Part shown: piece by piece, positions 1-64,000 of the stretch
Layout of the letters: the number at the start of each line of letters is the position of its first letter
How positions within the stretch are numbered: the first letter of the stretch is position 1
IMG/VR virus record: IMGVR_UViG_3300028829_005568
Direction: 5' to 3' (one strand)
Length of the DNA: 64,000 nucleotides
DNA from: a virus
Program-made: the position numbers and the translations under genes
The notes under the pieces: generated by a model
The model's database searches: none
What the model was told of the DNA's origin: nothing
Seen by the model: only the letters and a program-made list of their open reading frames with translations

Positions 1-1
1 T

Positions 2-2518
2 TCTTTTAAAGATAAACCTTCTCCTGACCATACTGATGTTATTAATCTTGTTCCTGATGCTGCAAAGTCTAAGCAATTAGGTATGGAAACATTTAGTATT
101 AATAAAGGGAACAAGAATGTTGGAGAAATTTCTGGGGAAAGATTACCAAATGGGGATTTCCAAACAATGGACATAGGGGTTAATCCAAAATTTCAAAAAC
201 AAGGAATAGCTACAGAAGCTTATAAGGAACTAAATAAATCTTTACCTAGAGGAAACAAAGTAACATCTTTTGGTGCTTATGTGAAACAAGCAGATGGTGT
301 TGCTCCAGGAAAAAACACATGGGCAAGTTTAGAAAGAAAGGGATTAGCAAGAAAAAATAACCAAGGTATTTATGAGATGATACCTGCTCCAGATTACATT
401 GATGTTAGTAAATCAGAAATAGATTGGGGTAAATGGAATAAAGAGATACCTGATAATAAACCTTTAATGAAAGAGTACAATGCTATAGAGCAGTCTACTA
501 AAGCAGATGGTACTTGGATGAAGAATGCAGATGGTACTAAGTTTGAAGGAACTCCTGAACAGTTTGTACAACAGAATAGTAAGAATTTTAAGAAAGCTTT
601 TAAAAATACTAAAGTATTAGATGAACATGGTAACCCAAAGATTGTATATCATGGTACTAGAACCTCAGACGGTATAAAAAAGCAAGGTTATAGTAAATCA
701 ATGTCAGGTAAAGGTAATAGAGGAGCTGATGAGGGTAACATATATTTCTCTGATTCTTATAAAAACGCAGAGTATACAGGTGTAAAAGCAGATGAGTTTG
801 AAGAAGTATTTAAGAATGTTCAAGCTACTCAGAATCACTTTAAAACAAAAGGGAATTTTATCAATGTTCCCTCAACAGATAGTCTTAATAAAGCTGCAAG
901 AAAAGCAGAAAAGGAGATGCATGAGTTTAGAAGAGCGAAAGACCATGTTAATGGGGGTAATAAACCTACTATATTTAATAAGAAAAAAGTAAATGCTGAG
1001 CTTGATAGATTAGATAAGTTAGAGACTGATGCTTTTAATAGAAGAAAGTCTTTACAGGAAGATGCTCACCAGGCTAGCATGTATCATAGTGGGATTAATT
1101 ATCTAAAAGGAAATAAAAATGGGTATTATCAGAACCCATTAAATTTGACTAGACGTAAATTTAATCTTGATGAGCCTACAAAAATAGATCAGAATGTAAA
1201 AGATTTAGTTATTAACTCTGCTTATAATACTGAAGGGCTAAGGTACTCACCTGATGTACTTAGTAATTACGTTAATATAGAAAAACCACTAGTTAAAGAT
1301 TTTGGATATAAATCTACTGATGTAAATCCTTTAAAAGCTGGATTTGTAGAGTCTATGGGTTATTCAAATAAAATTGAACCCCATCTAAAAGAACTTGCTA
1401 AAGATGATTATACAGGAGCCATACAAAAAAATCTATTTGATGTTTTACATGGTGATGTATATCTTGTAAAAAATCCAAACAATATAAAATCAGCAGTAGG
1501 TAACAATGGTATGTTTGATATGAGTGATCCTAATATATACAAAGCAGTTACAGGTATAGCAACAGCAGGAGCATTAGGTGCATCAGCTACAGAACAAAAG
1601 AATGGTGGTTGGTTAGATACATTCCATGATGGAGGAGAGATTGGCCATATCCATGAAGGAAATAAGGTTATGTATAACACACCTGCATATAAAAAAGCTT
1701 ATAATGAAGGTAAGATAGCTACACAAGGTGACGGCTACTTACAGGCTCCTGATTTACCTGTATTTGAAGTTAATGCTGCTGAACAAGAAAAAGAAAAAAT
1801 GGATTATATAACAGGACTTAAAAAGCCTTATTATAAACCAGGAGAAAGTGTACATATAAGACCAGATTTTAGAGGAGGTCTTACTAGTAGAATTGGAAAT
1901 TATGCAGCAGGTTCGGATAAATTTTTTGCTAGAGAAGCATCAGATATAACTAATACTGGGGGAGTAAGCAGAGAAGAAAAATATGGTCCAGAGGTATATG
2001 ACTTTTATAGGAACTATTTTGGATTACCTTTAAAAACAGATGCTGTACAAATATCTAAATATAGGCCTACTAATGAAACAGACCCTTCTAGTATTTATTA
2101 TTCCAACACTAGTAAAGATCTTAAAAGTGATATTATAAATATTTATAATACTTTATCTCCTAAACAGAAAGAAAATATAAAAAAAGAATCATCTATTCTT
2201 GTTGATGGATATTCACCAAAATCATATAATACTCATAATTGGAAAGGACTTTCAAAAGAACAAAGGAATTTATTAAAATCTAATAGAAATTATAGTACAG
2301 GAATAGGACAATTTAGATTAGGAGAGGGAGAAGATGCAGAAGGAAAATATATTTCTTATTATGATGTATTTGATAAAGCTACAGGGGGTACCTTTAAAGG
2401 AGCAAATGAAAATCTTTTAGGAGCTGCTAAACCTTTTGAAATATATGATAGAATATATTTAAACGATTTTGAAAATATATCTAAGAAAAAGAATGGTGGT
2501 TGGTTAGATACTTATTAA
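2..2518 (+). CDS. Polyvalent virion/cargo protein (5'-truncated by window): GNAT-like domain + ADP-ribosyltransferase (ART-PolyVal-like) domain + C-terminal unknown domain
   Basis: Frame is open from base 2 (SFKDKPSPDH...), so the Met at 83 is probably internal. GNAT motif A-like VNPKFQKQGIATEAY. ART-PolyVal-like signature DEHGNPKIVYHGT...IYFS...YLVKNPNNIKSAVGNNGMFD. Ends in KNGGWLDTY. Confidence 0.7.
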   Translation, partial: SFKDKPSPDHTDVINLVPDAAKSKQLGMETFSINKGNKNVGEISGERLPNGDFQTMDIGVNPKFQKQGIATEAYKELNKSLPRGNKVTSFGAYVKQADGVAPGKNTWASLERKGLARKNNQGIYEMIPAPDYIDVSKSEIDWGKWNKEIPDNKPLMKEYNAIEQSTKADGTWMKNADGTKFEGTPEQFVQQNSKNFKKAFKNTKVLDEHGNPKIVYHGTRTSDGIKKQGYSKSMSGKGNRGADEGNIYFSDSYKNAEYTGVKADEFEEVFKNVQATQNHFKTKGNFINVPSTDSLNKAARKAEKEMHEFRRAKDHVNGGNKPTIFNKKKVNAELDRLDKLETDAFNRRKSLQEDAHQASMYHSGINYLKGNKNGYYQNPLNLTRRKFNLDEPTKIDQNVKDLVINSAYNTEGLRYSPDVLSNYVNIEKPLVKDFGYKSTDVNPLKAGFVESMGYSNKIEPHLKELAKDDYTGAIQKNLFDVLHGDVYLVKNPNNIKSAVGNNGMFDMSDPNIYKAVTGIATAGALGASATEQKNGGWLDTFHDGGEIGHIHEGNKVMYNTPAYKKAYNEGKIATQGDGYLQAPDLPVFEVNAAEQEKEKMDYITGLKKPYYKPGESVHIRPDFRGGLTSRIGNYAAGSDKFFAREASDITNTGGVSREEKYGPEVYDFYRNYFGLPLKTDAVQISKYRPTNETDPSSIYYSNTSKDLKSDIINIYNTLSPKQKENIKKESSILVDGYSPKSYNTHNWKGLSKEQRNLLKSNRNYSTGIGQFRLGEGEDAEGKYISYYDVFDKATGGTFKGANENLLGAAKPFEIYDRIYLNDFENISKKKNGGWLDTY
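1596..1620 (+). repeat. 25-bp exact direct repeat, copy 1 (aaaagaatggtggttggttagatac; encodes KNGGWLDT)
   Basis: Identical to 2487-2511; marks the ends of two modules of the same protein. Confidence 0.9.
2487..2511 (+). repeat. 25-bp exact direct repeat, copy 2
   Basis: Identical to 1596-1620. Confidence 0.9.
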
Positions 2519-2527
2519 AAAGAAATT

Positions 2528-4633
2528 ATGACAAAGAAAGAAATATTAAATATAGTCAAGATGAAATACGGAGGTAATGTAGATGCCTTCTACAAAGACT
2601 ATCCTACACCTGAGTCCTTTAAGAATGGAGGAAGTATACCTCAGTATGGTCCCGGTGGAGAAGTTGGTCCTGAAGAAGAACCTAGAGCTTGGAAAGGGGA
2701 GAAGCCTGATACAACAGATATGCCAATAGATGAAAAATACTCTTATAGACAATATAATAGAATAGGTAAAGGATATAAAGATGTAACAGATTATGACGAT
2801 GGAGAAAATAATTATGTTAACACAAAAAAATATAATAGAAAAGGAGAATTAAAAAAAGAAAAGTGGAGAGACCGAAATCAGGAATCTAGGTTAACTAAAA
2901 CTTTACTTAATGCTACTCCAGCATTAGGAGTGATAGGAGGAGCATTAGGAGCTAAAGCTTCCTCTACCGGAGTTTGGGGTAGCAGTATGCCTGCAAGTAT
3001 ATTAGCTGGGAATTATGGAGGCTCTTTGCTCGGCCTTGTATCATCAATAGCATCAGAGCCAGCAACAGATGGCAAAAATATATACAAAGCTAAGTATGCT
3101 AACGGAGGTAAATTACCAATGTATGCAATGGGTGGAAATAGTGACCCTATATTGACTGGTGATACTAAAAAACCTTTTACCACATCCGCAGTACCTGTTA
3201 GTGATACAAAGTATAAAACTAATGAAGCTGTAGATGTAGCTATAAATGAAAATCCTATATCTCTTGAAGATGCTGAGCATAGAATAAATGTAGGTAATAA
3301 TTCAGAAGCTTATTGGAATACTTTAAATTCTGCTTTTGGCCCACCACAAGGAGGTGGATATACTATAGAACAAATGCAAACTTATCCTGAGAAGTATAAA
3401 CAATTTCAGGATGATAAAACTTGGTTAACAGAATTTACAGGAAAAAGAGGAAGACCTAATGATAGTTATACTATGTATGGGGGGACTAATGAATCTGGAG
3501 TACCTGTAAAGGATATGGCTTTTGGTGATACTACTTATAAGACTATGATGAATCCTGCTACTTCTGTAATTAAAAAAGATACAGCAAATACAGTTACTAC
3601 TTTACCTGGAGATACAGTAACAGGAGTTAACTCTTTATATAAAAATAAATTTGCAGAACCTATTGCTCAAAACCGTAATGGAGGTTATTTAAACAGTTAC
3701 AATAATGGAGGTAAGCTGCCTATGTACGAAAATGGTACTAATAATGCTTATATGACAAACTTCTCTAATACTGGCACTAGTACTAATTATAATGCATATA
3801 TGCCAAATGGTATTGATTATAGCCAACCTGCTAGTGATAATACTTTTGGTGCTACTAATTATTCGGCAGATACTTTAGGACAAACATTTGATACTTCTAC
3901 AAAAGGAGATAATATTAATACAGCTGTGGGAACTGCTGCTGGTTCTAATCCTTACTCATCAGCTATTTATACAGGCGCTACAATGGCTCAAGAACTAGGT
4001 AAAAATAATATTAAATATGAAAAAGATATTTATGGTAATGAGACTAATGTACCTGTAGCAGGAAGTACACATCTAGCATCTGCTACAAAAGCTCCTTGGG
4101 AAGTTGCATCAGAGGCATATAGTGAAGGTGAATATGGAAAAGCTGCAGTAGCGGCTACTATACCTGTAGCAGGTCAATTAATAGGTACCCAACAAATAAA
4201 AAAACAGCAAGAAGAATTTGCTAAAGAGCAAGAATTAGCTGCAGGGAAGGAAACAGAATTTCAAAAAAGACAAGCTCTTCTTGCAGACCGTGAAAGTAGT
4301 GAACTAGATAAAGCTAATGCTATAGCAAATAATACTTCAGGTTTTGGAACTTTTATGGGTAAAGATGGAGGATACGCTAATTTTAATCCACAAGCTGAAA
4401 TAGAAAATGGGGAACTTATAGAAGGTACTACTGGTACTTATAAAGCTGAAGGAGATACTCACGAAAATGGAGGAATTGAAATAGGTTTTTCTGAAAATGG
4501 GACACCTATTGCAGGCGAGGGAGGTAAGCTTACTAAAATGTACGAAGGTGGAGGTAAAATGTCATCAGCATTTGTATCTTCAAATAATATGAAAGTGCCA
4601 AAAGATATGGCCGAAAGACTTTTAAAAATATAA
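2528..4633 (+). CDS. Putative crAss-like cargo/ejection protein with repeated GG motifs
   Basis: 701 aa, low-complexity G/N/T-rich, hydrophobic glycine-rich segments, C-terminal AEIENGE...GDTHENGG motif of a type I recall from crAss-like cargo proteins; located upstream of the virion RNAP. Confidence 0.6.
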   Translation: MTKKEILNIVKMKYGGNVDAFYKDYPTPESFKNGGSIPQYGPGGEVGPEEEPRAWKGEKPDTTDMPIDEKYSYRQYNRIGKGYKDVTDYDDGENNYVNTKKYNRKGELKKEKWRDRNQESRLTKTLLNATPALGVIGGALGAKASSTGVWGSSMPASILAGNYGGSLLGLVSSIASEPATDGKNIYKAKYANGGKLPMYAMGGNSDPILTGDTKKPFTTSAVPVSDTKYKTNEAVDVAINENPISLEDAEHRINVGNNSEAYWNTLNSAFGPPQGGGYTIEQMQTYPEKYKQFQDDKTWLTEFTGKRGRPNDSYTMYGGTNESGVPVKDMAFGDTTYKTMMNPATSVIKKDTANTVTTLPGDTVTGVNSLYKNKFAEPIAQNRNGGYLNSYNNGGKLPMYENGTNNAYMTNFSNTGTSTNYNAYMPNGIDYSQPASDNTFGATNYSADTLGQTFDTSTKGDNINTAVGTAAGSNPYSSAIYTGATMAQELGKNNIKYEKDIYGNETNVPVAGSTHLASATKAPWEVASEAYSEGEYGKAAVAATIPVAGQLIGTQQIKKQQEEFAKEQELAAGKETEFQKRQALLADRESSELDKANAIANNTSGFGTFMGKDGGYANFNPQAEIENGELIEGTTGTYKAEGDTHENGGIEIGFSENGTPIAGEGGKLTKMYEGGGKMSSAFVSSNNMKVPKDMAERLLKI
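4621..4627 (+). other. Candidate -1 slippery heptamer T TTA AAA linking 2528..4633 to 4636..6585
   Basis: In-frame X XXY YYZ one codon before the stop; -1 frame reads ttt aaa aat ata atc ATG, in frame with the next ORF. Confidence 0.35.
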
Positions 4634-4635
4634 TC

Positions 4636-6585
4636 ATGGGAAAAAAGAAAAATAAAATAGCTGATATTAAAGCTCATCTTCTAAGACAGAAAGATAAATA
4701 TACTAAGCTTAAAGAGAATGCTACACATGAAGCAGATACTAACACTGCTAACATAAAACTTAAGCAAGTAGAAGACGGTTTAGCAGAAGTAGATGCTTTC
4801 CAACAAGCTAATAATGGTAACAATGGTGGCCAGCAACAGCCACAAGGTATGCAGCCTCAGCAACAAATGCCAATGGGTAATCCAGGAATGGGACAACCAC
4901 AATTTGCTAGGAATGGGGGACACCTTAATATGTATCCAGATGGTGGCTATCTTACTCCTGAAGGGTATGCTGCTATAAACAAATTTGAAAATACATCAGG
5001 AACTTTTGATAAATTAGGTAATCCTATAGGAATGGGGAAGGGAGATAACTATGCTCAAACAGGAGGAAATAATCCACAAGCTGTAGCAGATATAGAAAAC
5101 TTTATTGATAAAAAAATAGGAAAGAATGTTTGGGATAAAATGCCTGAAGAAATGAAAGTTCAAGCATATTCATTTATGTTCAATCATGGAATAGAGACTA
5201 AAGATAAAGAAGGAGATTTACTTAAAGGAATAGCTCAAGCAATACAACAATCTGATCCTGATACTTTTCCTGAAACTTATGGAGATGATGGTGCAATGGC
5301 TAGAGGAAGACTGTCTAACGAAGAAGCATTAAAAATTGTTAAAGAAGCTGATTATTCTAATCCTACTATCTATAATAATTATGTAAATGTTTTAGGCTCC
5401 CAACTTGACTCATTGGGATTAAATTTTCCAGAAGGGTATAGAGAAGCATATGGAAATAGAGCAATAGACATTAATAATTACTACGATAAACCTAGTGAAC
5501 AAGGAAATAGTCCTTCTAATCAACCTCCTACAGATAATGCAGGGACTACTGGACAAGGTGATTTAGATTATATGAAAAGTATAAATGATGACAAATATTC
5601 TCAGTTTAGTGGGGCAACTTCTGATGTCTACACAGGACTAGGTTCAAATTTACCATCTGATCCTGGTTATAATTGGAATGATCCTGGAGTATCAAATCCT
5701 AATGTATATAAAGAGCAAGAAGAAAAATTATTTAGTAATGATGATGATGCACCATATGACTATAATAATAATGGCGAAGGTGATACTTTTCCTACAAAAC
5801 CATACAATTTTGATATACCATTATATACTCCCCCAGGAAAGGCTACAGGACATGATTATGATGGTGACGGAATAAATGATGATTGGCCTGTTAGATTAAA
5901 AGAGAAAGAAGAAGACGATGATGATGATGATAATAATGAGAAAAAAGAAAATGATGGAATATATACATCTCCTTATCAAAGAAAAAATGACACTCTTTCT
6001 AATTGGGCACAACTAGCTGGACCTGCTTATTCTATGGCTCTTGGATTACAAAAACCAGATGAATTTCCACTTATAAAAAACCAGTATGAAGGAGATATAC
6101 TAAATGCTTTAAAACCTAACTATGAAACTTATGATCCCCAAATAGAAGCTCTAAGAGATGCTAAAAGAAAAACTATAGCTGGAATACCTGGTTTTTCAGG
6201 AGGAAGTGCTAACCAAGCTTTATTAGCTACTTCAGCTGCTGGATTAGGTTATGGAGATAAAATGGCACAAGCTATAGCCGCTACTAATTCACGTAATAAT
6301 CAGATTAAAACACAAGCAGGTTTAAGAAAAGCACAAGCTTTACAACAATTCTATGCACAACAAGCTAGTGAGAAAGGACAGAAAAGACAGTTTGATCTTG
6401 GTAGTAAAGCCAAACAACAAGATCTAATACGTCAAGGTTTAGGAGATTTTGGAAAATATTCAGAAAGAGAAGATATAGATAGAAATACTACAGATATGAA
6501 TCTTCAACAAATGGAAATTCTTAGAAGTCAATATCCAAGAGCATACGCAGATGTAATGAATCCAAAATATTACACTGTACAATAA
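4636..6585 (+). CDS. Putative cargo/ejection protein with lysozyme-like (GH24-like) domain
   Basis: Residues encoded at about 4950-5485: EGYAAINKFEN...MPEEMKVQAYSFMFNHG resemble the phage muramidase pattern (AGIALIKxFEG...L..NQFDALVSFAFNVG). Q-rich linker, DYDGDGIND motif, helical Ala/Gln-rich C-terminus. Confidence 0.55.
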   Translation: MGKKKNKIADIKAHLLRQKDKYTKLKENATHEADTNTANIKLKQVEDGLAEVDAFQQANNGNNGGQQQPQGMQPQQQMPMGNPGMGQPQFARNGGHLNMYPDGGYLTPEGYAAINKFENTSGTFDKLGNPIGMGKGDNYAQTGGNNPQAVADIENFIDKKIGKNVWDKMPEEMKVQAYSFMFNHGIETKDKEGDLLKGIAQAIQQSDPDTFPETYGDDGAMARGRLSNEEALKIVKEADYSNPTIYNNYVNVLGSQLDSLGLNFPEGYREAYGNRAIDINNYYDKPSEQGNSPSNQPPTDNAGTTGQGDLDYMKSINDDKYSQFSGATSDVYTGLGSNLPSDPGYNWNDPGVSNPNVYKEQEEKLFSNDDDAPYDYNNNGEGDTFPTKPYNFDIPLYTPPGKATGHDYDGDGINDDWPVRLKEKEEDDDDDDNNEKKENDGIYTSPYQRKNDTLSNWAQLAGPAYSMALGLQKPDEFPLIKNQYEGDILNALKPNYETYDPQIEALRDAKRKTIAGIPGFSGGSANQALLATSAAGLGYGDKMAQAIAATNSRNNQIKTQAGLRKAQALQQFYAQQASEKGQKRQFDLGSKAKQQDLIRQGLGDFGKYSEREDIDRNTTDMNLQQMEILRSQYPRAYADVMNPKYYTVQ

Positions 6586-6596
6586 AAAATAAAACA

Positions 6597-9326
6597 ATGG
6601 CAAATATATATACAAATTTAGCGTCCCATAGATCAACTTATGCTCCTACAGAACAGAAGATGCCTTTTCAAGCATATGCTGCAGTAGGGGCCCATCAACA
6701 ACAAAGAACTGATAAACTTCTAAAAGAAGCCAGTGAAATGGGATTGGATATAGATCCTATGAAATATGATGTTGATGAAACATCTAATTTATTAAAAGGA
6801 TTTCAAGAAGAACAACAAAATATAGTAGATAATTTTGATAACCTTTCTGATAATGATTTAGTTAATGAAGTTAATAAATTAAGATTTAAGAAGGCTATGG
6901 CAGGGAAACCTGGTACTCCAGAATATAATATAAACCAAAGGAATGCAATTCATACTAGTAATATTAAAAAAGCTACTACAGCTGCCAAAAAGGACTATAA
7001 TAAAACAGAATGGTTTAATTTAAATGCTGATTTAAATAGTAAGGAGTCAGGTAATAGCCAAAATGAAGATGGTACTTTTAATGAAGTGCCTGAATTAAAT
7101 TTTCAGGAGCATGTAGATGGTGCTACATTTACTAAACTAGGAAATGATATATTACTGAGAAAATCAAAAAAGATTCTTACACCAGAAAAAATAAGGATTG
7201 TAGAAGATATTGTAAGAAGTAGTAGTGAAAATGGGATTGATTTAGAACAGACTATGAGTTTTATAAAAAAAGAGGGAACAGTATCTGGGAATGAGTATGC
7301 TCAGTTATACTCTGATTTATTAAATCAATTAAATACTCCACAAAATAAAAAATCCTTATCAGATGAGGTAGACGCTGAGTATTATCAATACTTAAAACAA
7401 CGAAATAATTATTTACCTATAGAAGAACAACTAACTCCAGAAGGATTAAGAGATCAAGTTTTTTCTTATCAGCAAGGTGATATAGAAGACCCTAGTTTCC
7501 AAGGAGGACTAACTAGTCAAGAGTATGCTGATGAAAAACTAAAATCAAAAGTTGGAAGTATGGCGGATATTGCAACTGAGAGCACACAAGCTGGTGGAGC
7601 TATGGCTACTATACCAGGACAAGGAGGGGTAAATAAAGGGGGAAGTGATGAAGAAGAAGAAGAAGAACTAGCTAGAGTTTTTTATAATACAGAGCCAGTA
7701 AACTTATCTCCATCTGGTGATTTTAGTGTACAGGCAGCTGAAGCTTCTTTAAAAACTAAAAAAGATAAATTACAAATTTTAAAAGACGCAGCAGAAAAAA
7801 AACGTAATAGTGGTGAGGCTTATGGAATGAATAATGCTCAAAGAGATGAATATGTACGACTGAAAAAAGAAATAAATACTGATGAACTGTATTTAAGAAG
7901 TTTGGAACAAGATGTATATAAAAATCCTAAAGCAAGGAAATTAGCCATGCAAACTTTTATAGATCAATCTACTAAAGTTGATAAAAATAATAATCCTACA
8001 ATATGGGCAGCTTTTACCGGTGGCACAAATCCTTGGGACTTAGAAAAAGGCCCTTGGAATACTGGTAGCGATGGGACATATTTAAACACTGAAGACTTAT
8101 ATAAAAAAGATAAAGAAAAATATTTGGATTATTTTATGAGAAGAGCTCTTCATAGAGAAGAGCCTGTAGCAAGAGAATGGTTTAGATATTATACAGGATT
8201 AGGAACTAATAAATTTTTAGGAGATGAGACTGCAATTAAAGTACTTGGAAATAAGTTAAGAGAAATAATAGATGAAGAAGTTACTACTACAAATAACACT
8301 TATAAACCTTTAGTAATATCAGACAGTGAAATTGACCCTAAAAATAAATTTTCTTCTCCTGGAATAGTTTCTGAAACTAATAATAAAATAGCAAATTCAA
8401 TATCAAATAATCCTGCTGGATATAGAGTAGTAGGTGTGCAAGATGGAGAAGCTTCTATAGATTTAAATACTTTTATGACGAACCTTCAAAAAACATATGG
8501 AGTAGCATTTAAAGTACAAACAGAGATAGATGATGTTGGAATGTCTAAAGGTGCTAATTTAATAATTCCAAGAGAAGGGGAGGAAGCAGCAGCTATGGTT
8601 ACTTTAATACCTAGTCAAGGGCAGATGAGTAATGATGCATGGGATGATCTATTAGATCAGAAGACTCCCTATTGGAGAAAAGAAGATATGAAATATGGAG
8701 AAATGGCATATATATCTAACTTTTCAATAAAGATCCCTGTTACTAGTTTAGGTAAAGAATCTTCTAGAACATGGAATAATAATATAGAAGAAATGGCGAA
8801 TGGAATGTATGACCAGGCTTTAGGTTCTAAGCCAGGTCCAAGTAGGACTGATCTAATAAATGACGCTAGATTTATTAAAGCTAATTTAGCAGTAGGAGAT
8901 AAATTTGGTGGTGCTATTATGCTAGAACAGTCTCATGCTTGGCCACTTGAAAGTGAAATGATTAATGGTAAAAGAGTATATAATGAGGAGTCAGGAAAAA
9001 GTGAACCTGTTCCTATAGACTATTGGAGACATCCAACAAAAGGAGATATTCCTATATATATTAGAAAACATTCAGATAAGCCTATTAATAGTGAAATTTT
9101 TGAAGGTCCAGCTACTAGTGTTGCCCATGCAACACAGTTTGAAATATTAGATAATAATAAAGAAGTAATGACTGATAATCAAGGTAACCCTATGGTTGCA
9201 GGAAGTATAAGAGACCTGGAAGTAAAATGGTATGAATATTTAGGGCGTTTAGCGGTTAGGTTAAATATGAAAGATGAGTTTGTAGATAATTATGTAGAAA
9301 TGGACCCTAATTATACGGGAAAGTAA
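6597..9326 (+). CDS. Putative cargo/ejection protein (909 aa; about 1034 aa if frameshifted)
   Basis: Long ORF in the cargo cluster immediately upstream of the virion RNAP; ends ...ACG GGA AAG TAA. Confidence 0.6.
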   Translation: MANIYTNLASHRSTYAPTEQKMPFQAYAAVGAHQQQRTDKLLKEASEMGLDIDPMKYDVDETSNLLKGFQEEQQNIVDNFDNLSDNDLVNEVNKLRFKKAMAGKPGTPEYNINQRNAIHTSNIKKATTAAKKDYNKTEWFNLNADLNSKESGNSQNEDGTFNEVPELNFQEHVDGATFTKLGNDILLRKSKKILTPEKIRIVEDIVRSSSENGIDLEQTMSFIKKEGTVSGNEYAQLYSDLLNQLNTPQNKKSLSDEVDAEYYQYLKQRNNYLPIEEQLTPEGLRDQVFSYQQGDIEDPSFQGGLTSQEYADEKLKSKVGSMADIATESTQAGGAMATIPGQGGVNKGGSDEEEEEELARVFYNTEPVNLSPSGDFSVQAAEASLKTKKDKLQILKDAAEKKRNSGEAYGMNNAQRDEYVRLKKEINTDELYLRSLEQDVYKNPKARKLAMQTFIDQSTKVDKNNNPTIWAAFTGGTNPWDLEKGPWNTGSDGTYLNTEDLYKKDKEKYLDYFMRRALHREEPVAREWFRYYTGLGTNKFLGDETAIKVLGNKLREIIDEEVTTTNNTYKPLVISDSEIDPKNKFSSPGIVSETNNKIANSISNNPAGYRVVGVQDGEASIDLNTFMTNLQKTYGVAFKVQTEIDDVGMSKGANLIIPREGEEAAAMVTLIPSQGQMSNDAWDDLLDQKTPYWRKEDMKYGEMAYISNFSIKIPVTSLGKESSRTWNNNIEEMANGMYDQALGSKPGPSRTDLINDARFIKANLAVGDKFGGAIMLEQSHAWPLESEMINGKRVYNEESGKSEPVPIDYWRHPTKGDIPIYIRKHSDKPINSEIFEGPATSVAHATQFEILDNNKEVMTDNQGNPMVAGSIRDLEVKWYEYLGRLAVRLNMKDEFVDNYVEMDPNYTGK

Positions 9327-9700
9327 ACGGGAGCCCTGCGCCTAGCCCAAAGACAGTTAATGGATATAAACCTTTATCAGAAATAAAAGGACTTACAATA
9401 GATTCTCAAGTATCTAATAGTTCTATAAATGAAAATATTTATGATGATTTTGAAAATTTATCTAATAATTTTCCTGGATTAATTGTAACTTCGGCAACTA
9501 GAAGTCAGAAGAAACAGGATGAATTAGTAGCAGCAGGTAAAGGTGTGAAGAACTCTAAGCATATAGAAGGTAAAGCATTAGATTTTAAACTTAATGATTC
9601 TTCTAAAAAATTACTTAATTTATCTAAATCAGAATTAACAGCCTACGGTATAGAAGATGTTTTAATGCATCATAATCACGTACATATAGAATATATATAA
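9311..9700 (+). CDS. Start-less Zn peptidase M15 (LAS-type) domain; predicted frameshift extension of 6597..9326
   Basis: Hand translation: ...GKVNGSPAPSPKT...PGLIVTSATRSQKKQDELVAAGKGVKNSKHIEGKALDF...HNHVHIEYI*. Has SxxR, H-x6-D (9560-9583) and HxH (9677-9685). No ATG/GTG/TTG upstream of the domain in this frame. Confidence 0.8.
   Translation, partial: LYGKVNGSPAPSPKTVNGYKPLSEIKGLTIDSQVSNSSINENIYDDFENLSNNFPGLIVTSATRSQKKQDELVAAGKGVKNSKHIEGKALDFKLNDSSKKLLNLSKSELTAYGIEDVLMHHNHVHIEYI
9317..9323 (+). other. Predicted -1 programmed ribosomal frameshift site G GGA AAG
   Basis: Same heptamer as the lambda gpG/gpGT frameshift, in the correct phase, directly before the TAA at 9324-9326; the -1 frame stays open for 125 further codons. 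Confidence 0.8.
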
Positions 9701-9703
9701 TTT

Positions 9704-12700
9704 ATGGGAACACAGCAAGAAGAAGAACTAACAGAGATAGAACAAGCTATTAAACATGAAAGACAGCTCAGAGGGGAGTCTGATATAGTAAATAGACCTG
9801 TAACTACAGATAGAGATAGTGTATCTAGGAGTGATATAAATACAGATATGTTAGAGGCTCTTAATTATGAGAGTAATATTAATAAAATAGCATCAACTAC
9901 ATATAGTGACTTTTCTGATGTAGGTAGTATTTCTAGTGAAGAACTAGAAGAGTATGAAAATTATCTACCACAAGGTATTGCTGATTTAGATAAAGCTAGT
10001 ATTGAAGAACTTGTATCTGATGCTCAAGGTGTTAGTGGTAAATTAGGGTCAGGTGTTACAAGATTAGGTGCTACAGCTCTTACTAAGTTTGGAGAAGGTG
10101 TGGCTTTTACAGGGGCACTGGCTCTTCAAGCTCTTAATCCAATTAATTGGGGAGAAGATTATACCGCTAAAGTAGTTGGTAAAGCTGCTGATAATGCTAT
10201 CTCAGAAGCTTTTAGTATGGCAGAAGATTGGGTAAAAGAAGAATTAGCCCCTATATATGAGTCCCAAGCTTATAAGAATGGTAACTGGATAGAGCAAGCA
10301 GGTACTGTAGATTTTTGGGCAAGTGATTTTGTAGATGGATTAGCTTTCTTACTTAGTTCTTATGGCGGTGCAGCACTAGCAGGTAAAATTGGTATGGCGG
10401 GTAAAGTTGCTGCAGGATTGGGTAAAACAACTGGAATAAAAAATATAGCTGCTTTAGAAAAAGTATTAGGGCATGCAGGTACTACAGCTTTTATTTCTTC
10501 GGGAGAAGCAATGTTTGAAGCTAAAGAAATTAAAGATGATCTTTTAAGAAGAGGAGTAAATCCTAGGGTAGCAGCGGCTAAAGCTAGGGATGCCTTTTTA
10601 TTAAACATGGCTGTACTTAGTGTTTCTAATTCTGTACAACTTGGTGCTATGAAAAAAGTTTTAAATCCTTCTGGTTCTGGTAAAATTAAAGGACTGGGAA
10701 TTAAAGGGGGAAAACTTGTTGATACATCTAAAGATCTTAAAGGTTTTAATAAATATTTAAAAGGAAAAACAGGGGCAGTAGGTAGAGCAATAGGCCTTAA
10801 TGTTGCCTCTGAAGGTTTCTATGAAGAGAATGCACAAACTGCTATTCAAAACTTAATGACAGATTATGGTACTGGTAAAGAAATAGGTAATGTATTTGAT
10901 GCACTTTCTGAATTACCTGGCGGCATGGTAGATAATTTAGGAACTAATGAAGGACAAAAAGCTATTTTTCTTGGGTCTATAATAGGAGCTTTAGGTGGTG
11001 GAGCTGGGCAATTACGTCAAAGTATAGGAGAAGAGCAGGCAAGAGATAATTTCTTAAAAGCTATTGATGACCTTGGTAGCTCCATGTCAACAGATAAAAG
11101 TTTATATAAAAGACGTGTAACAAAAGAAAAACCAAAAGGTAGTATAGTATATGAAGAAGGCTCTCCAGAAGCAGCTGAAGCTTATGGGGAAATTATCAGA
11201 CATGATGATAAAAAAGTTGTAGTTAAGACTAAAGAAGAGTTTGAGAGACAAAAAGATGAAGAATATGAAGTATCTGAATTAATATATGATAGTGAAGGAA
11301 ATCCACAATTAGACCATGCAGCATATGCTAAAATATATTCTGATAAAAAAGTAAATCAAGACTTAGATTATTTAATAGATGCTGCATATAAGAATAAAGA
11401 TTTTGCTACTTATAGAGTACTAAAAGGAGAAAAATTTCAAAGACTTGCGTATGAATATTATAATGCGGGATTAGGTAATGAATTTTTAAAACTTCTAGAA
11501 GAGTATAAAACTTATGATGCTGAGACATTAGCAGAAATGGGCTATACAAACATGGAAGAATCTGAAGAAGGTGCTTCTAAAAGTCATTCCCAAATTATGG
11601 ATGACTATATAAAAGATGCTAAAGAGTTAAAGAAAATATATGATACTATAGAAAAAACTGTAGTAAATACTGGATTTAGAAAAAAAGAACTAGATGGAAA
11701 ACTTACTGCCTCTAAAACAATTACAGCTCTTCGTAAAAAAGAATTAAAAAATCTTGCTGCTAGAGAGTATTTTGTAAATAAAGAACTAAATATAGCTAGA
11801 AGAAAAAGAACAGATCTTTTACTTAAAGGTGAGGCTTCTAATCTTGCTACTCAAGATAATGAATTTAAGACTAGAATATCTAAATTAGATGATGATATTT
11901 TAGATTTAGTAGCTAAAAAGAAAGCATCTAAAGATAAAACAGAAATAGCACAATTAAGAGAAAAAGAAAAAGAAGCACGGGCTCTTAGAAGAGATCTTAA
12001 AAAGAAATATAAAACATTCCTAAGAAGATTTGGAGAAGAAGTAGATATGCTTTATACCGCTCCAGGACGTAAACAAGGCTATGTAACAGAATCTGTTGAA
12101 GGAATGGAAGAGGAGAAAAGACTTTCTCCTGTAGCTAAAACAGAACTCAATGCAGAAGAAGTAAAAATAGCTGAGCTAGCTAATGTCAGAGACTTAATGC
12201 AAAGAGAAGTTAATAAATTACTAGATCCAACTAAAGGGTATAAATACTATATTGATAATGTACTTAAATTAAATAAACTTAAAACAGCAGGTAGAGTAAC
12301 TAAAATGTCTATAAGAGACCTGCTGATAGGTACTTATGATGATTATATTGCATATGAAGAGGGAAGAGTTAAAAGTGCTAGAGTAAAACAAAGTTTAGAC
12401 CAAAAAAATGAAGAGGATTTTGATGATGCTGTACGTCAACGTATTGCGGCTCAGGAACCTATTGTAAGTATTATACAAGATATATTAGAACTAAAACCAC
12501 CTTTATCTAGAGATACTATTAGTTTAGTAGAGAGACAATTGAGGATGGATATTAGGGATGCTAATACTGAAAGATTAGATTTAACTTCAGGATTAGAAGT
12601 CCGACTTAACTATCTACAAGAAGAGCTGCAATATGCTTTAGATGCAAGTGATTATGAAAACATTGATATACTTACTCCCCAAGTTAAAGAAACTGAAGAT

Positions 12701-15700
12701 CAACTTTCAGAATTAATAGATAATGAACAATATAGAGAACTATCTAGAAGAGTTGAGGGACTTAAAGAGTATCAAGGCAAAGTAAGGGATCTTAAATTAT
12801 ATGAAAAAAATACAGCAAACTTAACAGACCAAGAAATTAAAGTTAAAATAGCTAAAGATTTATATAGTAGTTTAGTAAAAGAAATAAAACAAAATTTTGA
12901 ACTTAATGAAGAGTATGACAATGAAGAAGAAATAAATATAGCTATAGCTGTATTAAGAAAATTAGGAAATATTTTTAAAGAAAGAGAGGGCTTTGAGTCT
13001 TTCTCTAAAGAAATTGAAGAAGAGATAGATTCTCTTGTAGCTATTAGAAAAGAAATAAAGAAAAGAAAAGAAGATAAAGAAAGAAAACAAACAGAAATTT
13101 GGGAAAATTATACTAAAAAAGCATGGGGCTCTTTTGGAATTTATTTTGAAATAGATGAAGATGGTAAAGTAGATATATCTTATTCTGCAGAAGAGGAAAA
13201 AGTAATTAAAATACTTAAAGACAATATAGAAGATTTTGAAGAAATAATAGATTCTGCGTCAAAAGATAATATGGCCCCTATTTATGCAGATATATTATTA
13301 CAAAAAGCTAGAAATTTAGTAAATGAAGATGCTAAAGTAAACAAAGAATTAAAAGAAGAATTAGATTCTTTATATAAAATAAAGTTTAAAAAATTAATTG
13401 ATATAGACTTAAAGAAAGGATTCTTTTATAATGGTAAAAAAGGAAGACTAGCTAAAACAATGCTTACTAAAGATCAAGCTAGAGAATATTTTGCATCTCC
13501 TGAAAGATTTACAGATGAGTTAATTATCCTACTACAAGATACAGGAAATGGTGAAGCTGAATATGACTTGACTAAAGGGAGTGCTATAGATACTTTCATA
13601 AAAGATAAAGACATAATAAACCTTAAAAAGAATCTATTAAAAGAAATTGAAGAAAAATCTGATGTATCTGAAGAATTTCCTGAGTCTACCAGACAAGCTA
13701 TTTATGATGATATTTTAGCACATGAAGCAATAGTAGATACATATGCATTAAGGAATGAAATATTTGATACTTCTTATGATATAGCTGATGAAATAGAAAC
13801 AGAAATAATATCATTAAATCAAGATAAAAAAACTCCTGCTCCTACAGCTCAACAAGTTATAGCTCTAAGGGCACTAATTAAATTTATATCTAAACCTATT
13901 GATACTCTTAATAACTTTGACGGTTGGGCTTATTTAAAAGGATTTGCTGGTACAGGTAAAACTAATGTTACTTTAAAATGGGCGATTAATATACTAGGAA
14001 TTAAAAATACAGAAAGTGAAATTTATGCTTTTGGCCATACTGATAGTTCTACTAAAACAGTTATTAATAGCATTAATTCTTTAAGTACAGCTTCTTTAGA
14101 AAGCCTGCTTAAAGAGGGAGTTCCTGAAGTTACTAAACTTATTGTTATAGATGAAGTAGGAGCTATTTCAAAAGAACAACTTATAGAAATAAGTAAAAAA
14201 ATATCAGATATTAACTCAAAGAGAGAGGTAGAAGATAGAGTTAAAGTAATTACTTTAGGGGACCCTAATCAAAGAACAGTTACAAGACAACTTAAAGCAC
14301 CTATTGATCAAATGCTTCTTCTCCCTGGTTCTTCTAACATGGTTAATATACAGCCATTAACTGTTCGCTATAGATCTAATGTTGGACCGGTAGTTTCTTT
14401 TCAAGATCTTTTTATAGGACAAAGGGATAATATGTTAGAGAGAGAGCCATTAGTTACAAAATCTAATACTCCTGATATAATGAATGAGAGTAATGAATTT
14501 CAACCTTTAGGTGTATTTGGTACTAATAGTTTTGAAAAAAATATTACTAGAGTCCTTAAAGCAAGAGAAGGAAGTAAAACAAGTAAAGCTGTTATTGTAA
14601 ATGATAAAGATGTAGAGTATTATAAACAATTACTTAAAGATGCTGGGATTACAGATGTAGAGGTATTAGATGTATATAATGTTCAAGGACGTACAATTGA
14701 TGAAGTGTATATTAACCTTAAAAAAGATAATTCTTATTTAACAGATGTTTCATATAATACTGATATATACACTGCTACTTCTAGAGCAGCTAAGTTTATT
14801 TATATAGGAGAAATACCTAGTAAAAATGAGTTAGATATAGAACTAAATACTGACAGTAAAGAAGCTTCTAAAAAAATAGCATCCCGTAGAAGGGAATATG
14901 AAGAACAATTAGATAGAGATCTAGGAGTAATAAATAAATACTACAAAGAAGTAATTCCAGATACAGGTACAGAAGAAGGAGAAACAGTAGAAGAAGAAGA
15001 AACAGAAAAAGGGGAAGAAGGGGAAATTGAAATTGATGAGAATGGAGAAACTGCAGAAGAAAAAGCAATAGAAGTAACTAATGATGACCCAGAAAATATT
15101 GATGAATATGATGTAAAAGATATTGAAGTAGAAATAAAAGATGAAATACCATTAACAGAAAATGAAGTAGACCATATAGTGGCTTTTCCTGAAAAAACTG
15201 CTACTGGTCCTATAACAGAAGAAGGAGAGGAAACTATTAAAGGACTAGAAATAGGAGATAAAGTAGAATATGTACTAACTAAATGGCTTGATAAAAAAAC
15301 AAAAGAATATGTACCTAGTATAGTAGTAGTTAAAAAAATTAGTGAAGGCACTTATAGAAGAATAGCCGTCATAGGTAACGAGGATATAATAAATAGATTA
15401 CCTGAAGACATTGCTAAAATTTTATCTAAAGCAAAAGATAATATAGGGATATCAGATAATTGGGTAGAATTTAGCTCTGTAAGTGGGGATATCCTAACAA
15501 CTGAAGATAAAATAGGCTATAATAAAAAAGAAGGTGAAGTAGCTCCTATTTATACTGGTACTATTAAAAGAACTCCCACTGGTTTAAAATATATTTATAA
15601 TGGTGGAAATCCTGAAATACTAACTAGAAGCGTACTACAAAAAATAGTTAAAAAATTTAAGGAAACTTTTTTTAGTAATGAAGAAAAGCCTGGAGAAGTA

Positions 15701-18700
15701 CGTTTAGGGCCCAATGGGGCAAGGATTAGAATATTTACTAAAAAAGATGTAAAAGAAATAGCTGATGAATTTGGAATAAAAATACAAAGAGGAGTACCTT
15801 ATTTATATTTTAAAAACCCCACTCTTAGTAAAGGACCAAAAAAAGTAAAGCCTCAATTTATTAGACTTAGTCCTAGAAAAATTAATACTAAAGTGCATCC
15901 TGATATTACAGGACCTATTTTATCTTTTATAAAAAATGGTAAAATATTAGAAAGTATTATAGGGTCCCCAATTCATAGAATAGGATTTCCGGCTTTTAAT
16001 GAATTAATTAATGAATTAGGTAAAGGAAATGTTGAAAAAGCTAAGGCAATAGCTAAGTCCAGTAAAATGAAACATTTACTAAATACTAATACTGGTAAAT
16101 ATGATATTTTAGAAGATGAAGAAGTATTAAAATTAGCTAAAATTTTATATGAGTTAGCTTATTATGATACTAATAATATTAAAGAAATTGAAGAAAATGA
16201 TTGGGTACAGCATTCAGACCCTACTACTCCTTTTCTCAATAAAAAAGGTAATCCTAAAAGACAATTAGTAGAAACAATTAATGGGGATAAAGTTAAATTA
16301 AAAGGAATTGACGAACTATTTGATATAAAAGATTTATCATTACAAAATACAGTTAAACCAGGACCTCTTCAAAGAATTATTAATAGAATAGCTAAATCTA
16401 ATTTAGTTGCCAATGATCATCTATTAAGACAAGAAAAAGTAATAGACTCTAAATTAATATTTACTGGGAAAGCATTACTTACATCTGCACAACCTAGAGC
16501 ATTTAATATTAAGAGTGTAAGTGGACAAGCTTATATTACTAGAATGGCTAAAAGACTTGGGGTTTCTAGAAAAGAAGCTGAGGAAAAAATAGGGGATGAA
16601 CTATTAGCTAGACTGGGAGAACACTGGACTTTAGATAAAATGGAAGAAGTATTTTCTTTTGATAAAGATGGAAACTCTAATACTAATGGTGGATTTGGCT
16701 TAAGAATTCCTATACCTAAATTAGCAGATGGACTTAATCTTACAGGAAAAGATTGGAATAATAGACAATATGGGTTAGTTCCTAAATGGAAGAAGGCCCA
16801 TTTATCTGACGAACAGTTGGAAAGATATTTTGAAAATACTTTTGAAGAAGTAACTCCTAATAATATTGTAGTTACAATAGATCCTTCAAATAAAAATACT
16901 AAGGACAGTCATGAAGAAATTAAAAATAATACACCACCTCCTCCTGAAGTAGACCCAGAAGATCCTTTTGAAGACTTTGAAGACCCAGATGAAGGCATTA
17001 GAACAGCTTCTAGAGAGGCTGTTAGAGAACCTGGGAGAATAATTTCTAAGGAAAAAGCAATTGCTTATCTTAAAAAAATACTTCCTAGTGCCACAGAAGA
17101 TCAACTTAAATTTATAGATAGCTATGAATTAATGATGAAAAATGGAGGTATAGAAGCATGGGGAGCATGGTCAAAGGGTATTATAGAATTAACAAAAGAG
17201 GGTACTACTAAAAAAATACTACGCCATGAGATATTTCATGAAGTGTGGAATAGGTACTTAACAATAGACGAACAATTAATTCTTACAGAAGCTATATTTA
17301 ACATATATGGGCCCATGTCTGAAGAACAGCTTGAAGAAAAGTTAGCTGAATTATACCAAGATAGAAATTCTTTTAAAGGAATAATTAAACAAATTTTTAA
17401 TAGGATAGCTCAATTTTTTAATTTTTATGCCAGGAATAGGAGAACAATAGATAGATATCTTGATGCCATAGATTCTGGTAAATACACTGTCCCAATTAGA
17501 GCAGTAGAAGATATACAATTTGATAGACTTAGTTCTAAAATACGTCAAGATTTTAAAACTATGGAAAATTATAAAATAGCTAAAAATTTCTTTTTTACAG
17601 AGATGTATAAACATACTAGTAAGTATGATATAAAAAATGGAAAACTTGTAGATAAAAAAGTAGACCCAAATAATCCGGCTACTTTTCCTAAAACTCATTT
17701 AGAAGCTTTCTTAGCAGTATTTGCTAAAGCTGAAGCTATGGTAATAGCGGGGGAACGTTTAAATGGGGAATTTACAGGAGCAACTAAAGAAATAAGAGAA
17801 AGAAAGAAAAATGCATATACAGCACTTTCTAAAATGGTTGCATATAGCCCAGGAGGAGGCTCTAAAGCTACAGTCTTTACTAGTATGATTAAAGATGCTT
17901 ATCCTAATTATTCTTTTAAACCAGGACAAACTATAAAAGATATTAAAAAACTTAGAGAAAAATCAGAAGATGAAACTAAGAAAACTGTAGAACAAAGTTA
18001 TGAGGATTTAGAAAATAATGATAGCATGTCTGGTATATTTGAAGACCATATACAAGAAGGTGACCAAGTTAATCAAGAGAAAAAGATTTCTCAATCTGCT
18101 AAAGACTTTGTATCACTATTAATTCCTATTACAAAACAAGGTAAAATTCTTCCTAGAGTTAATCCTAGGTATGCATATATCAGATTATTGCAAACTATGC
18201 CTGGTATAAATTGGAATAATCTTGATACAGCTAAAAATCAGCTTGAAAGTTCTTTTAGAAAAGGAAAAATAGAATCTGATATTACAACTAAGACTATATA
18301 TGACAATGTAATTAAACTTATAAGTAAAGCTAGAGCACAAAAAGTATTTAGTGATACAGGAGGAAGAATTAATATACCTACAGTAGGTAAATTTTTATCT
18401 ACAAATGTTTATGTAGAAGGAAATATTACAATAGAGAGCTCTAGTTATCCTACTAATTTTAAATTTTTTGAAGCAATATATAATAAATCTTCTATAAAGG
18501 ATTATAATGCTATTGTAGGGATGTATAATATAGCAGATGCTAAAAATACATTAAGAGAATTAATAGTAGGAACATCTTCTCAACGAAGAAAAAATGTAAA
18601 ATTAGGTACTGAAACTTCTACAAAAGATAAATTAACTCAACGTTATATTTCACTTAGAGAATATGGATTTGTAGATACTGCCACTGTTAAAATAGAGCAT

Positions 18701-21700
18701 ATAATAGGAACAGTATTTAGCTCTGAAGAAAACAGAATAAAATATATCCAAAAATTAAATAAAATTAAAAGCTATAAAAAATGGGAAACACAGAGAGATA
18801 ATATACAAAATATACTTAGTGAATTAGGTATATTAAATAAATCAAATATTGTACTTAGTGAGTCTGAAACAGGGCAAATTATTGATGCTTTTAGTGGTAT
18901 TATACGTAGATATTCTGACTATAAAAAAGCAGGACGAGCATTAAGTGACAGTGTAAATGATATAAGCATATTAGTAGATGTTATTATAGATAATACTGAT
19001 AATATTAGAACTTCTAATTATACTGCAGGCGATGGGACTAGAAGATATATGTATATGTTAAGTTCTCGTGCTATAGATACCTTAAGAACTTTTGCAAAAG
19101 GGAATTCATGGATGACTAAACCTTCATTTTTTGATAACCTTTATTTTGAAAATAATATGTATCTTAATAAGGACTTTCCTGCTAAAATACACAATTATAT
19201 AGACCATGATTCTATAAAAAATAAATTTACAGGAAGAGCCACCCCTTATAAAGGAGAAACTAAACAAGAATGGATACAAAGAAATTTAATTTATGGTTTT
19301 GGCTCTGTTCTCAGAAATAGTGGAAATGTAAGAAAATATGCACAACAATTTTGGACTCCTTCTGATAAGCCTAATATTATAGGAGCAGAAGTAACTGCTT
19401 TAAATGAAAAGCAACTTAAGAAAGCAATAAGATTAGCTATTTATCAAGAATCTGCAAGACCAGAAGAAAGTGACATTTCAAATTACTCAGAAAATAAAAC
19501 TAAATCTTATTTAACAGGACTAGATACAGCACTAGACCCTTCAGTATCAGATATTGCTTTTGATATGTTAAGTGCAAGAGATAAAGCTGAAATAGAAAGA
19601 AGAACACAAATAGTATTTAATAGTTTAAATAAGCAAACAGAAGAGCTTTTAGATTATATTATAAAAGAAAAAATAAAATTAAGTGCTAGTACTATAAATT
19701 ATATTTATAAAAATAAAACAGATTTATTTGGAGAGTACCCTGCTCCTATAATTAAAAAAGAAGGAGAAGAGGTAATTGAAGAACTAACTGAAGAAGAAAT
19801 ATTAGATAATATTAAAAAAGTAAACTCTAAAGAATTTATATTACCTGATAGTATACATAAAAAAGGTGCAGATTTAAATAAATACAGGGAGCATTTAAGA
19901 CCTTTTATTGACTTATTTGTAAAAAATAATTATGTTAATGGGTATTTTTTAAATCAATTAGTAGCTGGAGACCAGTCTTTTTATAAAAATTCTAATAATG
20001 TTATTAAACGTATGTCCATGGTTTTTGCCCAGGGTACTAAAGGTTTTGTAAATGAAGAGATAGGTATGAAAGAAACCTTTACAGTGGCTGTAGGTAAAGA
20101 TATTAATGAATACTTAGATAAAGAAGAATTTGCAGAGTTCAAACAAATATTAGGTAAAGCATTTGATATATCTGATGGAGCTGGATTTATTCTCCCTGAA
20201 AGAAAAAGTAATATTGAATTAGGTTTTGGAGAATCTAGCAATATAACTTTAATTCAAAAACCTGTTTATTGGGGTATAGATGATACAGGAGTACCAAGAG
20301 GTATGAAATACTCTACTGTAGAATTAACAGATGATTTAGTAGAAATGTTTCCTAGACTTTCTATACTTAGGGACCAAATGAGAGGAGTAAAATGGAATGA
20401 AAAGACTAAAAAATATGATAGAATAAGAAATAGAGAATTAATAGCTGATGAATTTGTTTTTGGAAGTGCATTTAAAGTAGGAGCTCCAAATAGTCTAGCT
20501 GTAATGGATGAAGAAATTGGAGCGCATACTATAGAAGATAGTAATATAGTTACTTTAAAAAATGAAAACTATAGAATACAGCAGCAAGCATATCATGATG
20601 TGACTGAACAATCAGTGTCACAGCCAACACAGTTAAATTATTTCCTTAACTCTAATGGTAAAAATAATGAGCAAGCTAATGAAATATATAATGACTTGAC
20701 CTCTTTAATGGAAGCTAATATGTTGCTTTCAGATAGAGAATTAAGATTTTCTGGAAAAGAAAGTAAAATTACTCCTGATGCTCTAAGAAAAGTATTATTA
20801 AGATCACTTGAAAGTAATCCTACTTCTGATAATAATAGAATACATGAATTCCTTAGTGCTAAAACTAGTACAGGAGAATGGATGGCCAGTCTAGATACTC
20901 CTTTTATGATTAAAAAAATCATAACAATGTTTTCAAGTACTGTTTCTAAAAATACTGTAGAAATAAAGTTTGATGGAGCTAAATTAAGCTTGCAAACTGC
21001 CTATGGGGTAAAGGGAAAGGAATTAAAAGGAGTACTAGAAGAAAGTGGATTAGAAGAGCCTAAATGGAGAAATGAACAGGGATATGCAGAAGTATATATG
21101 CCTGATATGTATAAAGGAAAATTTAATGTAGGAGATATAGTTCATGCAGGTGATAAAGTACATAATAAGTTTCTTAGTTTCCGTATTCCTTCTACAGAAA
21201 TGCACTCTGCTTTACCTATTATGATTAAGGGATTTTATCCTACAACAGAAAAAAATGAAAATGTCATTATTGCACCTAAAGAAATTGTTTTCTTTCATGG
21301 TAGTGATTATGATATTGATGCATTATATGTAATAAGACATAGTATATCTTCTAATGGTATTAAAGGACTGACTAAAAAAGGAAAAATAGCCGGATTTAAA
21401 GGAGAAAAATTAGATGAAGAGATAATATCTAAAATAGATAAAAGGTTAGCAGAAAAACTAACTATAATTAGAAGTAGTAAGAAATATACTCCCCAGGAAC
21501 AAGGACTTGCAGGAGATGAATACCAAAAATTATTAGTATTTAAAAGTGAAGTACTAAAGAATAAAATTCTAGAACAATTTTTAGAAATAGTTACAGCTAA
21601 ACGTAATGAAAAAGATATGTTTTCTCCTATATCTATGGATAGATTTAATGGAACATCTAAAGAAGAGTATACAGATACTATTTTTGATATGCTTAGAAAA

Positions 21701-24319
21701 CTTTATAAATATAACTCTAATGAAGACCTTTATTCTCCTAGAGACTTAAATAATATTTTAGACCAAGCTAATTACTATAGAGATAATATGGCAGGTAAAG
21801 ATCTTACTGGAGTATTTGCTAATAGTGCTAAAGCTATTTTCTATAGTATACAAGCAGCTCGTAATTATGCTAAGGATAAAAATGCTACACCTATTTTAAG
21901 AGAAGATTATCACATTAATCTAAATGGTGGAGTGTATAGTCAAATGTCTTTAAAAGAACAAAAAGTAAAAGATGGTAAATTAATAGATAATGAAATAGAA
22001 GTTAATGTTATTAAAGATGAAAATGGTAAAATAATAGAAGTTATTAAAGATACTCCTACTATTAATCAAACTATTGATATGTTAATTAATGCTGCTATTG
22101 ATAATGTTAACGAACAAATTCTTTCTATTATTAATACTACTATTAAAACTAAAGATGTTTTAATAGGGTTAGTAAGTTTAGGGATTCCTTTGACTACTGC
22201 TACTAAATTAATGCTGCAGCCTGTTACTTTTGCAATAGGAGAAAATAGTAATTTTAAAGTAGGTATTGATCTTGAAAATAGTATAATTAAAGACGCTATT
22301 AGAAGAAAAATTATTGAAGAAAATAAAAAAGAAGAAGGAGAAGAAGAAGTAGAAGAAAAAGATAAAAAAGGAAAAAAGGGAAAAAAAGTAGAAGAAGTTA
22401 TTGATTTAGATAAATATATTGAAGAAAATAAAAGAGATATAACAGATAAAGTATTAGAAGAATCTTTAACTAATTATGAAAATTGGCAAAATAGATTTGA
22501 AAACCTTACTGCTCAACAATTAGTAGACCAGTTAGAAATATCTAATATACTTGAAAAAGCTGATAAAATAGGTAGTACTCTTGGAAAGGCCTCTAAAATG
22601 CTAAAAAGAATACAACAATTACCAGTACTTTATCCAGAAATCCAAGAAGGTATAGATAATAATGATGATATCTATGAAGAATGGAATAATTCTACTAAAG
22701 ATTATACTAAAGATGAGAACGGCAATAGAATTTTAAGTGAAAATTGGGTATTTACAAATACTGATTATATGAATATTCCTCATATAAATTATTCTTTTAA
22801 AATTTTAAGAACATTAAAAAGAAGAATACAAGAAATTTTTCTAACTCATAATAAGCAATTAGTTGAGTTCTCAGATAGCTTTAATAATAGATCTACTTTA
22901 CCTACTTTATATTTAGATACTAATTATAGTGTAACATCTAACTCTAATAAAAATTCTGAAATAATAAGAGATGAGTTTGTTAAATATGTGCTTAATGGAC
23001 TAACATTTAAAGTAGGAAATACTAAAGTAGATTTAAATACTGTAAAAGAAAAAGACTATGTAATAAAAGTAGATGAAGAAGGTAACCCTAAAGAAGATGA
23101 GGATACAACTGTAGTTACTGGTACACAAGCCTGGATAGAAAGATTTGCAGATAGAGTAATTAAGTTACAAAGATTGTACCCTTCAAATACATTTTTAAAT
23201 AACATACAAGTAAAACATGATTGGAAATTAGAAAATGGAGCACATAGTAGATATTTATTATTTACTAATCTAGGGACTATGGAAAATGAAGATATCGAAG
23301 CTATAATGGAAGACTTTGAGAAACTTAATGAGGACCCTAATGGCTATAATGAGATACAAACAGATTTCTTAAAATATGCTATAGTAGCAAATGGATTAGG
23401 GTTTAGTTCACAAAGTTACTCTACAGTATTACCTCCTAAATTATATGAGAATTTATTTAAAGCATTAGATTCTAAGTTAGGTAATATTTTTAATACTGAA
23501 AAAAGTTCTACTTTATATTTAGAAAGATTAAGATCACATTTTGGGATACAGCTAGCTTTAAATAATATGGATGCTATGAAAAATAGTAATTATGATATTG
23601 AAGAACAATCTAATGGAAAATGGTATGGAGAAATTGGTGGAGTAAATTTTGATATAGAGATAAAAAAAGATATAGAGACTCCCGCAAATAATCCTACTAA
23701 ATTTATTAAATTATTTAATAGTACTCTTTATGTAAGAGTATTACATACTGAAGAAAGTTCATACTACCAGAAAATAGGAAAAGGTAATAATCAAAAATTT
23801 TATTATTATTCTAGAAAAGTAGAAACTGATGGGTATGATTTAAATAGAGTTTTTGATACTTCAGTACAGGTTGATAAAGTATTAAGTAATAATCCTAAAA
23901 ATATTAGAAAAAGAGTAGTAATTGATGGTGTGTGGAAAACTGAAAGTTACACTTTAGATGATTACCAAAAAATTATTCTTGACCCAAGTAATTTCTTACC
24001 TTTACCCGTAGGAAGTGTTATTAGAATGGTTAATTATAGTGATAAATCTAGAACATATGCTAGAGACTATAAGATAAATAAAGTAAGAACAACAAAAGCC
24101 GAAGATATTTATGAAGATATTTCAGAAGATGCTATAATTATTCACTATAGTTTAGAGCCTACTGAAATAGATTATTCTATTGCTTTACCTAAAAATATAG
24201 TAGATCCTGTAGAAGGAAGAAATATAAAAGAAAATGATCCATTAGCTGTATCCAAAGAAGAAAAAATAAAAGAAGATAAAGCTAAAAAAGATTGTGCTAA
24301 AAAAGGAAAAAAGAAATAA
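9704..24319 (+). CDS. Giant virion-packaged RNA polymerase polyprotein (crAss-like vRNAP) with SF1 helicase and zincin-like domains
   Basis: 4871 aa. Catalytic GSDYDID (DYDID at 21305-21319) preceded by FRIPST. Walker A GFAGTGKT (13940-13963), Walker B IDEVG, GDPNQ, VQGRTID, YTATSRA. HEIFH at 17225-17239. Confidence 0.85.
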   Translation: MGTQQEEELTEIEQAIKHERQLRGESDIVNRPVTTDRDSVSRSDINTDMLEALNYESNINKIASTTYSDFSDVGSISSEELEEYENYLPQGIADLDKASIEELVSDAQGVSGKLGSGVTRLGATALTKFGEGVAFTGALALQALNPINWGEDYTAKVVGKAADNAISEAFSMAEDWVKEELAPIYESQAYKNGNWIEQAGTVDFWASDFVDGLAFLLSSYGGAALAGKIGMAGKVAAGLGKTTGIKNIAALEKVLGHAGTTAFISSGEAMFEAKEIKDDLLRRGVNPRVAAAKARDAFLLNMAVLSVSNSVQLGAMKKVLNPSGSGKIKGLGIKGGKLVDTSKDLKGFNKYLKGKTGAVGRAIGLNVASEGFYEENAQTAIQNLMTDYGTGKEIGNVFDALSELPGGMVDNLGTNEGQKAIFLGSIIGALGGGAGQLRQSIGEEQARDNFLKAIDDLGSSMSTDKSLYKRRVTKEKPKGSIVYEEGSPEAAEAYGEIIRHDDKKVVVKTKEEFERQKDEEYEVSELIYDSEGNPQLDHAAYAKIYSDKKVNQDLDYLIDAAYKNKDFATYRVLKGEKFQRLAYEYYNAGLGNEFLKLLEEYKTYDAETLAEMGYTNMEESEEGASKSHSQIMDDYIKDAKELKKIYDTIEKTVVNTGFRKKELDGKLTASKTITALRKKELKNLAAREYFVNKELNIARRKRTDLLLKGEASNLATQDNEFKTRISKLDDDILDLVAKKKASKDKTEIAQLREKEKEARALRRDLKKKYKTFLRRFGEEVDMLYTAPGRKQGYVTESVEGMEEEKRLSPVAKTELNAEEVKIAELANVRDLMQREVNKLLDPTKGYKYYIDNVLKLNKLKTAGRVTKMSIRDLLIGTYDDYIAYEEGRVKSARVKQSLDQKNEEDFDDAVRQRIAAQEPIVSIIQDILELKPPLSRDTISLVERQLRMDIRDANTERLDLTSGLEVRLNYLQEELQYALDASDYENIDILTPQVKETEDQLSELIDNEQYRELSRRVEGLKEYQGKVRDLKLYEKNTANLTDQEIKVKIAKDLYSSLVKEIKQNFELNEEYDNEEEINIAIAVLRKLGNIFKEREGFESFSKEIEEEIDSLVAIRKEIKKRKEDKERKQTEIWENYTKKAWGSFGIYFEIDEDGKVDISYSAEEEKVIKILKDNIEDFEEIIDSASKDNMAPIYADILLQKARNLVNEDAKVNKELKEELDSLYKIKFKKLIDIDLKKGFFYNGKKGRLAKTMLTKDQAREYFASPERFTDELIILLQDTGNGEAEYDLTKGSAIDTFIKDKDIINLKKNLLKEIEEKSDVSEEFPESTRQAIYDDILAHEAIVDTYALRNEIFDTSYDIADEIETEIISLNQDKKTPAPTAQQVIALRALIKFISKPIDTLNNFDGWAYLKGFAGTGKTNVTLKWAINILGIKNTESEIYAFGHTDSSTKTVINSINSLSTASLESLLKEGVPEVTKLIVIDEVGAISKEQLIEISKKISDINSKREVEDRVKVITLGDPNQRTVTRQLKAPIDQMLLLPGSSNMVNIQPLTVRYRSNVGPVVSFQDLFIGQRDNMLEREPLVTKSNTPDIMNESNEFQPLGVFGTNSFEKNITRVLKAREGSKTSKAVIVNDKDVEYYKQLLKDAGITDVEVLDVYNVQGRTIDEVYINLKKDNSYLTDVSYNTDIYTATSRAAKFIYIGEIPSKNELDIELNTDSKEASKKIASRRREYEEQLDRDLGVINKYYKEVIPDTGTEEGETVEEEETEKGEEGEIEIDENGETAEEKAIEVTNDDPENIDEYDVKDIEVEIKDEIPLTENEVDHIVAFPEKTATGPITEEGEETIKGLEIGDKVEYVLTKWLDKKTKEYVPSIVVVKKISEGTYRRIAVIGNEDIINRLPEDIAKILSKAKDNIGISDNWVEFSSVSGDILTTEDKIGYNKKEGEVAPIYTGTIKRTPTGLKYIYNGGNPEILTRSVLQKIVKKFKETFFSNEEKPGEVRLGPNGARIRIFTKKDVKEIADEFGIKIQRGVPYLYFKNPTLSKGPKKVKPQFIRLSPRKINTKVHPDITGPILSFIKNGKILESIIGSPIHRIGFPAFNELINELGKGNVEKAKAIAKSSKMKHLLNTNTGKYDILEDEEVLKLAKILYELAYYDTNNIKEIEENDWVQHSDPTTPFLNKKGNPKRQLVETINGDKVKLKGIDELFDIKDLSLQNTVKPGPLQRIINRIAKSNLVANDHLLRQEKVIDSKLIFTGKALLTSAQPRAFNIKSVSGQAYITRMAKRLGVSRKEAEEKIGDELLARLGEHWTLDKMEEVFSFDKDGNSNTNGGFGLRIPIPKLADGLNLTGKDWNNRQYGLVPKWKKAHLSDEQLERYFENTFEEVTPNNIVVTIDPSNKNTKDSHEEIKNNTPPPPEVDPEDPFEDFEDPDEGIRTASREAVREPGRIISKEKAIAYLKKILPSATEDQLKFIDSYELMMKNGGIEAWGAWSKGIIELTKEGTTKKILRHEIFHEVWNRYLTIDEQLILTEAIFNIYGPMSEEQLEEKLAELYQDRNSFKGIIKQIFNRIAQFFNFYARNRRTIDRYLDAIDSGKYTVPIRAVEDIQFDRLSSKIRQDFKTMENYKIAKNFFFTEMYKHTSKYDIKNGKLVDKKVDPNNPATFPKTHLEAFLAVFAKAEAMVIAGERLNGEFTGATKEIRERKKNAYTALSKMVAYSPGGGSKATVFTSMIKDAYPNYSFKPGQTIKDIKKLREKSEDETKKTVEQSYEDLENNDSMSGIFEDHIQEGDQVNQEKKISQSAKDFVSLLIPITKQGKILPRVNPRYAYIRLLQTMPGINWNNLDTAKNQLESSFRKGKIESDITTKTIYDNVIKLISKARAQKVFSDTGGRINIPTVGKFLSTNVYVEGNITIESSSYPTNFKFFEAIYNKSSIKDYNAIVGMYNIADAKNTLRELIVGTSSQRRKNVKLGTETSTKDKLTQRYISLREYGFVDTATVKIEHIIGTVFSSEENRIKYIQKLNKIKSYKKWETQRDNIQNILSELGILNKSNIVLSESETGQIIDAFSGIIRRYSDYKKAGRALSDSVNDISILVDVIIDNTDNIRTSNYTAGDGTRRYMYMLSSRAIDTLRTFAKGNSWMTKPSFFDNLYFENNMYLNKDFPAKIHNYIDHDSIKNKFTGRATPYKGETKQEWIQRNLIYGFGSVLRNSGNVRKYAQQFWTPSDKPNIIGAEVTALNEKQLKKAIRLAIYQESARPEESDISNYSENKTKSYLTGLDTALDPSVSDIAFDMLSARDKAEIERRTQIVFNSLNKQTEELLDYIIKEKIKLSASTINYIYKNKTDLFGEYPAPIIKKEGEEVIEELTEEEILDNIKKVNSKEFILPDSIHKKGADLNKYREHLRPFIDLFVKNNYVNGYFLNQLVAGDQSFYKNSNNVIKRMSMVFAQGTKGFVNEEIGMKETFTVAVGKDINEYLDKEEFAEFKQILGKAFDISDGAGFILPERKSNIELGFGESSNITLIQKPVYWGIDDTGVPRGMKYSTVELTDDLVEMFPRLSILRDQMRGVKWNEKTKKYDRIRNRELIADEFVFGSAFKVGAPNSLAVMDEEIGAHTIEDSNIVTLKNENYRIQQQAYHDVTEQSVSQPTQLNYFLNSNGKNNEQANEIYNDLTSLMEANMLLSDRELRFSGKESKITPDALRKVLLRSLESNPTSDNNRIHEFLSAKTSTGEWMASLDTPFMIKKIITMFSSTVSKNTVEIKFDGAKLSLQTAYGVKGKELKGVLEESGLEEPKWRNEQGYAEVYMPDMYKGKFNVGDIVHAGDKVHNKFLSFRIPSTEMHSALPIMIKGFYPTTEKNENVIIAPKEIVFFHGSDYDIDALYVIRHSISSNGIKGLTKKGKIAGFKGEKLDEEIISKIDKRLAEKLTIIRSSKKYTPQEQGLAGDEYQKLLVFKSEVLKNKILEQFLEIVTAKRNEKDMFSPISMDRFNGTSKEEYTDTIFDMLRKLYKYNSNEDLYSPRDLNNILDQANYYRDNMAGKDLTGVFANSAKAIFYSIQAARNYAKDKNATPILREDYHINLNGGVYSQMSLKEQKVKDGKLIDNEIEVNVIKDENGKIIEVIKDTPTINQTIDMLINAAIDNVNEQILSIINTTIKTKDVLIGLVSLGIPLTTATKLMLQPVTFAIGENSNFKVGIDLENSIIKDAIRRKIIEENKKEEGEEEVEEKDKKGKKGKKVEEVIDLDKYIEENKRDITDKVLEESLTNYENWQNRFENLTAQQLVDQLEISNILEKADKIGSTLGKASKMLKRIQQLPVLYPEIQEGIDNNDDIYEEWNNSTKDYTKDENGNRILSENWVFTNTDYMNIPHINYSFKILRTLKRRIQEIFLTHNKQLVEFSDSFNNRSTLPTLYLDTNYSVTSNSNKNSEIIRDEFVKYVLNGLTFKVGNTKVDLNTVKEKDYVIKVDEEGNPKEDEDTTVVTGTQAWIERFADRVIKLQRLYPSNTFLNNIQVKHDWKLENGAHSRYLLFTNLGTMENEDIEAIMEDFEKLNEDPNGYNEIQTDFLKYAIVANGLGFSSQSYSTVLPPKLYENLFKALDSKLGNIFNTEKSSTLYLERLRSHFGIQLALNNMDAMKNSNYDIEEQSNGKWYGEIGGVNFDIEIKKDIETPANNPTKFIKLFNSTLYVRVLHTEESSYYQKIGKGNNQKFYYYSRKVETDGYDLNRVFDTSVQVDKVLSNNPKNIRKRVVIDGVWKTESYTLDDYQKIILDPSNFLPLPVGSVIRMVNYSDKSRTYARDYKINKVRTTKAEDIYEDISEDAIIIHYSLEPTEIDYSIALPKNIVDPVEGRNIKENDPLAVSKEEKIKEDKAKKDCAKKGKKK

Positions 24320-24320
24320 T

Positions 24321-27300
24321 ATGATATGTCCCAATATTAATACTGCATTTTTTAAAAAACTAGAAAAAGACTTTGGATATGATGATGCATGGAGAATAGC
24401 TTATAGAACTATGCAGCCTAAGTTTGATAAATGGTATGGAAATGGAAAAAGAGACAAATTAGGAAATCCTAGAATATATAGTGAAGTTTTTCAAAATGGA
24501 AAAGGCTCTGTTTATAGAATAAATGAAGCTTTAAATCCTACAGAAGAAGAAAAAAGACTTTGGATGTTAGGAAGCCAGACTCAATGGGAATCTCAATATA
24601 CAGGAATTCCTAGTCAACTGTCTAAAGCACAATGGGCCCATGTGCGTACGGAATCTTTTATAGATTGGTTTGGTGATTGGCAAAATAATTACCAAAATAT
24701 TAAAGGGGCTATGAATGAAGAGACTGGAGAGCCTTCTGTTGTAGAGTATAAAGGAAATAGAGTATTTATAAATGATACTGAAAATATTAATGGAACTAGT
24801 ATTAAATCTGCTGTAGCTAATAATGGAGAATACTCTAATAGTTCTTCTTCTTTATATGACTCCAGGTTAGAACTAAAGGAAGCTATAAGTAAAAAAGATG
24901 CTGAAGCTCACGGTAAGCGGCTTAAAAATATATTCTTAAAAAATGGAGTAGATGTAGATATAATTTATGATGAAAATATGGATAAAAATGCTGATGTAAC
25001 TTACTTAGGTAATGGTAAAGCTACTATCAGAATTAATCCTAATAGAGTATACAAAGATACTATACCGCATGAATTTTCTCACTTATATATAGACATGCTG
25101 GGGTACGAACATCCTCTAGTACAGCAAGCTATTAAACAAGCTAAAAAATTAAATCCTGAACTATGGGAAACTATCCAAGAGAAGTATCCAGATAAAAATA
25201 TAATAGACCAGGAAAAAGAATTACTAGCTACTTCTATGGGTGTAGCAGGATCCGCCATTAGTACGGATACTAAATTACAAAGAGCATGGACTTTAGTCAT
25301 TAACAAGATCATGCGGGCAATTGGTGAATTATTTGGAAGACAACCTGATTTTGCAAAACAGTTATATTTAGATATGGCTTTTGATAAATTTAATGGGGGA
25401 GACTTTAGAAATTTAGTAGAAGGAAAAACAGAAGATAGTAGATTAGAAAAAATAGTAAAAGAAAATTCTAATGTATTTTTAGATGAAAGTTTTGAAGAAC
25501 CTAAGTATATAAATATTGAAGACCCTAGTATAAATTATCAAAGGGGTACTGAGGTTATTTCAGGGAAAAAAGAAGATAAAGAAAAAGGTATAAAAAAATA
25601 TCCAGGTCTTAGTTGGAAACATGAATTAGGAAATAAAACTCCAGAAGAATATACTGCTGATAGAATATTTAAAAATCAATTTAGAGACCCTGAAACAGAG
25701 AAAGTAGAACTTACTTATAATGATGAAAAAAACGACTATACATACCAAGAACTTTTAGATCATTTAAAGATTGAATATGAAACAGGAAGGCAAGATGGTA
25801 ATATTTCCCATTTAATTTTAGAAAGAGAAATAAAAAAATATACTAAAGAGGACTCTAAATTAATAGATTCTATTAATAGCAAAATAAATAAAATATCTAA
25901 AGGTAAAAAAGGAAAGTGGAATCCTATAAATTTAAATAGTAAAAAATGGCTAGTAAATGCTATTCCTTCAATTTTAACAAAAGCAGGTATAAATATTTAT
26001 GATGAAGAAGCTCCTGAATCTGCTTTAGATAAATTAAAAGCTGAAGTAGTACTGTATTCTGATATTCTTGGAGTAGCTACAACAGCAGATAGTATAGTAG
26101 AACATTCTGATGGTTCTTTAAGTATGTTTGACTGGAAAGCAGGTAAAAAGTTTTTATCTGATGCAATGCAAACAAATAGAGAACTTAAATATGGAGATAA
26201 AGTATTACCTGTATATGATACTAAATTAGGAAGAGCAAGTTTAGAAGTTATGCTAAGGGCCATGATAATTAAATTACAAAATCCAGAAGCAAGATTTAGA
26301 AATTTAAGAGTAGTCCATTTAAATAGAAATACAGGTACTAATGTAAATAATGTAAATATCCCATCTACTCTTAAAGCTTTAGAAGATTACTATAAAAAGG
26401 AACATCCTGAAAAATATAATGCTTTATTAGAAGTAAATCCAGATATATTTAGAGCTAATGATTATGTTGCATTTTCTGAAGATCTTTCTAGAGAGACCCG
26501 ATATAAAGATATGTCTAAAAAGCAAATAGTAGAAGACAAGAAAAATGAATTATTTACTTTAACTTCTATAGTAAATAAAACTCCAGATGATATAGAAAAT
26601 ATAAAAAATCTTTCTGTAGAAATTTTAAATATGGAAGGAGATGCAGGCTTTAAGATAGATAATAGTTTAGGTAATGAACAAGAAATTGGAATATTTAAAA
26701 GATGGTTCGCTAATGCATATAGTATTGGTAAAGGTAAAAATCCTATGATTAATCAATTCTTTAAAAATCATTTAGCTCCTGCAAGGATGGCTGCAAAAGA
26801 AGAAATTGAAAACATACAAAGAGAGCATATTAAAAAATTGATACCTGTATTAAAAGAATATTTTGCTAGTAAAGGAAAAACTTATTCAGATAAAAAAATA
26901 GAATCTGAGATGTCTAAAGTAGGAGCTTTCGTAGGAGCTTTAGCAGGAGCAGCTACTGGTTTAGGTGGATATGCTATGCTAGCTGGTAATATTATTGGAG
27001 GAATTTCTACTAATATACAAGGGTTCTCTATTAATTATGGAGAATTATATAGTTTTATGTATTCAGATAAAAATGATTTAGATAAAGATGGAATATTTTT
27101 AAAAACTGAAGAAGAAATCCCAGAAGGGATGAGTACTGCTAAAAGGGAATATCTACAATATATCAAAAATACTATGCAAGAACAGTGGGGGATGACCATG
27201 TCTAAAACAGTATTTATGGATGAAACTAATGAGGAAAAGTATTTATGGGAAGTATTAGGGCAGCCTGAAAAACTTGATGAAGATTTTATGCCAAGAGTAC

Positions 27301-29093
27301 CAATGCCTCAAGAAGAATTTTTAGAAAATCAATCTCTATTATCAGGTATATATAAGTTAGGAAAAAACGAAGCTAAAATTGCATTTAACAAACATTTTAA
27401 TGAAGTTAATAATAATGAAGTATTTGATGAACATGCTACAGGTATCCCATTAAAATATATGGGGAACACAAAAATAGTACAAGGAAGAGAGCACACCCTT
27501 AATACAGAAATAATGTTTAATAATTTCATTAATAATTTAGTAATGAAAAGACATATGGATTCTGTCCATGCTGTGGGAAAAGGAGTAATTACTTTAATGG
27601 AAGCTAAAAAACATCCTAATGGTAAAAAATATTTTAAACAAGCTATTGGTTTTTTAGAAGACCAAATGAGCATGCATGTTTTAGGTAAAACATCTAGTGA
27701 TTTAGAAAAAAATTGGAAAATTAAAATACCCCATGTTACTTTTAAAGATGGTAAATTATATACAATACCTGGTAAGTATACTTATATAAATATTAGTAAG
27801 TTTATGAATACTATGAAATCTTTTACTTCAGCTATTACTATGTGGTTAAAGCCAATTGGAGGCGCTGCTAATACTATATTAATTACTATGCTTACTGTTA
27901 AAGATGGACTAAAAGGCTCTATTGCTAAAAGATTGGGAGTACCTATAGAAGATATAGATTTTACATTAAGTGATTTATGGTATGCTGAAGGAGCTGTATT
28001 AAACTATTGGAAAGATCATATGACTGGAAAGGGAAAAGAAAATAAATTACATCTTTTAATGAAAAAATATGACTTTTTACCTAAAAATATGGACTATACT
28101 GTAGAAGGTGAAGAACTATATTCAGGTAAAAATAAATTATTTAATACAGGTAATTTATTTGTATTCCATCAATTAGGTGAGGAATGGGGTAATTTAATAC
28201 TACTAGCCGCTCAAATGCGTAGAATGAAGCACCCAGTTACTGGTAAATCTATACTTGATAGCTATGAAGTAGAAGATGGAAAATTAGTATGGAAAGGAGG
28301 AGAAAGATTTACAAGGCAACTGTCAGATGGTACAATTAAATCAGTTACTGAACTTGAGCCTGAAGAAGTTACTAGACTTAAAAAAATTACTGCTCGTATA
28401 CACGGTGGGTACAGAAGAGAAGAAAGAGTAGCTTTAGAACTTACTGCAGTTGGTAAGTGGGTACTACAATTTAAAAAATACTTGCCCGCAGTTTTAGAAA
28501 ATGCATTAATGAGTAGAATGGATGATACTTCTTTAGGTAAATTTAAAAAAGTTGAAGGTCAAGATATATATGAATGGATATCTATGCAACATGAGGGAAG
28601 AATATGGACTACAACTAAAGTACTAGCCAGCATGATAGCAGGTAAAGCTGGAGCAGATCATTTATTTAATGAATATAGGTGGATAAAAGGAAATGAAAAA
28701 CTAACATCAGAAGATAAAAAAAATGTAATATCTGTAGGTATTTCTATGACATTATGGATAATTATGACATTAGGTATTGGTGCCGCATTTGATGATGATG
28801 ATGACCCATGGAAATGGAGATTTGAAAATCTTGCCCAAAATATGACTCAAGATTATAACTTTCTGGATTGGCTTAAAGCATTAGTACAACCTACTGTAGT
28901 TATAGGAAAACTTTTAAAAGGTTCAGAAGGTCTTTCAGATATGTTTTGGAAAGGATTAATTCAGGGAGAGCGTGTTAAATCTGGACCTAATAAAGGGAAA
29001 TTTAGAGGAACTGCACAGTTTAGAAAAAACTGGCCATTATTTTCTTCTACAGAAGAGTGGGACAGGATGGTAATTGATTACGGTAATAAATAA
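24321..29093 (+). CDS. Large virion/ejection protein: degenerate ART-associated module, zincin HExxH, PD-(D/E)xK nuclease, hydrophobic segments
   Basis: Likely start is ATG 24321 (MICPN) rather than GTG 24294. QWAHVRTESFIDWFGDW; HEFSH (25068-25082); ATTADSIVEHSDGSLSMFDWKAG (about 26075-26145); hydrophobic GAFVGALAGAATGLGG and ISVGISMTLWIIMTLGIGAAF. Confidence 0.65.
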   Translation: MICPNINTAFFKKLEKDFGYDDAWRIAYRTMQPKFDKWYGNGKRDKLGNPRIYSEVFQNGKGSVYRINEALNPTEEEKRLWMLGSQTQWESQYTGIPSQLSKAQWAHVRTESFIDWFGDWQNNYQNIKGAMNEETGEPSVVEYKGNRVFINDTENINGTSIKSAVANNGEYSNSSSSLYDSRLELKEAISKKDAEAHGKRLKNIFLKNGVDVDIIYDENMDKNADVTYLGNGKATIRINPNRVYKDTIPHEFSHLYIDMLGYEHPLVQQAIKQAKKLNPELWETIQEKYPDKNIIDQEKELLATSMGVAGSAISTDTKLQRAWTLVINKIMRAIGELFGRQPDFAKQLYLDMAFDKFNGGDFRNLVEGKTEDSRLEKIVKENSNVFLDESFEEPKYINIEDPSINYQRGTEVISGKKEDKEKGIKKYPGLSWKHELGNKTPEEYTADRIFKNQFRDPETEKVELTYNDEKNDYTYQELLDHLKIEYETGRQDGNISHLILEREIKKYTKEDSKLIDSINSKINKISKGKKGKWNPINLNSKKWLVNAIPSILTKAGINIYDEEAPESALDKLKAEVVLYSDILGVATTADSIVEHSDGSLSMFDWKAGKKFLSDAMQTNRELKYGDKVLPVYDTKLGRASLEVMLRAMIIKLQNPEARFRNLRVVHLNRNTGTNVNNVNIPSTLKALEDYYKKEHPEKYNALLEVNPDIFRANDYVAFSEDLSRETRYKDMSKKQIVEDKKNELFTLTSIVNKTPDDIENIKNLSVEILNMEGDAGFKIDNSLGNEQEIGIFKRWFANAYSIGKGKNPMINQFFKNHLAPARMAAKEEIENIQREHIKKLIPVLKEYFASKGKTYSDKKIESEMSKVGAFVGALAGAATGLGGYAMLAGNIIGGISTNIQGFSINYGELYSFMYSDKNDLDKDGIFLKTEEEIPEGMSTAKREYLQYIKNTMQEQWGMTMSKTVFMDETNEEKYLWEVLGQPEKLDEDFMPRVPMPQEEFLENQSLLSGIYKLGKNEAKIAFNKHFNEVNNNEVFDEHATGIPLKYMGNTKIVQGREHTLNTEIMFNNFINNLVMKRHMDSVHAVGKGVITLMEAKKHPNGKKYFKQAIGFLEDQMSMHVLGKTSSDLEKNWKIKIPHVTFKDGKLYTIPGKYTYINISKFMNTMKSFTSAITMWLKPIGGAANTILITMLTVKDGLKGSIAKRLGVPIEDIDFTLSDLWYAEGAVLNYWKDHMTGKGKENKLHLLMKKYDFLPKNMDYTVEGEELYSGKNKLFNTGNLFVFHQLGEEWGNLILLAAQMRRMKHPVTGKSILDSYEVEDGKLVWKGGERFTRQLSDGTIKSVTELEPEEVTRLKKITARIHGGYRREERVALELTAVGKWVLQFKKYLPAVLENALMSRMDDTSLGKFKKVEGQDIYEWISMQHEGRIWTTTKVLASMIAGKAGADHLFNEYRWIKGNEKLTSEDKKNVISVGISMTLWIIMTLGIGAAFDDDDDPWKWRFENLAQNMTQDYNFLDWLKALVQPTVVIGKLLKGSEGLSDMFWKGLIQGERVKSGPNKGKFRGTAQFRKNWPLFSSTEEWDRMVIDYGNK

Positions 29094-29140
29094 AAAAAGA
29101 AAGGGGAGGGAAACCTTAAAAAACCTACCCCTTTCTTATA
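29092..29140. terminator. Bidirectional intrinsic terminator at convergent junction
   Basis: aagaaagggg (29097-29106) / cccctttctt (29128-29137) inverted repeat flanked by A/T runs, between convergent gene blocks. Confidence 0.75.
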
Positions 29141-29170
29141 TTTAAATTAATATATAATTTAAATTAATGT

Positions 29171-30229
29171 TTATTTATCTAGTCTCACACCTACCATAAT
29201 GGGAAAGCGTGGTAAGCCATCATCAGTATACTCAAAAAAACGTATTTCAGCTGTTTGGCCAATATATTTATCTTTATTTGCTAATAAATCTATACGTTCT
29301 TCATGTGACATTTTAGTTCCTGCTTTAAATCCTTCAAACACAGGTACACCGTGTCCTGCTATTTGCTCAGCTGGAACTACATCTATAATAGTAGCAGTTA
29401 TATCCTGAAAATCTTTATACTTTAATAAACTATCTGACCTACCATTAACTTTGTACCCTAAGTTTCCATGACGTATCATAGATCCTTCATATCCTTTACT
29501 TAAAAAATCAGTATGATATTTATTTATATAACTTTCTTTAATAGGATAAGTGGCTACTCCTTTTAAATGAGGGAGTGATAAAGATATTATTTCTCTAACG
29601 TTACAAGACCTATCAATAAAAGGTTTATCTTCTACCATATCATATATATGGAATTTTACTTCTTCAGACTCCCCTTTACGGTATTTTTTAATAAGTTTCA
29701 TATTTTCTTGAAAAGTTTTACCATGAGCATATAATTCCCCATCTAAAACACATTTTTCTAAATTTGTAAGATTAGAAGCTATATGGGCCATTGTAGTAAT
29801 CTCTTTATTCTTTCTAGATAACAATGTTACCTTGCCTTCTTTAATGATAGCCAAGCAACGCATACCATCTAATTTTGGTTGTATAAATGCATTTTCCCAA
29901 TCTATTTTTGATGAATGGTCTTCATATGATTTAGCAAGCATGGGCATCAGTACTTCTTCTTCTTCAGCTTCCTTTACAGAAGAAAAATATCCTTCTGAAA
30001 GTTTAATATTAAGCTTAGCTTTTAGTTCTGATATAGCCTGTTCACTTGCTGTTGTTTCATTTTTCTTCCCAATATTCTTAGGTTTACATTCTTTTTCATG
30101 TCTTACTGTTTTACCATCTATCAGACCAGAGACCTGAACAAAAAAAGAGCCTTCTGTTGAAAGCTCTAGTTTACGTATTTTATTTTTACTATCTTTTTTA
30201 TATATTGTTCTTTTAATTTTTTTTTTCAT
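29171..30229 (-). CDS. lig: ATP-dependent DNA ligase
   Basis: Motif I QPKLDGMRC, LDGELY, FHIYDMV, GYEGSMIR, LLKYKDF, C-terminal OB with PRFP. Confidence 0.92.
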   Translation of the reverse strand: MKKKIKRTIYKKDSKNKIRKLELSTEGSFFVQVSGLIDGKTVRHEKECKPKNIGKKNETTASEQAISELKAKLNIKLSEGYFSSVKEAEEEEVLMPMLAKSYEDHSSKIDWENAFIQPKLDGMRCLAIIKEGKVTLLSRKNKEITTMAHIASNLTNLEKCVLDGELYAHGKTFQENMKLIKKYRKGESEEVKFHIYDMVEDKPFIDRSCNVREIISLSLPHLKGVATYPIKESYINKYHTDFLSKGYEGSMIRHGNLGYKVNGRSDSLLKYKDFQDITATIIDVVPAEQIAGHGVPVFEGFKAGTKMSHEERIDLLANKDKYIGQTAEIRFFEYTDDGLPRFPIMVGVRLDK

Positions 30230-30525
30230 AATTTGTTTATTTTATAAAATGTATACTTACAAGTTAACTCTTTTCCTTTTTTAATATCTACTTCAGCTAT
30301 TAAGTAATATTTACTAAATTTTCTAATTTTATAACAATTAGGTATATCACTATGATTATAAAATCCTCCTAATGGAGTACGAGAAATAGAACCATCAGAT
30401 GTCATTATATGAGAAATTCCTAAATTAGTACCTTGTTTAATATCCTCAGTTGCAAATAGTCCTAAACCTTCTATTTTAGATTTTTTAATAGTAATATTAT
30501 TTGGTAAAGGTTTATAATTAATCAT
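30226..30525 (-). CDS. SET-domain protein (putative lysine methyltransferase)
   Basis: SKIEGLGLFATEDI, GGFYNHSDIPNC, IKKGKELTCKY are the three canonical SET motifs. Confidence 0.85.
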   Translation of the reverse strand: MINYKPLPNNITIKKSKIEGLGLFATEDIKQGTNLGISHIMTSDGSISRTPLGGFYNHSDIPNCYKIRKFSKYYLIAEVDIKKGKELTCKYTFYKINKL

Positions 30526-30953
30526 TTTTTAAGGTTTAAATTAAATTGTTCTGTTGCTTCTTCCCAAGTATCAAAGTATTCTTTTGTTGGGTCATCGTCA
30601 TACATCTCTTCTGACATATCATCCCAGCAAGACCTAACCACTCTATTATCTTCTATAGTATAGTATGTATCTCCTTCTTTATAAGGATAGTTATTTGTTT
30701 TCATACTCCAAAGGAATAATCTGTAAACATTATATAATATTATACTATTTAGGTATATTAAAACCCATAAAGTAACTGCTATAAGATACCATAAGTTAAA
30801 GCTAAATGTAGCTCTAAGCCTTTGGTCTATTCTTTCAAACCACTTTCTTTGACCAGATTTTTCTGATTCCCTAAATGTCATACTATCTGCAATAAATGTA
30901 CTTAACCCTATAATTAAATTTAGGGCTGCTATTATTATTATTATTGTTACCAT
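30522..30953 (-). CDS. Hypothetical membrane protein
   Basis: Two hydrophobic segments; overlaps the next gene by 4 bp. Confidence 0.5.
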   Translation of the reverse strand: MVTIIIIIAALNLIIGLSTFIADSMTFRESEKSGQRKWFERIDQRLRATFSFNLWYLIAVTLWVLIYLNSIILYNVYRLFLWSMKTNNYPYKEGDTYYTIEDNRVVRSCWDDMSEEMYDDDPTKEYFDTWEEATEQFNLNLKK

Positions 30954-30958
30954 AATTT

Positions 30959-31189
30959 CTATCTTTTTCCTCTTGAATTTCTTGGACTGGTTGTAGGTTG
31001 TCCATAATTAAATTGTTTTCTTTTTTTATTTTTCTTTGTAGACCGTGTCCAAAGGAATGATACCTTCTTCTTACTTCTCCACTTTCTACTCTTCTCTGCA
31101 TTTTTGAATGTGTCCATCTGCCAACGGTACATCTGTCCATAGCTTTGCATAGACAGAAATACCAATAGCAGTATAAGGCATCTATTCAT
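30959..31189 (-). CDS. Small basic protein with Sec-type signal peptide
   Basis: MNRCLILLLVFLSMQSYG|Q, with Gln after the predicted cleavage site as in many Bacteroidota exported proteins. Confidence 0.5.
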   Translation of the reverse strand: MNRCLILLLVFLSMQSYGQMYRWQMDTFKNAEKSRKWRSKKKVSFLWTRSTKKNKKRKQFNYGQPTTSPRNSRGKR

Positions 31190-31204
31190 CTTTGTTTTGG
31201 TTTA
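31186..31204 (-). repeat. 19-bp direct repeat flanking the SPL-like gene, copy 1 (TAAACCAAAACAAAGATGA on - strand)
   Basis: Identical to 32062-32080; spans a stop codon, intergenic spacer and start codon. Confidence 0.9.
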
Positions 31205-32065
31205 AAATATATATCTAATAGTATTCCAAGGTATTACTTTATTATGTATAGACTTAAATTTATTTATAGAATTAGACTTAAAACCTATCTTGTATCTAAG
31301 ATTTTTACCTCCGTAACTAGATGTTTTTGTCTCTTGTATGTCTGGTCTCCATAATAGTTCTTCTCCTTGTATATTATTATCAATATTGTATTGATGTTTA
31401 TCTTTATTGTGTGTTAAGAATATAACTTCTGCTAACACTTCATCTTTATATTCCACATAATCCTGCATCATATTAAATAAATACTCATAATCTTTTTCCC
31501 ATCCGTCATATATTATAACAGGAGAGTAGTTAACATGGACATCATATCCAGCTTCTACAAAAGCATTAATGGCTTTTATTTTGTCTATAGTTGCAGGTGT
31601 ATTAGGTTCTACTACTTGTTTAACCTTCTCAGGCATTAAGCTAAATCTTATACGTACTTTTTTTTCTGGATTGTAGTCTAGAAACTTAATAGGTATAATC
31701 TTAGTAGCTAAAGTAGCTTTAGCAATGGGATGGTCTTTGAAAAAATCAAATATTTTTTCCCATTTATGGTATTTGCTATGAAGAGCAAAGTCTTCATTAC
31801 AGGCTAAGTCATAAGTAATATACTTAGCATCTGTCTGATTAGGTTTTTTTATATCTGCATAAAAATAAGCATGTTCATTTACTGCAGTTAATATGTCATT
31901 GTAATTCTTAGCTATTGTAAGACCGTTAGGTAAATGTCTTTTCATATAGCAATAAGAACAATTTAATAAACATCCATAACCAAAAGAGGGAGTAATGTAA
32001 TCCGAAGACCTACCACTATCTCTAATAATCATAGATTTTCTTGTTACATTTTTTATCTCACTCAT
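31202..32065 (-). CDS. Spore photoproduct lyase family radical SAM protein
   Basis: ITPSFGYGCLLNCSYCYMKRH (CxxxCxxC), NEDF, RIRFSLMP, GYDVHVNYSPVI, EVIFLTH. Confidence 0.8.
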   Translation of the reverse strand: MSEIKNVTRKSMIIRDSGRSSDYITPSFGYGCLLNCSYCYMKRHLPNGLTIAKNYNDILTAVNEHAYFYADIKKPNQTDAKYITYDLACNEDFALHSKYHKWEKIFDFFKDHPIAKATLATKIIPIKFLDYNPEKKVRIRFSLMPEKVKQVVEPNTPATIDKIKAINAFVEAGYDVHVNYSPVIIYDGWEKDYEYLFNMMQDYVEYKDEVLAEVIFLTHNKDKHQYNIDNNIQGEELLWRPDIQETKTSSYGGKNLRYKIGFKSNSINKFKSIHNKVIPWNTIRYIF

Positions 32066-32080
32066 CTTTGTTTTGGTTTA
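32062..32080 (-). repeat. 19-bp direct repeat flanking the SPL-like gene, copy 2
   Basis: Identical to 31186-31204. Confidence 0.9.
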
Positions 32081-32338
32081 CTTTGTTTTAGTTTCACATA
32101 GACTACAAAACCTACCTCTTACAGTTATAGTTTCATATTCTTTAGGGTGTGGACACATAGGTACAAAGTATCTAACTCCATCTTGAATAAATGATTTACC
32201 TAACCTTGGTCTGAGAGTGTATTTCTTTCACAACCTCTTTGACTTTATCTTTAGCAAACTCAGTCATCATTTTTTGGACAGACCATTGGTGTCTGCTTTT
32301 ATTTAAAGTTATCCATTTGTCTGCTTCTTCTTCAAGTG

Positions 32339-32752
32339 TCATATCCCTAATTGTTTAAGTAGAACCTTTAGTTCTGATTTGTTTTTAATCTTTCCTTTAA
32401 ATATTAAATTTTGACTTATCCAAGTATGGGGATGCTTATAAGTTTTCTTATGGATTGCAGTTCTGCCTCCTTCATAAAAATAACCGCAATAGTTTCCTTT
32501 ACTAAAAGTACCTATTATTCCACCAGGTAGTATCTGCTCCATAGAATACTCCCACCCCAAACTCTCTATATCTTCTCTGTCTAGGTATTTAACTCTAAAA
32601 TGTCCTTCAGTTAAAAACCAACTAAAATTAGGGTTAGGTCCTTTTAGTTTAAAATCTTCCTTGTGCCATTTAGTATCTAAAGGTCCTTTATATTCATGAG
32701 AAAATCCCTCATGAAACTCCTCTATCTCTGGTGTGTAATATTTCTTCTCCAT
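32339..32752 (-). CDS. Hypothetical phage protein
   Basis: 137 aa; N-terminal KYYTPEIEEFHEGF and C-terminal FKGKIKNKSELKVLLKQLGI look like a recurrent Bacteroidota-phage family. Confidence 0.6.
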   Translation of the reverse strand: MEKKYYTPEIEEFHEGFSHEYKGPLDTKWHKEDFKLKGPNPNFSWFLTEGHFRVKYLDREDIESLGWEYSMEQILPGGIIGTFSKGNYCGYFYEGGRTAIHKKTYKHPHTWISQNLIFKGKIKNKSELKVLLKQLGI

Positions 32753-32756
32753 TTCT

Positions 32757-33770
32757 TCATTTTATTTGTTTTATTATTATTCCTTTATAATTATGGTCAA
32801 CAATCTGACCTAATACATTATAATATATAACCTCTTTTACTTCTTCTACCTCTATTTCCTTACTACAAACTACAGCTCTAAACACTTCACTGTTGCCATC
32901 AAAGTCAATCTGCCTTAGACGATAATAATTAATTTTACTATCAGGAAAGTAATGCATAAACGAATACTCTAAAGTGTTGTTAGAGTTACCTGCTGCTTGT
33001 ATTGTTTGTAAACTATACCAATTAAAGCCGTCTATTGAATGTTCTATAGTGAAATAATCATTATTAATCTCTGTAGCCGTTAGCCAGCTTAATAATATAT
33101 TATTATCTACTACATCACAATTAAAACTAACAAGTTCTATTGGCAATGTCCCTATAGTACCTTTAATAGTAAATTGAGGTATATCATAATAATAAACTAG
33201 AACTTGTCTAGGATTTCCTCCAACATAAGAATTAGATATATCTACAGGTGTCTGATATGGTCCCCCTTGATTATACCTCCACGAAATTAAATTAGAACGA
33301 TACCATATAATAAAAGGAGGGTCTGTTACAAGTCTAAGCCTAAATTGTGTAGACGTATTTGGTATAATTGTCCTAACAATATTAGTTGTTTGTAAACCTG
33401 TTAAAACTGTATCACTTACCCAAGCTCCACCATCAAAATAGTCAAAATACATATAATCCCAACCATTTTCAATAATGCCACTTATAGGAAAACTAATAGT
33501 AGCATTCCCACTTATAGTAGTTAAGTCATATACCGGGCTTGTTGCTGTAATAGTAGATGAATTTAAGTAGGGGGTTGACCCAAGATTAAATGATAAGTAG
33601 TTTTCTGCTCCACCATAGTTTTGCACACCACCACCATTATTAATAGTCCACTCCCCTACTCCTCCAAAAGAATCAAAATCTTCTACTAACGAAAATTGAG
33701 CGTTAATCGTAACATTTACCAGTATACTTAGTAAAAATGTAATATAATTGTAACATTTATTCTTCTTCAT
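32757..33770 (-). CDS. Secreted protein resembling Bacteroidota T9SS cargo (signal peptide, beta-sandwich, LPIEL Ig-like domain, short CTD-like tail)
   Basis: Signal peptide ending INA|QF; TLPIELVSFNC...LSWLTATEINNDYFTIEHSIDG...YYRLRQIDFDG; tail YYNVLGQIV. Confidence 0.7.
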   Translation of the reverse strand: MKKNKCYNYITFLLSILVNVTINAQFSLVEDFDSFGGVGEWTINNGGGVQNYGGAENYLSFNLGSTPYLNSSTITATSPVYDLTTISGNATISFPISGIIENGWDYMYFDYFDGGAWVSDTVLTGLQTTNIVRTIIPNTSTQFRLRLVTDPPFIIWYRSNLISWRYNQGGPYQTPVDISNSYVGGNPRQVLVYYYDIPQFTIKGTIGTLPIELVSFNCDVVDNNILLSWLTATEINNDYFTIEHSIDGFNWYSLQTIQAAGNSNNTLEYSFMHYFPDSKINYYRLRQIDFDGNSEVFRAVVCSKEIEVEEVKEVIYYNVLGQIVDHNYKGIIIKQIK

Positions 33771-33869
33771 AAGGTGAAATTATATATATTTCTACGTTAC
33801 CTAAGTGGTTACCGTTACTATCAATAATATTAATATAATTAGAATTTAACTTATCTTTTTGTTCTTTAG

Positions 33870-34217
33870 TTAACAGAAGGTCTTCCACCCCAAAGGTGTA
33901 TAATTGTTCTTCTTTTTCAGCTGTTCCCATTTTTCTTTTAGTTCTTTAGGAGGGATAATATGCTTGTATTCTTTATTATAAATATCAGGATTCTCTATTA
34001 AGAGCTCTTCAAAAGTTACATCTTTACATTCACATATTAATGGCATTTCCCGGTTATACAATTCTTCTTTTTCTTTTTCTGTAAAATCTGTAAAATTAAT
34101 TTTTTCTATTATTTTACATTTATCACCTTTTTCACAATCAATTGAAGGAGGTGACTTGTCTCCATAACTGTAATATATTGTTTCACATATACTACATATA
34201 TATTTGTTATTTTTCAT
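33870..34217 (-). CDS. Hypothetical Cys-rich protein
   Basis: CSIC, CEKGDKC and CEC motifs. Confidence 0.45.
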   Translation of the reverse strand: MKNNKYICSICETIYYSYGDKSPPSIDCEKGDKCKIIEKINFTDFTEKEKEELYNREMPLICECKDVTFEELLIENPDIYNKEYKHIIPPKELKEKWEQLKKKNNYTPLGWKTFC

Positions 34218-34318
34218 TTTTACAATATTTATTATGTTGTTTTTTATTTAATTTTGGCATTTTTTTACCACAATTTTTACAAGTATATATTTTTATTATT
34301 TGACCATTTTTAAACATT

Positions 34319-34864
34319 TTACTCATTTATTACATTTTTACTTTTCTTTTTAAATATCTCACTTTCTTCATCTATTAATATCCCAATTTCTTGTTCTCTT
34401 GGAATATATGTCCAATGGTCCTCTTCAAGCCCCTTATTAATACGTTTTTCTACTATTTCATATGCAAATTCTTTTCTATATAATGCTCCATATACAAAAC
34501 TAAAATCAGTAAATTCATGGTACTCTATAATATCTTCTTTTAAATATTCAGATATTTGAGAATATTTTCCTTCTAATATTAAATCATAATCATTATGATA
34601 TATTTCTGGAATGTCAAAAATTACAATAGTAGTATTTTTATTTACATCATATTTATCTACATAATATATAGACCACTCTAATTGAGATTCAAATCTTGTA
34701 TAGGAATCACTTCCATCAAAATCTAATTTTAAATATAATCTCCTATTATTAGTAGGATTATTTATATCTTTAAGGTATGTATCAGAAATAAAGCCCTCCA
34801 TATCAAGGACCTCATTTCCTAACATAGGCAATATATAGGTGAAGCTTCTATTTCGCTTACTCAT
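34319..34864 (-). CDS. Hypothetical protein of the replication module
   Basis: 181 aa ORF, co-oriented and tightly packed next to the exonuclease. Confidence 0.6.
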   Translation of the reverse strand: MSKRNRSFTYILPMLGNEVLDMEGFISDTYLKDINNPTNNRRLYLKLDFDGSDSYTRFESQLEWSIYYVDKYDVNKNTTIVIFDIPEIYHNDYDLILEGKYSQISEYLKEDIIEYHEFTDFSFVYGALYRKEFAYEIVEKRINKGLEEDHWTYIPREQEIGILIDEESEIFKKKSKNVINE

Positions 34865-34883
34865 AATATTACAAATATATAAA

Positions 34884-35879
34884 TTAAGTAACTATTTCTA
34901 TTTCTTTACTTTTTAGTGAATTAATGCTAATAATACCATCATTTGCATATATTTCAGATTTATACTCCCATTGATTATTATTTCTATGGTATTCTAAATC
35001 TTCAATTAATTCTTTAAAGCCTTTAATAGAATAATCTCTTCCATTTATTTTACCACCTTTTTCGCCAACTAATATATCTTGTTCATCTACTTCAAATATA
35101 TGAGGAGGATTTTTATAGTTAGTTTCTATAACTATAAATTGAAAAGGTAATACAGTATAATTTTCATATGCAATAAATCTATCATCATATTTAAGAGCAA
35201 ACTTTAATGCTGCCGTATAAAAAGAAGCCTGTAAATAATATTTATAGTCAATATAAGATCTCATAAAAGTAAATACACTTTTTCCTGTAGTCTTTAAATC
35301 TACAGGACGTATAGTTTTAAGTTCATTATCTATATCTACTATATCTAATAAACTTTTACAACTTTTTCCCATATATTCCCACTCTAATGCTACTTGAAAT
35401 AAATTTGTCTGCTTATTAAAATATTTACCAGTAAATTTATTTTGTTCTAATATAGTAGTTAACATATTAGCTTGAGTATGTTGTTCAAAAGATATAACTT
35501 CTTTACCTTTTCCTGCTATTAAATCATTATAATAGCCTTTACCTTCTTTATCATATTTAGATAATCCATCTTTAGATGATTTAGGGGGAACTGCAGGATC
35601 TGATTTAAGTCCTGAAGCTGTCCAAGCTGCTTGTGGGTCATTAGTTTCAACTAAAGCTTTACAGTATTCTACCATTGCATCTGAAGGCATTGCTACTGTA
35701 GATACATAGTATTTATTATAGTACTCATCTGGAGTAGTACATAAACAATCTACTAAACTTCCCATTGTAAAAAAGGAAGTCTGTTCTGATGGTGCATTTA
35801 ATCCTACAGGAGAATTATTAAGCCTAGATAATGTACTGTAATTAATTGCATCTAATTTTCTATATTCTTTTTCTGTCAT
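34884..35879 (-). CDS. PD-(D/E)xK exonuclease (RecE/DUF3799-like)
   Basis: CKSLLDIVDID...RPVDLKTTG, YYLQASFY. Confidence 0.75.
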   Translation of the reverse strand: MTEKEYRKLDAINYSTLSRLNNSPVGLNAPSEQTSFFTMGSLVDCLCTTPDEYYNKYYVSTVAMPSDAMVEYCKALVETNDPQAAWTASGLKSDPAVPPKSSKDGLSKYDKEGKGYYNDLIAGKGKEVISFEQHTQANMLTTILEQNKFTGKYFNKQTNLFQVALEWEYMGKSCKSLLDIVDIDNELKTIRPVDLKTTGKSVFTFMRSYIDYKYYLQASFYTAALKFALKYDDRFIAYENYTVLPFQFIVIETNYKNPPHIFEVDEQDILVGEKGGKINGRDYSIKGFKELIEDLEYHRNNNQWEYKSEIYANDGIISINSLKSKEIEIVT

Positions 35880-36226
35880 TTTAATAATTTTAATAATTTA
35901 TAAAAAGTATCCTTATCCATAGATACATAATCTCCCTCTGTAACAAACTTTGTGTTTGCTTTACGTGTTTTGCGCTGAAAAACCATTGTAGGCTTGTCTT
36001 TAGGGAGTTTTTCCGAAGTTATAAGTTCATGTAATTTCTGATAAGTTTTAGAGTTCTTACACTGGATATAATAAGGAAACTCAGGACCAAATATATCCAC
36101 TCCCCTATCATCCATGTTTTTACTTTCAGACCTAGAAGTAACTACATCAAATCCTAATTCTTTTAATTCCCTAACTATAAGACGTTCATAGTTATTTCCT
36201 GCTGTTCTGTTCCTATTGGAAGCCAT
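35876..36226 (-). CDS. Holliday junction resolvase-like PD-(D/E)xK nuclease
   Basis: GNNYERLIVRELKELG...DDRGVDI...YIQCK. Confidence 0.75.
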   Translation of the reverse strand: MASNRNRTAGNNYERLIVRELKELGFDVVTSRSESKNMDDRGVDIFGPEFPYYIQCKNSKTYQKLHELITSEKLPKDKPTMVFQRKTRKANTKFVTEGDYVSMDKDTFYKLLKLLK

Positions 36227-37184
36227 AATGTTGTAATAATTGTTTTAGCTGTTTTGGACTGTATTTTTTAATAAAATCTGATGGATCTTTAGGCTCTCCT
36301 TCAGGATGCACAATATAATCAAAACCATATTTTTTAGAATGATTTATAGATGACTGGATTCCAGGACCATCATTATTATAATATATTACTATTTCTTCAA
36401 AATTATCTTTTAATTTATTAATTAATTTTTTAGAAATAAGAGCCATTTCACTTTGCGGAGCTATAGACTTATATCCAATACTTTTTAAAGACATTACATC
36501 TTTATAAGAGCTAGTTATAAATAATAACCCACCTGGTTTTAGCTGCAATAATCCCTGTACAACTTCTCCAGTATTACTAGTCCATTTAAATTCTTTAGGG
36601 GCATTAGGCCTCATTATTTTGTATTTATGGTTACCAAAACAATAAGCAAATCCCATTTCCCTTTTTAAATTAATATATAGACTATTTAAATAAAACCCTT
36701 TAAGTGGTTTTACTAAGTATTTATTTAATAAATTTTTATTAATATTATATTTAGACCAATAATCTAAATCTTCACACTTCCAAGATCTAGATACTATTTG
36801 AACATTAGCATCTTTTTTTGGTTCATACTTTTTACCTATTAATAATTCTTTAGGAATTTTATTGATTTTTTCACCAACTGTAAGTCCTAAATTAAAATCT
36901 ATAGATATAACTTTAAGAGCTTCTGGGTAATTAAGATTATACTTTTGCATTATATAATTAAAACATCCCATAGATACCCCTGTACCAAAATCTTTATAAC
37001 GCCATCCTTTACTAAGAAGAGATACTTTACATGTTGGATTATTATCTTTTCTTAATTCAGAACAGAATGATTTATTAGGTGATTTAAGTGAAGATATATA
37101 ATATTTAAATATATCATACTCAGTAATATACTGTAATATTAAATCAGCACTTAATTCTCTAGTATTCTTAGTTCCATATTTCAT
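36213..37184 (-). CDS. DNA primase (Toprim)
   Basis: CSELRKDNNPTC, YKDFGTG, ITSSYKDVM, APQSE, YYNNDGPG, PKDPSD. Start set at ATG 37184 because the upstream extension overlaps a terminator. Confidence 0.8.
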   Translation of the reverse strand: MKYGTKNTRELSADLILQYITEYDIFKYYISSLKSPNKSFCSELRKDNNPTCKVSLLSKGWRYKDFGTGVSMGCFNYIMQKYNLNYPEALKVISIDFNLGLTVGEKINKIPKELLIGKKYEPKKDANVQIVSRSWKCEDLDYWSKYNINKNLLNKYLVKPLKGFYLNSLYINLKREMGFAYCFGNHKYKIMRPNAPKEFKWTSNTGEVVQGLLQLKPGGLLFITSSYKDVMSLKSIGYKSIAPQSEMALISKKLINKLKDNFEEIVIYYNNDGPGIQSSINHSKKYGFDYIVHPEGEPKDPSDFIKKYSPKQLKQLLQHYGFQ

Positions 37185-37187
37185 AAT

Positions 37188-37218
37188 AAAAAAGGGGAGA
37201 ACCCTCACAATTCTCCCC
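37188..37218 (-). terminator. Intrinsic terminator downstream of SSB
   Basis: ggggagaa/ttctcccc 8-bp stem followed by a U-run on the - strand. Confidence 0.75.
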
Positions 37219-37238
37219 TAATTAATTAATAAATAATG

Positions 37239-37883
37239 CTACCAAGGCTCATCATTAGATGCAGCTTCACTTTTTTCTGCAAATGAAATATCAGCTTCTA
37301 CTAATATATCTTCATCTGTAACTTCAAGTCTCTGCATATCATATTTATTGTTTTCATCAAACGTAAGTTTACTGTCAGATTCTGAAGTTTTAACATCTTC
37401 TACAAATCTATATCTAGCTAATTTAGTTTTAAACCAATTATTTAATGGTTTACCTTCATCATCAGTTCCATTATTTTTAATTTCCTCACCAGCAAATTTC
37501 CATCTGCCAACTTTACCAACAAGTACAGGTTTTAATTTTTTAATAAAATTCTTACCATCTTTTGCAGTAACTGCATCTAATTCATCTCTAAATCCCAATT
37601 TATCTGCCATATAAGCTAAAGTTTGATTAGTTATTTCATTACTTTTATCTGTTAGCCATAAATCAGTTGTCGCTATTGATCCCTTATACTTATCATTTTT
37701 AGGATGTTTAAAGTCTCCACCATGTGGTTTACCTTCAAAGGTAATTAAACCTTTAGCAGTACCTGTTCCAGTTTCTACATATTCTACATCTATAATTCTG
37801 GCTACATGTATACCAGGTCTAAAATAAGGTCTAGGTGAGTTACCGTTACCTTCTTCTACTTTTGTTCCTTTTGTTCCGAACAT
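37239..37883 (-). CDS. Putative single-stranded DNA-binding protein
   Basis: OB-like beta pattern, acidic C-terminus ending NDEPW, adjacent to Sak4-like ATPase and primase. Confidence 0.6.
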   Translation of the reverse strand: MFGTKGTKVEEGNGNSPRPYFRPGIHVARIIDVEYVETGTGTAKGLITFEGKPHGGDFKHPKNDKYKGSIATTDLWLTDKSNEITNQTLAYMADKLGFRDELDAVTAKDGKNFIKKLKPVLVGKVGRWKFAGEEIKNNGTDDEGKPLNNWFKTKLARYRFVEDVKTSESDSKLTFDENNKYDMQRLEVTDEDILVEADISFAEKSEAASNDEPW

Positions 37884-37922
37884 AATTTTAAAATTTAATT
37901 TAGTTATTAATTAATTAATTGA

Positions 37923-38612
37923 TTATCCATTATAATATTCATCCACAGTAGTTCCCACTACTCCTAAATCATTAGAAATATATGTTTTTTCAAACATTTC
38001 CATAGGTGATTTAGCTGGATAGTTACCATCGTTATTAGTAACAAGTCTATACTCCACTTCTCCATTGTCTTTAGAATGTACATCAGTAAATAGTAAGATG
38101 GTAAATAATCCAGCAGGATTAATTTTATCATCTAATAATTTTCCAATAGTTTTAATTTTAATAATTGGTCTAGCTCCAAATTCTCCAGGAATAGTCTCAC
38201 TGTGTGTTATAATAAACACTTTAAGATCATCTCTTAAGGATTTCCCTGCATTTAATGTAGACCAAGCATTTTTACCTATATCAGTAAATTTATCAAAACC
38301 TTTTTCATTACTTCTACGCATAAATTCATTAGACATAGTATATTGCCAATCATCAATTACGAGATTTGTAATCTCAGGACGATTGTCAGATATATGTTTC
38401 ATAAATTTAATAATACTAGCAGTATTATCTGTAGAATAATAATTACCATCCATATTTTCTTTAGAGAAAGTAGTATAATTTTTCTTCCATCCCCTAAAAG
38501 GCAACGGTTTACCTATGCAATTTACTATTGCTGTTTTTTTAGAATCTAAAGTTCTACAAGCTGTAGACTTTCCTGTTCCTGATTCTCCTATTACTCCAAT
38601 AAGTTCACTCAT
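37923..38612 (-). CDS. AAA_24 / Sak4-like ATPase (recombination protein)
   Basis: GESGTGKST Walker A, LVIDDWQY, IITHSE, KIKTIGKLLD. Confidence 0.8.
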   Translation of the reverse strand: MSELIGVIGESGTGKSTACRTLDSKKTAIVNCIGKPLPFRGWKKNYTTFSKENMDGNYYSTDNTASIIKFMKHISDNRPEITNLVIDDWQYTMSNEFMRRSNEKGFDKFTDIGKNAWSTLNAGKSLRDDLKVFIITHSETIPGEFGARPIIKIKTIGKLLDDKINPAGLFTILLFTDVHSKDNGEVEYRLVTNNDGNYPAKSPMEMFEKTYISNDLGVVGTTVDEYYNG

Positions 38613-38641
38613 TTGTTTTGTTTGTTTTAGTTATTAATTAT

Positions 38642-39703
38642 TTATTTACTATATTTTTGATATAGCTGTGGGTTAGTCTGAAAATTTAAAAGTTGAGGAA
38701 GTTCAGTAAATTGTCCTACCTCTCCAATAAAATGTAAGGGTACTCTAATATCTGAAGGACCATCTCTGTTTTTAAGGACACATAATGATCTAAACCTATC
38801 TTTTAATTGCTTTATATTAAAACCTCTGAAGTTCTCTAATTCATGCCTTCTAGGACTAAAAAGTGATAAAATAACATTAGCATCTTGCTGAGTATTACCA
38901 CTATCTTTAAAATCACTTAGCTGAGGTTCTATTTTATCCATTTTCATTCTCTCAGAACTGGTATTTCCTCTACCAATCTGCTGTACAATTACTGGTGTAA
39001 ATCCGAAATTATTTCTCATAGGTATCATATATTCTGATAATTTATCTACTGTTTCTTTAGTAGTCATGCCTTGTTCTTTTTTTGATAAAGAAACATGGTC
39101 TACCATAATTATAGTATATAAATTGGGGTCATTAGGAATATAATAATCAAAAGCTTCTCCTTTTCTGCCTTCATCTGTTTTATATTTTTTAGTAACAAAT
39201 TTGCCATTTTTTTTAGCATAATTTATCATAAATTTATTAATACCTGTAGGATTTATAGCCCCATCAAATATTTCTAAAACATCTTCTAGCTCTTCAAAAT
39301 AATTTCTAAGAAGAATTACTTTATCATATACTTCTTGAGATACTCTATTTTTACCCCTAGATAAGACAAAATTAATATCAGTAATAATTGCATAATCAGT
39401 ATATAGTTTCTTACATATACCTTTAGTCATTTTTACTGTTTTATCAATCTCAAATGACCAATAGATCATTTTCATTTTCATCTTAGTTTTAGGATTATTT
39501 TTAATCCAATCATAAGGATTATACAAAAAACAATTATCTGCAAATGCAGTCTTACCTGTACCTGTCTCTCCACCGATTAAATAGTATGTCCCCTGTTGTA
39601 TATCAGGAACATAATCTACTAATCTATCAAAACCCATAGGTAATCCAATATTTAAACCTTGTTTACCTCTATCTATTTTATCTATTACTTGATCAAATAT
39701 CAT
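38642..39703 (-). CDS. DnaB-like (SF4) replicative helicase
   Basis: GGETGTGKT, IMVDHVSL, VIVQQIGR, DFKDSGNTQQDANV, LKNRDG. Confidence 0.85.
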   Translation of the reverse strand: MIFDQVIDKIDRGKQGLNIGLPMGFDRLVDYVPDIQQGTYYLIGGETGTGKTAFADNCFLYNPYDWIKNNPKTKMKMKMIYWSFEIDKTVKMTKGICKKLYTDYAIITDINFVLSRGKNRVSQEVYDKVILLRNYFEELEDVLEIFDGAINPTGINKFMINYAKKNGKFVTKKYKTDEGRKGEAFDYYIPNDPNLYTIIMVDHVSLSKKEQGMTTKETVDKLSEYMIPMRNNFGFTPVIVQQIGRGNTSSERMKMDKIEPQLSDFKDSGNTQQDANVILSLFSPRRHELENFRGFNIKQLKDRFRSLCVLKNRDGPSDIRVPLHFIGEVGQFTELPQLLNFQTNPQLYQKYSK

Positions 39704-40283
39704 CTGTCATTCCCCCACTATATATATTAACACTAGGATCTTCTAGATACATTTCAACATATTGATAAAGATAACTTTCTGTTTGTGGAGAACCTTTCCA
39801 TATAAAATGATCAGCTGCCTTTGAGTACATATATCTATCTTTTGCTTGTGAATTAAGATATAATTTAGTAGCATTCATAATAATATCTTTTGTCATTACT
39901 ACTTCTTTACTACTAAGCTCTTGAATAAATTTCTTCATTTTTATTACACAATGACGAAAAGTACCTTTAAGAGCCCTTCCTCCTATATTTTTAGAAGGAA
40001 ATAATTCTCTATAATCCTCTATCCAACTATTACACCCATCAGCTTCTTTTTGAATTTGTTTAGTATGTTCTGCTTTATATACTCCTAATACAGTTTTGGC
40101 TTTTCTTTTTAATTTTATACCATCTTCTATTAATTCTATAAAATCTCTCTCCACTAAATCATCTAAATCAACTTCAACTTCAACAGATACATAAAGATTG
40201 TCTTTATGTAATACAGAATATAAATAAACATACTCATCAGGTCTTAGGCCTTTATTGGCCAAGATTTTTAAATCAATTTCCAT
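39693..40283 (-). CDS. Hypothetical protein, possible helicase loader/initiator
   Basis: Overlaps the helicase start; N-terminal winged-helix-like pattern. Function inferred from position only. Confidence 0.45.
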   Translation of the reverse strand: MEIDLKILANKGLRPDEYVYLYSVLHKDNLYVSVEVEVDLDDLVERDFIELIEDGIKLKRKAKTVLGVYKAEHTKQIQKEADGCNSWIEDYRELFPSKNIGGRALKGTFRHCVIKMKKFIQELSSKEVVMTKDIIMNATKLYLNSQAKDRYMYSKAADHFIWKGSPQTESYLYQYVEMYLEDPSVNIYSGGMTDDI

Positions 40284-40543
40284 AAATTATTTATTTTTAA
40301 GAACGAAAATAGAATTTTATATTTTCTTTCCCCGATAGTAAATTTGCTTACTTCTTATATAAAACTCTTCTCTAGAGCCAAATATACGAAATATTAATAC
40401 ATATTTGCTATCCATTTTGGGATTTCTATATTTTTATTTTGTTCAGTTTCTTTTAAAATTTCCTTAGAAAGCCATATCTCAATCACTCCCTCTTTTGCTT
40501 TTATAATAACTTCTTTTTTTATTTTTCTTTCTTTTTTGTTCAT

Positions 40544-41713
40544 TTATTTAATTTTTTTAATACAATCATTAATATTATTATAGTAAATCATATTAAGGCT
40601 GTCAGTATCTTTAAACATATTATCAAACCATTTCTCCTCTTGAGTACCCATTGTCATGAAGATATATACATTTCCTAATGTACCATCATTCCTCATTCTA
40701 CCTATTCTCTGGATTAAATCTTTAGATTTACTGTAATAACTCATAATTATACATGTATCTAAATCCACTAAATTAGCTCCCTGCTTAAGCTTTTTGAAAC
40801 TCCCTATAAGATTAGTTTTCTTTTTATCAAAGTCTTCTCTAATCTTAATATTAGTCTTGTCATCATTATTAGATGAAACTACATTGGATGTTATCTTCTC
40901 TAAAGCCTCTAAACTATTACCAAATAGTATAGTACGTTTTTTCTTAATTTTAAGCTTTTCACAAAGTATTTTAGTAGCTTTACTTTTACTTTCTAAATTC
41001 CATAAAATTTTAGCCCTAGCTGCTGAACTAGTGCGTATCCTAAATAACTTAATATTTTCAGGCATATAAAATGCTTGAGCCATTTGTTTAGACCAATATT
41101 GATATGCTGACCATTCCGTTTGCATAAATGGTTTCTTCTTATTTCCAGCTTTAACATTTTTATTCTTCATATCAAGCTTATGCCTAATAACATGTATATT
41201 AAGTTTACGGCTAGTACCATCACGTTGTCCATCATCTATATTATAAGTATAACATATTGGTGCTACAATTTTAATCATATCACCTTTAGTTATCTCATTA
41301 TCTTCATCTGCCCATGCATTAGCATCTACAGTAGCTGATAATCCCAGTATATAACTAAACTGATTATTAGTATAAAATTCTGAATACTTAGTAGTCAAGC
41401 TATCATGAATTTCATCAGCTATAACAAGATCATACTTTTGCTTTTTCAATTTATAAGCTGACTGATAGCATAAAAAATCAACTTTATGGCTAACTTTCCA
41501 TTTTTTAGCCTCATTACGAAGTTCTTTTTCACGGTCCTTTACCTCAGCTAAGAATAATATTTTAGAAGCTTTAGGTAAAAGCTTTATAGCCTCCATAGCA
41601 ATTTTAGTTTTACCAAGACCAGTTATAATCTCAATAGTTCCTCTTTTATTATTCTTAATCCAAGCCTGCAGAGCTTCACTTTGTATTTGTTCTCTTTTCA
41701 ATATATTCTTCAT
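40544..41713 (-). CDS. Superfamily 2 helicase
   Basis: ITGLGKT, IADEIH, LGLSAT, GANL, IQRIGR. Confidence 0.85.
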   Translation of the reverse strand: MKNILKREQIQSEALQAWIKNNKRGTIEIITGLGKTKIAMEAIKLLPKASKILFLAEVKDREKELRNEAKKWKVSHKVDFLCYQSAYKLKKQKYDLVIADEIHDSLTTKYSEFYTNNQFSYILGLSATVDANAWADEDNEITKGDMIKIVAPICYTYNIDDGQRDGTSRKLNIHVIRHKLDMKNKNVKAGNKKKPFMQTEWSAYQYWSKQMAQAFYMPENIKLFRIRTSSAARAKILWNLESKSKATKILCEKLKIKKKRTILFGNSLEALEKITSNVVSSNNDDKTNIKIREDFDKKKTNLIGSFKKLKQGANLVDLDTCIIMSYYSKSKDLIQRIGRMRNDGTLGNVYIFMTMGTQEEKWFDNMFKDTDSLNMIYYNNINDCIKKIK

Positions 41714-41969
41714 ATAAATAATCTATTGGATGTTTAAATATTTCAGATGTTACAATAGTAGTAGCACCTGAATCCATATACCACTTTCCTATGTATTTTG
41801 GTAATATTACCATTGTTATGTATAACCAATTATTAGATTTATATTCTATAAAATCATTATAATGGATAAGTTCATCACTGTGCTCAATGACATTAGAAAC
41901 TCCCATGAAATTAATCATGAGAGCTCTAAGTTTATTTAACTGTCTTTCAGTCAAAGTCAATGTCATCAT
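41676..41969 (-). CDS. Hypothetical protein
   Basis: 97 aa, co-oriented, overlaps both neighbours. Confidence 0.45.
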   Translation of the reverse strand: MMTLTLTERQLNKLRALMINFMGVSNVIEHSDELIHYNDFIEYKSNNWLYITMVILPKYIGKWYMDSGATTIVTSEIFKHPIDYLYEEYIEKRTNTK

Positions 41970-43644
41970 TAACAGCAGTTACATTTGTTTCTACAGGATT
42001 TTCCCACCAATCATCATCATCTTCTTTTTCCTCAATGATCTCCTCATCAGCCTTATCTTCAATTATCTTTTCTTCGATAGTTTCTTCAGTTTTAATCATA
42101 TCAGCTTCTTCATCAGCCTTATTATCAGGAATAACTTCTACTTCTTCTAACTTATCCCAATCATCGTCTTCTTCTTGGTTTAAATTATTAGTTGGTGTAA
42201 ATTGATGCCCTCCTTCTACGCCTTCAATAGAATGAGGTAAGTCATCATTAGTGCATTTATCTTCAGTAGGAATAATAGATAATTCTTCTAAAGCTTCTGT
42301 AACTCCTTCTATTAATTCTTCATTATCAGGAACTGTTTCAGAAATACCATATGCTGCTGGATTATTTTTCAAATCTTCTTCTGCATCTAATTCTGTAGCA
42401 TCAATAATATTAATATTAGGATTATCATTAATACCTTTCATAACTACTTTACATAGCGGAAATGATATATCAAGAATATCTTGATTAATTAAATTTCCAT
42501 AAGTATTTTTAATAACTTTATTAGCTAAAGAAAGAGCTACTGATTGAATAGATGATATAACATTCATATCTAATTGAGAATATTTATGTAAAAATTCTAT
42601 TTTTGTTTCCTCAGTATAATCATAATATATATCTAATCCACTAGATTCTCTAAAAGTTTTAAAATTAACAGAATTATATGCTGAATTATACCTCATAGTC
42701 TGATTAAACACTTTCATAATATCAAAGACATATACAGCTGATTTTTCTATATTACAATTGGCTAAAACTTCCATAGCTAAAGTATGATTATCCTTATCTG
42801 TTGATTTGAATAAATTACACATTTGATCATACATATCTTCATCAATTTCTGGACTAGCATCTTGAAGAGATTTATTAATAGCTGTATCTAAATAGTAAGA
42901 GCTATCATTGCCGTTTAATGTATTTTCTATAACATCTGATATAAAATCTTCTTTGAATACTTTTGTATAAACATTACAAGGATAATATTCTTCAGGTAGT
43001 GAAATAGGATCTATTAACGGCTCTTCCCAAGTAGTTTTATAAATTTTATAAACATCTTTATAGTCAAAAATAGGAAAACTAATATAATTTTTTTGAATAT
43101 CTGAATAACCTAATAATTTCATATTATCGGCCAGTAATAGTGTATGAAAACTATAATTTATATATATTTTCTCATTATTATCTACTAAATCATTAAACAT
43201 ATCAAGACTTTCTTTTTCCCAATTATTATAATTTATTTCACTTAAATTATATCTATCAAAATCTTCAGAATGATGGTCTATCCATAATTTAATCATATTA
43301 GCGGGAACGTCATAAAAACTTCCTATTCCTTCTATATATTTATCAGAATTTGAAGATATAAATTTATGAGTACCATTAGTTTCTTTAATAGTAACAGATA
43401 CTCCTAATGATTTCCACATCTCTCGTATTTTAAATCTTGGAACAGTACATCCAGTAAAAAGATATAATCTATCTTTTTTACAAGGAGTATATTTTTTAGA
43501 TTCTAAAATTTCATATGCTTCTGATAACTTTTTTTCGTCTACTACTTTTAAAATAGATATATCTATAGTAGTTGGGTCTACCTGATTGGACCAACTACTT
43601 CCTTTACTTAAATTAAGTACTAAAATATTTTTAATTATTGACAT
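41947..43644 (-). CDS. Hypothetical protein with possible N-terminal BRCT-like domain and acidic tail
   Basis: LYLFTGCTVPRFK...THKFIS resembles a BRCT start; very acidic C-terminus; adjacent to the MoxR/VWA pair. Confidence 0.55.
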   Translation of the reverse strand: MSIIKNILVLNLSKGSSWSNQVDPTTIDISILKVVDEKKLSEAYEILESKKYTPCKKDRLYLFTGCTVPRFKIREMWKSLGVSVTIKETNGTHKFISSNSDKYIEGIGSFYDVPANMIKLWIDHHSEDFDRYNLSEINYNNWEKESLDMFNDLVDNNEKIYINYSFHTLLLADNMKLLGYSDIQKNYISFPIFDYKDVYKIYKTTWEEPLIDPISLPEEYYPCNVYTKVFKEDFISDVIENTLNGNDSSYYLDTAINKSLQDASPEIDEDMYDQMCNLFKSTDKDNHTLAMEVLANCNIEKSAVYVFDIMKVFNQTMRYNSAYNSVNFKTFRESSGLDIYYDYTEETKIEFLHKYSQLDMNVISSIQSVALSLANKVIKNTYGNLINQDILDISFPLCKVVMKGINDNPNINIIDATELDAEEDLKNNPAAYGISETVPDNEELIEGVTEALEELSIIPTEDKCTNDDLPHSIEGVEGGHQFTPTNNLNQEEDDDWDKLEEVEVIPDNKADEEADMIKTEETIEEKIIEDKADEEIIEEKEDDDDWWENPVETNVTAVNDDIDFD

Positions 43645-43789
43645 ATTTTTGTTTTTATTATTATTATTAAATAACAGAATCCGGCTTTAATATTATTTCT
43701 CCACGAATAGTTGCCTTACGGTACTTATAGGGAAAATTTTCACGCACTCGGTTTTATTATGTGCTGGCTTCATCTGTTATTATAATTAT

Positions 43790-44986
43790 TTATCTGGTAA
43801 TCATTGCCATTACCTTTGGATTCATCATATATTTAGACCATTTTTGTTTGTTACTTGCTACTAATTGAGAAGCAATAGTATAACGTAAATCATCTGTAAA
43901 GATATTATCTGTAGTAGTTAGCATTATAATCCTTTCATTAATTTTAGGATCAATAGGATTTTTGCTTGCATACTTTATAGTATAGTTAGTTAAACGTGTT
44001 GCTAATACAGAAGCAATATCTGCTCTATAATTATTATCAACATATAAAGCATTTGTAAGTTCTAGTGTGATATCATCTTCAGTTCCTTCTAGTAACATTC
44101 TTTTAGGAGTTACTAGTTTATCAAGATTATTATTAATAAATGTAGTAAACATTGTAGAAAACTCTCCCCCAACTGAACCTTCACCAATAAGTTGTATCAT
44201 TGGTAAATTACTTTCAAAATCTGAAAAACTAGAGATACTATTAAAAAATGTACTTGCACATCTAGAATTAATATCTTTTTGTATAACTTCAGGGTGCATT
44301 AATAAGAAGTTAATACATCTTCCATCCATACCAGAATTTTCAGCCCATTCAGCCCAACAATCTACATCAAACTGTATAGAAGTATTAACCATCCTAGTTT
44401 TTTGTGCAGGATCCATAGCTTGTACAAAGTAATCTCCATTATCAGGATTAGTACTTAAGAATATATGCCAATTCTTTGGAAGTTTCCAAGAAATATACTC
44501 TTGTTTCTGTATTAGCTCCATACAAGCTTGTTGAAACCTACTATCAGCACGAGAATAGTCATCTAACAATAATATACCTCCCGGTTTTTTACCTTCTATC
44601 CACTCTGGAGAGCAATAAGACATTTGAGACTTACCAGTAGCTAAAAGGCCACGATCTTTATAAGTTTGTACTAATTGCTCATTAATCCATTTTTTAGCCC
44701 ATATAGGATTTTCTTTAGTGCCTTTATTTTTAGCCATTTCAAATTGTCTAATAGGAAATCCTACTAAATCTCCCAGTTCTTCAATTTGTGCTAAATTAAG
44801 TTTTACTAAATCTAATTCTAATTCTTCAGCTAATTGTTCAATTGCACTGGTTTTACCTATACCAGCTTCTCCTTCAACATTAACAGCAATAGGATGCATT
44901 CCTTTTTCCTGTATATGTTGATTATTTTTTACAAAGTGTTTAAGATAGTCTTTTAGTTCTTTGATATTTAATTTAGTTTCTGCCAT
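43790..44986 (-). CDS. MoxR-like AAA+ ATPase
   Basis: GEAGIGKT, LLDDYSRA, STNP, DPAQKTR. Confidence 0.85.
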   Translation of the reverse strand: MAETKLNIKELKDYLKHFVKNNQHIQEKGMHPIAVNVEGEAGIGKTSAIEQLAEELELDLVKLNLAQIEELGDLVGFPIRQFEMAKNKGTKENPIWAKKWINEQLVQTYKDRGLLATGKSQMSYCSPEWIEGKKPGGILLLDDYSRADSRFQQACMELIQKQEYISWKLPKNWHIFLSTNPDNGDYFVQAMDPAQKTRMVNTSIQFDVDCWAEWAENSGMDGRCINFLLMHPEVIQKDINSRCASTFFNSISSFSDFESNLPMIQLIGEGSVGGEFSTMFTTFINNNLDKLVTPKRMLLEGTEDDITLELTNALYVDNNYRADIASVLATRLTNYTIKYASKNPIDPKINERIIMLTTTDNIFTDDLRYTIASQLVASNKQKWSKYMMNPKVMAMITR

Positions 44987-45008
44987 TTTGTTTTGTTTTA
45001 TTTTTTGG

Positions 45009-46202
45009 TTAATTTAATTTTATACATTTTCCAGGTAAACTATTATTAAGGCTACTCTTAGAACTCATTACCCATAAAGTTCTACCTCTTGGTGGTGTAG
45101 TAGGATTAGGTGCTTCTCCATCAGTAAGATATATTAAACAACTATATTTCCGTATATCTTTATTAAAATAATCTACTACTGGTGTAAAAGAAGTACCTCC
45201 ACGTCCATGAATTTTATGTTCAACTCCTTTTTTATAAGGAGATATATCTACAATTTCAGTATCACATTGTATAACAGTAATATCAGTTCCAGTTTTATTT
45301 ATATGTTCTATTTCTCCAAAAAATTCTACTAGTTCTTCACTACTTACAGAGCCTGAAGTGTCTATTCCTACTAATACATGACGTTTAGGTTTAATTTTTA
45401 AACCAGGATTTTCCTCGTACCTTTTATTTAGTTTACGTTTTAATTTTTTAGTATAAATTTTAGTACCCCCACCTGCAAAACGTCTTAAATAACCTCTCCA
45501 GTCAAACTTAGGAGGCTCAGGGTTAAGAAGTCTATGAATTAATTCTTGTAACTCTCCAGGAATATTTCCTCTAGATTTTACAGTAGAAGCAGTCTGTTGA
45601 ATTTGATATTCAGCTTGTTTTTGGATCATTTTTTTCTCTGCTTCCGATAAATCATTAAATTCTTCCCATGTAGTATGATTATCTCCTTGCATCCCTTCAC
45701 CACTACCTTTACCACACATATTTTCTTTAAGCTCTTCAGTAATACCAGATCCTGGGCCATTATTATTTTCATCTTTTTGTAACATTTTATAATAATAATG
45801 TGTTCCTGCTTTTTCTTCAAGGTATAATCCAGCTTTATGGTATTCTTTTATATCTATACAGCCTTTAGGTAACCAATCTTTTTCTATATATTGATTAATT
45901 TCCATATCTGCAGCTATATTAAATAACTTATGGTCTGGATATTTACCATCTCTCATAGTTATATGATTAAAGGCTATATGTAATAATTCATGTTTAATAA
46001 TGCCTTTCATTTTATCATTATCTAATGTATCCCAAAATTTAGGAGATATAGTAAGTTGGAATCCAATACCATTTTTACTAACACCTGCTGTCATTACTCT
46101 GTCATCCCAAACTTTATTTAAAGTCATTGAAAAAAGCCCATAAAAAGGCTCTTTAATCATAAGATTTTTTATAGCTATTGCTAATTTTTGTTCGTTTTCC
46201 AT
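45009..46202 (-). CDS. Metallopeptidase + VWA domain protein (DUF2201-like)
   Basis: HELLH, NIAADMEIN, MIDAS DTSGS, GGTSF, YLTDG. Confidence 0.85.
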   Translation of the reverse strand: MENEQKLAIAIKNLMIKEPFYGLFSMTLNKVWDDRVMTAGVSKNGIGFQLTISPKFWDTLDNDKMKGIIKHELLHIAFNHITMRDGKYPDHKLFNIAADMEINQYIEKDWLPKGCIDIKEYHKAGLYLEEKAGTHYYYKMLQKDENNNGPGSGITEELKENMCGKGSGEGMQGDNHTTWEEFNDLSEAEKKMIQKQAEYQIQQTASTVKSRGNIPGELQELIHRLLNPEPPKFDWRGYLRRFAGGGTKIYTKKLKRKLNKRYEENPGLKIKPKRHVLVGIDTSGSVSSEELVEFFGEIEHINKTGTDITVIQCDTEIVDISPYKKGVEHKIHGRGGTSFTPVVDYFNKDIRKYSCLIYLTDGEAPNPTTPPRGRTLWVMSSKSSLNNSLPGKCIKLN

Positions 46203-46425
46203 AATACTATTATTTATTAACTATTCCCCATAGCAATACTGCCACAAATACTATTAATCCAAAAATACCAACACCTCTCCACATTATTTTTTGTACTCTG
46301 TCAGAATATTCTTTAAATTCTAGATCTTTGTTTTTCCAAAATTCTTTTTCTTTCTTTTGAAATTCTTTTTTTACTTCATCTTGGTTCATATCTCTATTAT
46401 TATGCTTTCCTGTTCATCTCCAGGG

Positions 46426-46821
46426 TCACTGATTATTATTTTCATTTTCTTTATTTTTAACTATTTCTATTAGTTTTCTAAGACAAGCTAGTTCTGCTAC
46501 CTCATAGTGATTATCACCATCCACCTCTTTTCTACTATAAGATAGAACTTCCATTTTAGGTGTTACTCGTTTAAACGCTGTAAAATGTTCTTCGTTTTGG
46601 GTATTTATTCTGATTTTATATTTCTCCCTAAACCATCTAAACGCTTGTTGGTATAATGGAGCTTGTGCTACATTAACATACTGTATATCACATGGACTTT
46701 GGAAAAATTCTCCATCTTCTAAATTTCGGTCTTTATCACTATAACTAGCCATAGTAGGTTCTTCAAACCCTAACTCTTTTAAAGCTACCGCTTCTTCGTA
46801 TGGTATAAATTCTTTACTCAT
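46426..46821 (-). CDS. Hypothetical phage protein
   Basis: MSKEFIPYEEAVALKELGF...APLYQQAFRWFREK; start moved to ATG 46821. Confidence 0.6.
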   Translation of the reverse strand: MSKEFIPYEEAVALKELGFEEPTMASYSDKDRNLEDGEFFQSPCDIQYVNVAQAPLYQQAFRWFREKYKIRINTQNEEHFTAFKRVTPKMEVLSYSRKEVDGDNHYEVAELACLRKLIEIVKNKENENNNQ

Positions 46822-47044
46822 CTTCTTTTGTTTTAAATCAATCCTCATCATAATAATCAGTATAATCTAACATTATATTTTCTAATTCTTCATTAAGTAG
46901 ATTAAGGTATTCTTCATTTAAATTACTTTCTTCTACTATACTCATTAAAAATTTTAATTTTTTTACAAACTCTTTTTTTTCTTTATTCATTTTCTTTATT
47001 TTTATTATATTAAACATTAAAAATCTCTTAACTTTATATGCCCT

Positions 47045-47445
47045 CCACCTCTTAGCTAATGCTATGGTATTTTGACTTACTAGGATATCTTTTTATGTTA
47101 TCTTCCAAACAACCTAATCCAGAGCCCTCTAGAAAGGTGAGACTTTTAATATTTAATAATGATTATAGAGTAATTATAAGCCAGAGCATCTACCTCAGAA
47201 CCTTTTTTCCATAAGTTCTTTACCTCCATGATTAGCTTATAACTTTGTGAAAGGCTCAATCATCCCTAATATTACTTAAGGGTATATTCACATTTTCCTG
47301 TGTAATTGTTACCGCTGGGTTGCTCATCACTCTTCATCTCTTTACCAAAGTACCGACACTATACTCCATTAGAAGTCTATAGTGGTTTCCCTACCAAGAT
47401 ATCCGCAAGCTTAACATAACATTGCCCTAACATACACAAAGACTC
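47045..47445 (-). ncRNA. Candidate structured non-coding RNA, family unknown
   Basis: No ORF of 60 aa or more; visibly higher GC than flanks; series of hairpins (see findings). Strand inferred from flanking genes. Confidence 0.45.
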
Positions 47446-47448
47446 TAT

Positions 47449-47691
47449 TTATTTTTTTATATACTCATCTAAATTTAAAAATCCACAACCGTATGCACAC
47501 CATACTTGTGTCCAGGATTCTCCTGGATTTTCTATGTGCATAAACTGTCCTCCCTCAGACTTACAACTAGGACAAATATCTCCTCCATCAGTTGTATAAT
47601 AATGTATAGTTTTTTGATGAAGAGTGACACCTTCTTTAATGTCATCTTCATCAAGTTCTATCTCTTCTATTAATTCTTTATACCAAGTCAT
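47449..47691 (-). CDS. Hypothetical Zn-finger-like protein
   Basis: CPSC...CAYGC. Confidence 0.5.
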   Translation of the reverse strand: MTWYKELIEEIELDEDDIKEGVTLHQKTIHYYTTDGGDICPSCKSEGGQFMHIENPGESWTQVWCAYGCGFLNLDEYIKK

Positions 47692-48146
47692 GAGTACACG
47701 GTTTTAGTATATAATCCCCATAACACACTGACATAACTTTTAATTTTACCAGAGTTATAACTCCCATGCTTAATTAAATTACTTTGTGCTTTATGAAGGT
47801 CATCAACCTTTTTAGGTTTCTTTACCTTAGCTTTAGGCATAGTAGCAATAAACTTTTGCTCTAAGTTTTTCCTTTCTAATTTTCTTCTTTGATAAGAAGC
47901 TTGATTATATGTATGAAGATTATCTAGAGTCTTAACTGTAGTATCTATAGTACATACAGGACTAACCCAATGATAAGTTCTACCTAGTTTCTTCATTACT
48001 CCTCCATTACATAATATTGTCCCCATACTTGTAGAGCATTTATGCTCTTTTATAAGAGCCATAAATTCTTTAGAAGTTAACTTTTTCTTCTTAGCTATTA
48101 CTTTTAATAGCTTATAATATTTATTTAATCTTTCCCCTTTTTTCAT
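47688..48146 (-). CDS. Hypothetical basic protein
   Basis: 152 aa, Lys-rich, overlaps the next gene by 4 bp. Confidence 0.5.
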   Translation of the reverse strand: MKKGERLNKYYKLLKVIAKKKKLTSKEFMALIKEHKCSTSMGTILCNGGVMKKLGRTYHWVSPVCTIDTTVKTLDNLHTYNQASYQRRKLERKNLEQKFIATMPKAKVKKPKKVDDLHKAQSNLIKHGSYNSGKIKSYVSVLWGLYTKTVYS

Positions 48147-48158
48147 TTTGTTTTATTT

Positions 48159-50156
48159 TTAATGTTCCCAATGATCTGTTATTACAGGTACGGCTTTAAG
48201 AGGTATTATCTTACAAAAAGGTTTTCCTGCCTCTTCCATATGATATTGTAACCTATTAGCCATATAATCAGCTTGATTTTCTCCACATTCTATTACGATT
48301 TCATCATGAATAATATTACATATCTTTACTGTTCTATGGCAGTTAGTACTTATTAATTCATTAAAAAATCTTAATGCAGCAAGTTTAGTTATTTCTGCAG
48401 AAGTTCCTTGAATAGGATAATTATAGCTTTTACGTTCCATAGCTCCTTGAAATTTAAAATAATCCCTAACTGTTGGTTTATAATGTAAGTTAAACTTTTC
48501 AGAATTTTTACTCTTTTCTATTCTATACTGGGCCCAAAAACCGTCTTTTTTAACAATCTTTTGTACTTCCTTATAATCTTCATAGAAATCAATAAAACTT
48601 TTACGCTTACTTACATTATTTAACCGCACATACCCATTAGTTAACACTTCATTTTTAACCTTTTCAAAATAATTTTTAACACCTGTAAATGCTTCAAAAT
48701 AACCTTTATAGATTTTCTCCCCTTCTTCAATAGGAATACCTAAATTATCAGATATAGTTTTACCTACACCTCCATATTGAATAGCAAAACCTGCTGCTTT
48801 AGCATTTTGCCTTTTATCTTTATGTTTAGATTTAATCTCTTTTAAGCTTAATTTTTCTAGTTCTGGATATATCTTTTGAGCTATAAATGAATGCATATCT
48901 CCCATACCTTTTTGATAAAACTCTAATATCTCAGGATCCTTACAAAAATTAGCAAATACTACTGATTCCTGCCCACTGTAATCTGCTACTATTAGTTTAT
49001 TACCTGGCTCAGCTGTAAATGCTTCTCTATGTCTAGAATCTGAAGGTATTTGTTGAAGATTAACATATTCTTTTTTAGCTATCCTATCTTTTCCTCCACA
49101 AGACATTCTTCCAGTATCCATTATTTGTTTATACTGTGTATGTATGCGTCCTGTATTAGGATGTATTTGTTTTATAACACTCTCTCCAAAAGCAGAAACT
49201 ATTTTACCTATTTTTTTATATTTTATATATTTAGGTATTAGTTCATGAACATTTATTTGAGGCATTAATAATTTAATATCAACACTATCCTTATATTTGC
49301 CTGTTTTCTTATCTTTAGTAGTAGTATCCACACCTAATGACTTTAAAAAGGGAGATACTTGTTGTGCACTATCCCAATTCATAGTTATTTTGATTTTATC
49401 ACTAAATAGATCTAATTGATTATCTATATATTCATTTATTTTATTATCTATAATATATGAATCTAATATTTTTTTAGATTTATTTAATGACAGTAAATCT
49501 TCATTTATCTTTTTTTGCCATTTAGGCCTATCTAAATGAAATCCACTAAACTCAACATAAGCTAATACTCTAACAAATTTATTATCTAGATCCAAAGCTT
49601 TAGTAAGATTTAGTTCTTCTATTTTTAGCATTTGTTTAGCTTTGATTGCCCCTAAATATTTAACATCATTAGCAGCATAAGTTATACCACGAATACTTAA
49701 TTGTTCTTCATGTATATATTGTTGCATGCTTTTATCCATCACAACACCCGTGTATCTTTCTACTAATACACCCAGACTTTTTCTCACACTTTTATCTCCC
49801 ATAGATAATACACATTCTGCTAAGAAAGTATCATATAGCTTATTAGGCCATATGTTATTCTTATACAAGAACTTAAGATCAAATTTAGCATTCTGAAATA
49901 ATAATAATTTAGACTCTAATAGTTTTTTAAACTGCCTAACATCTACTGTTAGAGTATCTATTATCCATTGATTTTTAGAATCTCCAAGTTGTAATGAAAA
50001 CATAGTGTCTTCATGTACATCTAATCCTGTCGTCTCACTGTCTACTTCTATTTCGGCATGTTCACTAAAATATCTAAGACATTCAGAAATTGTACTAAAT
50101 TTAATATTACTATCTATTTTAAAAAATGATTTTTTATTAGTTATTAAATAAATCAT
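48159..50156 (-). CDS. polA: Family A DNA polymerase (3'-5' exonuclease + polymerase)
   Basis: VDSETTGL, FQNAKFD, YAAND; motif A ADYSGQE, motif B RQNAKAAGFAIQYG, motif C IHDE. Confidence 0.93.
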   Translation of the reverse strand: MIYLITNKKSFFKIDSNIKFSTISECLRYFSEHAEIEVDSETTGLDVHEDTMFSLQLGDSKNQWIIDTLTVDVRQFKKLLESKLLLFQNAKFDLKFLYKNNIWPNKLYDTFLAECVLSMGDKSVRKSLGVLVERYTGVVMDKSMQQYIHEEQLSIRGITYAANDVKYLGAIKAKQMLKIEELNLTKALDLDNKFVRVLAYVEFSGFHLDRPKWQKKINEDLLSLNKSKKILDSYIIDNKINEYIDNQLDLFSDKIKITMNWDSAQQVSPFLKSLGVDTTTKDKKTGKYKDSVDIKLLMPQINVHELIPKYIKYKKIGKIVSAFGESVIKQIHPNTGRIHTQYKQIMDTGRMSCGGKDRIAKKEYVNLQQIPSDSRHREAFTAEPGNKLIVADYSGQESVVFANFCKDPEILEFYQKGMGDMHSFIAQKIYPELEKLSLKEIKSKHKDKRQNAKAAGFAIQYGGVGKTISDNLGIPIEEGEKIYKGYFEAFTGVKNYFEKVKNEVLTNGYVRLNNVSKRKSFIDFYEDYKEVQKIVKKDGFWAQYRIEKSKNSEKFNLHYKPTVRDYFKFQGAMERKSYNYPIQGTSAEITKLAALRFFNELISTNCHRTVKICNIIHDEIVIECGENQADYMANRLQYHMEEAGKPFCKIIPLKAVPVITDHWEH

Positions 50157-50347
50157 GGTCTATTCATTTCATTAAAGTATATCTCTGATAATAAAGATTC
50201 TATAGTATCACTAGAAATACAATCTTTGCAGTTTCCATTCCAATACTCTTTATACTGGTTCCGTGGTATAGCAAACCATTTATCTTTATAATGATTGTAA
50301 TGAAATACATATCCATATAAAGAGCCATCTTTTTCTTTTTCTTCCAT
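50153..50347 (-). CDS. Hypothetical protein
   Basis: 64 aa, 4-bp overlap with polA start. Confidence 0.55.
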   Translation of the reverse strand: MEEKEKDGSLYGYVFHYNHYKDKWFAIPRNQYKEYWNGNCKDCISSDTIESLLSEIYFNEMNRP

Positions 50348-50358
50348 AATTTTTTTTA

Positions 50359-50928
50359 TTAAAAAGGCAATTGTCCTAAAGGTAAAGGAGTTGTAATTTG
50401 CCTTATATGTAATAATTTTCTATTTAAATCTCCTATTTTATATTTACTTGATTTAGTTTCTTGTATAATAGAATACATGTATTTTCTTATTTTTAACATA
50501 TATTGATACATTTTAGAATATCTTGCTCCATTTTTTACTTGAACAAAATAGTTAAGAAAATACGCTTCATAAATTCTTTCTTCTTTTTTAGTATATAAAA
50601 TCTTATTTATTTGACTTTTATTAACAAAAAAAGTTGATTCTGCATATGTTTCAGTTATTTTTGTAAATCCACCACCATTTATGATAGGAAAGAAATCAAT
50701 ATTAATATCTTCTATTTCTTTTTTTATATCTTTAGTTGTATTCTCTGTATCAAATGTATATTGATTAGTGTAATCATTCCCCCATTCCTCTGTGTCTTCA
50801 CACTCTACTTTTTTTATAGGAACATAAAGTGGTAATAATATACGAAAACTAGCATTAAAACAGAGACTTTCTCCCATAATTATACCTTTTCTTATTCCTG
50901 GACCAATTGGTTGTTTTTCTTTTTTCAT
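50359..50928 (-). CDS. Hypothetical protein
   Basis: 189 aa ORF with A-rich upstream region. Confidence 0.5.
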   Translation of the reverse strand: MKKEKQPIGPGIRKGIIMGESLCFNASFRILLPLYVPIKKVECEDTEEWGNDYTNQYTFDTENTTKDIKKEIEDINIDFFPIINGGGFTKITETYAESTFFVNKSQINKILYTKKEERIYEAYFLNYFVQVKNGARYSKMYQYMLKIRKYMYSIIQETKSSKYKIGDLNRKLLHIRQITTPLPLGQLPF

Positions 50929-50948
50929 AATATTAGTATTTTATAATT

Positions 50949-50985
50949 AAGAAAGGAGCTGCTTGTAGACTTACGCTCCTCTCTT
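50949..50985 (-). terminator. Probable intrinsic terminator
   Basis: aagaaaggagc / gctcctctctt inverted repeat downstream of 51002..51208. Confidence 0.55.
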
Positions 50986-51001
50986 CCCAAAAAAAATATT
51001 T

Positions 51002-51208
51002 TTAAGCTAATGCTTTTTCTAAAAATTCTTCTTTAGTGTCAAAATACTGCCCATGTGTTAACACAGTATATGCTTCAGAATTTTTATTTTCCATAAAAAG
51101 ATTTAATTCTGACCAAGAATATAATATCTTAATCGGCTCTAAATCTTCAAAATTTACTTCATCCATGTTATAATAAATATGGATCTCAAGGTTTATTAAT
51201 TTCTTCAT
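51002..51208 (-). CDS. Small early-region hypothetical protein
   Basis: 68 aa; preceded by AAAAACCCAAAAAACCCAAAAAC. Confidence 0.45.
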   Translation of the reverse strand: MKKLINLEIHIYYNMDEVNFEDLEPIKILYSWSELNLFMENKNSEAYTVLTHGQYFDTKEEFLEKALA

Positions 51209-51539
51209 GTTTTTGGGTTTTTTGGGTTTTTAATTGTTTTATTTTATTTTTAATTTTTGCACAATATTTCCAGAAATCTGATTGCTCATCTATAATTCTA
51301 TGAGTTTCTGGGACAGGTATGTATACATATACTCCATCTCCGTCTTTATGCTTCTTACAAACCATAGTATTTATTACTACAGCTTTTGGATCATTTCTTT
51401 GACTTATTTGTAATTTCCCATCACTATCAGTCCAAAAATAAGTGTATTCAGTTAATACACTCATTATATAATTCTTATCAGGATCTAAATCAAATTGTAA
51501 TTTAGACCCTACTTCCCATCCTGTATTATTATCTATCAT
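51186..51539 (-). CDS. Small early-region hypothetical protein
   Basis: 117 aa, overlapping neighbours. Confidence 0.5.
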   Translation of the reverse strand: MIDNNTGWEVGSKLQFDLDPDKNYIMSVLTEYTYFWTDSDGKLQISQRNDPKAVVINTMVCKKHKDGDGVYVYIPVPETHRIIDEQSDFWKYCAKIKNKIKQLKTQKTQKHEEINKP

Positions 51540-51729
51540 AATAATAAGTATTTATTTTTTTGGCTACAGTATAATTGTGGCATATTACTATACAACCACA
51601 ATATATTTGCAGTTGTCTAGCATCTTCATATCTATAAGAAGGGCTACTACTTTTTTTTACTTTTATACCAAGTAAAAATGCTAGATCTAAATATATTCCT
51701 ATTTGTTTAGTTTTTATTAATTTTTTCAT
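51529..51729 (-). CDS. Small early-region hypothetical protein
   Basis: 66 aa; preceded by AAAACCCCCAAA. Confidence 0.45.
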   Translation of the reverse strand: MKKLIKTKQIGIYLDLAFLLGIKVKKSSSPSYRYEDARQLQIYCGCIVICHNYTVAKKINTYYYDR

Positions 51730-51739
51730 TTTGGGGGTT

Positions 51740-51937
51740 TTAACTATTATCTACTATTTTTGTTATTAATTCAGAAGGTAATCCTCCTTCTATTATAGGA
51801 GCTTCTAGTAATATATTTGCTATTTGCATAAATATCCCAAAGTCCTCATTTACTGATTCTTCAAGTAAACGTATCTTAGTCTCAACTGACTGTGCCAGTA
51901 AAAACTTTGTTGCTGCTTCATCTTTTTTAGTAATCAT
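51740..51937 (-). CDS. Small early-region hypothetical protein
   Basis: 65 aa. Confidence 0.45.
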   Translation of the reverse strand: MITKKDEAATKFLLAQSVETKIRLLEESVNEDFGIFMQIANILLEAPIIEGGLPSELITKIVDNS

Positions 51938-52204
51938 AACTATTATTTTTTAGTTTTAACTTTTTCGTGAGCAGTACGAGATATTTTTGTCCCGTCATCA
52001 AGAGTAGTGATATACACTACCTCTTCCATTTTTTGACCTTTGTGCAACTTCTTCCATGCACTAATTACTTTTCTTGTTGTGTTCATGTTTACATTATTTA
52101 ATATTTAATTGAATTCTGTTTAATAAAAATCTCCTACACCACCATAGAGATAGACATCATTACGTGGGGCCTCAAAGGGCTGATGACTTTAATATGTTAT
52201 GTTT

Positions 52205-52438
52205 TTATGATAGTTTACTATAAATTTCATTTGTATTGTAGAATGTATCAGTTGTTCTTTTTAAATCATGAGATGAAAGTTTAGGCTTATAATAATCCTC
52301 TCTTGTGCCCCATTGAGAATTTAATTCATCCTCTATAATAGTTACAACGCAACTATCTTGATTTCCAAGCTCCTCACTTGCTTTAGCCACAATATCTTTC
52401 ATTGTACCTAATGATATATTTATCATTTTGAATGCCAT
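52205..52438 (-). CDS. Small early-region hypothetical protein
   Basis: 77 aa. Confidence 0.45.
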   Translation of the reverse strand: MAFKMINISLGTMKDIVAKASEELGNQDSCVVTIIEDELNSQWGTREDYYKPKLSSHDLKRTTDTFYNTNEIYSKLS

Positions 52439-52489
52439 GTCTTTATCTTTTTTAAGTTTGTAATGTTTTTAGATATATAATAAACAAAA

Positions 52490-52940
52490 AAGCGTGTTCT
52501 TTACACCACAATAGATTGCTCAAGCTAACACTCAATGAGTGTGCAAGGCTGTGCCTATTGGTAGGATTGAAACCTACATCTCTTTTTCTACTAAAATAAT
52601 CTCCAGTATCATGTGGGCGCAGTGGACAGATACTAAAACGGTTCATTTGATCATACCCAACCGTAGGGAGATTATTAAGTTAAATTCTCTACTATTTATA
52701 GCCTTACCTGCCTTACTTGCGACCTTTTACAGCACCATCTTTTATTCAATTGGCAAAAGATGGTTTGGTAAGTATTTAGTGTAATATTTCCTGAACTTGA
52801 TTAGAGCCCATTACTGGTAAATATTACTTGGCACTACTTACTACCTAAGTTATCACGCTTAGTTTGCAAGTAGAGAGCTAATTTAATTTAAAATAAAAGG
52901 ATAGCAGAACTAATGTTCCTATACCATCAATGGGCTTATT
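52490..52940 (-). ncRNA. Candidate large structured non-coding RNA, family unknown
   Basis: Nested perfect helices of 6-10 bp, a closing helix, a possible pseudoknot and a U-run after the 3' end on the - strand (see findings). Confidence 0.5.
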
Positions 52941-53196
52941 AAGCATCACTAATATTCTAAATTAAATCATCATAAAATTAACTAAATCATGATTCTTTAA
53001 TTTTACTGGAACTGCCGTTATTCATCAAGTTCTTAAGTGATATATCATGTGATTTGGTTGTAACCCCATATCATGAACCAAGGGTAATGAAGTAGTACTC
53101 CTTCATTAGATTTAACAAAATAGCTATATATTCTTTTAAATCATAATAAAATAGAGAAAAGCGTTATAGTACTTTTTCTTCCCTCTATCTTATTAA

Positions 53197-53469
53197 TCAT
53201 AAATATTCGTATATGTTTTTAAACATTACAAAACATAGCGTAAACCATGTTGTAAATATAATAGCTGTAAAGGCCAGGACTATTAATCCTGCAGCTATTG
53301 AAGTTAATATAGTTCTGATTGCAGAACTGTACATTAGGATACATAATGTTAAGTATCCTACAGTTAGAGATAATGTATATAGATACATTGTATCATAAAC
53401 ACATTTATCTAAGTATACTCCCAGCAATATCACCAGAAGTATACCTAAAACAAAAAGTTTCCTGTTCAT
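53197..53469 (-). CDS. Small membrane protein (three hydrophobic segments)
   Basis: 90 aa, almost entirely hydrophobic. Confidence 0.5.
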   Translation of the reverse strand: MNRKLFVLGILLVILLGVYLDKCVYDTMYLYTLSLTVGYLTLCILMYSSAIRTILTSIAAGLIVLAFTAIIFTTWFTLCFVMFKNIYEYL

Positions 53470-53924
53470 AATGAAAACTTTTTAATGATATTCTCTATTT
53501 CTTTCTTTTTTTCTAAAGGATATTTATATCCTAAGATAGTACTTAACTTATTTCCGTAAATATTATAAAATCCTTCATGATTAAATTGAGAGATCTTTTT
53601 TACACTGCCATCAGGTTGTGTAATATCAATGCTTACTCTTTTAGAATAAGAGTAATACAGTTCAAACTCTTTAGGCAGAACACTTTGTAATGCAGCCTGA
53701 AACGCAGGACTTCCTGCTGGCTGTATTATATCGTAGCACATATTTTCTTTGCACCATACTAAGAATTTTATTGCTAAAGAAACTAAATTCTGGCCTTTAG
53801 TATTGTTAGCCATTTCATTTTTTATTTCTTCCGGCAAATCCAAAGAATTTAATCCTTCTAATTCGCTTTTTTGCAGCTTAGTCATTTCATGTGCAGCTGC
53901 ATACACGTAGTTTATTTTTTTCAT
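53466..53924 (-). CDS. Early-region hypothetical protein
   Basis: 152 aa; preceded by AACCCAAAAAACAACAAA. Confidence 0.55.
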   Translation of the reverse strand: MKKINYVYAAAHEMTKLQKSELEGLNSLDLPEEIKNEMANNTKGQNLVSLAIKFLVWCKENMCYDIIQPAGSPAFQAALQSVLPKEFELYYSYSKRVSIDITQPDGSVKKISQFNHEGFYNIYGNKLSTILGYKYPLEKKKEIENIIKKFSL

Positions 53925-54182
53925 TTTGTTGTTTTTTGGGTTAATTAATAATTAAAGAACTGTGTTAATTCACCTCATTAAGATATCCCCCTACATGTGA
54001 CGAGGAATACTCTTTAATATTTATAAAAACAGTCATTGACTCAGCTCCTTAATGCGTCATTGTCTACTGTTGTGGTATGGTACAAGATTTCTCCCGGCCT
54101 GCTACCATCTTTACAGGCTTATAGTTATTAACATATTTTGTAATATAGTTTGTAAAAATGAGGGAATTTCACCCTCTTTTAA

Positions 54183-54521
54183 TTATAAGCTTTCGTTTAT
54201 GGAAAGCTCTCTTTTATATCTATACAATAGCTCCCCTAGAGCATCATGTACAAAAAGATCTCTTTTCTTGTGCATATGCATTTCTCTTTGAGTCTGGATT
54301 TTATCCAGATAATCCGATGCTAATGGTATATCATCATCTTTAATAGCACCATCTTTAACTAATTTTATTAGTGCCATGAAATACTTTATTATTCCGATAT
54401 ATTTACTCAAAGTAATAGGATCTCCATTCTTATTAGACAAATATATATTGTCATTTAACGAAAACATTATATCTATAATTTCAGCATCTTTTATTCTCCA
54501 ATTTTTTATACTTTCAAACAT
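54183..54521 (-). CDS. Early-region hypothetical protein
   Basis: 112 aa; preceded by hairpin + AATACCCCAAAAAAA. Confidence 0.55.
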   Translation of the reverse strand: MFESIKNWRIKDAEIIDIMFSLNDNIYLSNKNGDPITLSKYIGIIKYFMALIKLVKDGAIKDDDIPLASDYLDKIQTQREMHMHKKRDLFVHDALGELLYRYKRELSINESL

Positions 54522-54538
54522 TTTTTTTGGGGTATTGT

Positions 54539-54555
54539 GGGGACACGAGGTCCCC
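54539..54555. promoter_or_regulatory. GC-rich hairpin (ggggac-5nt-gtcccc) upstream of an early gene
   Basis: Perfect 6-bp stem; same layout as 54785-54805. Confidence 0.45.
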
Positions 54556-54562
54556 TAATTAT

Positions 54563-54766
54563 TTAATAATTTAAATCTTCTTGCTCTTCTAACATTATAT
54601 CTACTAAAACTTGTTCAGCATACTCAAAGTTTTTAACTTTAGGTAAATTAGCAAAATCATTAGCTATTTGAGCTGGTGAATGGTTAAGTTGCCAAGATGT
54701 TAGCTTCTCATATTTTCTATCTAATACATAGATAAACTCATCATTGTATGCTATTATTTCGTACAT
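54563..54766 (-). CDS. Early-region hypothetical protein
   Basis: 67 aa; preceded by hairpin + AATACCCCAAAAAA. Confidence 0.5.
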   Translation of the reverse strand: MYEIIAYNDEFIYVLDRKYEKLTSWQLNHSPAQIANDFANLPKVKNFEYAEQVLVDIMLEEQEDLNY

Positions 54767-54784
54767 TTTTTTGGGGTATTAAAA

Positions 54785-54805
54785 TAGGAGACTACCTGTC
54801 TCCTA
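54785..54805. promoter_or_regulatory. Hairpin (taggagac-5nt-gtctccta) upstream of an early gene
   Basis: Perfect 8-bp stem; followed by TTTT on the - strand, so it could also be a terminator. Confidence 0.45.
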
Positions 54806-55094
54806 CTATTGATTTAACTAATTCTTCGTCACTTACTTGATGACCTTCTGCCAGGTCACTATAGTAAGAATTTTCTTCTTCTTCTAGATTATTCATTAAC
54901 TCTAGTTTTTGAAACTTCATCCAAGATTCTTCTAATTTTTTTGTATCCATAATATATTGTTTTTTTGGGGTTTTTTAGCTATGTAATACTAATAAAGTAA
55001 GAAATGTGTATTTCTTAAATTACTAAATTGTGCCAGGCAATAACAGAGATAAGATGATAAGGACACTAAAGTCGCTGACTTCGGTAGATCTATT

Positions 55095-55127
55095 AAAAAA
55101 AACCCTACCATATTTCTATGGTAAGGT
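55095..55127 (-). terminator. Intrinsic terminator
   Basis: taccata/tatggta stem with flanking cc/gg pairs and an 8-U tail on the - strand. Confidence 0.7.
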
Positions 55128-55148
55128 CTTATTAGATTAGATTAAATG

Positions 55149-55568
55149 TTACTCTTGCTCTTCATCAAGCATACCATTAAACAAGGCTTTGTTAATTATT
55201 AACTTCTTCTTCTGCTCTTCGTCTGTTTTATCAGCACCAGCAGGAAAGTAACTAATTTCCTCCGCTTGAATAACAATATTAAGTTTCGTACCTTGTTTTA
55301 CATTATCACACATTTGACGGCTGACAGGGATTTCCTCCCCATTAGTAGTCAATAATACGCAATTAACATACTTCTTAGACTTAGCATCTTTTTGGGATGT
55401 TATTGTGCCCCAAGAAGGGGAACCAATCTCCACGTCCTCCGTATCTCCATCACTAAGGTGTGGAAACGGTAACGGCTTCATTATTGTAACGTTCTTATCA
55501 TTGGATAAAGTTTTTAACGCTTTATCCATTTCTGTAGTTGTTTTGTAGGTGTTTAATACTCTTGACAT
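55149..55568 (-). CDS. First gene of the leftward unit, hypothetical
   Basis: Likely start ATG 55568 (MSRVLNT); has its own terminator. Confidence 0.55.
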   Translation of the reverse strand: MSRVLNTYKTTTEMDKALKTLSNDKNVTIMKPLPFPHLSDGDTEDVEIGSPSWGTITSQKDAKSKKYVNCVLLTTNGEEIPVSRQMCDNVKQGTKLNIVIQAEEISYFPAGADKTDEEQKKKLIINKALFNGMLDEEQE

Positions 55569-56224
55569 TTTTGAATATATTAAGTTTGAATAAATGCTAC
55601 TACAAAAGAACCCATTGGGTCCCTTTGCTGGCAAAACTTTGCAGGGGTTACTCTATATGGAGGTAAAACTTCACGACTACTCATAAAATTTTTAAAAAAA
55701 TTATTTAAAAAAAAATTACAAAGAGATGTATAGTCTTAGAAAAATATTTAGAAAGTAGTTGAAGAAAATATCAAGTCCAGGTATAGGATCTCCTACGGTT
55801 ATGGAGATTAATAGAGGGAGGAAGTAAAGTGTGTATTTTAGTTTGCTCATTGTAAAAATATTATTTTACAAAGGAACTATAAGGAGAGGATAATTGTAAG
55901 AGTGAAAAGGTGTATTTTTTAATGTACTAGTTTTCTGGTACGTAATTAAAAAGGAGGTAATGGTCTATTGATATTGTGCAGATAAAAGACCTGAAAGAAC
56001 TTTTTCCTCCTTTAGTTATTTTGTTACCCCTCCTCTACAAAGAAAAGCCCTCCCTTTTTTAAAAATACCTCTCCCTAAGAAAGAACCACTATTTACTAGG
56101 AGTAAGTGCGATGCCTTAATCGCAAGATTGCACGAAGCTACTATTTATTTGCCACATACACAAGTTTTATTAAATATTTATTATTTTTAGATTTAGCTTT
56201 ATTTTAATTGTATATATTTGCATT

Positions 56225-56512
56225 ATGGAATTTGATTATGAGACAGCGGTAGGCTTAAAGTTTTTTGTGGGACCTTTGGACTTGACAGGAAAAGGCGCCA
56301 TAGATACTTTTAAGTTTATGTTTAATAGTGACAACCCAGATTTCATAGATGAGATGGAGGACCCCAGTGGAGTATTTACTGGAGATAATATTATGACTTG
56401 TAAATTCTTTGATGAGGAGGAAGGAGTAATGTATGTGCATTTTGATAAAGAAGTAGATAGAGAAAATCTTTCTATGTTTGAAGATAGAGAGATGATTTAT
56501 AAAAAGATTTAG
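56225..56512 (+). CDS. Hypothetical acidic protein
   Basis: 95 aa; TATATTTG (56213-56220) matches the Bacteroidota -7 element TAnnTTTG just upstream. Confidence 0.55.
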   Translation: MEFDYETAVGLKFFVGPLDLTGKGAIDTFKFMFNSDNPDFIDEMEDPSGVFTGDNIMTCKFFDEEEGVMYVHFDKEVDRENLSMFEDREMIYKKI

Positions 56513-56556
56513 TGTGGGTCCCATTTTTGGGACTATTGTTTTGTTTGTTTTTAATG

Positions 56557-56585
56557 AAGGGAGCCTAATGGGCTCTCTTTGTTTT
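56557..56585 (+). terminator. Intrinsic terminator
   Basis: aagggagcc/ggctctctt stem followed by tgtttt. Confidence 0.65.
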
Positions 56586-56597
56586 TAATATAAAATA

Positions 56598-56629
56598 TTT
56601 GTTGATCTAATAAATAGTAATTATGTTTG
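56598..56629 (+). promoter_or_regulatory. Bacteroidota sigma-A type promoter
   Basis: TTTG (56598-56601) - 20 nt - TATGTTTG (56622-56629) matches the -33/-7 consensus, 20 nt before ATG 56650. Confidence 0.6.
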
Positions 56630-56649
56630 CAAAGAGCAATAGTTAATTT

Positions 56650-57033
56650 ATGGAGAATAGAAGAGTTATCCCTATTAGTACAACAAGTGAAAAATTTTAC
56701 AAACAAGTAGTAGTATTATTAAATCCTATATTAAGATTAAGAGGAAAAGAGCAAGATGTACTAGCACAACTTATGTATTATAATAATAAGTATAAAGATC
56801 TAGATGAAAGTATTAGATGGAAAGTTATTATGGAATATGATACTAAGACAGAAATACAAAATAATTTAGGGATATCTGCTGCATCTATGTATAATTATTT
56901 ATCTGCACTTAGGAAGAAAGGTATTATAATTAAGAATAAGGTACATCCAAATTATTTGATTACTCCCAACAAAGAATTTAGTCTGAAATTTAAATTTACT
57001 ATTAATGAGCCCATTACTGAACAAGTTAATTAG
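56650..57033 (+). CDS. Putative winged helix-turn-helix DNA-binding protein
   Basis: EIQNNLGISAASMYNYLSALRKKGII HTH-like pattern. Confidence 0.6.
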   Translation: MENRRVIPISTTSEKFYKQVVVLLNPILRLRGKEQDVLAQLMYYNNKYKDLDESIRWKVIMEYDTKTEIQNNLGISAASMYNYLSALRKKGIIIKNKVHPNYLITPNKEFSLKFKFTINEPITEQVN

Positions 57034-57253
57034 GGAGATATCATTGAGCACAGGAATACCAAAAGATGTAGTAAAAATGATAATAGATAGTCAGTTTTTA
57101 TTTATACGTGAGGTGATGGCATTAGGAGAGAAGAATAAACCAGATACGTTTAAGAGTGTTAATGTAACCCATTTAGGTAAATTTGCCACAAGGGAATATA
57201 TGTTAAAGAAGTATAAACAAGCGTATGATAATAGAACTAAAGATACTGAATGA
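57005..57253 (+). CDS. HU/IHF-like DNA-binding protein
   Basis: LIREISLSTGIPKDVVKMIIDS...SVNVTHLGKF. Confidence 0.7.
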   Translation: MSPLLNKLIREISLSTGIPKDVVKMIIDSQFLFIREVMALGEKNKPDTFKSVNVTHLGKFATREYMLKKYKQAYDNRTKDTE

Positions 57254-57515
57254 TTTAGCAGAAGAGAAAGTAGGAAAAGATGAAGATGGGGAAGAATATA
57301 CGTATACTAAGGTAATTAAGAAAAATATAATAACTAAAAAATTGATAAATACTAATAGTATAACATCTATAGCAGAGACACTTACTAAGAAAGGGGTGCC
57401 GTATAAGAGTAGGTGTATAATTTATATTAAAGAGGAGGGGTATTCTATGGTCAAACATAGTTACGAAGAGATGAAGAGATTAATAGGACATAATAAAGTG
57501 GGATATAATGGATAA
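57225..57515 (+). CDS. Hypothetical protein
   Basis: 96 aa in the packaging cluster. Confidence 0.5.
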   Translation: MIIELKILNDLAEEKVGKDEDGEEYTYTKVIKKNIITKKLINTNSITSIAETLTKKGVPYKSRCIIYIKEEGYSMVKHSYEEMKRLIGHNKVGYNG

Positions 57516-57813
57516 TAAAGAAGTAAAGGTACATGAGAGTGGTACTACTTATTATGAGATAGTACTTAATAGTACAGAGACAGAGCAGGAACCATTAGTG
57601 CTTAGATTGTTTGAGGATATGAGCAATAAACGATTAGACTTTGAAACTAGGCAGGAGTATTTAATACGTAGACAGTATATGAATGAATACGACAAGAAAA
57701 GGAAGAAAGGATTTATAGCTTGGCCTACAGGTAAGTATGGCACTCTTACTAAAGAAAAAGCAATGCAAGTAATGGAAATGATTAATAAACAAAAAGAAGA
57801 AAAAAATGGATAA
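57508..57813 (+). CDS. Hypothetical protein
   Basis: 101 aa, overlapping neighbours. Confidence 0.5.
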   Translation: MDNKEVKVHESGTTYYEIVLNSTETEQEPLVLRLFEDMSNKRLDFETRQEYLIRRQYMNEYDKKRKKGFIAWPTGKYGTLTKEKAMQVMEMINKQKEEKNG

Positions 57814-58210
57814 AGTAGGATTTACACCGACAGGTGCAGGAGTATTATTAAATTGGCAAGTAGCTGAAAAGGATGAAGCTAAAGTGGGGATAATTCTTTC
57901 TCCTGAGTTACAGGCGGAGATTGATGCAAAGAAGAATGCATTAGAAAATGGGATCACTTCAGTGGTGTCAGTAGGACCTGATTGTAAACAAGTAAAAGTG
58001 GGAGACTGGGTATTACTTAATTCAGCAGGAAAACTTATTAATGTAGATGGAGTACAGTATGGGTTTATTAAAGAGCATCAGATTGATGGGATATATAGTA
58101 AGGAACCTAGTACTAAACGTATAGATGAGATTAGAGCTCAACCAGGAACTCTTAAAACTGAAAAGACTGAAAAGAAAGCTCTTGATTTTAAAGATAAATA
58201 TAAAATGTAA
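57806..58210 (+). CDS. GroES-like co-chaperonin
   Basis: PTGAGVLL...GIIL...VVSVGPDCKQVKVGDWVL...IKEHQIDG. Confidence 0.7.
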   Translation: MDKVGFTPTGAGVLLNWQVAEKDEAKVGIILSPELQAEIDAKKNALENGITSVVSVGPDCKQVKVGDWVLLNSAGKLINVDGVQYGFIKEHQIDGIYSKEPSTKRIDEIRAQPGTLKTEKTEKKALDFKDKYKM

Positions 58211-58434
58211 TGAAGGTACTTAAAATTAAAAAAGTAGATAATATAGATGATATTATAAAAAAATCTATTGACCATATTATTAAATCTAATAATATTATAA
58301 AAGTCAGTGTGTCTTCTTCTGATTTTAAGGAAATTCATAGAGAATACTTACATAATACAGATATTGAATTAAAAACAGGAAAACCTTATTCAATAGGGCC
58401 CGTAAATATTATTTTTAGTAAGAGAAGAAAATAA
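58210..58434 (+). CDS. Hypothetical protein
   Basis: 74 aa, tightly packed. Confidence 0.4.
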   Translation: MKVLKIKKVDNIDDIIKKSIDHIIKSNNIIKVSVSSSDFKEIHREYLHNTDIELKTGKPYSIGPVNIIFSKRRK

Positions 58435-58985
58435 TGGATTTATTTCAAATAAAAAATGATGCAGTAGCTTTTAGTCCACAAGCATTAATGATAAAGCCTT
58501 TTAAAGCTTTGTGGGATAGAGACAAAAAGAAAGGAAAGGCCGTAGCAACTGCTGAACTAGCTGCTGTTTATTTTTATGCAGATTTTAAAAGTGACTTTAG
58601 TGAGATCCTAGATGCTAAAGAGCAAATGGATACTATTAAGTCTGCAGTTATAGGAATGCCAGATAAATGGGAACCTGATAAAGTTTTTATGGAAGCAGTA
58701 AAGTTTTATAAAAAAAGACAGGAGACTATTAGCACTGTATTGTTATCTGATAGTAAAGCAGCTATATCTAAAATATCTGAATTCTTAAGGGATGTAAATC
58801 TTACAGAAGTAGATGATAATGGGAAATTTATTCATGATATAAAAAAGATTAATGATGTGATAGGTGCTTTGCCTAAGACTATAGAAACTATGGGTAAAAT
58901 GGAAGCTATGGTTAAAAAAGAATTGCAGTCAGCAGATGCTATGAGAGGTGGACACACTAAAGCAACATTTGAAGACGGGATTTGA
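58434..58985 (+). CDS. Putative terminase small subunit
   Basis: 183 aa helical protein directly upstream of and overlapping TerL; positional inference. Confidence 0.55.
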   Translation: MDLFQIKNDAVAFSPQALMIKPFKALWDRDKKKGKAVATAELAAVYFYADFKSDFSEILDAKEQMDTIKSAVIGMPDKWEPDKVFMEAVKFYKKRQETISTVLLSDSKAAISKISEFLRDVNLTEVDDNGKFIHDIKKINDVIGALPKTIETMGKMEAMVKKELQSADAMRGGHTKATFEDGI

Positions 58986-61252
58986 TATTACTAAATAAGA
59001 TACAAAAAAAGTATACTGACAAGGAATGGAAAGAGCTTGGTAAAGGAGTAACTTCGGAAATTTCTGATGTTATAGACTCTATAGAATTTATACGCAACCT
59101 AATAGACCCCAATAGAGAATATGCAAAAGACAGAGAAAAAGACAAGAGTGGTAAAATATCCATTAATATTACTAAACCCCACATACTGGAGGACATGGAT
59201 TACTTTAGGCAACCAGCCATTCACTTTCAAGAGCACGGTTCCTACACCAAGTTATACCCTAACAGACACCCACAGTCTGAATACTATAAGTTTTGGGCAG
59301 AAGAGACAAGAAGATGCAGAGAGGGTTATATAAGAAAAAGTGATGGTGAATGGATACCTGGAGACTTTTATTTTTATCTAAATTACTCTCCTATATATCT
59401 TACTAAGTTTATTGAAGGTAAAAAAAGGGGAGATAGAGTATTTGATTTTCCTAGATTATATGATGGAGATTATTTATATTATCATTATATAGAACAAGCT
59501 AAAGAAGATGGAGAGCATGGGACAATACTTAAAAGTAGGGGTAAAGGATTTTCTTTTAAAGGAGGATCTGGATTAGGAAAACATTTTGTAGTAGGAGCAA
59601 GTACAGAAGCTACTAAAGGTGTTAAAGCTTTTGCTATAGCAGATGAAAGAGAATACCTTACTAAAGATGGGGTATTAAATAAATATATTGATATTGTAGA
59701 CCACTGTTCTACACATACTCCTTGGCCAAGAGTACGTAAACTAAAAGACAGTTGGAATGAAATGCATTGGAAGATGGGCTACAAGGATGCAGAGAGTGAG
59801 AAAGAGATGGGGACCAAGAATGAGGTTATGGGAGTGACCCTCAAGAATGATCCTCAGAAAGCAAGGGGGAAAAGGGGAGCTTATCTTATTTGGGAAGAGA
59901 TGGGTAAGTTCCCCAACATCCTTACAGCTTGGCAAATTGCTAGACCATCAGTGGAAGACGGTAACTTTGCTTTTGGAACTATGGTTGCTTATGGTACTGG
60001 AGGTACAGACGGGGCAGACTTTAGAGGAGCAGAAGAAATGTTTTATTCTCCTAATGGATATAACATTAAGCACCTTATTAACGTATTTGATAAAAACACT
60101 AATGGAAAATCAATCTGCGCATTCTTCTTCCCAGAGTACCTTAACAGAACAGGATGCTATGACAGTAACGGAAACTCTGACGTTATTAAAGCACTGGCAG
60201 AAATCTTCATCAATAGAGATAAAATTAAGAAAGGAGCTTCAGACCCAAATGCTATTGTACAAGAAAAAGCAGAAAGGCCAATTACCCCTCAAGAAGCTAT
60301 CATGCGGAAAGAGGGTTCTATCTTCCCTGTTGGAGATCTCAAAGATTATTTGGCAGAGATTATGCCACATAAAGAAAAGTTTGTGAGTGGGCATTGGGTA
60401 GGAAGATTAGGTCTCACTGGAGATGGGGGAGTTAGTTGGAAGATTGAGAGTGGGTTATTTCCACAAAGAGATTACCCATTAAAAGATAATAAAAATAAAG
60501 AAGGAGCACTTGAGATATTTGAAATGCCGTATAAAGATAACTCAGGGAAAGTACCCCATGGATTATATATAGCAGGCATTGACCCTATAGATGATGATGA
60601 AAGCTCTACTAATTCTCTATACTCAATCTTTGTAATGAATTTACTTACTGATAGAATAGTGGCTGAGTATACTGGAAGAACTTTTGATGCCACTGATTGT
60701 TATGAACTCACACGTAGAGTATTGTTATTTTATAATGCTCAAGCATTATATGAGAATGATAAGAAAGGATTATATGCTTATTTTAAAAATAAAAACTGTT
60801 TACATCTCTTAGCGGATACTCCTGAAATTCTCAGAGACATGGACATTGGAACTATAAGTAAGATAGGTAATAAAAGTAAAGGAGTTAATTCTAGTACCAA
60901 AGTAAATGCTTGGGGAAGAAGACTACAGGCACAATGGATGCTTAAAGAAGCTTATGCACAGACAGAAGAGGAGGAAGAAAATCCTGTTCTTAATATGCAT
61001 AAGATAAGGAGCATAGGATATATTAAAGAGGCAATAGCCTGGAATCCAGATATAAATGCTGATAGAGTATCTGCAATGGGAGTATTAATGATACTTCATG
61101 CAGACCGTGAAAAGCAGGACTTTGATAAAATAGATGTTGAAGAAGAAAATTTAGCTACAGACCCCTTTTGGGATAGGGCTTTTAATAAAAATAGCTATAC
61201 AATAGAAAAAAATGGGCAGATCTTTGGAGCAAAACAGTTGCCAAAATGGTGA
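58982..61252 (+). CDS. terL: Terminase large subunit
   Basis: LKSRGKGFS ATPase motif, WEEMGKF, GTGG, nuclease GIDPID...S, ALYENDKKG, DRVSAMG. TTG start. Confidence 0.92.
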   Translation: MILLNKIQKKYTDKEWKELGKGVTSEISDVIDSIEFIRNLIDPNREYAKDREKDKSGKISINITKPHILEDMDYFRQPAIHFQEHGSYTKLYPNRHPQSEYYKFWAEETRRCREGYIRKSDGEWIPGDFYFYLNYSPIYLTKFIEGKKRGDRVFDFPRLYDGDYLYYHYIEQAKEDGEHGTILKSRGKGFSFKGGSGLGKHFVVGASTEATKGVKAFAIADEREYLTKDGVLNKYIDIVDHCSTHTPWPRVRKLKDSWNEMHWKMGYKDAESEKEMGTKNEVMGVTLKNDPQKARGKRGAYLIWEEMGKFPNILTAWQIARPSVEDGNFAFGTMVAYGTGGTDGADFRGAEEMFYSPNGYNIKHLINVFDKNTNGKSICAFFFPEYLNRTGCYDSNGNSDVIKALAEIFINRDKIKKGASDPNAIVQEKAERPITPQEAIMRKEGSIFPVGDLKDYLAEIMPHKEKFVSGHWVGRLGLTGDGGVSWKIESGLFPQRDYPLKDNKNKEGALEIFEMPYKDNSGKVPHGLYIAGIDPIDDDESSTNSLYSIFVMNLLTDRIVAEYTGRTFDATDCYELTRRVLLFYNAQALYENDKKGLYAYFKNKNCLHLLADTPEILRDMDIGTISKIGNKSKGVNSSTKVNAWGRRLQAQWMLKEAYAQTEEEEENPVLNMHKIRSIGYIKEAIAWNPDINADRVSAMGVLMILHADREKQDFDKIDVEEENLATDPFWDRAFNKNSYTIEKNGQIFGAKQLPKW

Positions 61253-61293
61253 TGGAATGCTATAATTGTAATTGCCCTTAAAAGAATTAATAC

Positions 61294-63696
61294 ATGTCAT
61301 CAAGCACTAGAACATTACATTTTCCGTCTCAGAAAATATCAAGAGCAAAGAAAACTGAAAAATGGGCCAAAGAATGTATAGAAGCTGGAGAAGATCTAGC
61401 TATCTTTCGTAATACAGGAATTAGGGAAAGTTATCGTAACAAACTTATTAATTATAATCTAGCTAATGATATCTTAGACACTACAGATATTGAGCAGATA
61501 TGTAATCCATTAGGACTCAAAAATGCTAATTTTCCTGCAACAATGCAGAATTATCCTATTGCTAATCCTAAGATTGATCTATTAATTGGAGAAGAGCGTA
61601 AAAGAAAATTTGATTGGCATGTAAGAGTAGTAAATGATGATGCTATTACTGATAAAGAAAATGAAAAGAAGTCTCAAATTTTCCAATTTATTCAGCAAAA
61701 AGTAGCTGCAAAGGAATTAGACGAGGAGCAAACTAAACAAGAATTAGGCAAACTAAATAAGTATCTTAATTATGAATGGCAGGACATGCATGAGAGAACT
61801 GCTTCTATGATACTTACTTATATGTACAAAACTCTAAACCTTAAAGATGCTTTTTCTAGAGGTTTTGAAGATGCACTTATATCAGGAGAAGAAATATATT
61901 GCTCAGAAATAATAGGAGGAGAGCCTGTTTTAAGAAGAGTAAATCCATTAAACCTACATACAATAAGAAGTGGTGAAAGTCCTTGGGTACAAGATTCAGA
62001 TATTATTGTAGAAGATGGCTATTATGCTCCAGGGCAAGTAAAAGATATGTTCTATGATTGGTTAACTGATCGCCAAATGAAATTAATAGATCAGGGGACT
62101 GCTTCTGATGACAGTGATGAATTTATTACTATCGGAGAAAAAGAACAATCTATAGTTATTGATGGAATAGTAGAAGGTTTCGATAATACAACAAAACCTT
62201 ACGGAGAGTATTATGATACAGAAGGTAACATTAGAGTAACAAGGGTACTTTGGAGATCAATGAAAAAAGTAGGAAAATTAACCTATTACGATGAACAAGG
62301 TCAACAACAAGAAGTTATAGTTAGTGAAGAATATAAAATCAATAAAGACTTAGGGGAAAGTATTAAATGGTTATGGGTTGGAGAATGGTGGGAAGGCACC
62401 AGACTAGGTAAAGATATTTATACTAAAATTCAAGCAAGACCAGTACAGTTTAGGTCTATGACTAATCTATCTAAATGTGGTAGTGGTTATGTAGGACTAG
62501 CGTACAATATTAATTCATCTAAGGCAAAATCGTTGATGGATAGAATGAAACCTTATCAATATCTATACAACATATTTATGTACAGAACTGAGCTGGCCTT
62601 TGCTAAAGCTAAAGGTAGAATAGCCACTCTTGATTTAGCACAGGTGCCTGATGGTTGGGAACTTGATAAATGGATGTATTATGCGGAGGTTAATGGCTGG
62701 GCAGTAAAAGATTCTTTTAAAGAAGTACGTAAAGGTGCTGCACAAGGAAAACTAGCTGGACAAATGGCTACTTCTGCAGATACTATTAATCTTGAACTAG
62801 GTAACTATATACAACAACATATTATGATGTTGCAATTTATAGAAGCTCAATTAGGAAAAATATCTGGAGTATCTGATCAAAGACAAGGACAAATAGAGAA
62901 TAGAGAACTAGTAGGTAATGTAGAAAGATCGGTTACACAAAGTTCACACATTACTGAAAAATGGTTTAGTCTACATTCTAATGTAAAAGTCAAAGCTCTT
63001 GAAATATTATTAGAAACTGCTAAACATGCCTGGAAAGGAGAAAAAGATAAAAGAGTACAATATGTACTTGATGATATGTCTACATCTATGCTTAAACTTC
63101 AGGGAGAAGAATTTAATAGTTGTGATTATGGTATAGTTGTTACTGATGGAAGTGCTGATGCTGAATTACTGGCTTCTATGAAACAACTTGCACACGCAGG
63201 TATACAGAATGATAAGCTTAATTTCTCTCAATTAATGGATATATATCTTACTCCATCTATGTCTAGCATGCGTAGAAAACTTGAGAATGCAGAGCAAGAA
63301 AAAGAAAAGCAGATGCAAGAGCAACAAGCTCAGCAACAAAAAATGCAGCAAGAGCAACTACAAGCTCAGTCACAAGAAAACCAAGCTGCAAGAGAATTTG
63401 AAATAAATAAAATAAATCTTGAATACGAACATAAGAAAGAAATAGAACTACTTAAGATACAAGGTAAAGAAGGGGAAAAATCTGTAGACTTAGACAGAGA
63501 TGGAATTCCTGACCAAATAGAAGTAGCTAGATTACAAGCTGAAGATAGTATTAAAAGAGAAGAAATAGCATCTAAAGAAAGATTGGAACAAGAAAAACTA
63601 GAACATGATTCTAAAGAAGCAGAAAAAGATAGACAAAATAAACTAGAGCTGGAAAGAATAAAAATAAGAAATAGGCCAAAAGCTGTAGTAAAATAA
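61294..63696 (+). CDS. Portal protein
   Basis: 800 aa directly after TerL; NYPIANPKIDLLIGEE, GISDQRQGQI-like segment, Q/E-rich coiled-coil tail, typical of crAss-like gene order. Confidence 0.85.
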   Translation: MSSSTRTLHFPSQKISRAKKTEKWAKECIEAGEDLAIFRNTGIRESYRNKLINYNLANDILDTTDIEQICNPLGLKNANFPATMQNYPIANPKIDLLIGEERKRKFDWHVRVVNDDAITDKENEKKSQIFQFIQQKVAAKELDEEQTKQELGKLNKYLNYEWQDMHERTASMILTYMYKTLNLKDAFSRGFEDALISGEEIYCSEIIGGEPVLRRVNPLNLHTIRSGESPWVQDSDIIVEDGYYAPGQVKDMFYDWLTDRQMKLIDQGTASDDSDEFITIGEKEQSIVIDGIVEGFDNTTKPYGEYYDTEGNIRVTRVLWRSMKKVGKLTYYDEQGQQQEVIVSEEYKINKDLGESIKWLWVGEWWEGTRLGKDIYTKIQARPVQFRSMTNLSKCGSGYVGLAYNINSSKAKSLMDRMKPYQYLYNIFMYRTELAFAKAKGRIATLDLAQVPDGWELDKWMYYAEVNGWAVKDSFKEVRKGAAQGKLAGQMATSADTINLELGNYIQQHIMMLQFIEAQLGKISGVSDQRQGQIENRELVGNVERSVTQSSHITEKWFSLHSNVKVKALEILLETAKHAWKGEKDKRVQYVLDDMSTSMLKLQGEEFNSCDYGIVVTDGSADAELLASMKQLAHAGIQNDKLNFSQLMDIYLTPSMSSMRRKLENAEQEKEKQMQEQQAQQQKMQQEQLQAQSQENQAAREFEINKINLEYEHKKEIELLKIQGKEGEKSVDLDRDGIPDQIEVARLQAEDSIKREEIASKERLEQEKLEHDSKEAEKDRQNKLELERIKIRNRPKAVVK

Positions 63697-63797
63697 AAAA
63701 GCTATAAGAATCTAATATTTTTTGTTAGATTTAAAAACAAATTTTTGGGAATATAAGTATAAATTAAGATAATTGTAAATTAAATAATAAATAAAAA

Positions 63798-64000
63798 ATG
63801 GGAGAAGAATTATTTGATGTAAATTTAAATTCACTTGATATGCAGGAAGAAGCTATTGATGTGTCTGAATTTACACAACCTGCTGTGGAGGATACTCCTG
63901 CAGAGGATAAAATAGAATTAGAAGATTCTACTGAAGAGACAACTGAAGAAGTTGTTAATAAAGAAACTAAAGAGACTAAAGAGGAGAAGAAGGAAGATCT
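63798..64000 (+). CDS. Probable capsid scaffolding-type protein (3'-truncated by window)
   Basis: ATG 63798, frame open to the window end, very acidic (MGEELFDVNLNSLDMQEEAIDV...); position after portal. Confidence 0.55.
   Translation, partial: MGEELFDVNLNSLDMQEEAIDVSEFTQPAVEDTPAEDKIELEDSTEETTEEVVNKETKETKEEKKED

Follow-up and report, generated by a model that had tools for sequence, protein, structure and literature searches.

A candidate -1 frameshift appending an M15 peptidase to a putative cargo protein of a marine crAss-like phage

An uncultured marine crAss-like phage probably makes two forms of one putative cargo protein, of 909 and 1034 aa, by programmed -1 ribosomal frameshifting, as read from the sequence of the locus. 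A start-less peptidase domain lies just past a lambda-type slippery site, so some ribosomes most likely slip there. We infer that the slip takes place at some rate and that its product is packaged and enzymatically active; we would further expect long copies to be few relative to short ones, both forms to be present in the virion, and the cell wall to be cleaved at entry. The locus is part of a 64,000-nt stretch of DNA, called the window here. Features are listed in Table 1.

Table 1. Features of the locus, with positions in the window
Feature	Position	Strand	Basis or remark
909-aa protein gene (P0002, zero frame, short form; ends ...NYTGK-TAA)	6597..9326	+	ORF list and translation
Slippery heptamer G_GGA_AAG, X_XXY_YYZ phase, proposed -1 shift site	9317..9323	+	Sequence
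Zero-frame TAA directly 3' of the heptamer ("shifty stop" arrangement)	9324..9326	+	Sequence; kept in all relatives with the layout
-1 frame extension, 125 codons plus TAA; predicted post-shift long form, 1034 aa	9323..9700	+	Translation
GC-rich stretch, encoding the GSPAPSP linker in the -1 frame; candidate frameshift stimulator	9328..9348	+	17 G/C in 21 nt
Predicted folded LAS / Peptidase_M15 Zn-peptidase domain, 114 residues	9356..9697	+	Pfam PF08291, alignment A6, AlphaFold2
Domain motif residues	Arg 9500-9502, His 9560-9562, Asp 9581-9583, His 9677-9679, His 9683-9685	+	Alignment A6
4871-aa giant gene, crAss-like virion RNA polymerase (vRNAP) homologue	9704..24319	+	ORF

Locus layout and slippery site

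The 909-aa gene ends with the zero-frame codons ACG (9315), GGA (9318), AAG (9321) and TAA (9324), so that G_GGA_AAG lies in X_XXY_YYZ phase and touches the stop, as the first-pass annotation had read it. That annotation had also described a -1 frame open from 9311 to 9700 and ending 3 nt before the vRNAP start, and both the sequence and the ORF list agree: the frame comprises 129 codons by translation, its stop is at 9698-9700, and the giant gene follows in the same reading frame, separated by TAA TTT. From base composition, the chance of 129 open codons is about 1e-5. After a shift, the junction would read ...YTGK followed by VNGSPAPSPK.... The intergenic gaps in this plus-strand block are 9, 2, 11, 377 and -26 nt, and the 377-nt "gap" holding the -1 frame is therefore an outlier; the ORF list has no minus-strand ORF of at least 40 aa here.

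The giant protein contains a DYDID motif at residue 3868, and its tblastn matches include phi14:2 g066, "Catalytic RNA polymerase subunit," and putative RNA polymerases of crAss001-like phages. The 909-aa gene lies directly upstream of this vRNAP homologue, as expected for a crAss-like cargo/ejection block, and we name its product a putative virion cargo/ejection protein solely from that position. The protein has no match in Pfam, PHROG or NCBIfam, the crAss_CARGO Pfam models included; a protein language model gave a weak feature-space lead (0.90) to crAss_CARGO2. Its relatives are P0003 (92% identity), P0005 (27%) and P0006 (23-32%). A search of public phage collections by blastn and tblastn (INPHARED) turned up no close relatives; scanning IMG/VR with single proteins or alignments as queries returned nothing useful, and a GTDB genome scan gave no match.

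Within the window, 0.93% of 18,921 codons carry an in-phase X_XXY_YYZ heptamer, and GGGAAAG occurs in phase only twice. Only positions 9311, 9314 and 9317 could serve a -1 shift into the peptidase frame, and the heptamer sits at the last of these; only 2 in-phase heptamers in the window are followed by at least 60 open -1 codons. The combination of heptamer and open -1 frame exceeds chance. The heptamer takes its first G from ACG in the window (1.5% of Thr codons) and from TCG in a second lineage, which includes L011 (0.6-1.2% of Ser codons; 0.6% in L011). That G is thus supplied in each lineage by the rarest codon of a different amino acid, the amino acid differing while the nucleotide is kept. 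As a site, the heptamer is short and canonical.

Two other forms of recoding were considered and rejected. Reassignment or readthrough of TAA does not fit the commonest stop codon in the window (24 of 43 genes), and the zero frame beyond it does not encode the peptidase. Bypassing between the ACGGGA copies at 9315-9320 and 9327-9332, which are 12 nt apart, would keep the zero frame and again meet an early stop.

The stretch just after the stop had been singled out as GC-rich in AT-rich DNA, and it proves to be the only 21-mer in the window with at least 17 G/C, against an overall GC content of 30%. It uses the rare codons GGG (12.6%), AGC (5%) and GCG (2.8%), and GGGAG-CCTGCGCC is retained in L011 and L013. 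The linker differs between lineages by an indel of 3 nt, so the frame link from heptamer to domain is preserved. No stable plus-strand hairpin was found at the GC-rich stretch, single-sequence folds downstream of the heptamer were no better than shuffles (z from +1.4 to -1.0), and the downstream region had no Rfam match. The RNAalifold consensus is weak (-7.5 kcal/mol), its two compensatory pairs come from only two lineages, and in the window the loss of one pair breaks its 7-bp outer stem. No plus-strand promoter or terminator was found in 9326-9704. Downstream stimulatory RNA structures are common, though not obligatory, in bacterial and phage -1 frameshifting; here no convincing one was found, and the GC-rich stretch and adjacent stop may perhaps help the slip.

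The peptidase domain and its possible starts

The -1 frame matches PF08291 (Peptidase_M15_3) with an E value of 2.5e-7 and 31.2 bits (cut-off, 23.2), confirming by HMM search of the 9311-9700 translation the M15 assignment that had been made from its motifs; the L011 copy scores 26.1 bits, and a weak NCBIfam match is to MepK L,D-endopeptidase. The SATR, H-x6-D and HVH motifs picked out in the first-pass annotation correspond to R60, H80, D87, H119 and H121, all invariant among homologues in alignment A6. The AlphaFold2 model of the extension has a pLDDT of 89.9, with residues 1-11 disordered and a fold from about residue 12. Foldseek matches at a TM score of about 0.5-0.6 are Hedgehog-N, the LysECD7 endolysin, ChiX, VanX, Zn DD-peptidase 1lbu, VanY and LdcB, and a PDB sequence profile search with the domain also matches Hedgehog-N. 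The -1 frame is predicted, from sequence and model together, to encode an intact LAS-fold Zn-peptidase domain.

How this domain is translated depends on where a ribosome could begin. The first ATG, GTG or TTG in the -1 frame is GTG at 9545 (codon 79), well within the domain, in keeping with the earlier remark that none precedes it; in L011 the first canonical start is at codon 43, and therefore no internal start is conserved between lineages. None of ATG, GTG, TTG, CTG, ATT, ATC or ATA occurs between 9311 and 9383, where the first near-cognate codon, ATA (codon 25), is found. Gene calls across all assemblies recover the domain only as a 51-aa or 87-aa fragment.

Synthesis of the peptidase as a separate small protein, from a non-canonical start such as ATA 9383 or by reinitiation after TAA 9324-9326, is unlikely in our estimation. 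L014 does encode M15 as a stand-alone gene with its own ATG, so the domain need not be fused; an Ile codon (ATA or ATT) occupies the aligned position in both lineages; and the likely hosts, themselves inferred, may not depend on Shine-Dalgarno sequences, so that start rules may be looser. However, the Ile at 9383 is a residue of the conserved [PV]LS.I.G motif of the domain rather than an extra start, and initiation there, past the first predicted strand, would remove that strand (residues 15-17 of the model). The segment 9326-9382 holds frame over the 3-nt indel and is conserved from the heptamer on, and separate synthesis would leave an in-phase canonical heptamer with rare codons unexplained.

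Relatives, fusions and stand-alone copies

The heptamer is identical and in phase in L001, L003, L004, L011 and L013, and all six related assemblies keep the -1 frame open. The L001 gene shares 87% nucleotide identity with that of the window. L011 and L013, the latter from TARA, form the second lineage, whose giant protein is 33% identical and whose upstream protein is 23-32% identical to those of the window. This divergent lineage retains the heptamer, the TAA, the GC-rich stretch and a start-less M15 frame of 129 codons, the kind of conservation in relatives that the first-pass annotation had proposed to look for. Between lineages, about 40% of nucleotides are identical ahead of the heptamer; from the heptamer on the figure is 70-97%, and it drops again past the ATG of the giant gene. 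Such high identity between very divergent phages may stem from recent recombination of the M15 block, in which case the two lineages, the only two on which heptamer conservation rests, are not fully independent witnesses. L002 (P0016), a 2x long-read contig full of frame breaks, was excluded from the evidence. L012 was set aside: its DNA is GC-rich and unrelated, and the search pattern matched there by chance.

A sequencing or assembly error hiding a plain in-frame fusion, with one base more or fewer in the true genome, was considered because of the short homopolymers at the junction; nothing was found in its support. The junction is unchanged in L001, L003, L004, L011 and L013, sequences obtained from different samples with different assemblers, and contigs from three further studies cross it without an indel or the extra base that had been named as a possible objection. 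These sequences effectively refute the error.

Transcriptional slippage, in which RNA polymerase adds or omits a base in the mRNA, would yield the same protein products and explain the conservation of the site equally well. The runs here, however, are only G3 and A3, whereas the sites at which transcriptional slippage is known have homopolymer runs of about 6 or more, and the X_XXY_YYZ phasing kept in both lineages is relevant for ribosomal slippage only. We regard slippage by the polymerase as quite improbable.

Slightly less improbable, but still unlikely, is that the M15 frame is the decaying remnant of an in-frame fusion that a 1-nt change close to the junction disrupted, with the heptamer a coincidence. 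In-frame fusions are known in other phages, and P0005, the relative at 27% identity, shows that the domain may be missing. The dN/dS of the domain between lineages is 0.57, which is not strongly below 1 (differences by codon position, 18/14/20), and 7.7% of random substitution placements leave the frame open; purifying selection is thus weakly measurable, and dN/dS and the frame-maintenance simulations together give it weak support. Decay is nonetheless hard to reconcile with an M15 block that is the best-conserved part of the locus (83-97% nucleotide identity versus about 40% in the flanking functional genes), with an open frame and all catalytic residues intact in three distinct variants, with an indel that is a multiple of 3, with a heptamer maintained through rare codons, and with a domain whose fold is confidently predicted.

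In-frame fusions, which the first-pass annotation had suggested seeking, are present in more distant phages. In P0008, P0009, P0011, P0012, P0014 and P0015, proteins of 778-948 aa, the extreme C terminus is a homologous M15 domain (identity in alignment A6, 36-44%). P0008 is encoded on a contig (L006) that also has crAss Ring and MUZ genes; a vRNAP homologue lies two genes downstream. P0015 is encoded (L015) 2 nt upstream of a gene for a 5418-aa protein, the compared part of which has no significant similarity to the giant gene of the window, so that synteny there is by gene size and order only. The bodies of the fusion proteins have no homology to the 909-aa body detectable by hhalign (E values, 0.46 and 0.48), and an N-terminal motif HMM did not retrieve P0002 among the ORFs of the window; an N-terminal resemblance seen by eye was accordingly dropped.

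Proposed mechanism and comparison with known systems

Under ribosomal frameshifting, most ribosomes translating the 909-aa gene would terminate at TAA 9324-9326, and a fraction would move back by one nucleotide on G_GGA_AAG: in the P site, the Gly tRNA would re-pair from GGA to GGG, and in the A site, the Lys tRNA from AAG to AAA. The adjacent stop, and perhaps the conserved GC-rich stretch, would aid the slip. The shifted ribosomes would read the Pro/Ala-rich linker and then the peptidase domain to give the long form. By analogy with the phages that carry in-frame M15 fusions, the long and short forms would enter the virion together as cargo, and the long form would cut peptidoglycan stem peptides locally during ejection of the cargo proteins and the giant RNA polymerase.

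More tentatively, and at a little less than an even chance, the heptamer, adjacent stop, GC-rich stretch and M15 domain may constitute a portable recoding cassette that moves between very divergent marine crAss-like phages, docks on the 3' end of the cargo gene that happens to lie before the giant polymerase gene, and sets a sub-stoichiometric dose of peptidase (about one or a few copies per virion). If so, recoding would be described here for the first time in Crassvirales-type cargo genes, and no earlier frameshift would be known that equips an ejected virion protein with a catalytic domain. For the question of how crAss-like phages breach the cell wall, the locus offers a concrete candidate, an M15 peptidase on a putative cargo protein. 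Gene callers systematically miss the domain, so "gaps" in marine crAss-like genomes should be checked for recoding.

The closest precedent for the site is the lambda gpG/gpGT tail-assembly-chaperone frameshift, reportedly described by Levin and colleagues in 1993; such tail chaperone frameshifts are said to be conserved among double-stranded DNA phages (reportedly the finding of Xu, Hendrix and Duda in 2004). The heptamer G_GGA_AAG is identical, the -1 shift occurs late in the upstream ORF, a strong downstream structure is likewise not evident, and a short major form is accompanied by a C-terminally extended minor form, as predicted here. In contrast, the T part in lambda serves as an assembly factor and both products are absent from the virion, whereas the present extension is an enzyme domain of a putative packaged cargo protein, and the stop codon directly adjoins the heptamer.

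Frameshifting also extends the C terminus of the T7 capsid protein (10A/10B), and frameshifted capsid and tail proteins of Listeria phages have reportedly been described (by Dorscht and colleagues in 2009). In these, as predicted here, one gene gives two virion proteins at a fixed ratio with a C-terminal module on the longer. The T7 and Listeria extensions are non-catalytic, being short tails or Ig-like decorations; the extension here is a complete LAS-type Zn peptidase module.

Hydrolases on entry proteins are familiar from T7 gp16, an ejected protein with a lytic transglycosylase domain, and from lactococcal Tal, which has forms with and without the lytic domain. Tal proteins carry C-terminal peptidoglycan hydrolase domains (PMC6115969). 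In gp16 and Tal, as putatively here, a large structural or ejected protein bears a covalently linked cell-wall hydrolase that acts locally at entry; unlike here, they are in-frame fusions, and the two Tal forms arise by proteolysis rather than by the recoding proposed. The enzyme class also differs, an M15/LAS peptidase here versus a transglycosylase or M23 peptidase there. For N4, a recent study states that the ejection proteins lack peptidoglycan-hydrolase-type activity.

Among crAss-like phages, PhiCrAss001 packages its cargo proteins C1 (gp45) and C2 (gp46), of 60-90 kDa, in both capsid and tail and ejects them first, according to Bayfield et al. (2023, PMC10172136), whose paper makes no mention of peptidoglycan, peptidase, lysozyme or frameshift in connection with the two. 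Like the 909-aa gene, theirs lie just before RNA polymerase genes, and unlike them the 909-aa protein falls outside the crAss cargo Pfam families. Similar in content are the six in-frame M15 proteins, in which the domain likewise follows a flexible linker and has the [PV]LS.I.G motif, and which are likewise encoded in the gene block before a giant or vRNAP gene. They are plain fusions, and therefore every copy carries the enzyme, unlike here: cargo armed with M15 by simple fusion elsewhere would be armed by a frameshift in this phage, which would set how many copies are armed relative to unarmed ones.

The junction downstream of the 909-aa gene

The 909-aa gene ends ACG GGA AAG TAA, so that the heptamer G_GGA_AAG lies in X_XXY_YYZ phase and touches the stop, as the first-pass annotation had seen. 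Translation confirmed that the −1 frame is open and stops just short of the giant gene, which encodes a virion RNA polymerase (vRNAP) homologue. It also bore out the lack of ATG, GTG, or TTG before the encoded domain: the first is GTG at 9545 (codon 79), past the SATR motif, and the earliest near-cognate codon is ATA at 9383 (codon 25). In all assemblies, gene callers picked up the M15 frame only in pieces of 51 aa or 87 aa. The minus strand of the junction region contains no ORF of at least 40 aa, and no promoter-like or terminator-like sites were found on the plus strand between the 909-aa and giant genes.

Features of the junction and a stand-alone homologue (window coordinates unless a contig is named)
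Feature	Coordinates	Strand	Details
909-aa ORF	6597..9326	+	Last codons ACG GGA AAG TAA
Slippery heptamer G_GGA_AAG	9317-9323	+	X_XXY_YYZ phase; abuts TAA
GC-rich stretch	9328-9348	+	At least 17 G/C in 21 nt; starts 4 nt past heptamer
Open −1 frame	9311 to 9700	+	129 codons; encodes M15 domain
4871-aa giant gene	ATG at 9704	+	3 nt past end of −1 frame
Stand-alone M15 gene, 149 aa	L014 314-763		Own ATG; 32-nt overlap with end of upstream gene, +1 frame

The sequence is probably best explained by −1 ribosomal frameshifting on G_GGA_AAG. Translation through this site would give proteins of 909 aa (no slip) and 1034 aa (slip; joined as ...YTGK|VNGSPAPSPK...), and the conserved GC-rich stretch is a candidate stimulator; no convincing RNA structure was found there, downstream of the heptamer. 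Long-form translation could be coupled to that of the giant gene, given the 3-nt spacing. The giant polymerase gene is read in the same frame as the M15 extension, with TAA TTT alone between them (9698-9706), and likewise in L011, a contig of a second lineage.

Among the 18,921 codons of the window's 43 genes, in-phase X_XXY_YYZ heptamers make up 0.93%, the majority being A/T runs, and in-phase GGGAAAG occurs twice. To enter the open −1 frame ahead of the stop, a ribosome could use only three heptamer positions, and at least 60 open −1 codons follow just two of the window's in-phase heptamers. The GC-rich stretch, noted earlier as standing out from AT-rich DNA, is indeed the sole 21-mer of its G/C content in the 30%-GC window and uses rare codons (GGG, 12.6%; AGC, 5%; GCG, 2.8%). 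Intergenic gaps in the block are 9, 2, 11, and −26 nt, versus 377 nt at the M15 locus. Downstream of the giant gene, a 1599-aa gene has its listed start at a GTG and overlaps the giant-gene end by 26 nt (24294-24319). The window's one other in-phase heptamer with at least 60 open −1 codons is T_TTA_AAA at the end of a 701-aa gene (CTT TTA AAA ATA TAA, 4621-4636), where the −1 frame has no stop up to the ATG of a 649-aa gene at 4636. In-phase T_TTA_AAA is common (25 times), and this junction is kept in L013, a second-lineage scaffold, but so is the whole surrounding region, which thus lends no specific support to frameshifting there.

The M15 domain

An HMM search upheld the proposed peptidase assignment, matching Pfam Peptidase_M15_3 at 31.2 bits against a curated cut-off of 23.2 (E, 2.5e-7), with weaker matches to endolysin PHROGs and the NCBIfam MepK L,D-endopeptidase. 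The homologue alignment (A6) has T..A.R, S.H, GKA.D, and H.H as invariant; these residues correspond to the LAS zinc peptidase signature of Arg, H-x6-D, and H-x-H, and the motif set is complete, as first described. An AlphaFold2 model of the extension built from the homologue alignment (pLDDT, 89.9) shows residues 1 to 11 (VNGSPAPSPKT) disordered and the fold beginning at about residue 12. The first strand (residues 15 to 17) lies upstream of the ATA codon, so initiation at ATA would truncate the fold. Foldseek matched Hedgehog N-domains, phage endolysin LysECD7, the L-Ala-D-Glu endopeptidase ChiX, and VanX, and further a Streptomyces Zn DD-peptidase, VanY, and LdcB; a PDB profile search with the domain returned Hedgehog-N. 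The domain encoded in the −1 frame belongs to the M15/LAS kind.

Independent assemblies and a second lineage

A protein search found a 909-aa relative with 92% identity (P0003), and in its contig, L001, stop, heptamer, and open −1 frame are all as in the window. Contigs L003 and L004, from other samples, are nearly identical to the window, and contigs of three more studies span the junction without gaps or insertions. All holders of the locus are marine or seawater metagenomes. An extra base giving a plain in-frame fusion, a possibility raised by the first-pass annotation, was seen in none of the independent assemblies, which practically exclude assembly error. Transcriptional slippage is very unlikely, as the homopolymer runs are too short.

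For the 909-aa part, few relatives (P0005 and P0006) emerged from an exhaustive HMMER search with the read-through protein, carrying one X at the break, as query. P0006 (836 aa, 23 to 32% identity) is encoded in L011, where the gene ends TCG GGA AAG TAA and is followed by a start-less 129-codon −1 M15 frame and then a giant gene; L013, a TARA scaffold, is a second assembly of this lineage. The heptamer and the −1 M15 frame are thus both kept in a divergent lineage, whose giant protein is 33% identical to that of the window lineage (N-terminal 1500 residues compared). Nucleotide identity between the lineages is ~40% in the upstream gene body and 70 to 97% from CGGGAAAG onward, dropping again just past the giant-gene ATG. 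Window 6597-9800 and L011 543-3530 show a mosaic of conservation, with high similarity over the M15 block, the gene junctions, and the N-terminal ~45 residues of the 909-aa protein and with gene bodies down to ~40% nucleotide identity.

In the window, the heptamer's first G comes from the third position of ACG (Thr; 1.5% of Thr codons), and in L011 from that of TCG (Ser; 0.6% of L011 Ser codons). Each lineage uses its rarest codon for the residue concerned, the amino acid differing and the nucleotide being kept. The linker has a 3-nt indel between lineages, which leaves heptamer and domain in one frame, and the first canonical start of the −1 frame differs in position. Independent noncanonical initiation of the M15 product, for which the ATA codon would be the earliest near-cognate start, is unlikely: it leaves the heptamer and rare codons unexplained, as well as a linker, ahead of every possible start, that is conserved and keeps the frame. 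That the frame is a dead remnant is more doubtful still, being contradicted by the M15 block, which is intact in three variants and better conserved than the rest of the locus; selection statistics are weak (dN/dS, 0.57; the frame stays open in 7.7% of random placements). The comparison of layout covers the two known lineages, between which the M15 block is far more alike than its flanks; a recent exchange of the block is possible and would lessen the lineages' independence as witnesses to frameshifting.

Cargo assignment and comparison with other phages

The 4871-aa protein carries DYDID at residue 3868, and its gene matches phi14:2 g066 (“Catalytic RNA polymerase subunit”) and putative RNA polymerases of crAss001-like phages. 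The window also encodes a P22-like portal, a family A DNA polymerase, and, at its start (83-2518), an 811-aa protein with an ART-PolyVal (ADP-ribosyltransferase of polyvalent proteins) domain; a weaker, sub-threshold ART-PolyVal match lies inside the giant gene of L015 (L015 10065-18062), a contig of another phage. In PhiCrAss001, the packaged and ejected cargo proteins C1 and C2 are encoded just before the polymerase genes (PMC10172136). The matching position makes the 909-aa protein a putative cargo protein. Its earlier designation as a virion ejection protein stands as far as gene position is concerned; it matches no cargo family, with a weak feature-space lead only. The rate of slippage, the presence of both forms in the virion, and cell wall cleavage at entry are inferences.

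In-frame fusions, which the first-pass annotation had suggested seeking, turned up in the exhaustive HMMER search: a homologous M15 domain (36 to 44% identity in A6) forms the extreme C terminus of 778- to 948-aa proteins (P0008, P0009, P0011, P0012, P0014, and P0015). The P0015 gene, in L015, stops 2 nt before a 5418-aa gene. P0008 is encoded in a 63-kb contig (L006) with CrAss_Ring and crAss_MUZ genes; two genes past it lies a gene whose product can be aligned to the polymerase core of the window, GSD[YF]D.D motif included. These fusions show a large protein with linker and M15 domain to be a natural product of this gene block. In their N-terminal bodies, the fusions share no detectable homology with the 909-aa protein, and they are positional analogues with orthology unproven. 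A P0014/P0015-like protein with an M15 end also occurs in L002 (5250-6190), a 2× long-read contig unusable as frameshift evidence owing to many frame splits from apparent sequencing errors. Elsewhere, M15 is a stand-alone gene (L014) or absent altogether (P0005, in L005). An in-phase A_AAA_AAG is present in the upstream gene of L014 too, but there the −1 frame meets a stop immediately.

Neither recoding in the cargo genes of crAss-like phages nor a frameshift that equips a virion or ejected protein with a peptidoglycan hydrolase came up in literature searches. A study of N4 ejection proteins points to the need for a peptidoglycan hydrolase, an enzyme it does not find among those proteins. Frameshift-made C-terminal extensions of structural proteins and hydrolase domains on ejected or tail proteins are each already known, and the locus therefore combines known kinds rather than founding a new category. 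Its heptamer is the same as that of the lambda G/GT tail assembly chaperone frameshift, and its TAA lies immediately 3′ of the slip site, as in the classical “shifty stop” arrangement reportedly described by Weiss et al. in 1987.

What the first reader, a model, noticed from the sequence alone, without database searches (positions are those of the whole stretch)
52490..52940. Large nested RNA architecture in the early region
Seen (+ coordinates): closing helix aagcgtg 52490-52496 / cacgctt 52854-52860; acactc/gagtgt 52528-52542; aaggct/agcctt 52545/52700; a three-way junction formed by aataatctcc/ggagattatt (52595-52604, 52667-52676) enclosing agtatc/gatact and acggtt/aaccgt; accatctttt/aaaagatggt 52734-52764; gtaatattt/aaatattac 52781-52827. 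Loop sequence agcccatt (52805-52812) is complementary to aatgggct (52929-52936), a possible pseudoknot. A T-arm-like hairpin GTAGG-TTTCAAT-CCTAC lies at 52561-52577, and a U-run follows the closing helix on the - strand. So many perfect helices are unexpected in this AT-rich genome. Inference: an undescribed phage ncRNA, ribozyme or regulatory leader.
Basis: partly seen in the sequence, partly recalled or inferred. Interest (0 to 1): 0.65.

Follow-up and report, generated by a model that had tools for sequence, protein, structure and literature searches.

The report
Back-to-front tRNA mimic in crAss-like phage
The flagged stretch of this marine crAss-like phage is not one big folded RNA but a chain of swappable RNA modules ending in a conserved 105-base tRNA look-alike with its two halves in reversed order and no anticodon, which probably marks and protects the ends of early phage transcripts.

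Summary
The listed helices exist, but the proposed single nested RNA does not hold. Relatives break its closing helix, lack the pseudoknot partner and delete the three-way junction as a block. Put back in order it passes ARAGORN; 0 of 3000 local shuffles give it. Ten homologues keep 57-61 of 63 core bases, two in phages whose polymerase DNA is only 69% identical, with different neighbours on both sides. It has no fixed anticodon, no CCA and no Ro60 motif, and no Ro60 gene lies in the 64 kb. It has YrlA topology but is not a Y RNA by the tests run. Best guess (0.45): a tRNA-derived punctuation mark that sets and shields 3' ends of early transcripts. Expression is untested, and the core shows no two-sided covariation. 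This scan has noted permuted tRNA mimics in other phages; this sequence family had no look-alike in another genome.

The parts
52486..52587 (-). Permuted tRNA-like module (about 105 nt), the conserved core of the finding
   Evidence: MFE and RNAalifold consensus give the permuted cloverleaf; reordered halves called as tRNA by ARAGORN at default threshold; conserved in 10 homologues
52582..52587 (-). 3' strand of the anticodon-like stem (tRNA positions 38-43); 5' boundary of conservation
   Evidence: one change (L185) keeps pairing as G-U
52578..52581 (-). 4-nt variable loop; A44 and U48 fixed, 45 and 46 vary
52561..52577 (-). T arm: 5-bp stem, 7-nt loop with U54, U55, A58; U instead of C at 56
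52554..52560 (-). 3' strand of acceptor-like stem (66-72)
   Evidence: pair probability about 0.95 in the isolated module
52516..52553 (-). 38-nt spacer capping the acceptor stem; irregular hairpin that includes 52528-52542; 24-43 nt and variable in homologues; no CCA
   Evidence: 38 of 43 columns vary
52509..52515 (-). 5' strand of acceptor-like stem (1-7); a possible RNase P cut would fall at 52516/52515
   Evidence: cut site is inference
52493..52508 (-). U8, G9, D arm (4-bp stem, 5-nt loop without G18/G19) and G26
52486..52492 (-). 5' strand of the anticodon-like stem running into a U6 tract; 3' boundary of conservation
52588..52680 (-). Optional three-way-junction module (helix 52667-76/52595-604 enclosing two hairpins)
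   Evidence: z -2.1; absent as one block in L106, L108, L205 and X10
52680..52882 (-). Upstream 200-nt multi-stem module: closing helix 52869-76/52686-93, stem 52781-52827, exchangeable hairpin 52734-64
   Evidence: z -2.6 in window, -4.0 in L106, -3.5 in L205; three pairs changed on both sides among 4 sequences; absent upstream of L011, L178, L179, L186, L212
52904..52949 (-).
   Evidence: absent in L106/L108 and X10
52205..52438 (-). Next early ORF (77 aa), start 49 nt past the module; a different ORF follows in L178, L179, L186, L205, L212

Best explanation
The module is a tRNA-derived punctuation mark in the early (virion-polymerase) transcription unit. Shown: it has the full helix geometry and core tertiary bases of a tRNA (U8-A14-A21, A15-U48, G9 with G12-C23, G26-A44, U54-A58). 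It is opened at the anticodon loop and kept intact while its neighbours are exchanged. Inferred: as the transcript reaches the U tract, the anticodon-like stem closes the compact fold. The RNA ends there by termination or trimming, and the fold blocks host 3' exonucleases. Whatever lies upstream (here a 200-nt and a 95-nt structured module, elsewhere other non-coding modules or an mRNA) is thus stabilised and uncoupled from the next gene. In alleles with a clean 7-bp acceptor stem, host RNase P may also cut at 52516/52515, as in M. smegmatis YrlA. It most likely arose from the facing halves of two adjacent tRNA genes. Because it is the most conserved sequence in a fast-changing region, it also serves as a crossover point for cassette exchange.
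For: Geometry. Null: 0 hits in 3000 local shuffles, none at full score in 60 whole-window shuffles; in 2.3 Mb of fetched loci the only full-score hits are homologues. Selection: 57-61/63 core bases identical, against 68.5% and 68.9% polymerase DNA identity for L179 and L212; 1 of 30 T/D/anticodon stem columns varies against 38 of 43 spacer columns. Conservation starts at position 38/39 and stops at the U tract. The module is always 40-95 nt before the next ORF, with at least four different upstream contexts. Precedent: phi14:2 has abundant early intergenic RNAs that do not decay late in infection (10.1101/2020.03.07.982082); RNase P cleaves a 7-bp YrlA acceptor stem (PMC4201824).
Against: No pair in the core changes on both sides; only four one-sided changes, and the shuffle control is not exceeded. 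Six homologues were found with a pattern that fixes T- and D-arm letters, so only L011, L106 and L212/L213 test invariance without bias. The anticodon-like stem is A-U rich and weak in register (probability 0.21 alone, 0.01 in context). The acceptor stem is interrupted in L212/L213, so RNase P cutting cannot be universal. G18, G19 and C56 are missing, so elbow-reading enzymes should bind poorly (own knowledge). High identity could partly reflect recent exchange rather than selection.
Confidence: 0.45

Rival explanations
1. Decoy or handle: the fold is presented to a tRNA-binding protein (an anticodon nuclease or other tRNA-targeting defence, a synthetase, or host Ro60). Having no anticodon loop, it binds without being cut or used.
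For: Early expression region; core bases invariant beyond what pairing needs, as reported for YrlA; no anticodon. TROVE occurs in at least one Bacteroidota control genome.
Against: Elbow bases are degenerate; no Ro-binding motif within 400 nt upstream in any of 11 sequences; no conserved handle; no co-travelling protein gene.
Confidence: 0.2
2. Obligate RNase P/3'-trimming signal: the RNA is always cut within the capped acceptor loop, giving a two-piece RNA whose upstream piece gains CCA and whose downstream piece is the leader of the next mRNA.
For: Intact 7-bp acceptor stem in 9 of 11 sequences, with changes that keep pairing; four unpaired bases follow position 72; M. smegmatis YrlA precedent.
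Against: Stem interrupted in L212/L213; bases after 72 are not RCCA; no G19-C56.
Confidence: 0.15
3. Two-way terminator or decayed tandem-tRNA scar with no tRNA-like fold in use: the A run and U run are simply terminator tails on opposite strands, and the high identity comes from recent swapping.
For: The T hairpin plus tail scores as a terminator on the opposite strand in the window and in L106; A and U runs make up the anticodon-like stem; module folding z is only -1.3 to -2.7; no two-sided covariation.
Against: Does not explain exact tRNA spacing, U8/G9/G26/A44/U48, or why L212 replaced the whole spacer while keeping both arms.
Confidence: 0.15
4. A permuted tRNA gene that is circularised at the anticodon loop and reopened to give a working tRNA, as in red algae and Thermofilum.
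For: Half order, junction position and 24-43 nt intervening length fit type II permuted tRNA genes (PMC3978253); ARAGORN accepts the reordered form.
Against: Would-be anticodon differs among near-identical alleles; flanks outside the stem are unrelated among homologues, so no conserved BHB; bacterial host; D loop lacks GG; acceptor broken in L212/L213.
Confidence: 0.03

Closest known systems
YrlA, bacterial and mycobacteriophage Y RNA (Rfam RF02553; Chen et al. 2014, PMC4201824)
   Same: Order V, T arm, looped acceptor stem, D arm; Levitt pair and other core contacts possible; T and D arms fixed while the acceptor arm varies.
   Different: No GNCGAAN0-1G motif, no long handle stem, no Ro60/TROVE gene within 4 kb or in the 64 kb, no Rfam match, degenerate elbow, true 5-6 bp anticodon-like stem, varied upstream modules.
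Circularly permuted tRNA genes, type II (Soma 2014, PMC3978253)
   Same: 3' half precedes 5' half, junction at the anticodon loop, short intervening sequence.
   Different: Known from algae and archaea, needs BHB and splicing endonuclease, and yields a decoding tRNA; here no conserved anticodon or BHB.
t-elements of plant mitochondria (PMC1920247) and mascRNA of MALAT1 (PMC8457004)
   Same: tRNA-like folds used to set transcript ends; this is what the module is proposed to work like.
   Different: Those are eukaryotic and are cut out by RNase P/Z in normal 5'-3' order (abstracts and own knowledge); here the order is permuted and cutting is untested.
Long early intergenic RNAs of crAss-like phage phi14:2 (10.1101/2020.03.07.982082)
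   Same: Same phage order, same early region, non-coding, function unknown.
   Different: No sequence or model match to this module in phi14:2 1-14000.
Two-piece (permuted) tmRNA
   Same: T arm and acceptor 3' strand precede the acceptor 5' strand.
   Different: No G3-U70, A73 or CCA, a real D stem, no tag-coding piece; ARAGORN and Rfam find no tmRNA.

Membership tests
YrlA / bacterial Y RNA | tRNA-like domain in the order V, T, looped acceptor stem, D | tested here: met
   against PMC4201824
YrlA / bacterial Y RNA | tRNA tertiary bases including Levitt pair 15-48 | tested here: inconclusive
   U8, A14, A15, U48, U54, A58 present and invariant; G18, G19, C56 absent
YrlA / bacterial Y RNA | GNCGAAN0-1G Ro-binding motif 5' of the domain | tested here: not met
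   absent in up to 400 nt upstream of all 11 sequences; L011, L185 and L190 have shorter flanks
YrlA / bacterial Y RNA | Ro60/TROVE gene within about 4 kb on the same strand | tested here: not met
   no TROVE among 41 window proteins in Pfam or PHROGs; the one Ro60-sized unknown (41947-43644) has no structural match to Ro60. Roughly a third of the genome is not held, so a distant gene is not excluded
YrlA / bacterial Y RNA | Match to Rfam RF02553 | tested here: not met
   (E up to 10)
YrlA / bacterial Y RNA | Bound by Ro60 in vivo | not testable with these tools
   needs pull-down
Permuted tRNA gene (algae, archaea) | 3' half upstream of 5' half, complete cloverleaf on reordering | tested here: met
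Permuted tRNA gene (algae, archaea) | Conserved anticodon on joining | tested here: not met
   positions 32-38 differ among alleles
Permuted tRNA gene (algae, archaea) | BHB motif formed by leader and trailer | tested here: not met
   by inspection: leader and trailer sequences are unrelated among homologues and share no conserved pairing beyond the stem; no formal BHB search was run
Two-piece tmRNA | G3-U70, A73, CCA, tag reading frame after the D loop | tested here: not met
GOLLD / ROOL / known self-cleaving ribozymes | Match to the Rfam covariance models | tested here: not met
t-element / mascRNA-type end signal | Transcript ends map to the tRNA-like element | not testable with these tools
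   needs RNA end mapping

The most novel reading that the evidence does not exclude
Marine crAss-like phages use a free-standing, Ro60-independent permuted tRNA as a plug-in 3' module for a library of interchangeable early RNAs (from 60 nt to over 1.4 kb). Host RNase P cuts it into a two-piece RNA in which a CCA-ended, possibly chargeable non-coding RNA stays base-paired to the leader of the next mRNA.
Probability: 0.12. Interest if true: 0.85.

Novelty: new variant of a known kind. Interest (0 to 1): 0.57.

Why it matters
In the papers read here, permuted tRNA folds are either spliced tRNA genes of algae and archaea or the effector domain of Ro60-bound Y RNAs. A copy standing alone, under selection, in Crassvirales would show the fold has a Ro60-independent job. 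It also gives a small, synthesizable handle on an open question raised for phi14:2: what the abundant, stable early non-coding RNAs of crAss-like phages are and how their ends are made. Standard tRNA finders and Rfam miss it, so it is invisible in current annotation.

Tried and rejected
Rfam at gathering and E-value thresholds: nothing. ARAGORN on the native sequence: nothing. BLAST of the region and of the 3' half against cultured phages: chance hits only. Exact-pattern scans of IMG/VR for the T arm, the T plus D arms, the D arm plus U run and the upstream module gave coding or chance matches, or none; the GTDB genome scan also gave only chance matches. The model hit in L026 (E 0.009) appears to lie in coding sequence and was rejected. 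Closer relatives by polymerase (L015, L017, 72-78% DNA identity) lack the module, so its distribution is patchy. Sequencing runs: no RNA holder listed. Three of four laid runs did not cover the module. TROVE could not be searched in the homologues' full records. The 565-aa protein was folded as a possible hidden Ro60 and rejected. Rejected readings: single nested RNA, pseudoknot, protein coding by the 64-aa or 81-aa ORFs, ribozyme, tmRNA, spliced tRNA, assembly artefact (L020 from a public run is 100% identical over 53200-52539).

Full report
Setting. The window is a marine crAss-like phage. Polymerase and terminase match Crassvirales best at 36-46%, and near-identical DNA is in marine metagenomes. 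The finding lies in a 750-nt gap between small minus-strand ORFs in the early region. The window allele is real: a public-run contig is 100% identical over 53200-52539, and others cover the rest.

Observation. Every listed pairing is exact, but short perfect stems are as common as in shuffles, and only the 8-10 bp class is enriched (p about 0.02). Overall folding z is about -2 on both strands. Helix counting alone therefore does not establish an RNA; relatives were needed.

Relatives split the region into modules. L106/L108 (polymerase DNA 93% identical) keep the 3' part and the 5' part. A contig in run X10 shows the same two deletions. L011/L012 are 99.8% identical downstream of 52591 and unrelated upstream. 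So the region is a chain: a 200-nt multi-stem module, an optional three-way junction, and a 105-nt terminal module.

The terminal module is a permuted tRNA fold. Read on the minus strand it runs: anticodon-stem 3' strand, 4-nt variable loop, T arm, acceptor 3' strand, 38-nt spacer, acceptor 5' strand, U8-G9, D arm, G26, anticodon-stem 5' strand, U tract. This is the MFE of the native sequence, and ARAGORN calls the reordered halves a tRNA at its default threshold. RNAalifold on 11 sequences returns the same structure unprompted. A geometric descriptor gave no hit in 3000 shuffles of the region and no full-score hit in 60 shuffles of the window; in 2.3 Mb of fetched loci only homologues reached full score. 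Core tertiary bases are in place, but G18, G19 and C56 are not (numbering from own knowledge).

Conservation. Ten homologues were recovered, through flanking proteins (L011, L106, L212, L213) or a DNA pattern (L178, L179, L185, L186, L190, L205). They share 57-61 of 63 core bases, although polymerase DNA is only 69% identical in L179 and L212 and terminase DNA 72% in L186. One of 30 T, D and anticodon-stem columns varies, against 38 of 43 spacer columns. Four stem positions change on one side and keep pairing, three as G-U, which fixes the minus strand as the RNA. No pair changes on both sides, so covariation support is absent. In L212/L213 the acceptor-like arm is interrupted and shifted by 3 nt. 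The pattern-found homologues are biased towards invariant T and D arms. Conservation begins at position 38/39 and ends at the U tract; upstream there are at least four unrelated contexts and downstream several different ORFs 40-95 nt away. The overlapping ORFs are not conserved.

Upstream module. 52680-52882 occurs in L106, L108 and L205, folds with z of -2.6 to -4.0 and shows three two-sided changes among four sequences. It is probably a structured RNA, but too few homologues exist to fix its fold, and it matches nothing in Rfam.

How it most likely works. It cannot decode: the would-be anticodon differs between alleles and there is no CCA. It is not a Y RNA by the published criteria (PMC4201824): no Ro motif, no handle, no TROVE gene in 64 kb, and the one Ro60-sized unknown protein has another fold. 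What stays constant is a compact fold ending in a U tract, placed between variable upstream RNA and the next gene. I therefore favour a punctuation and end-protection role (0.45), ahead of a decoy for tRNA-binding proteins (0.2), obligate RNase P cutting (0.15), a two-way terminator or scar (0.15) and a spliced tRNA (0.03). The fold and its conservation are shown; transcription, ends and partners are inferred. The cultured relative phi14:2 has abundant early intergenic RNAs that persist late in infection, but no homologue of this module.

Novelty. The topology is known from YrlA and from permuted tRNA genes. I found no paper on a stand-alone version in phages, within a library that lacks most subscription journals. 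Earlier notes of this scan describe permuted tRNA mimics in other phages, mostly beside Ro60-like genes and one without; none matched this sequence in another genome. Verdict: real feature, new variant of a known kind, interest 0.57.

Noticed in passing
L178:1-1440 (+): About 1.4 kb of apparently non-coding DNA upstream of the same module; 5 GNRA-capped hairpins against 1.4 in shuffles (max 4 in 100), no Rfam match; a candidate large RNA.
   Followed up: partly
L017:5133-6110 (+): 1-kb gap at the syntenic position with two unpermuted tRNA-like units (T arms at 5923 and 6069) that appear to carry large insertions in the D and anticodon loops; the first ends in CCA. No Rfam hit at gathering score.
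   Followed up: partly
L015:6738-6883 and L017:5411-5567: Shared 160-nt non-coding motif, 71% identical, absent from the window and from Rfam.
   Followed up: no
L048:7140-7282 (+): Unrelated permuted tRNA-like RNA with encoded CCA just downstream of a DUF7873 gene in a distant phage; no TROVE in the 40-kb fragment.
   Followed up: partly
L297:7020-7076 and L298: Unpermuted short tRNA-like RNA with almost the same D arm and G26 as the module, a 7-bp acceptor stem and CCA but no T arm; preceded by another tRNA-like unit with G3-U70.
   Followed up: partly
L205:2484-2582; L179:2261-2324; L185:960-1023; L190:79-142: Twister-P1-like and RAGATH-1 hammerhead-like ribozyme matches below gathering score in the early regions of phages that carry the module.
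   Followed up: no
window 41947-43644 (-): 565-aa protein next to the AAA ATPase and DUF2201 genes; family of over 500 representatives, confident model (pLDDT 81), no Foldseek match in PDB.
   Followed up: partly
window 54160-56583: Many GC-rich hairpins between early genes; 11 terminator-like sites in 51500-56700 against 1.7 in shuffles.
   Followed up: no
L368:4475 (phi14:2): Canonical T arm near the end of the long intergenic region 2904-4602, resembling a tRNA or tmRNA 3' end.
   Followed up: no
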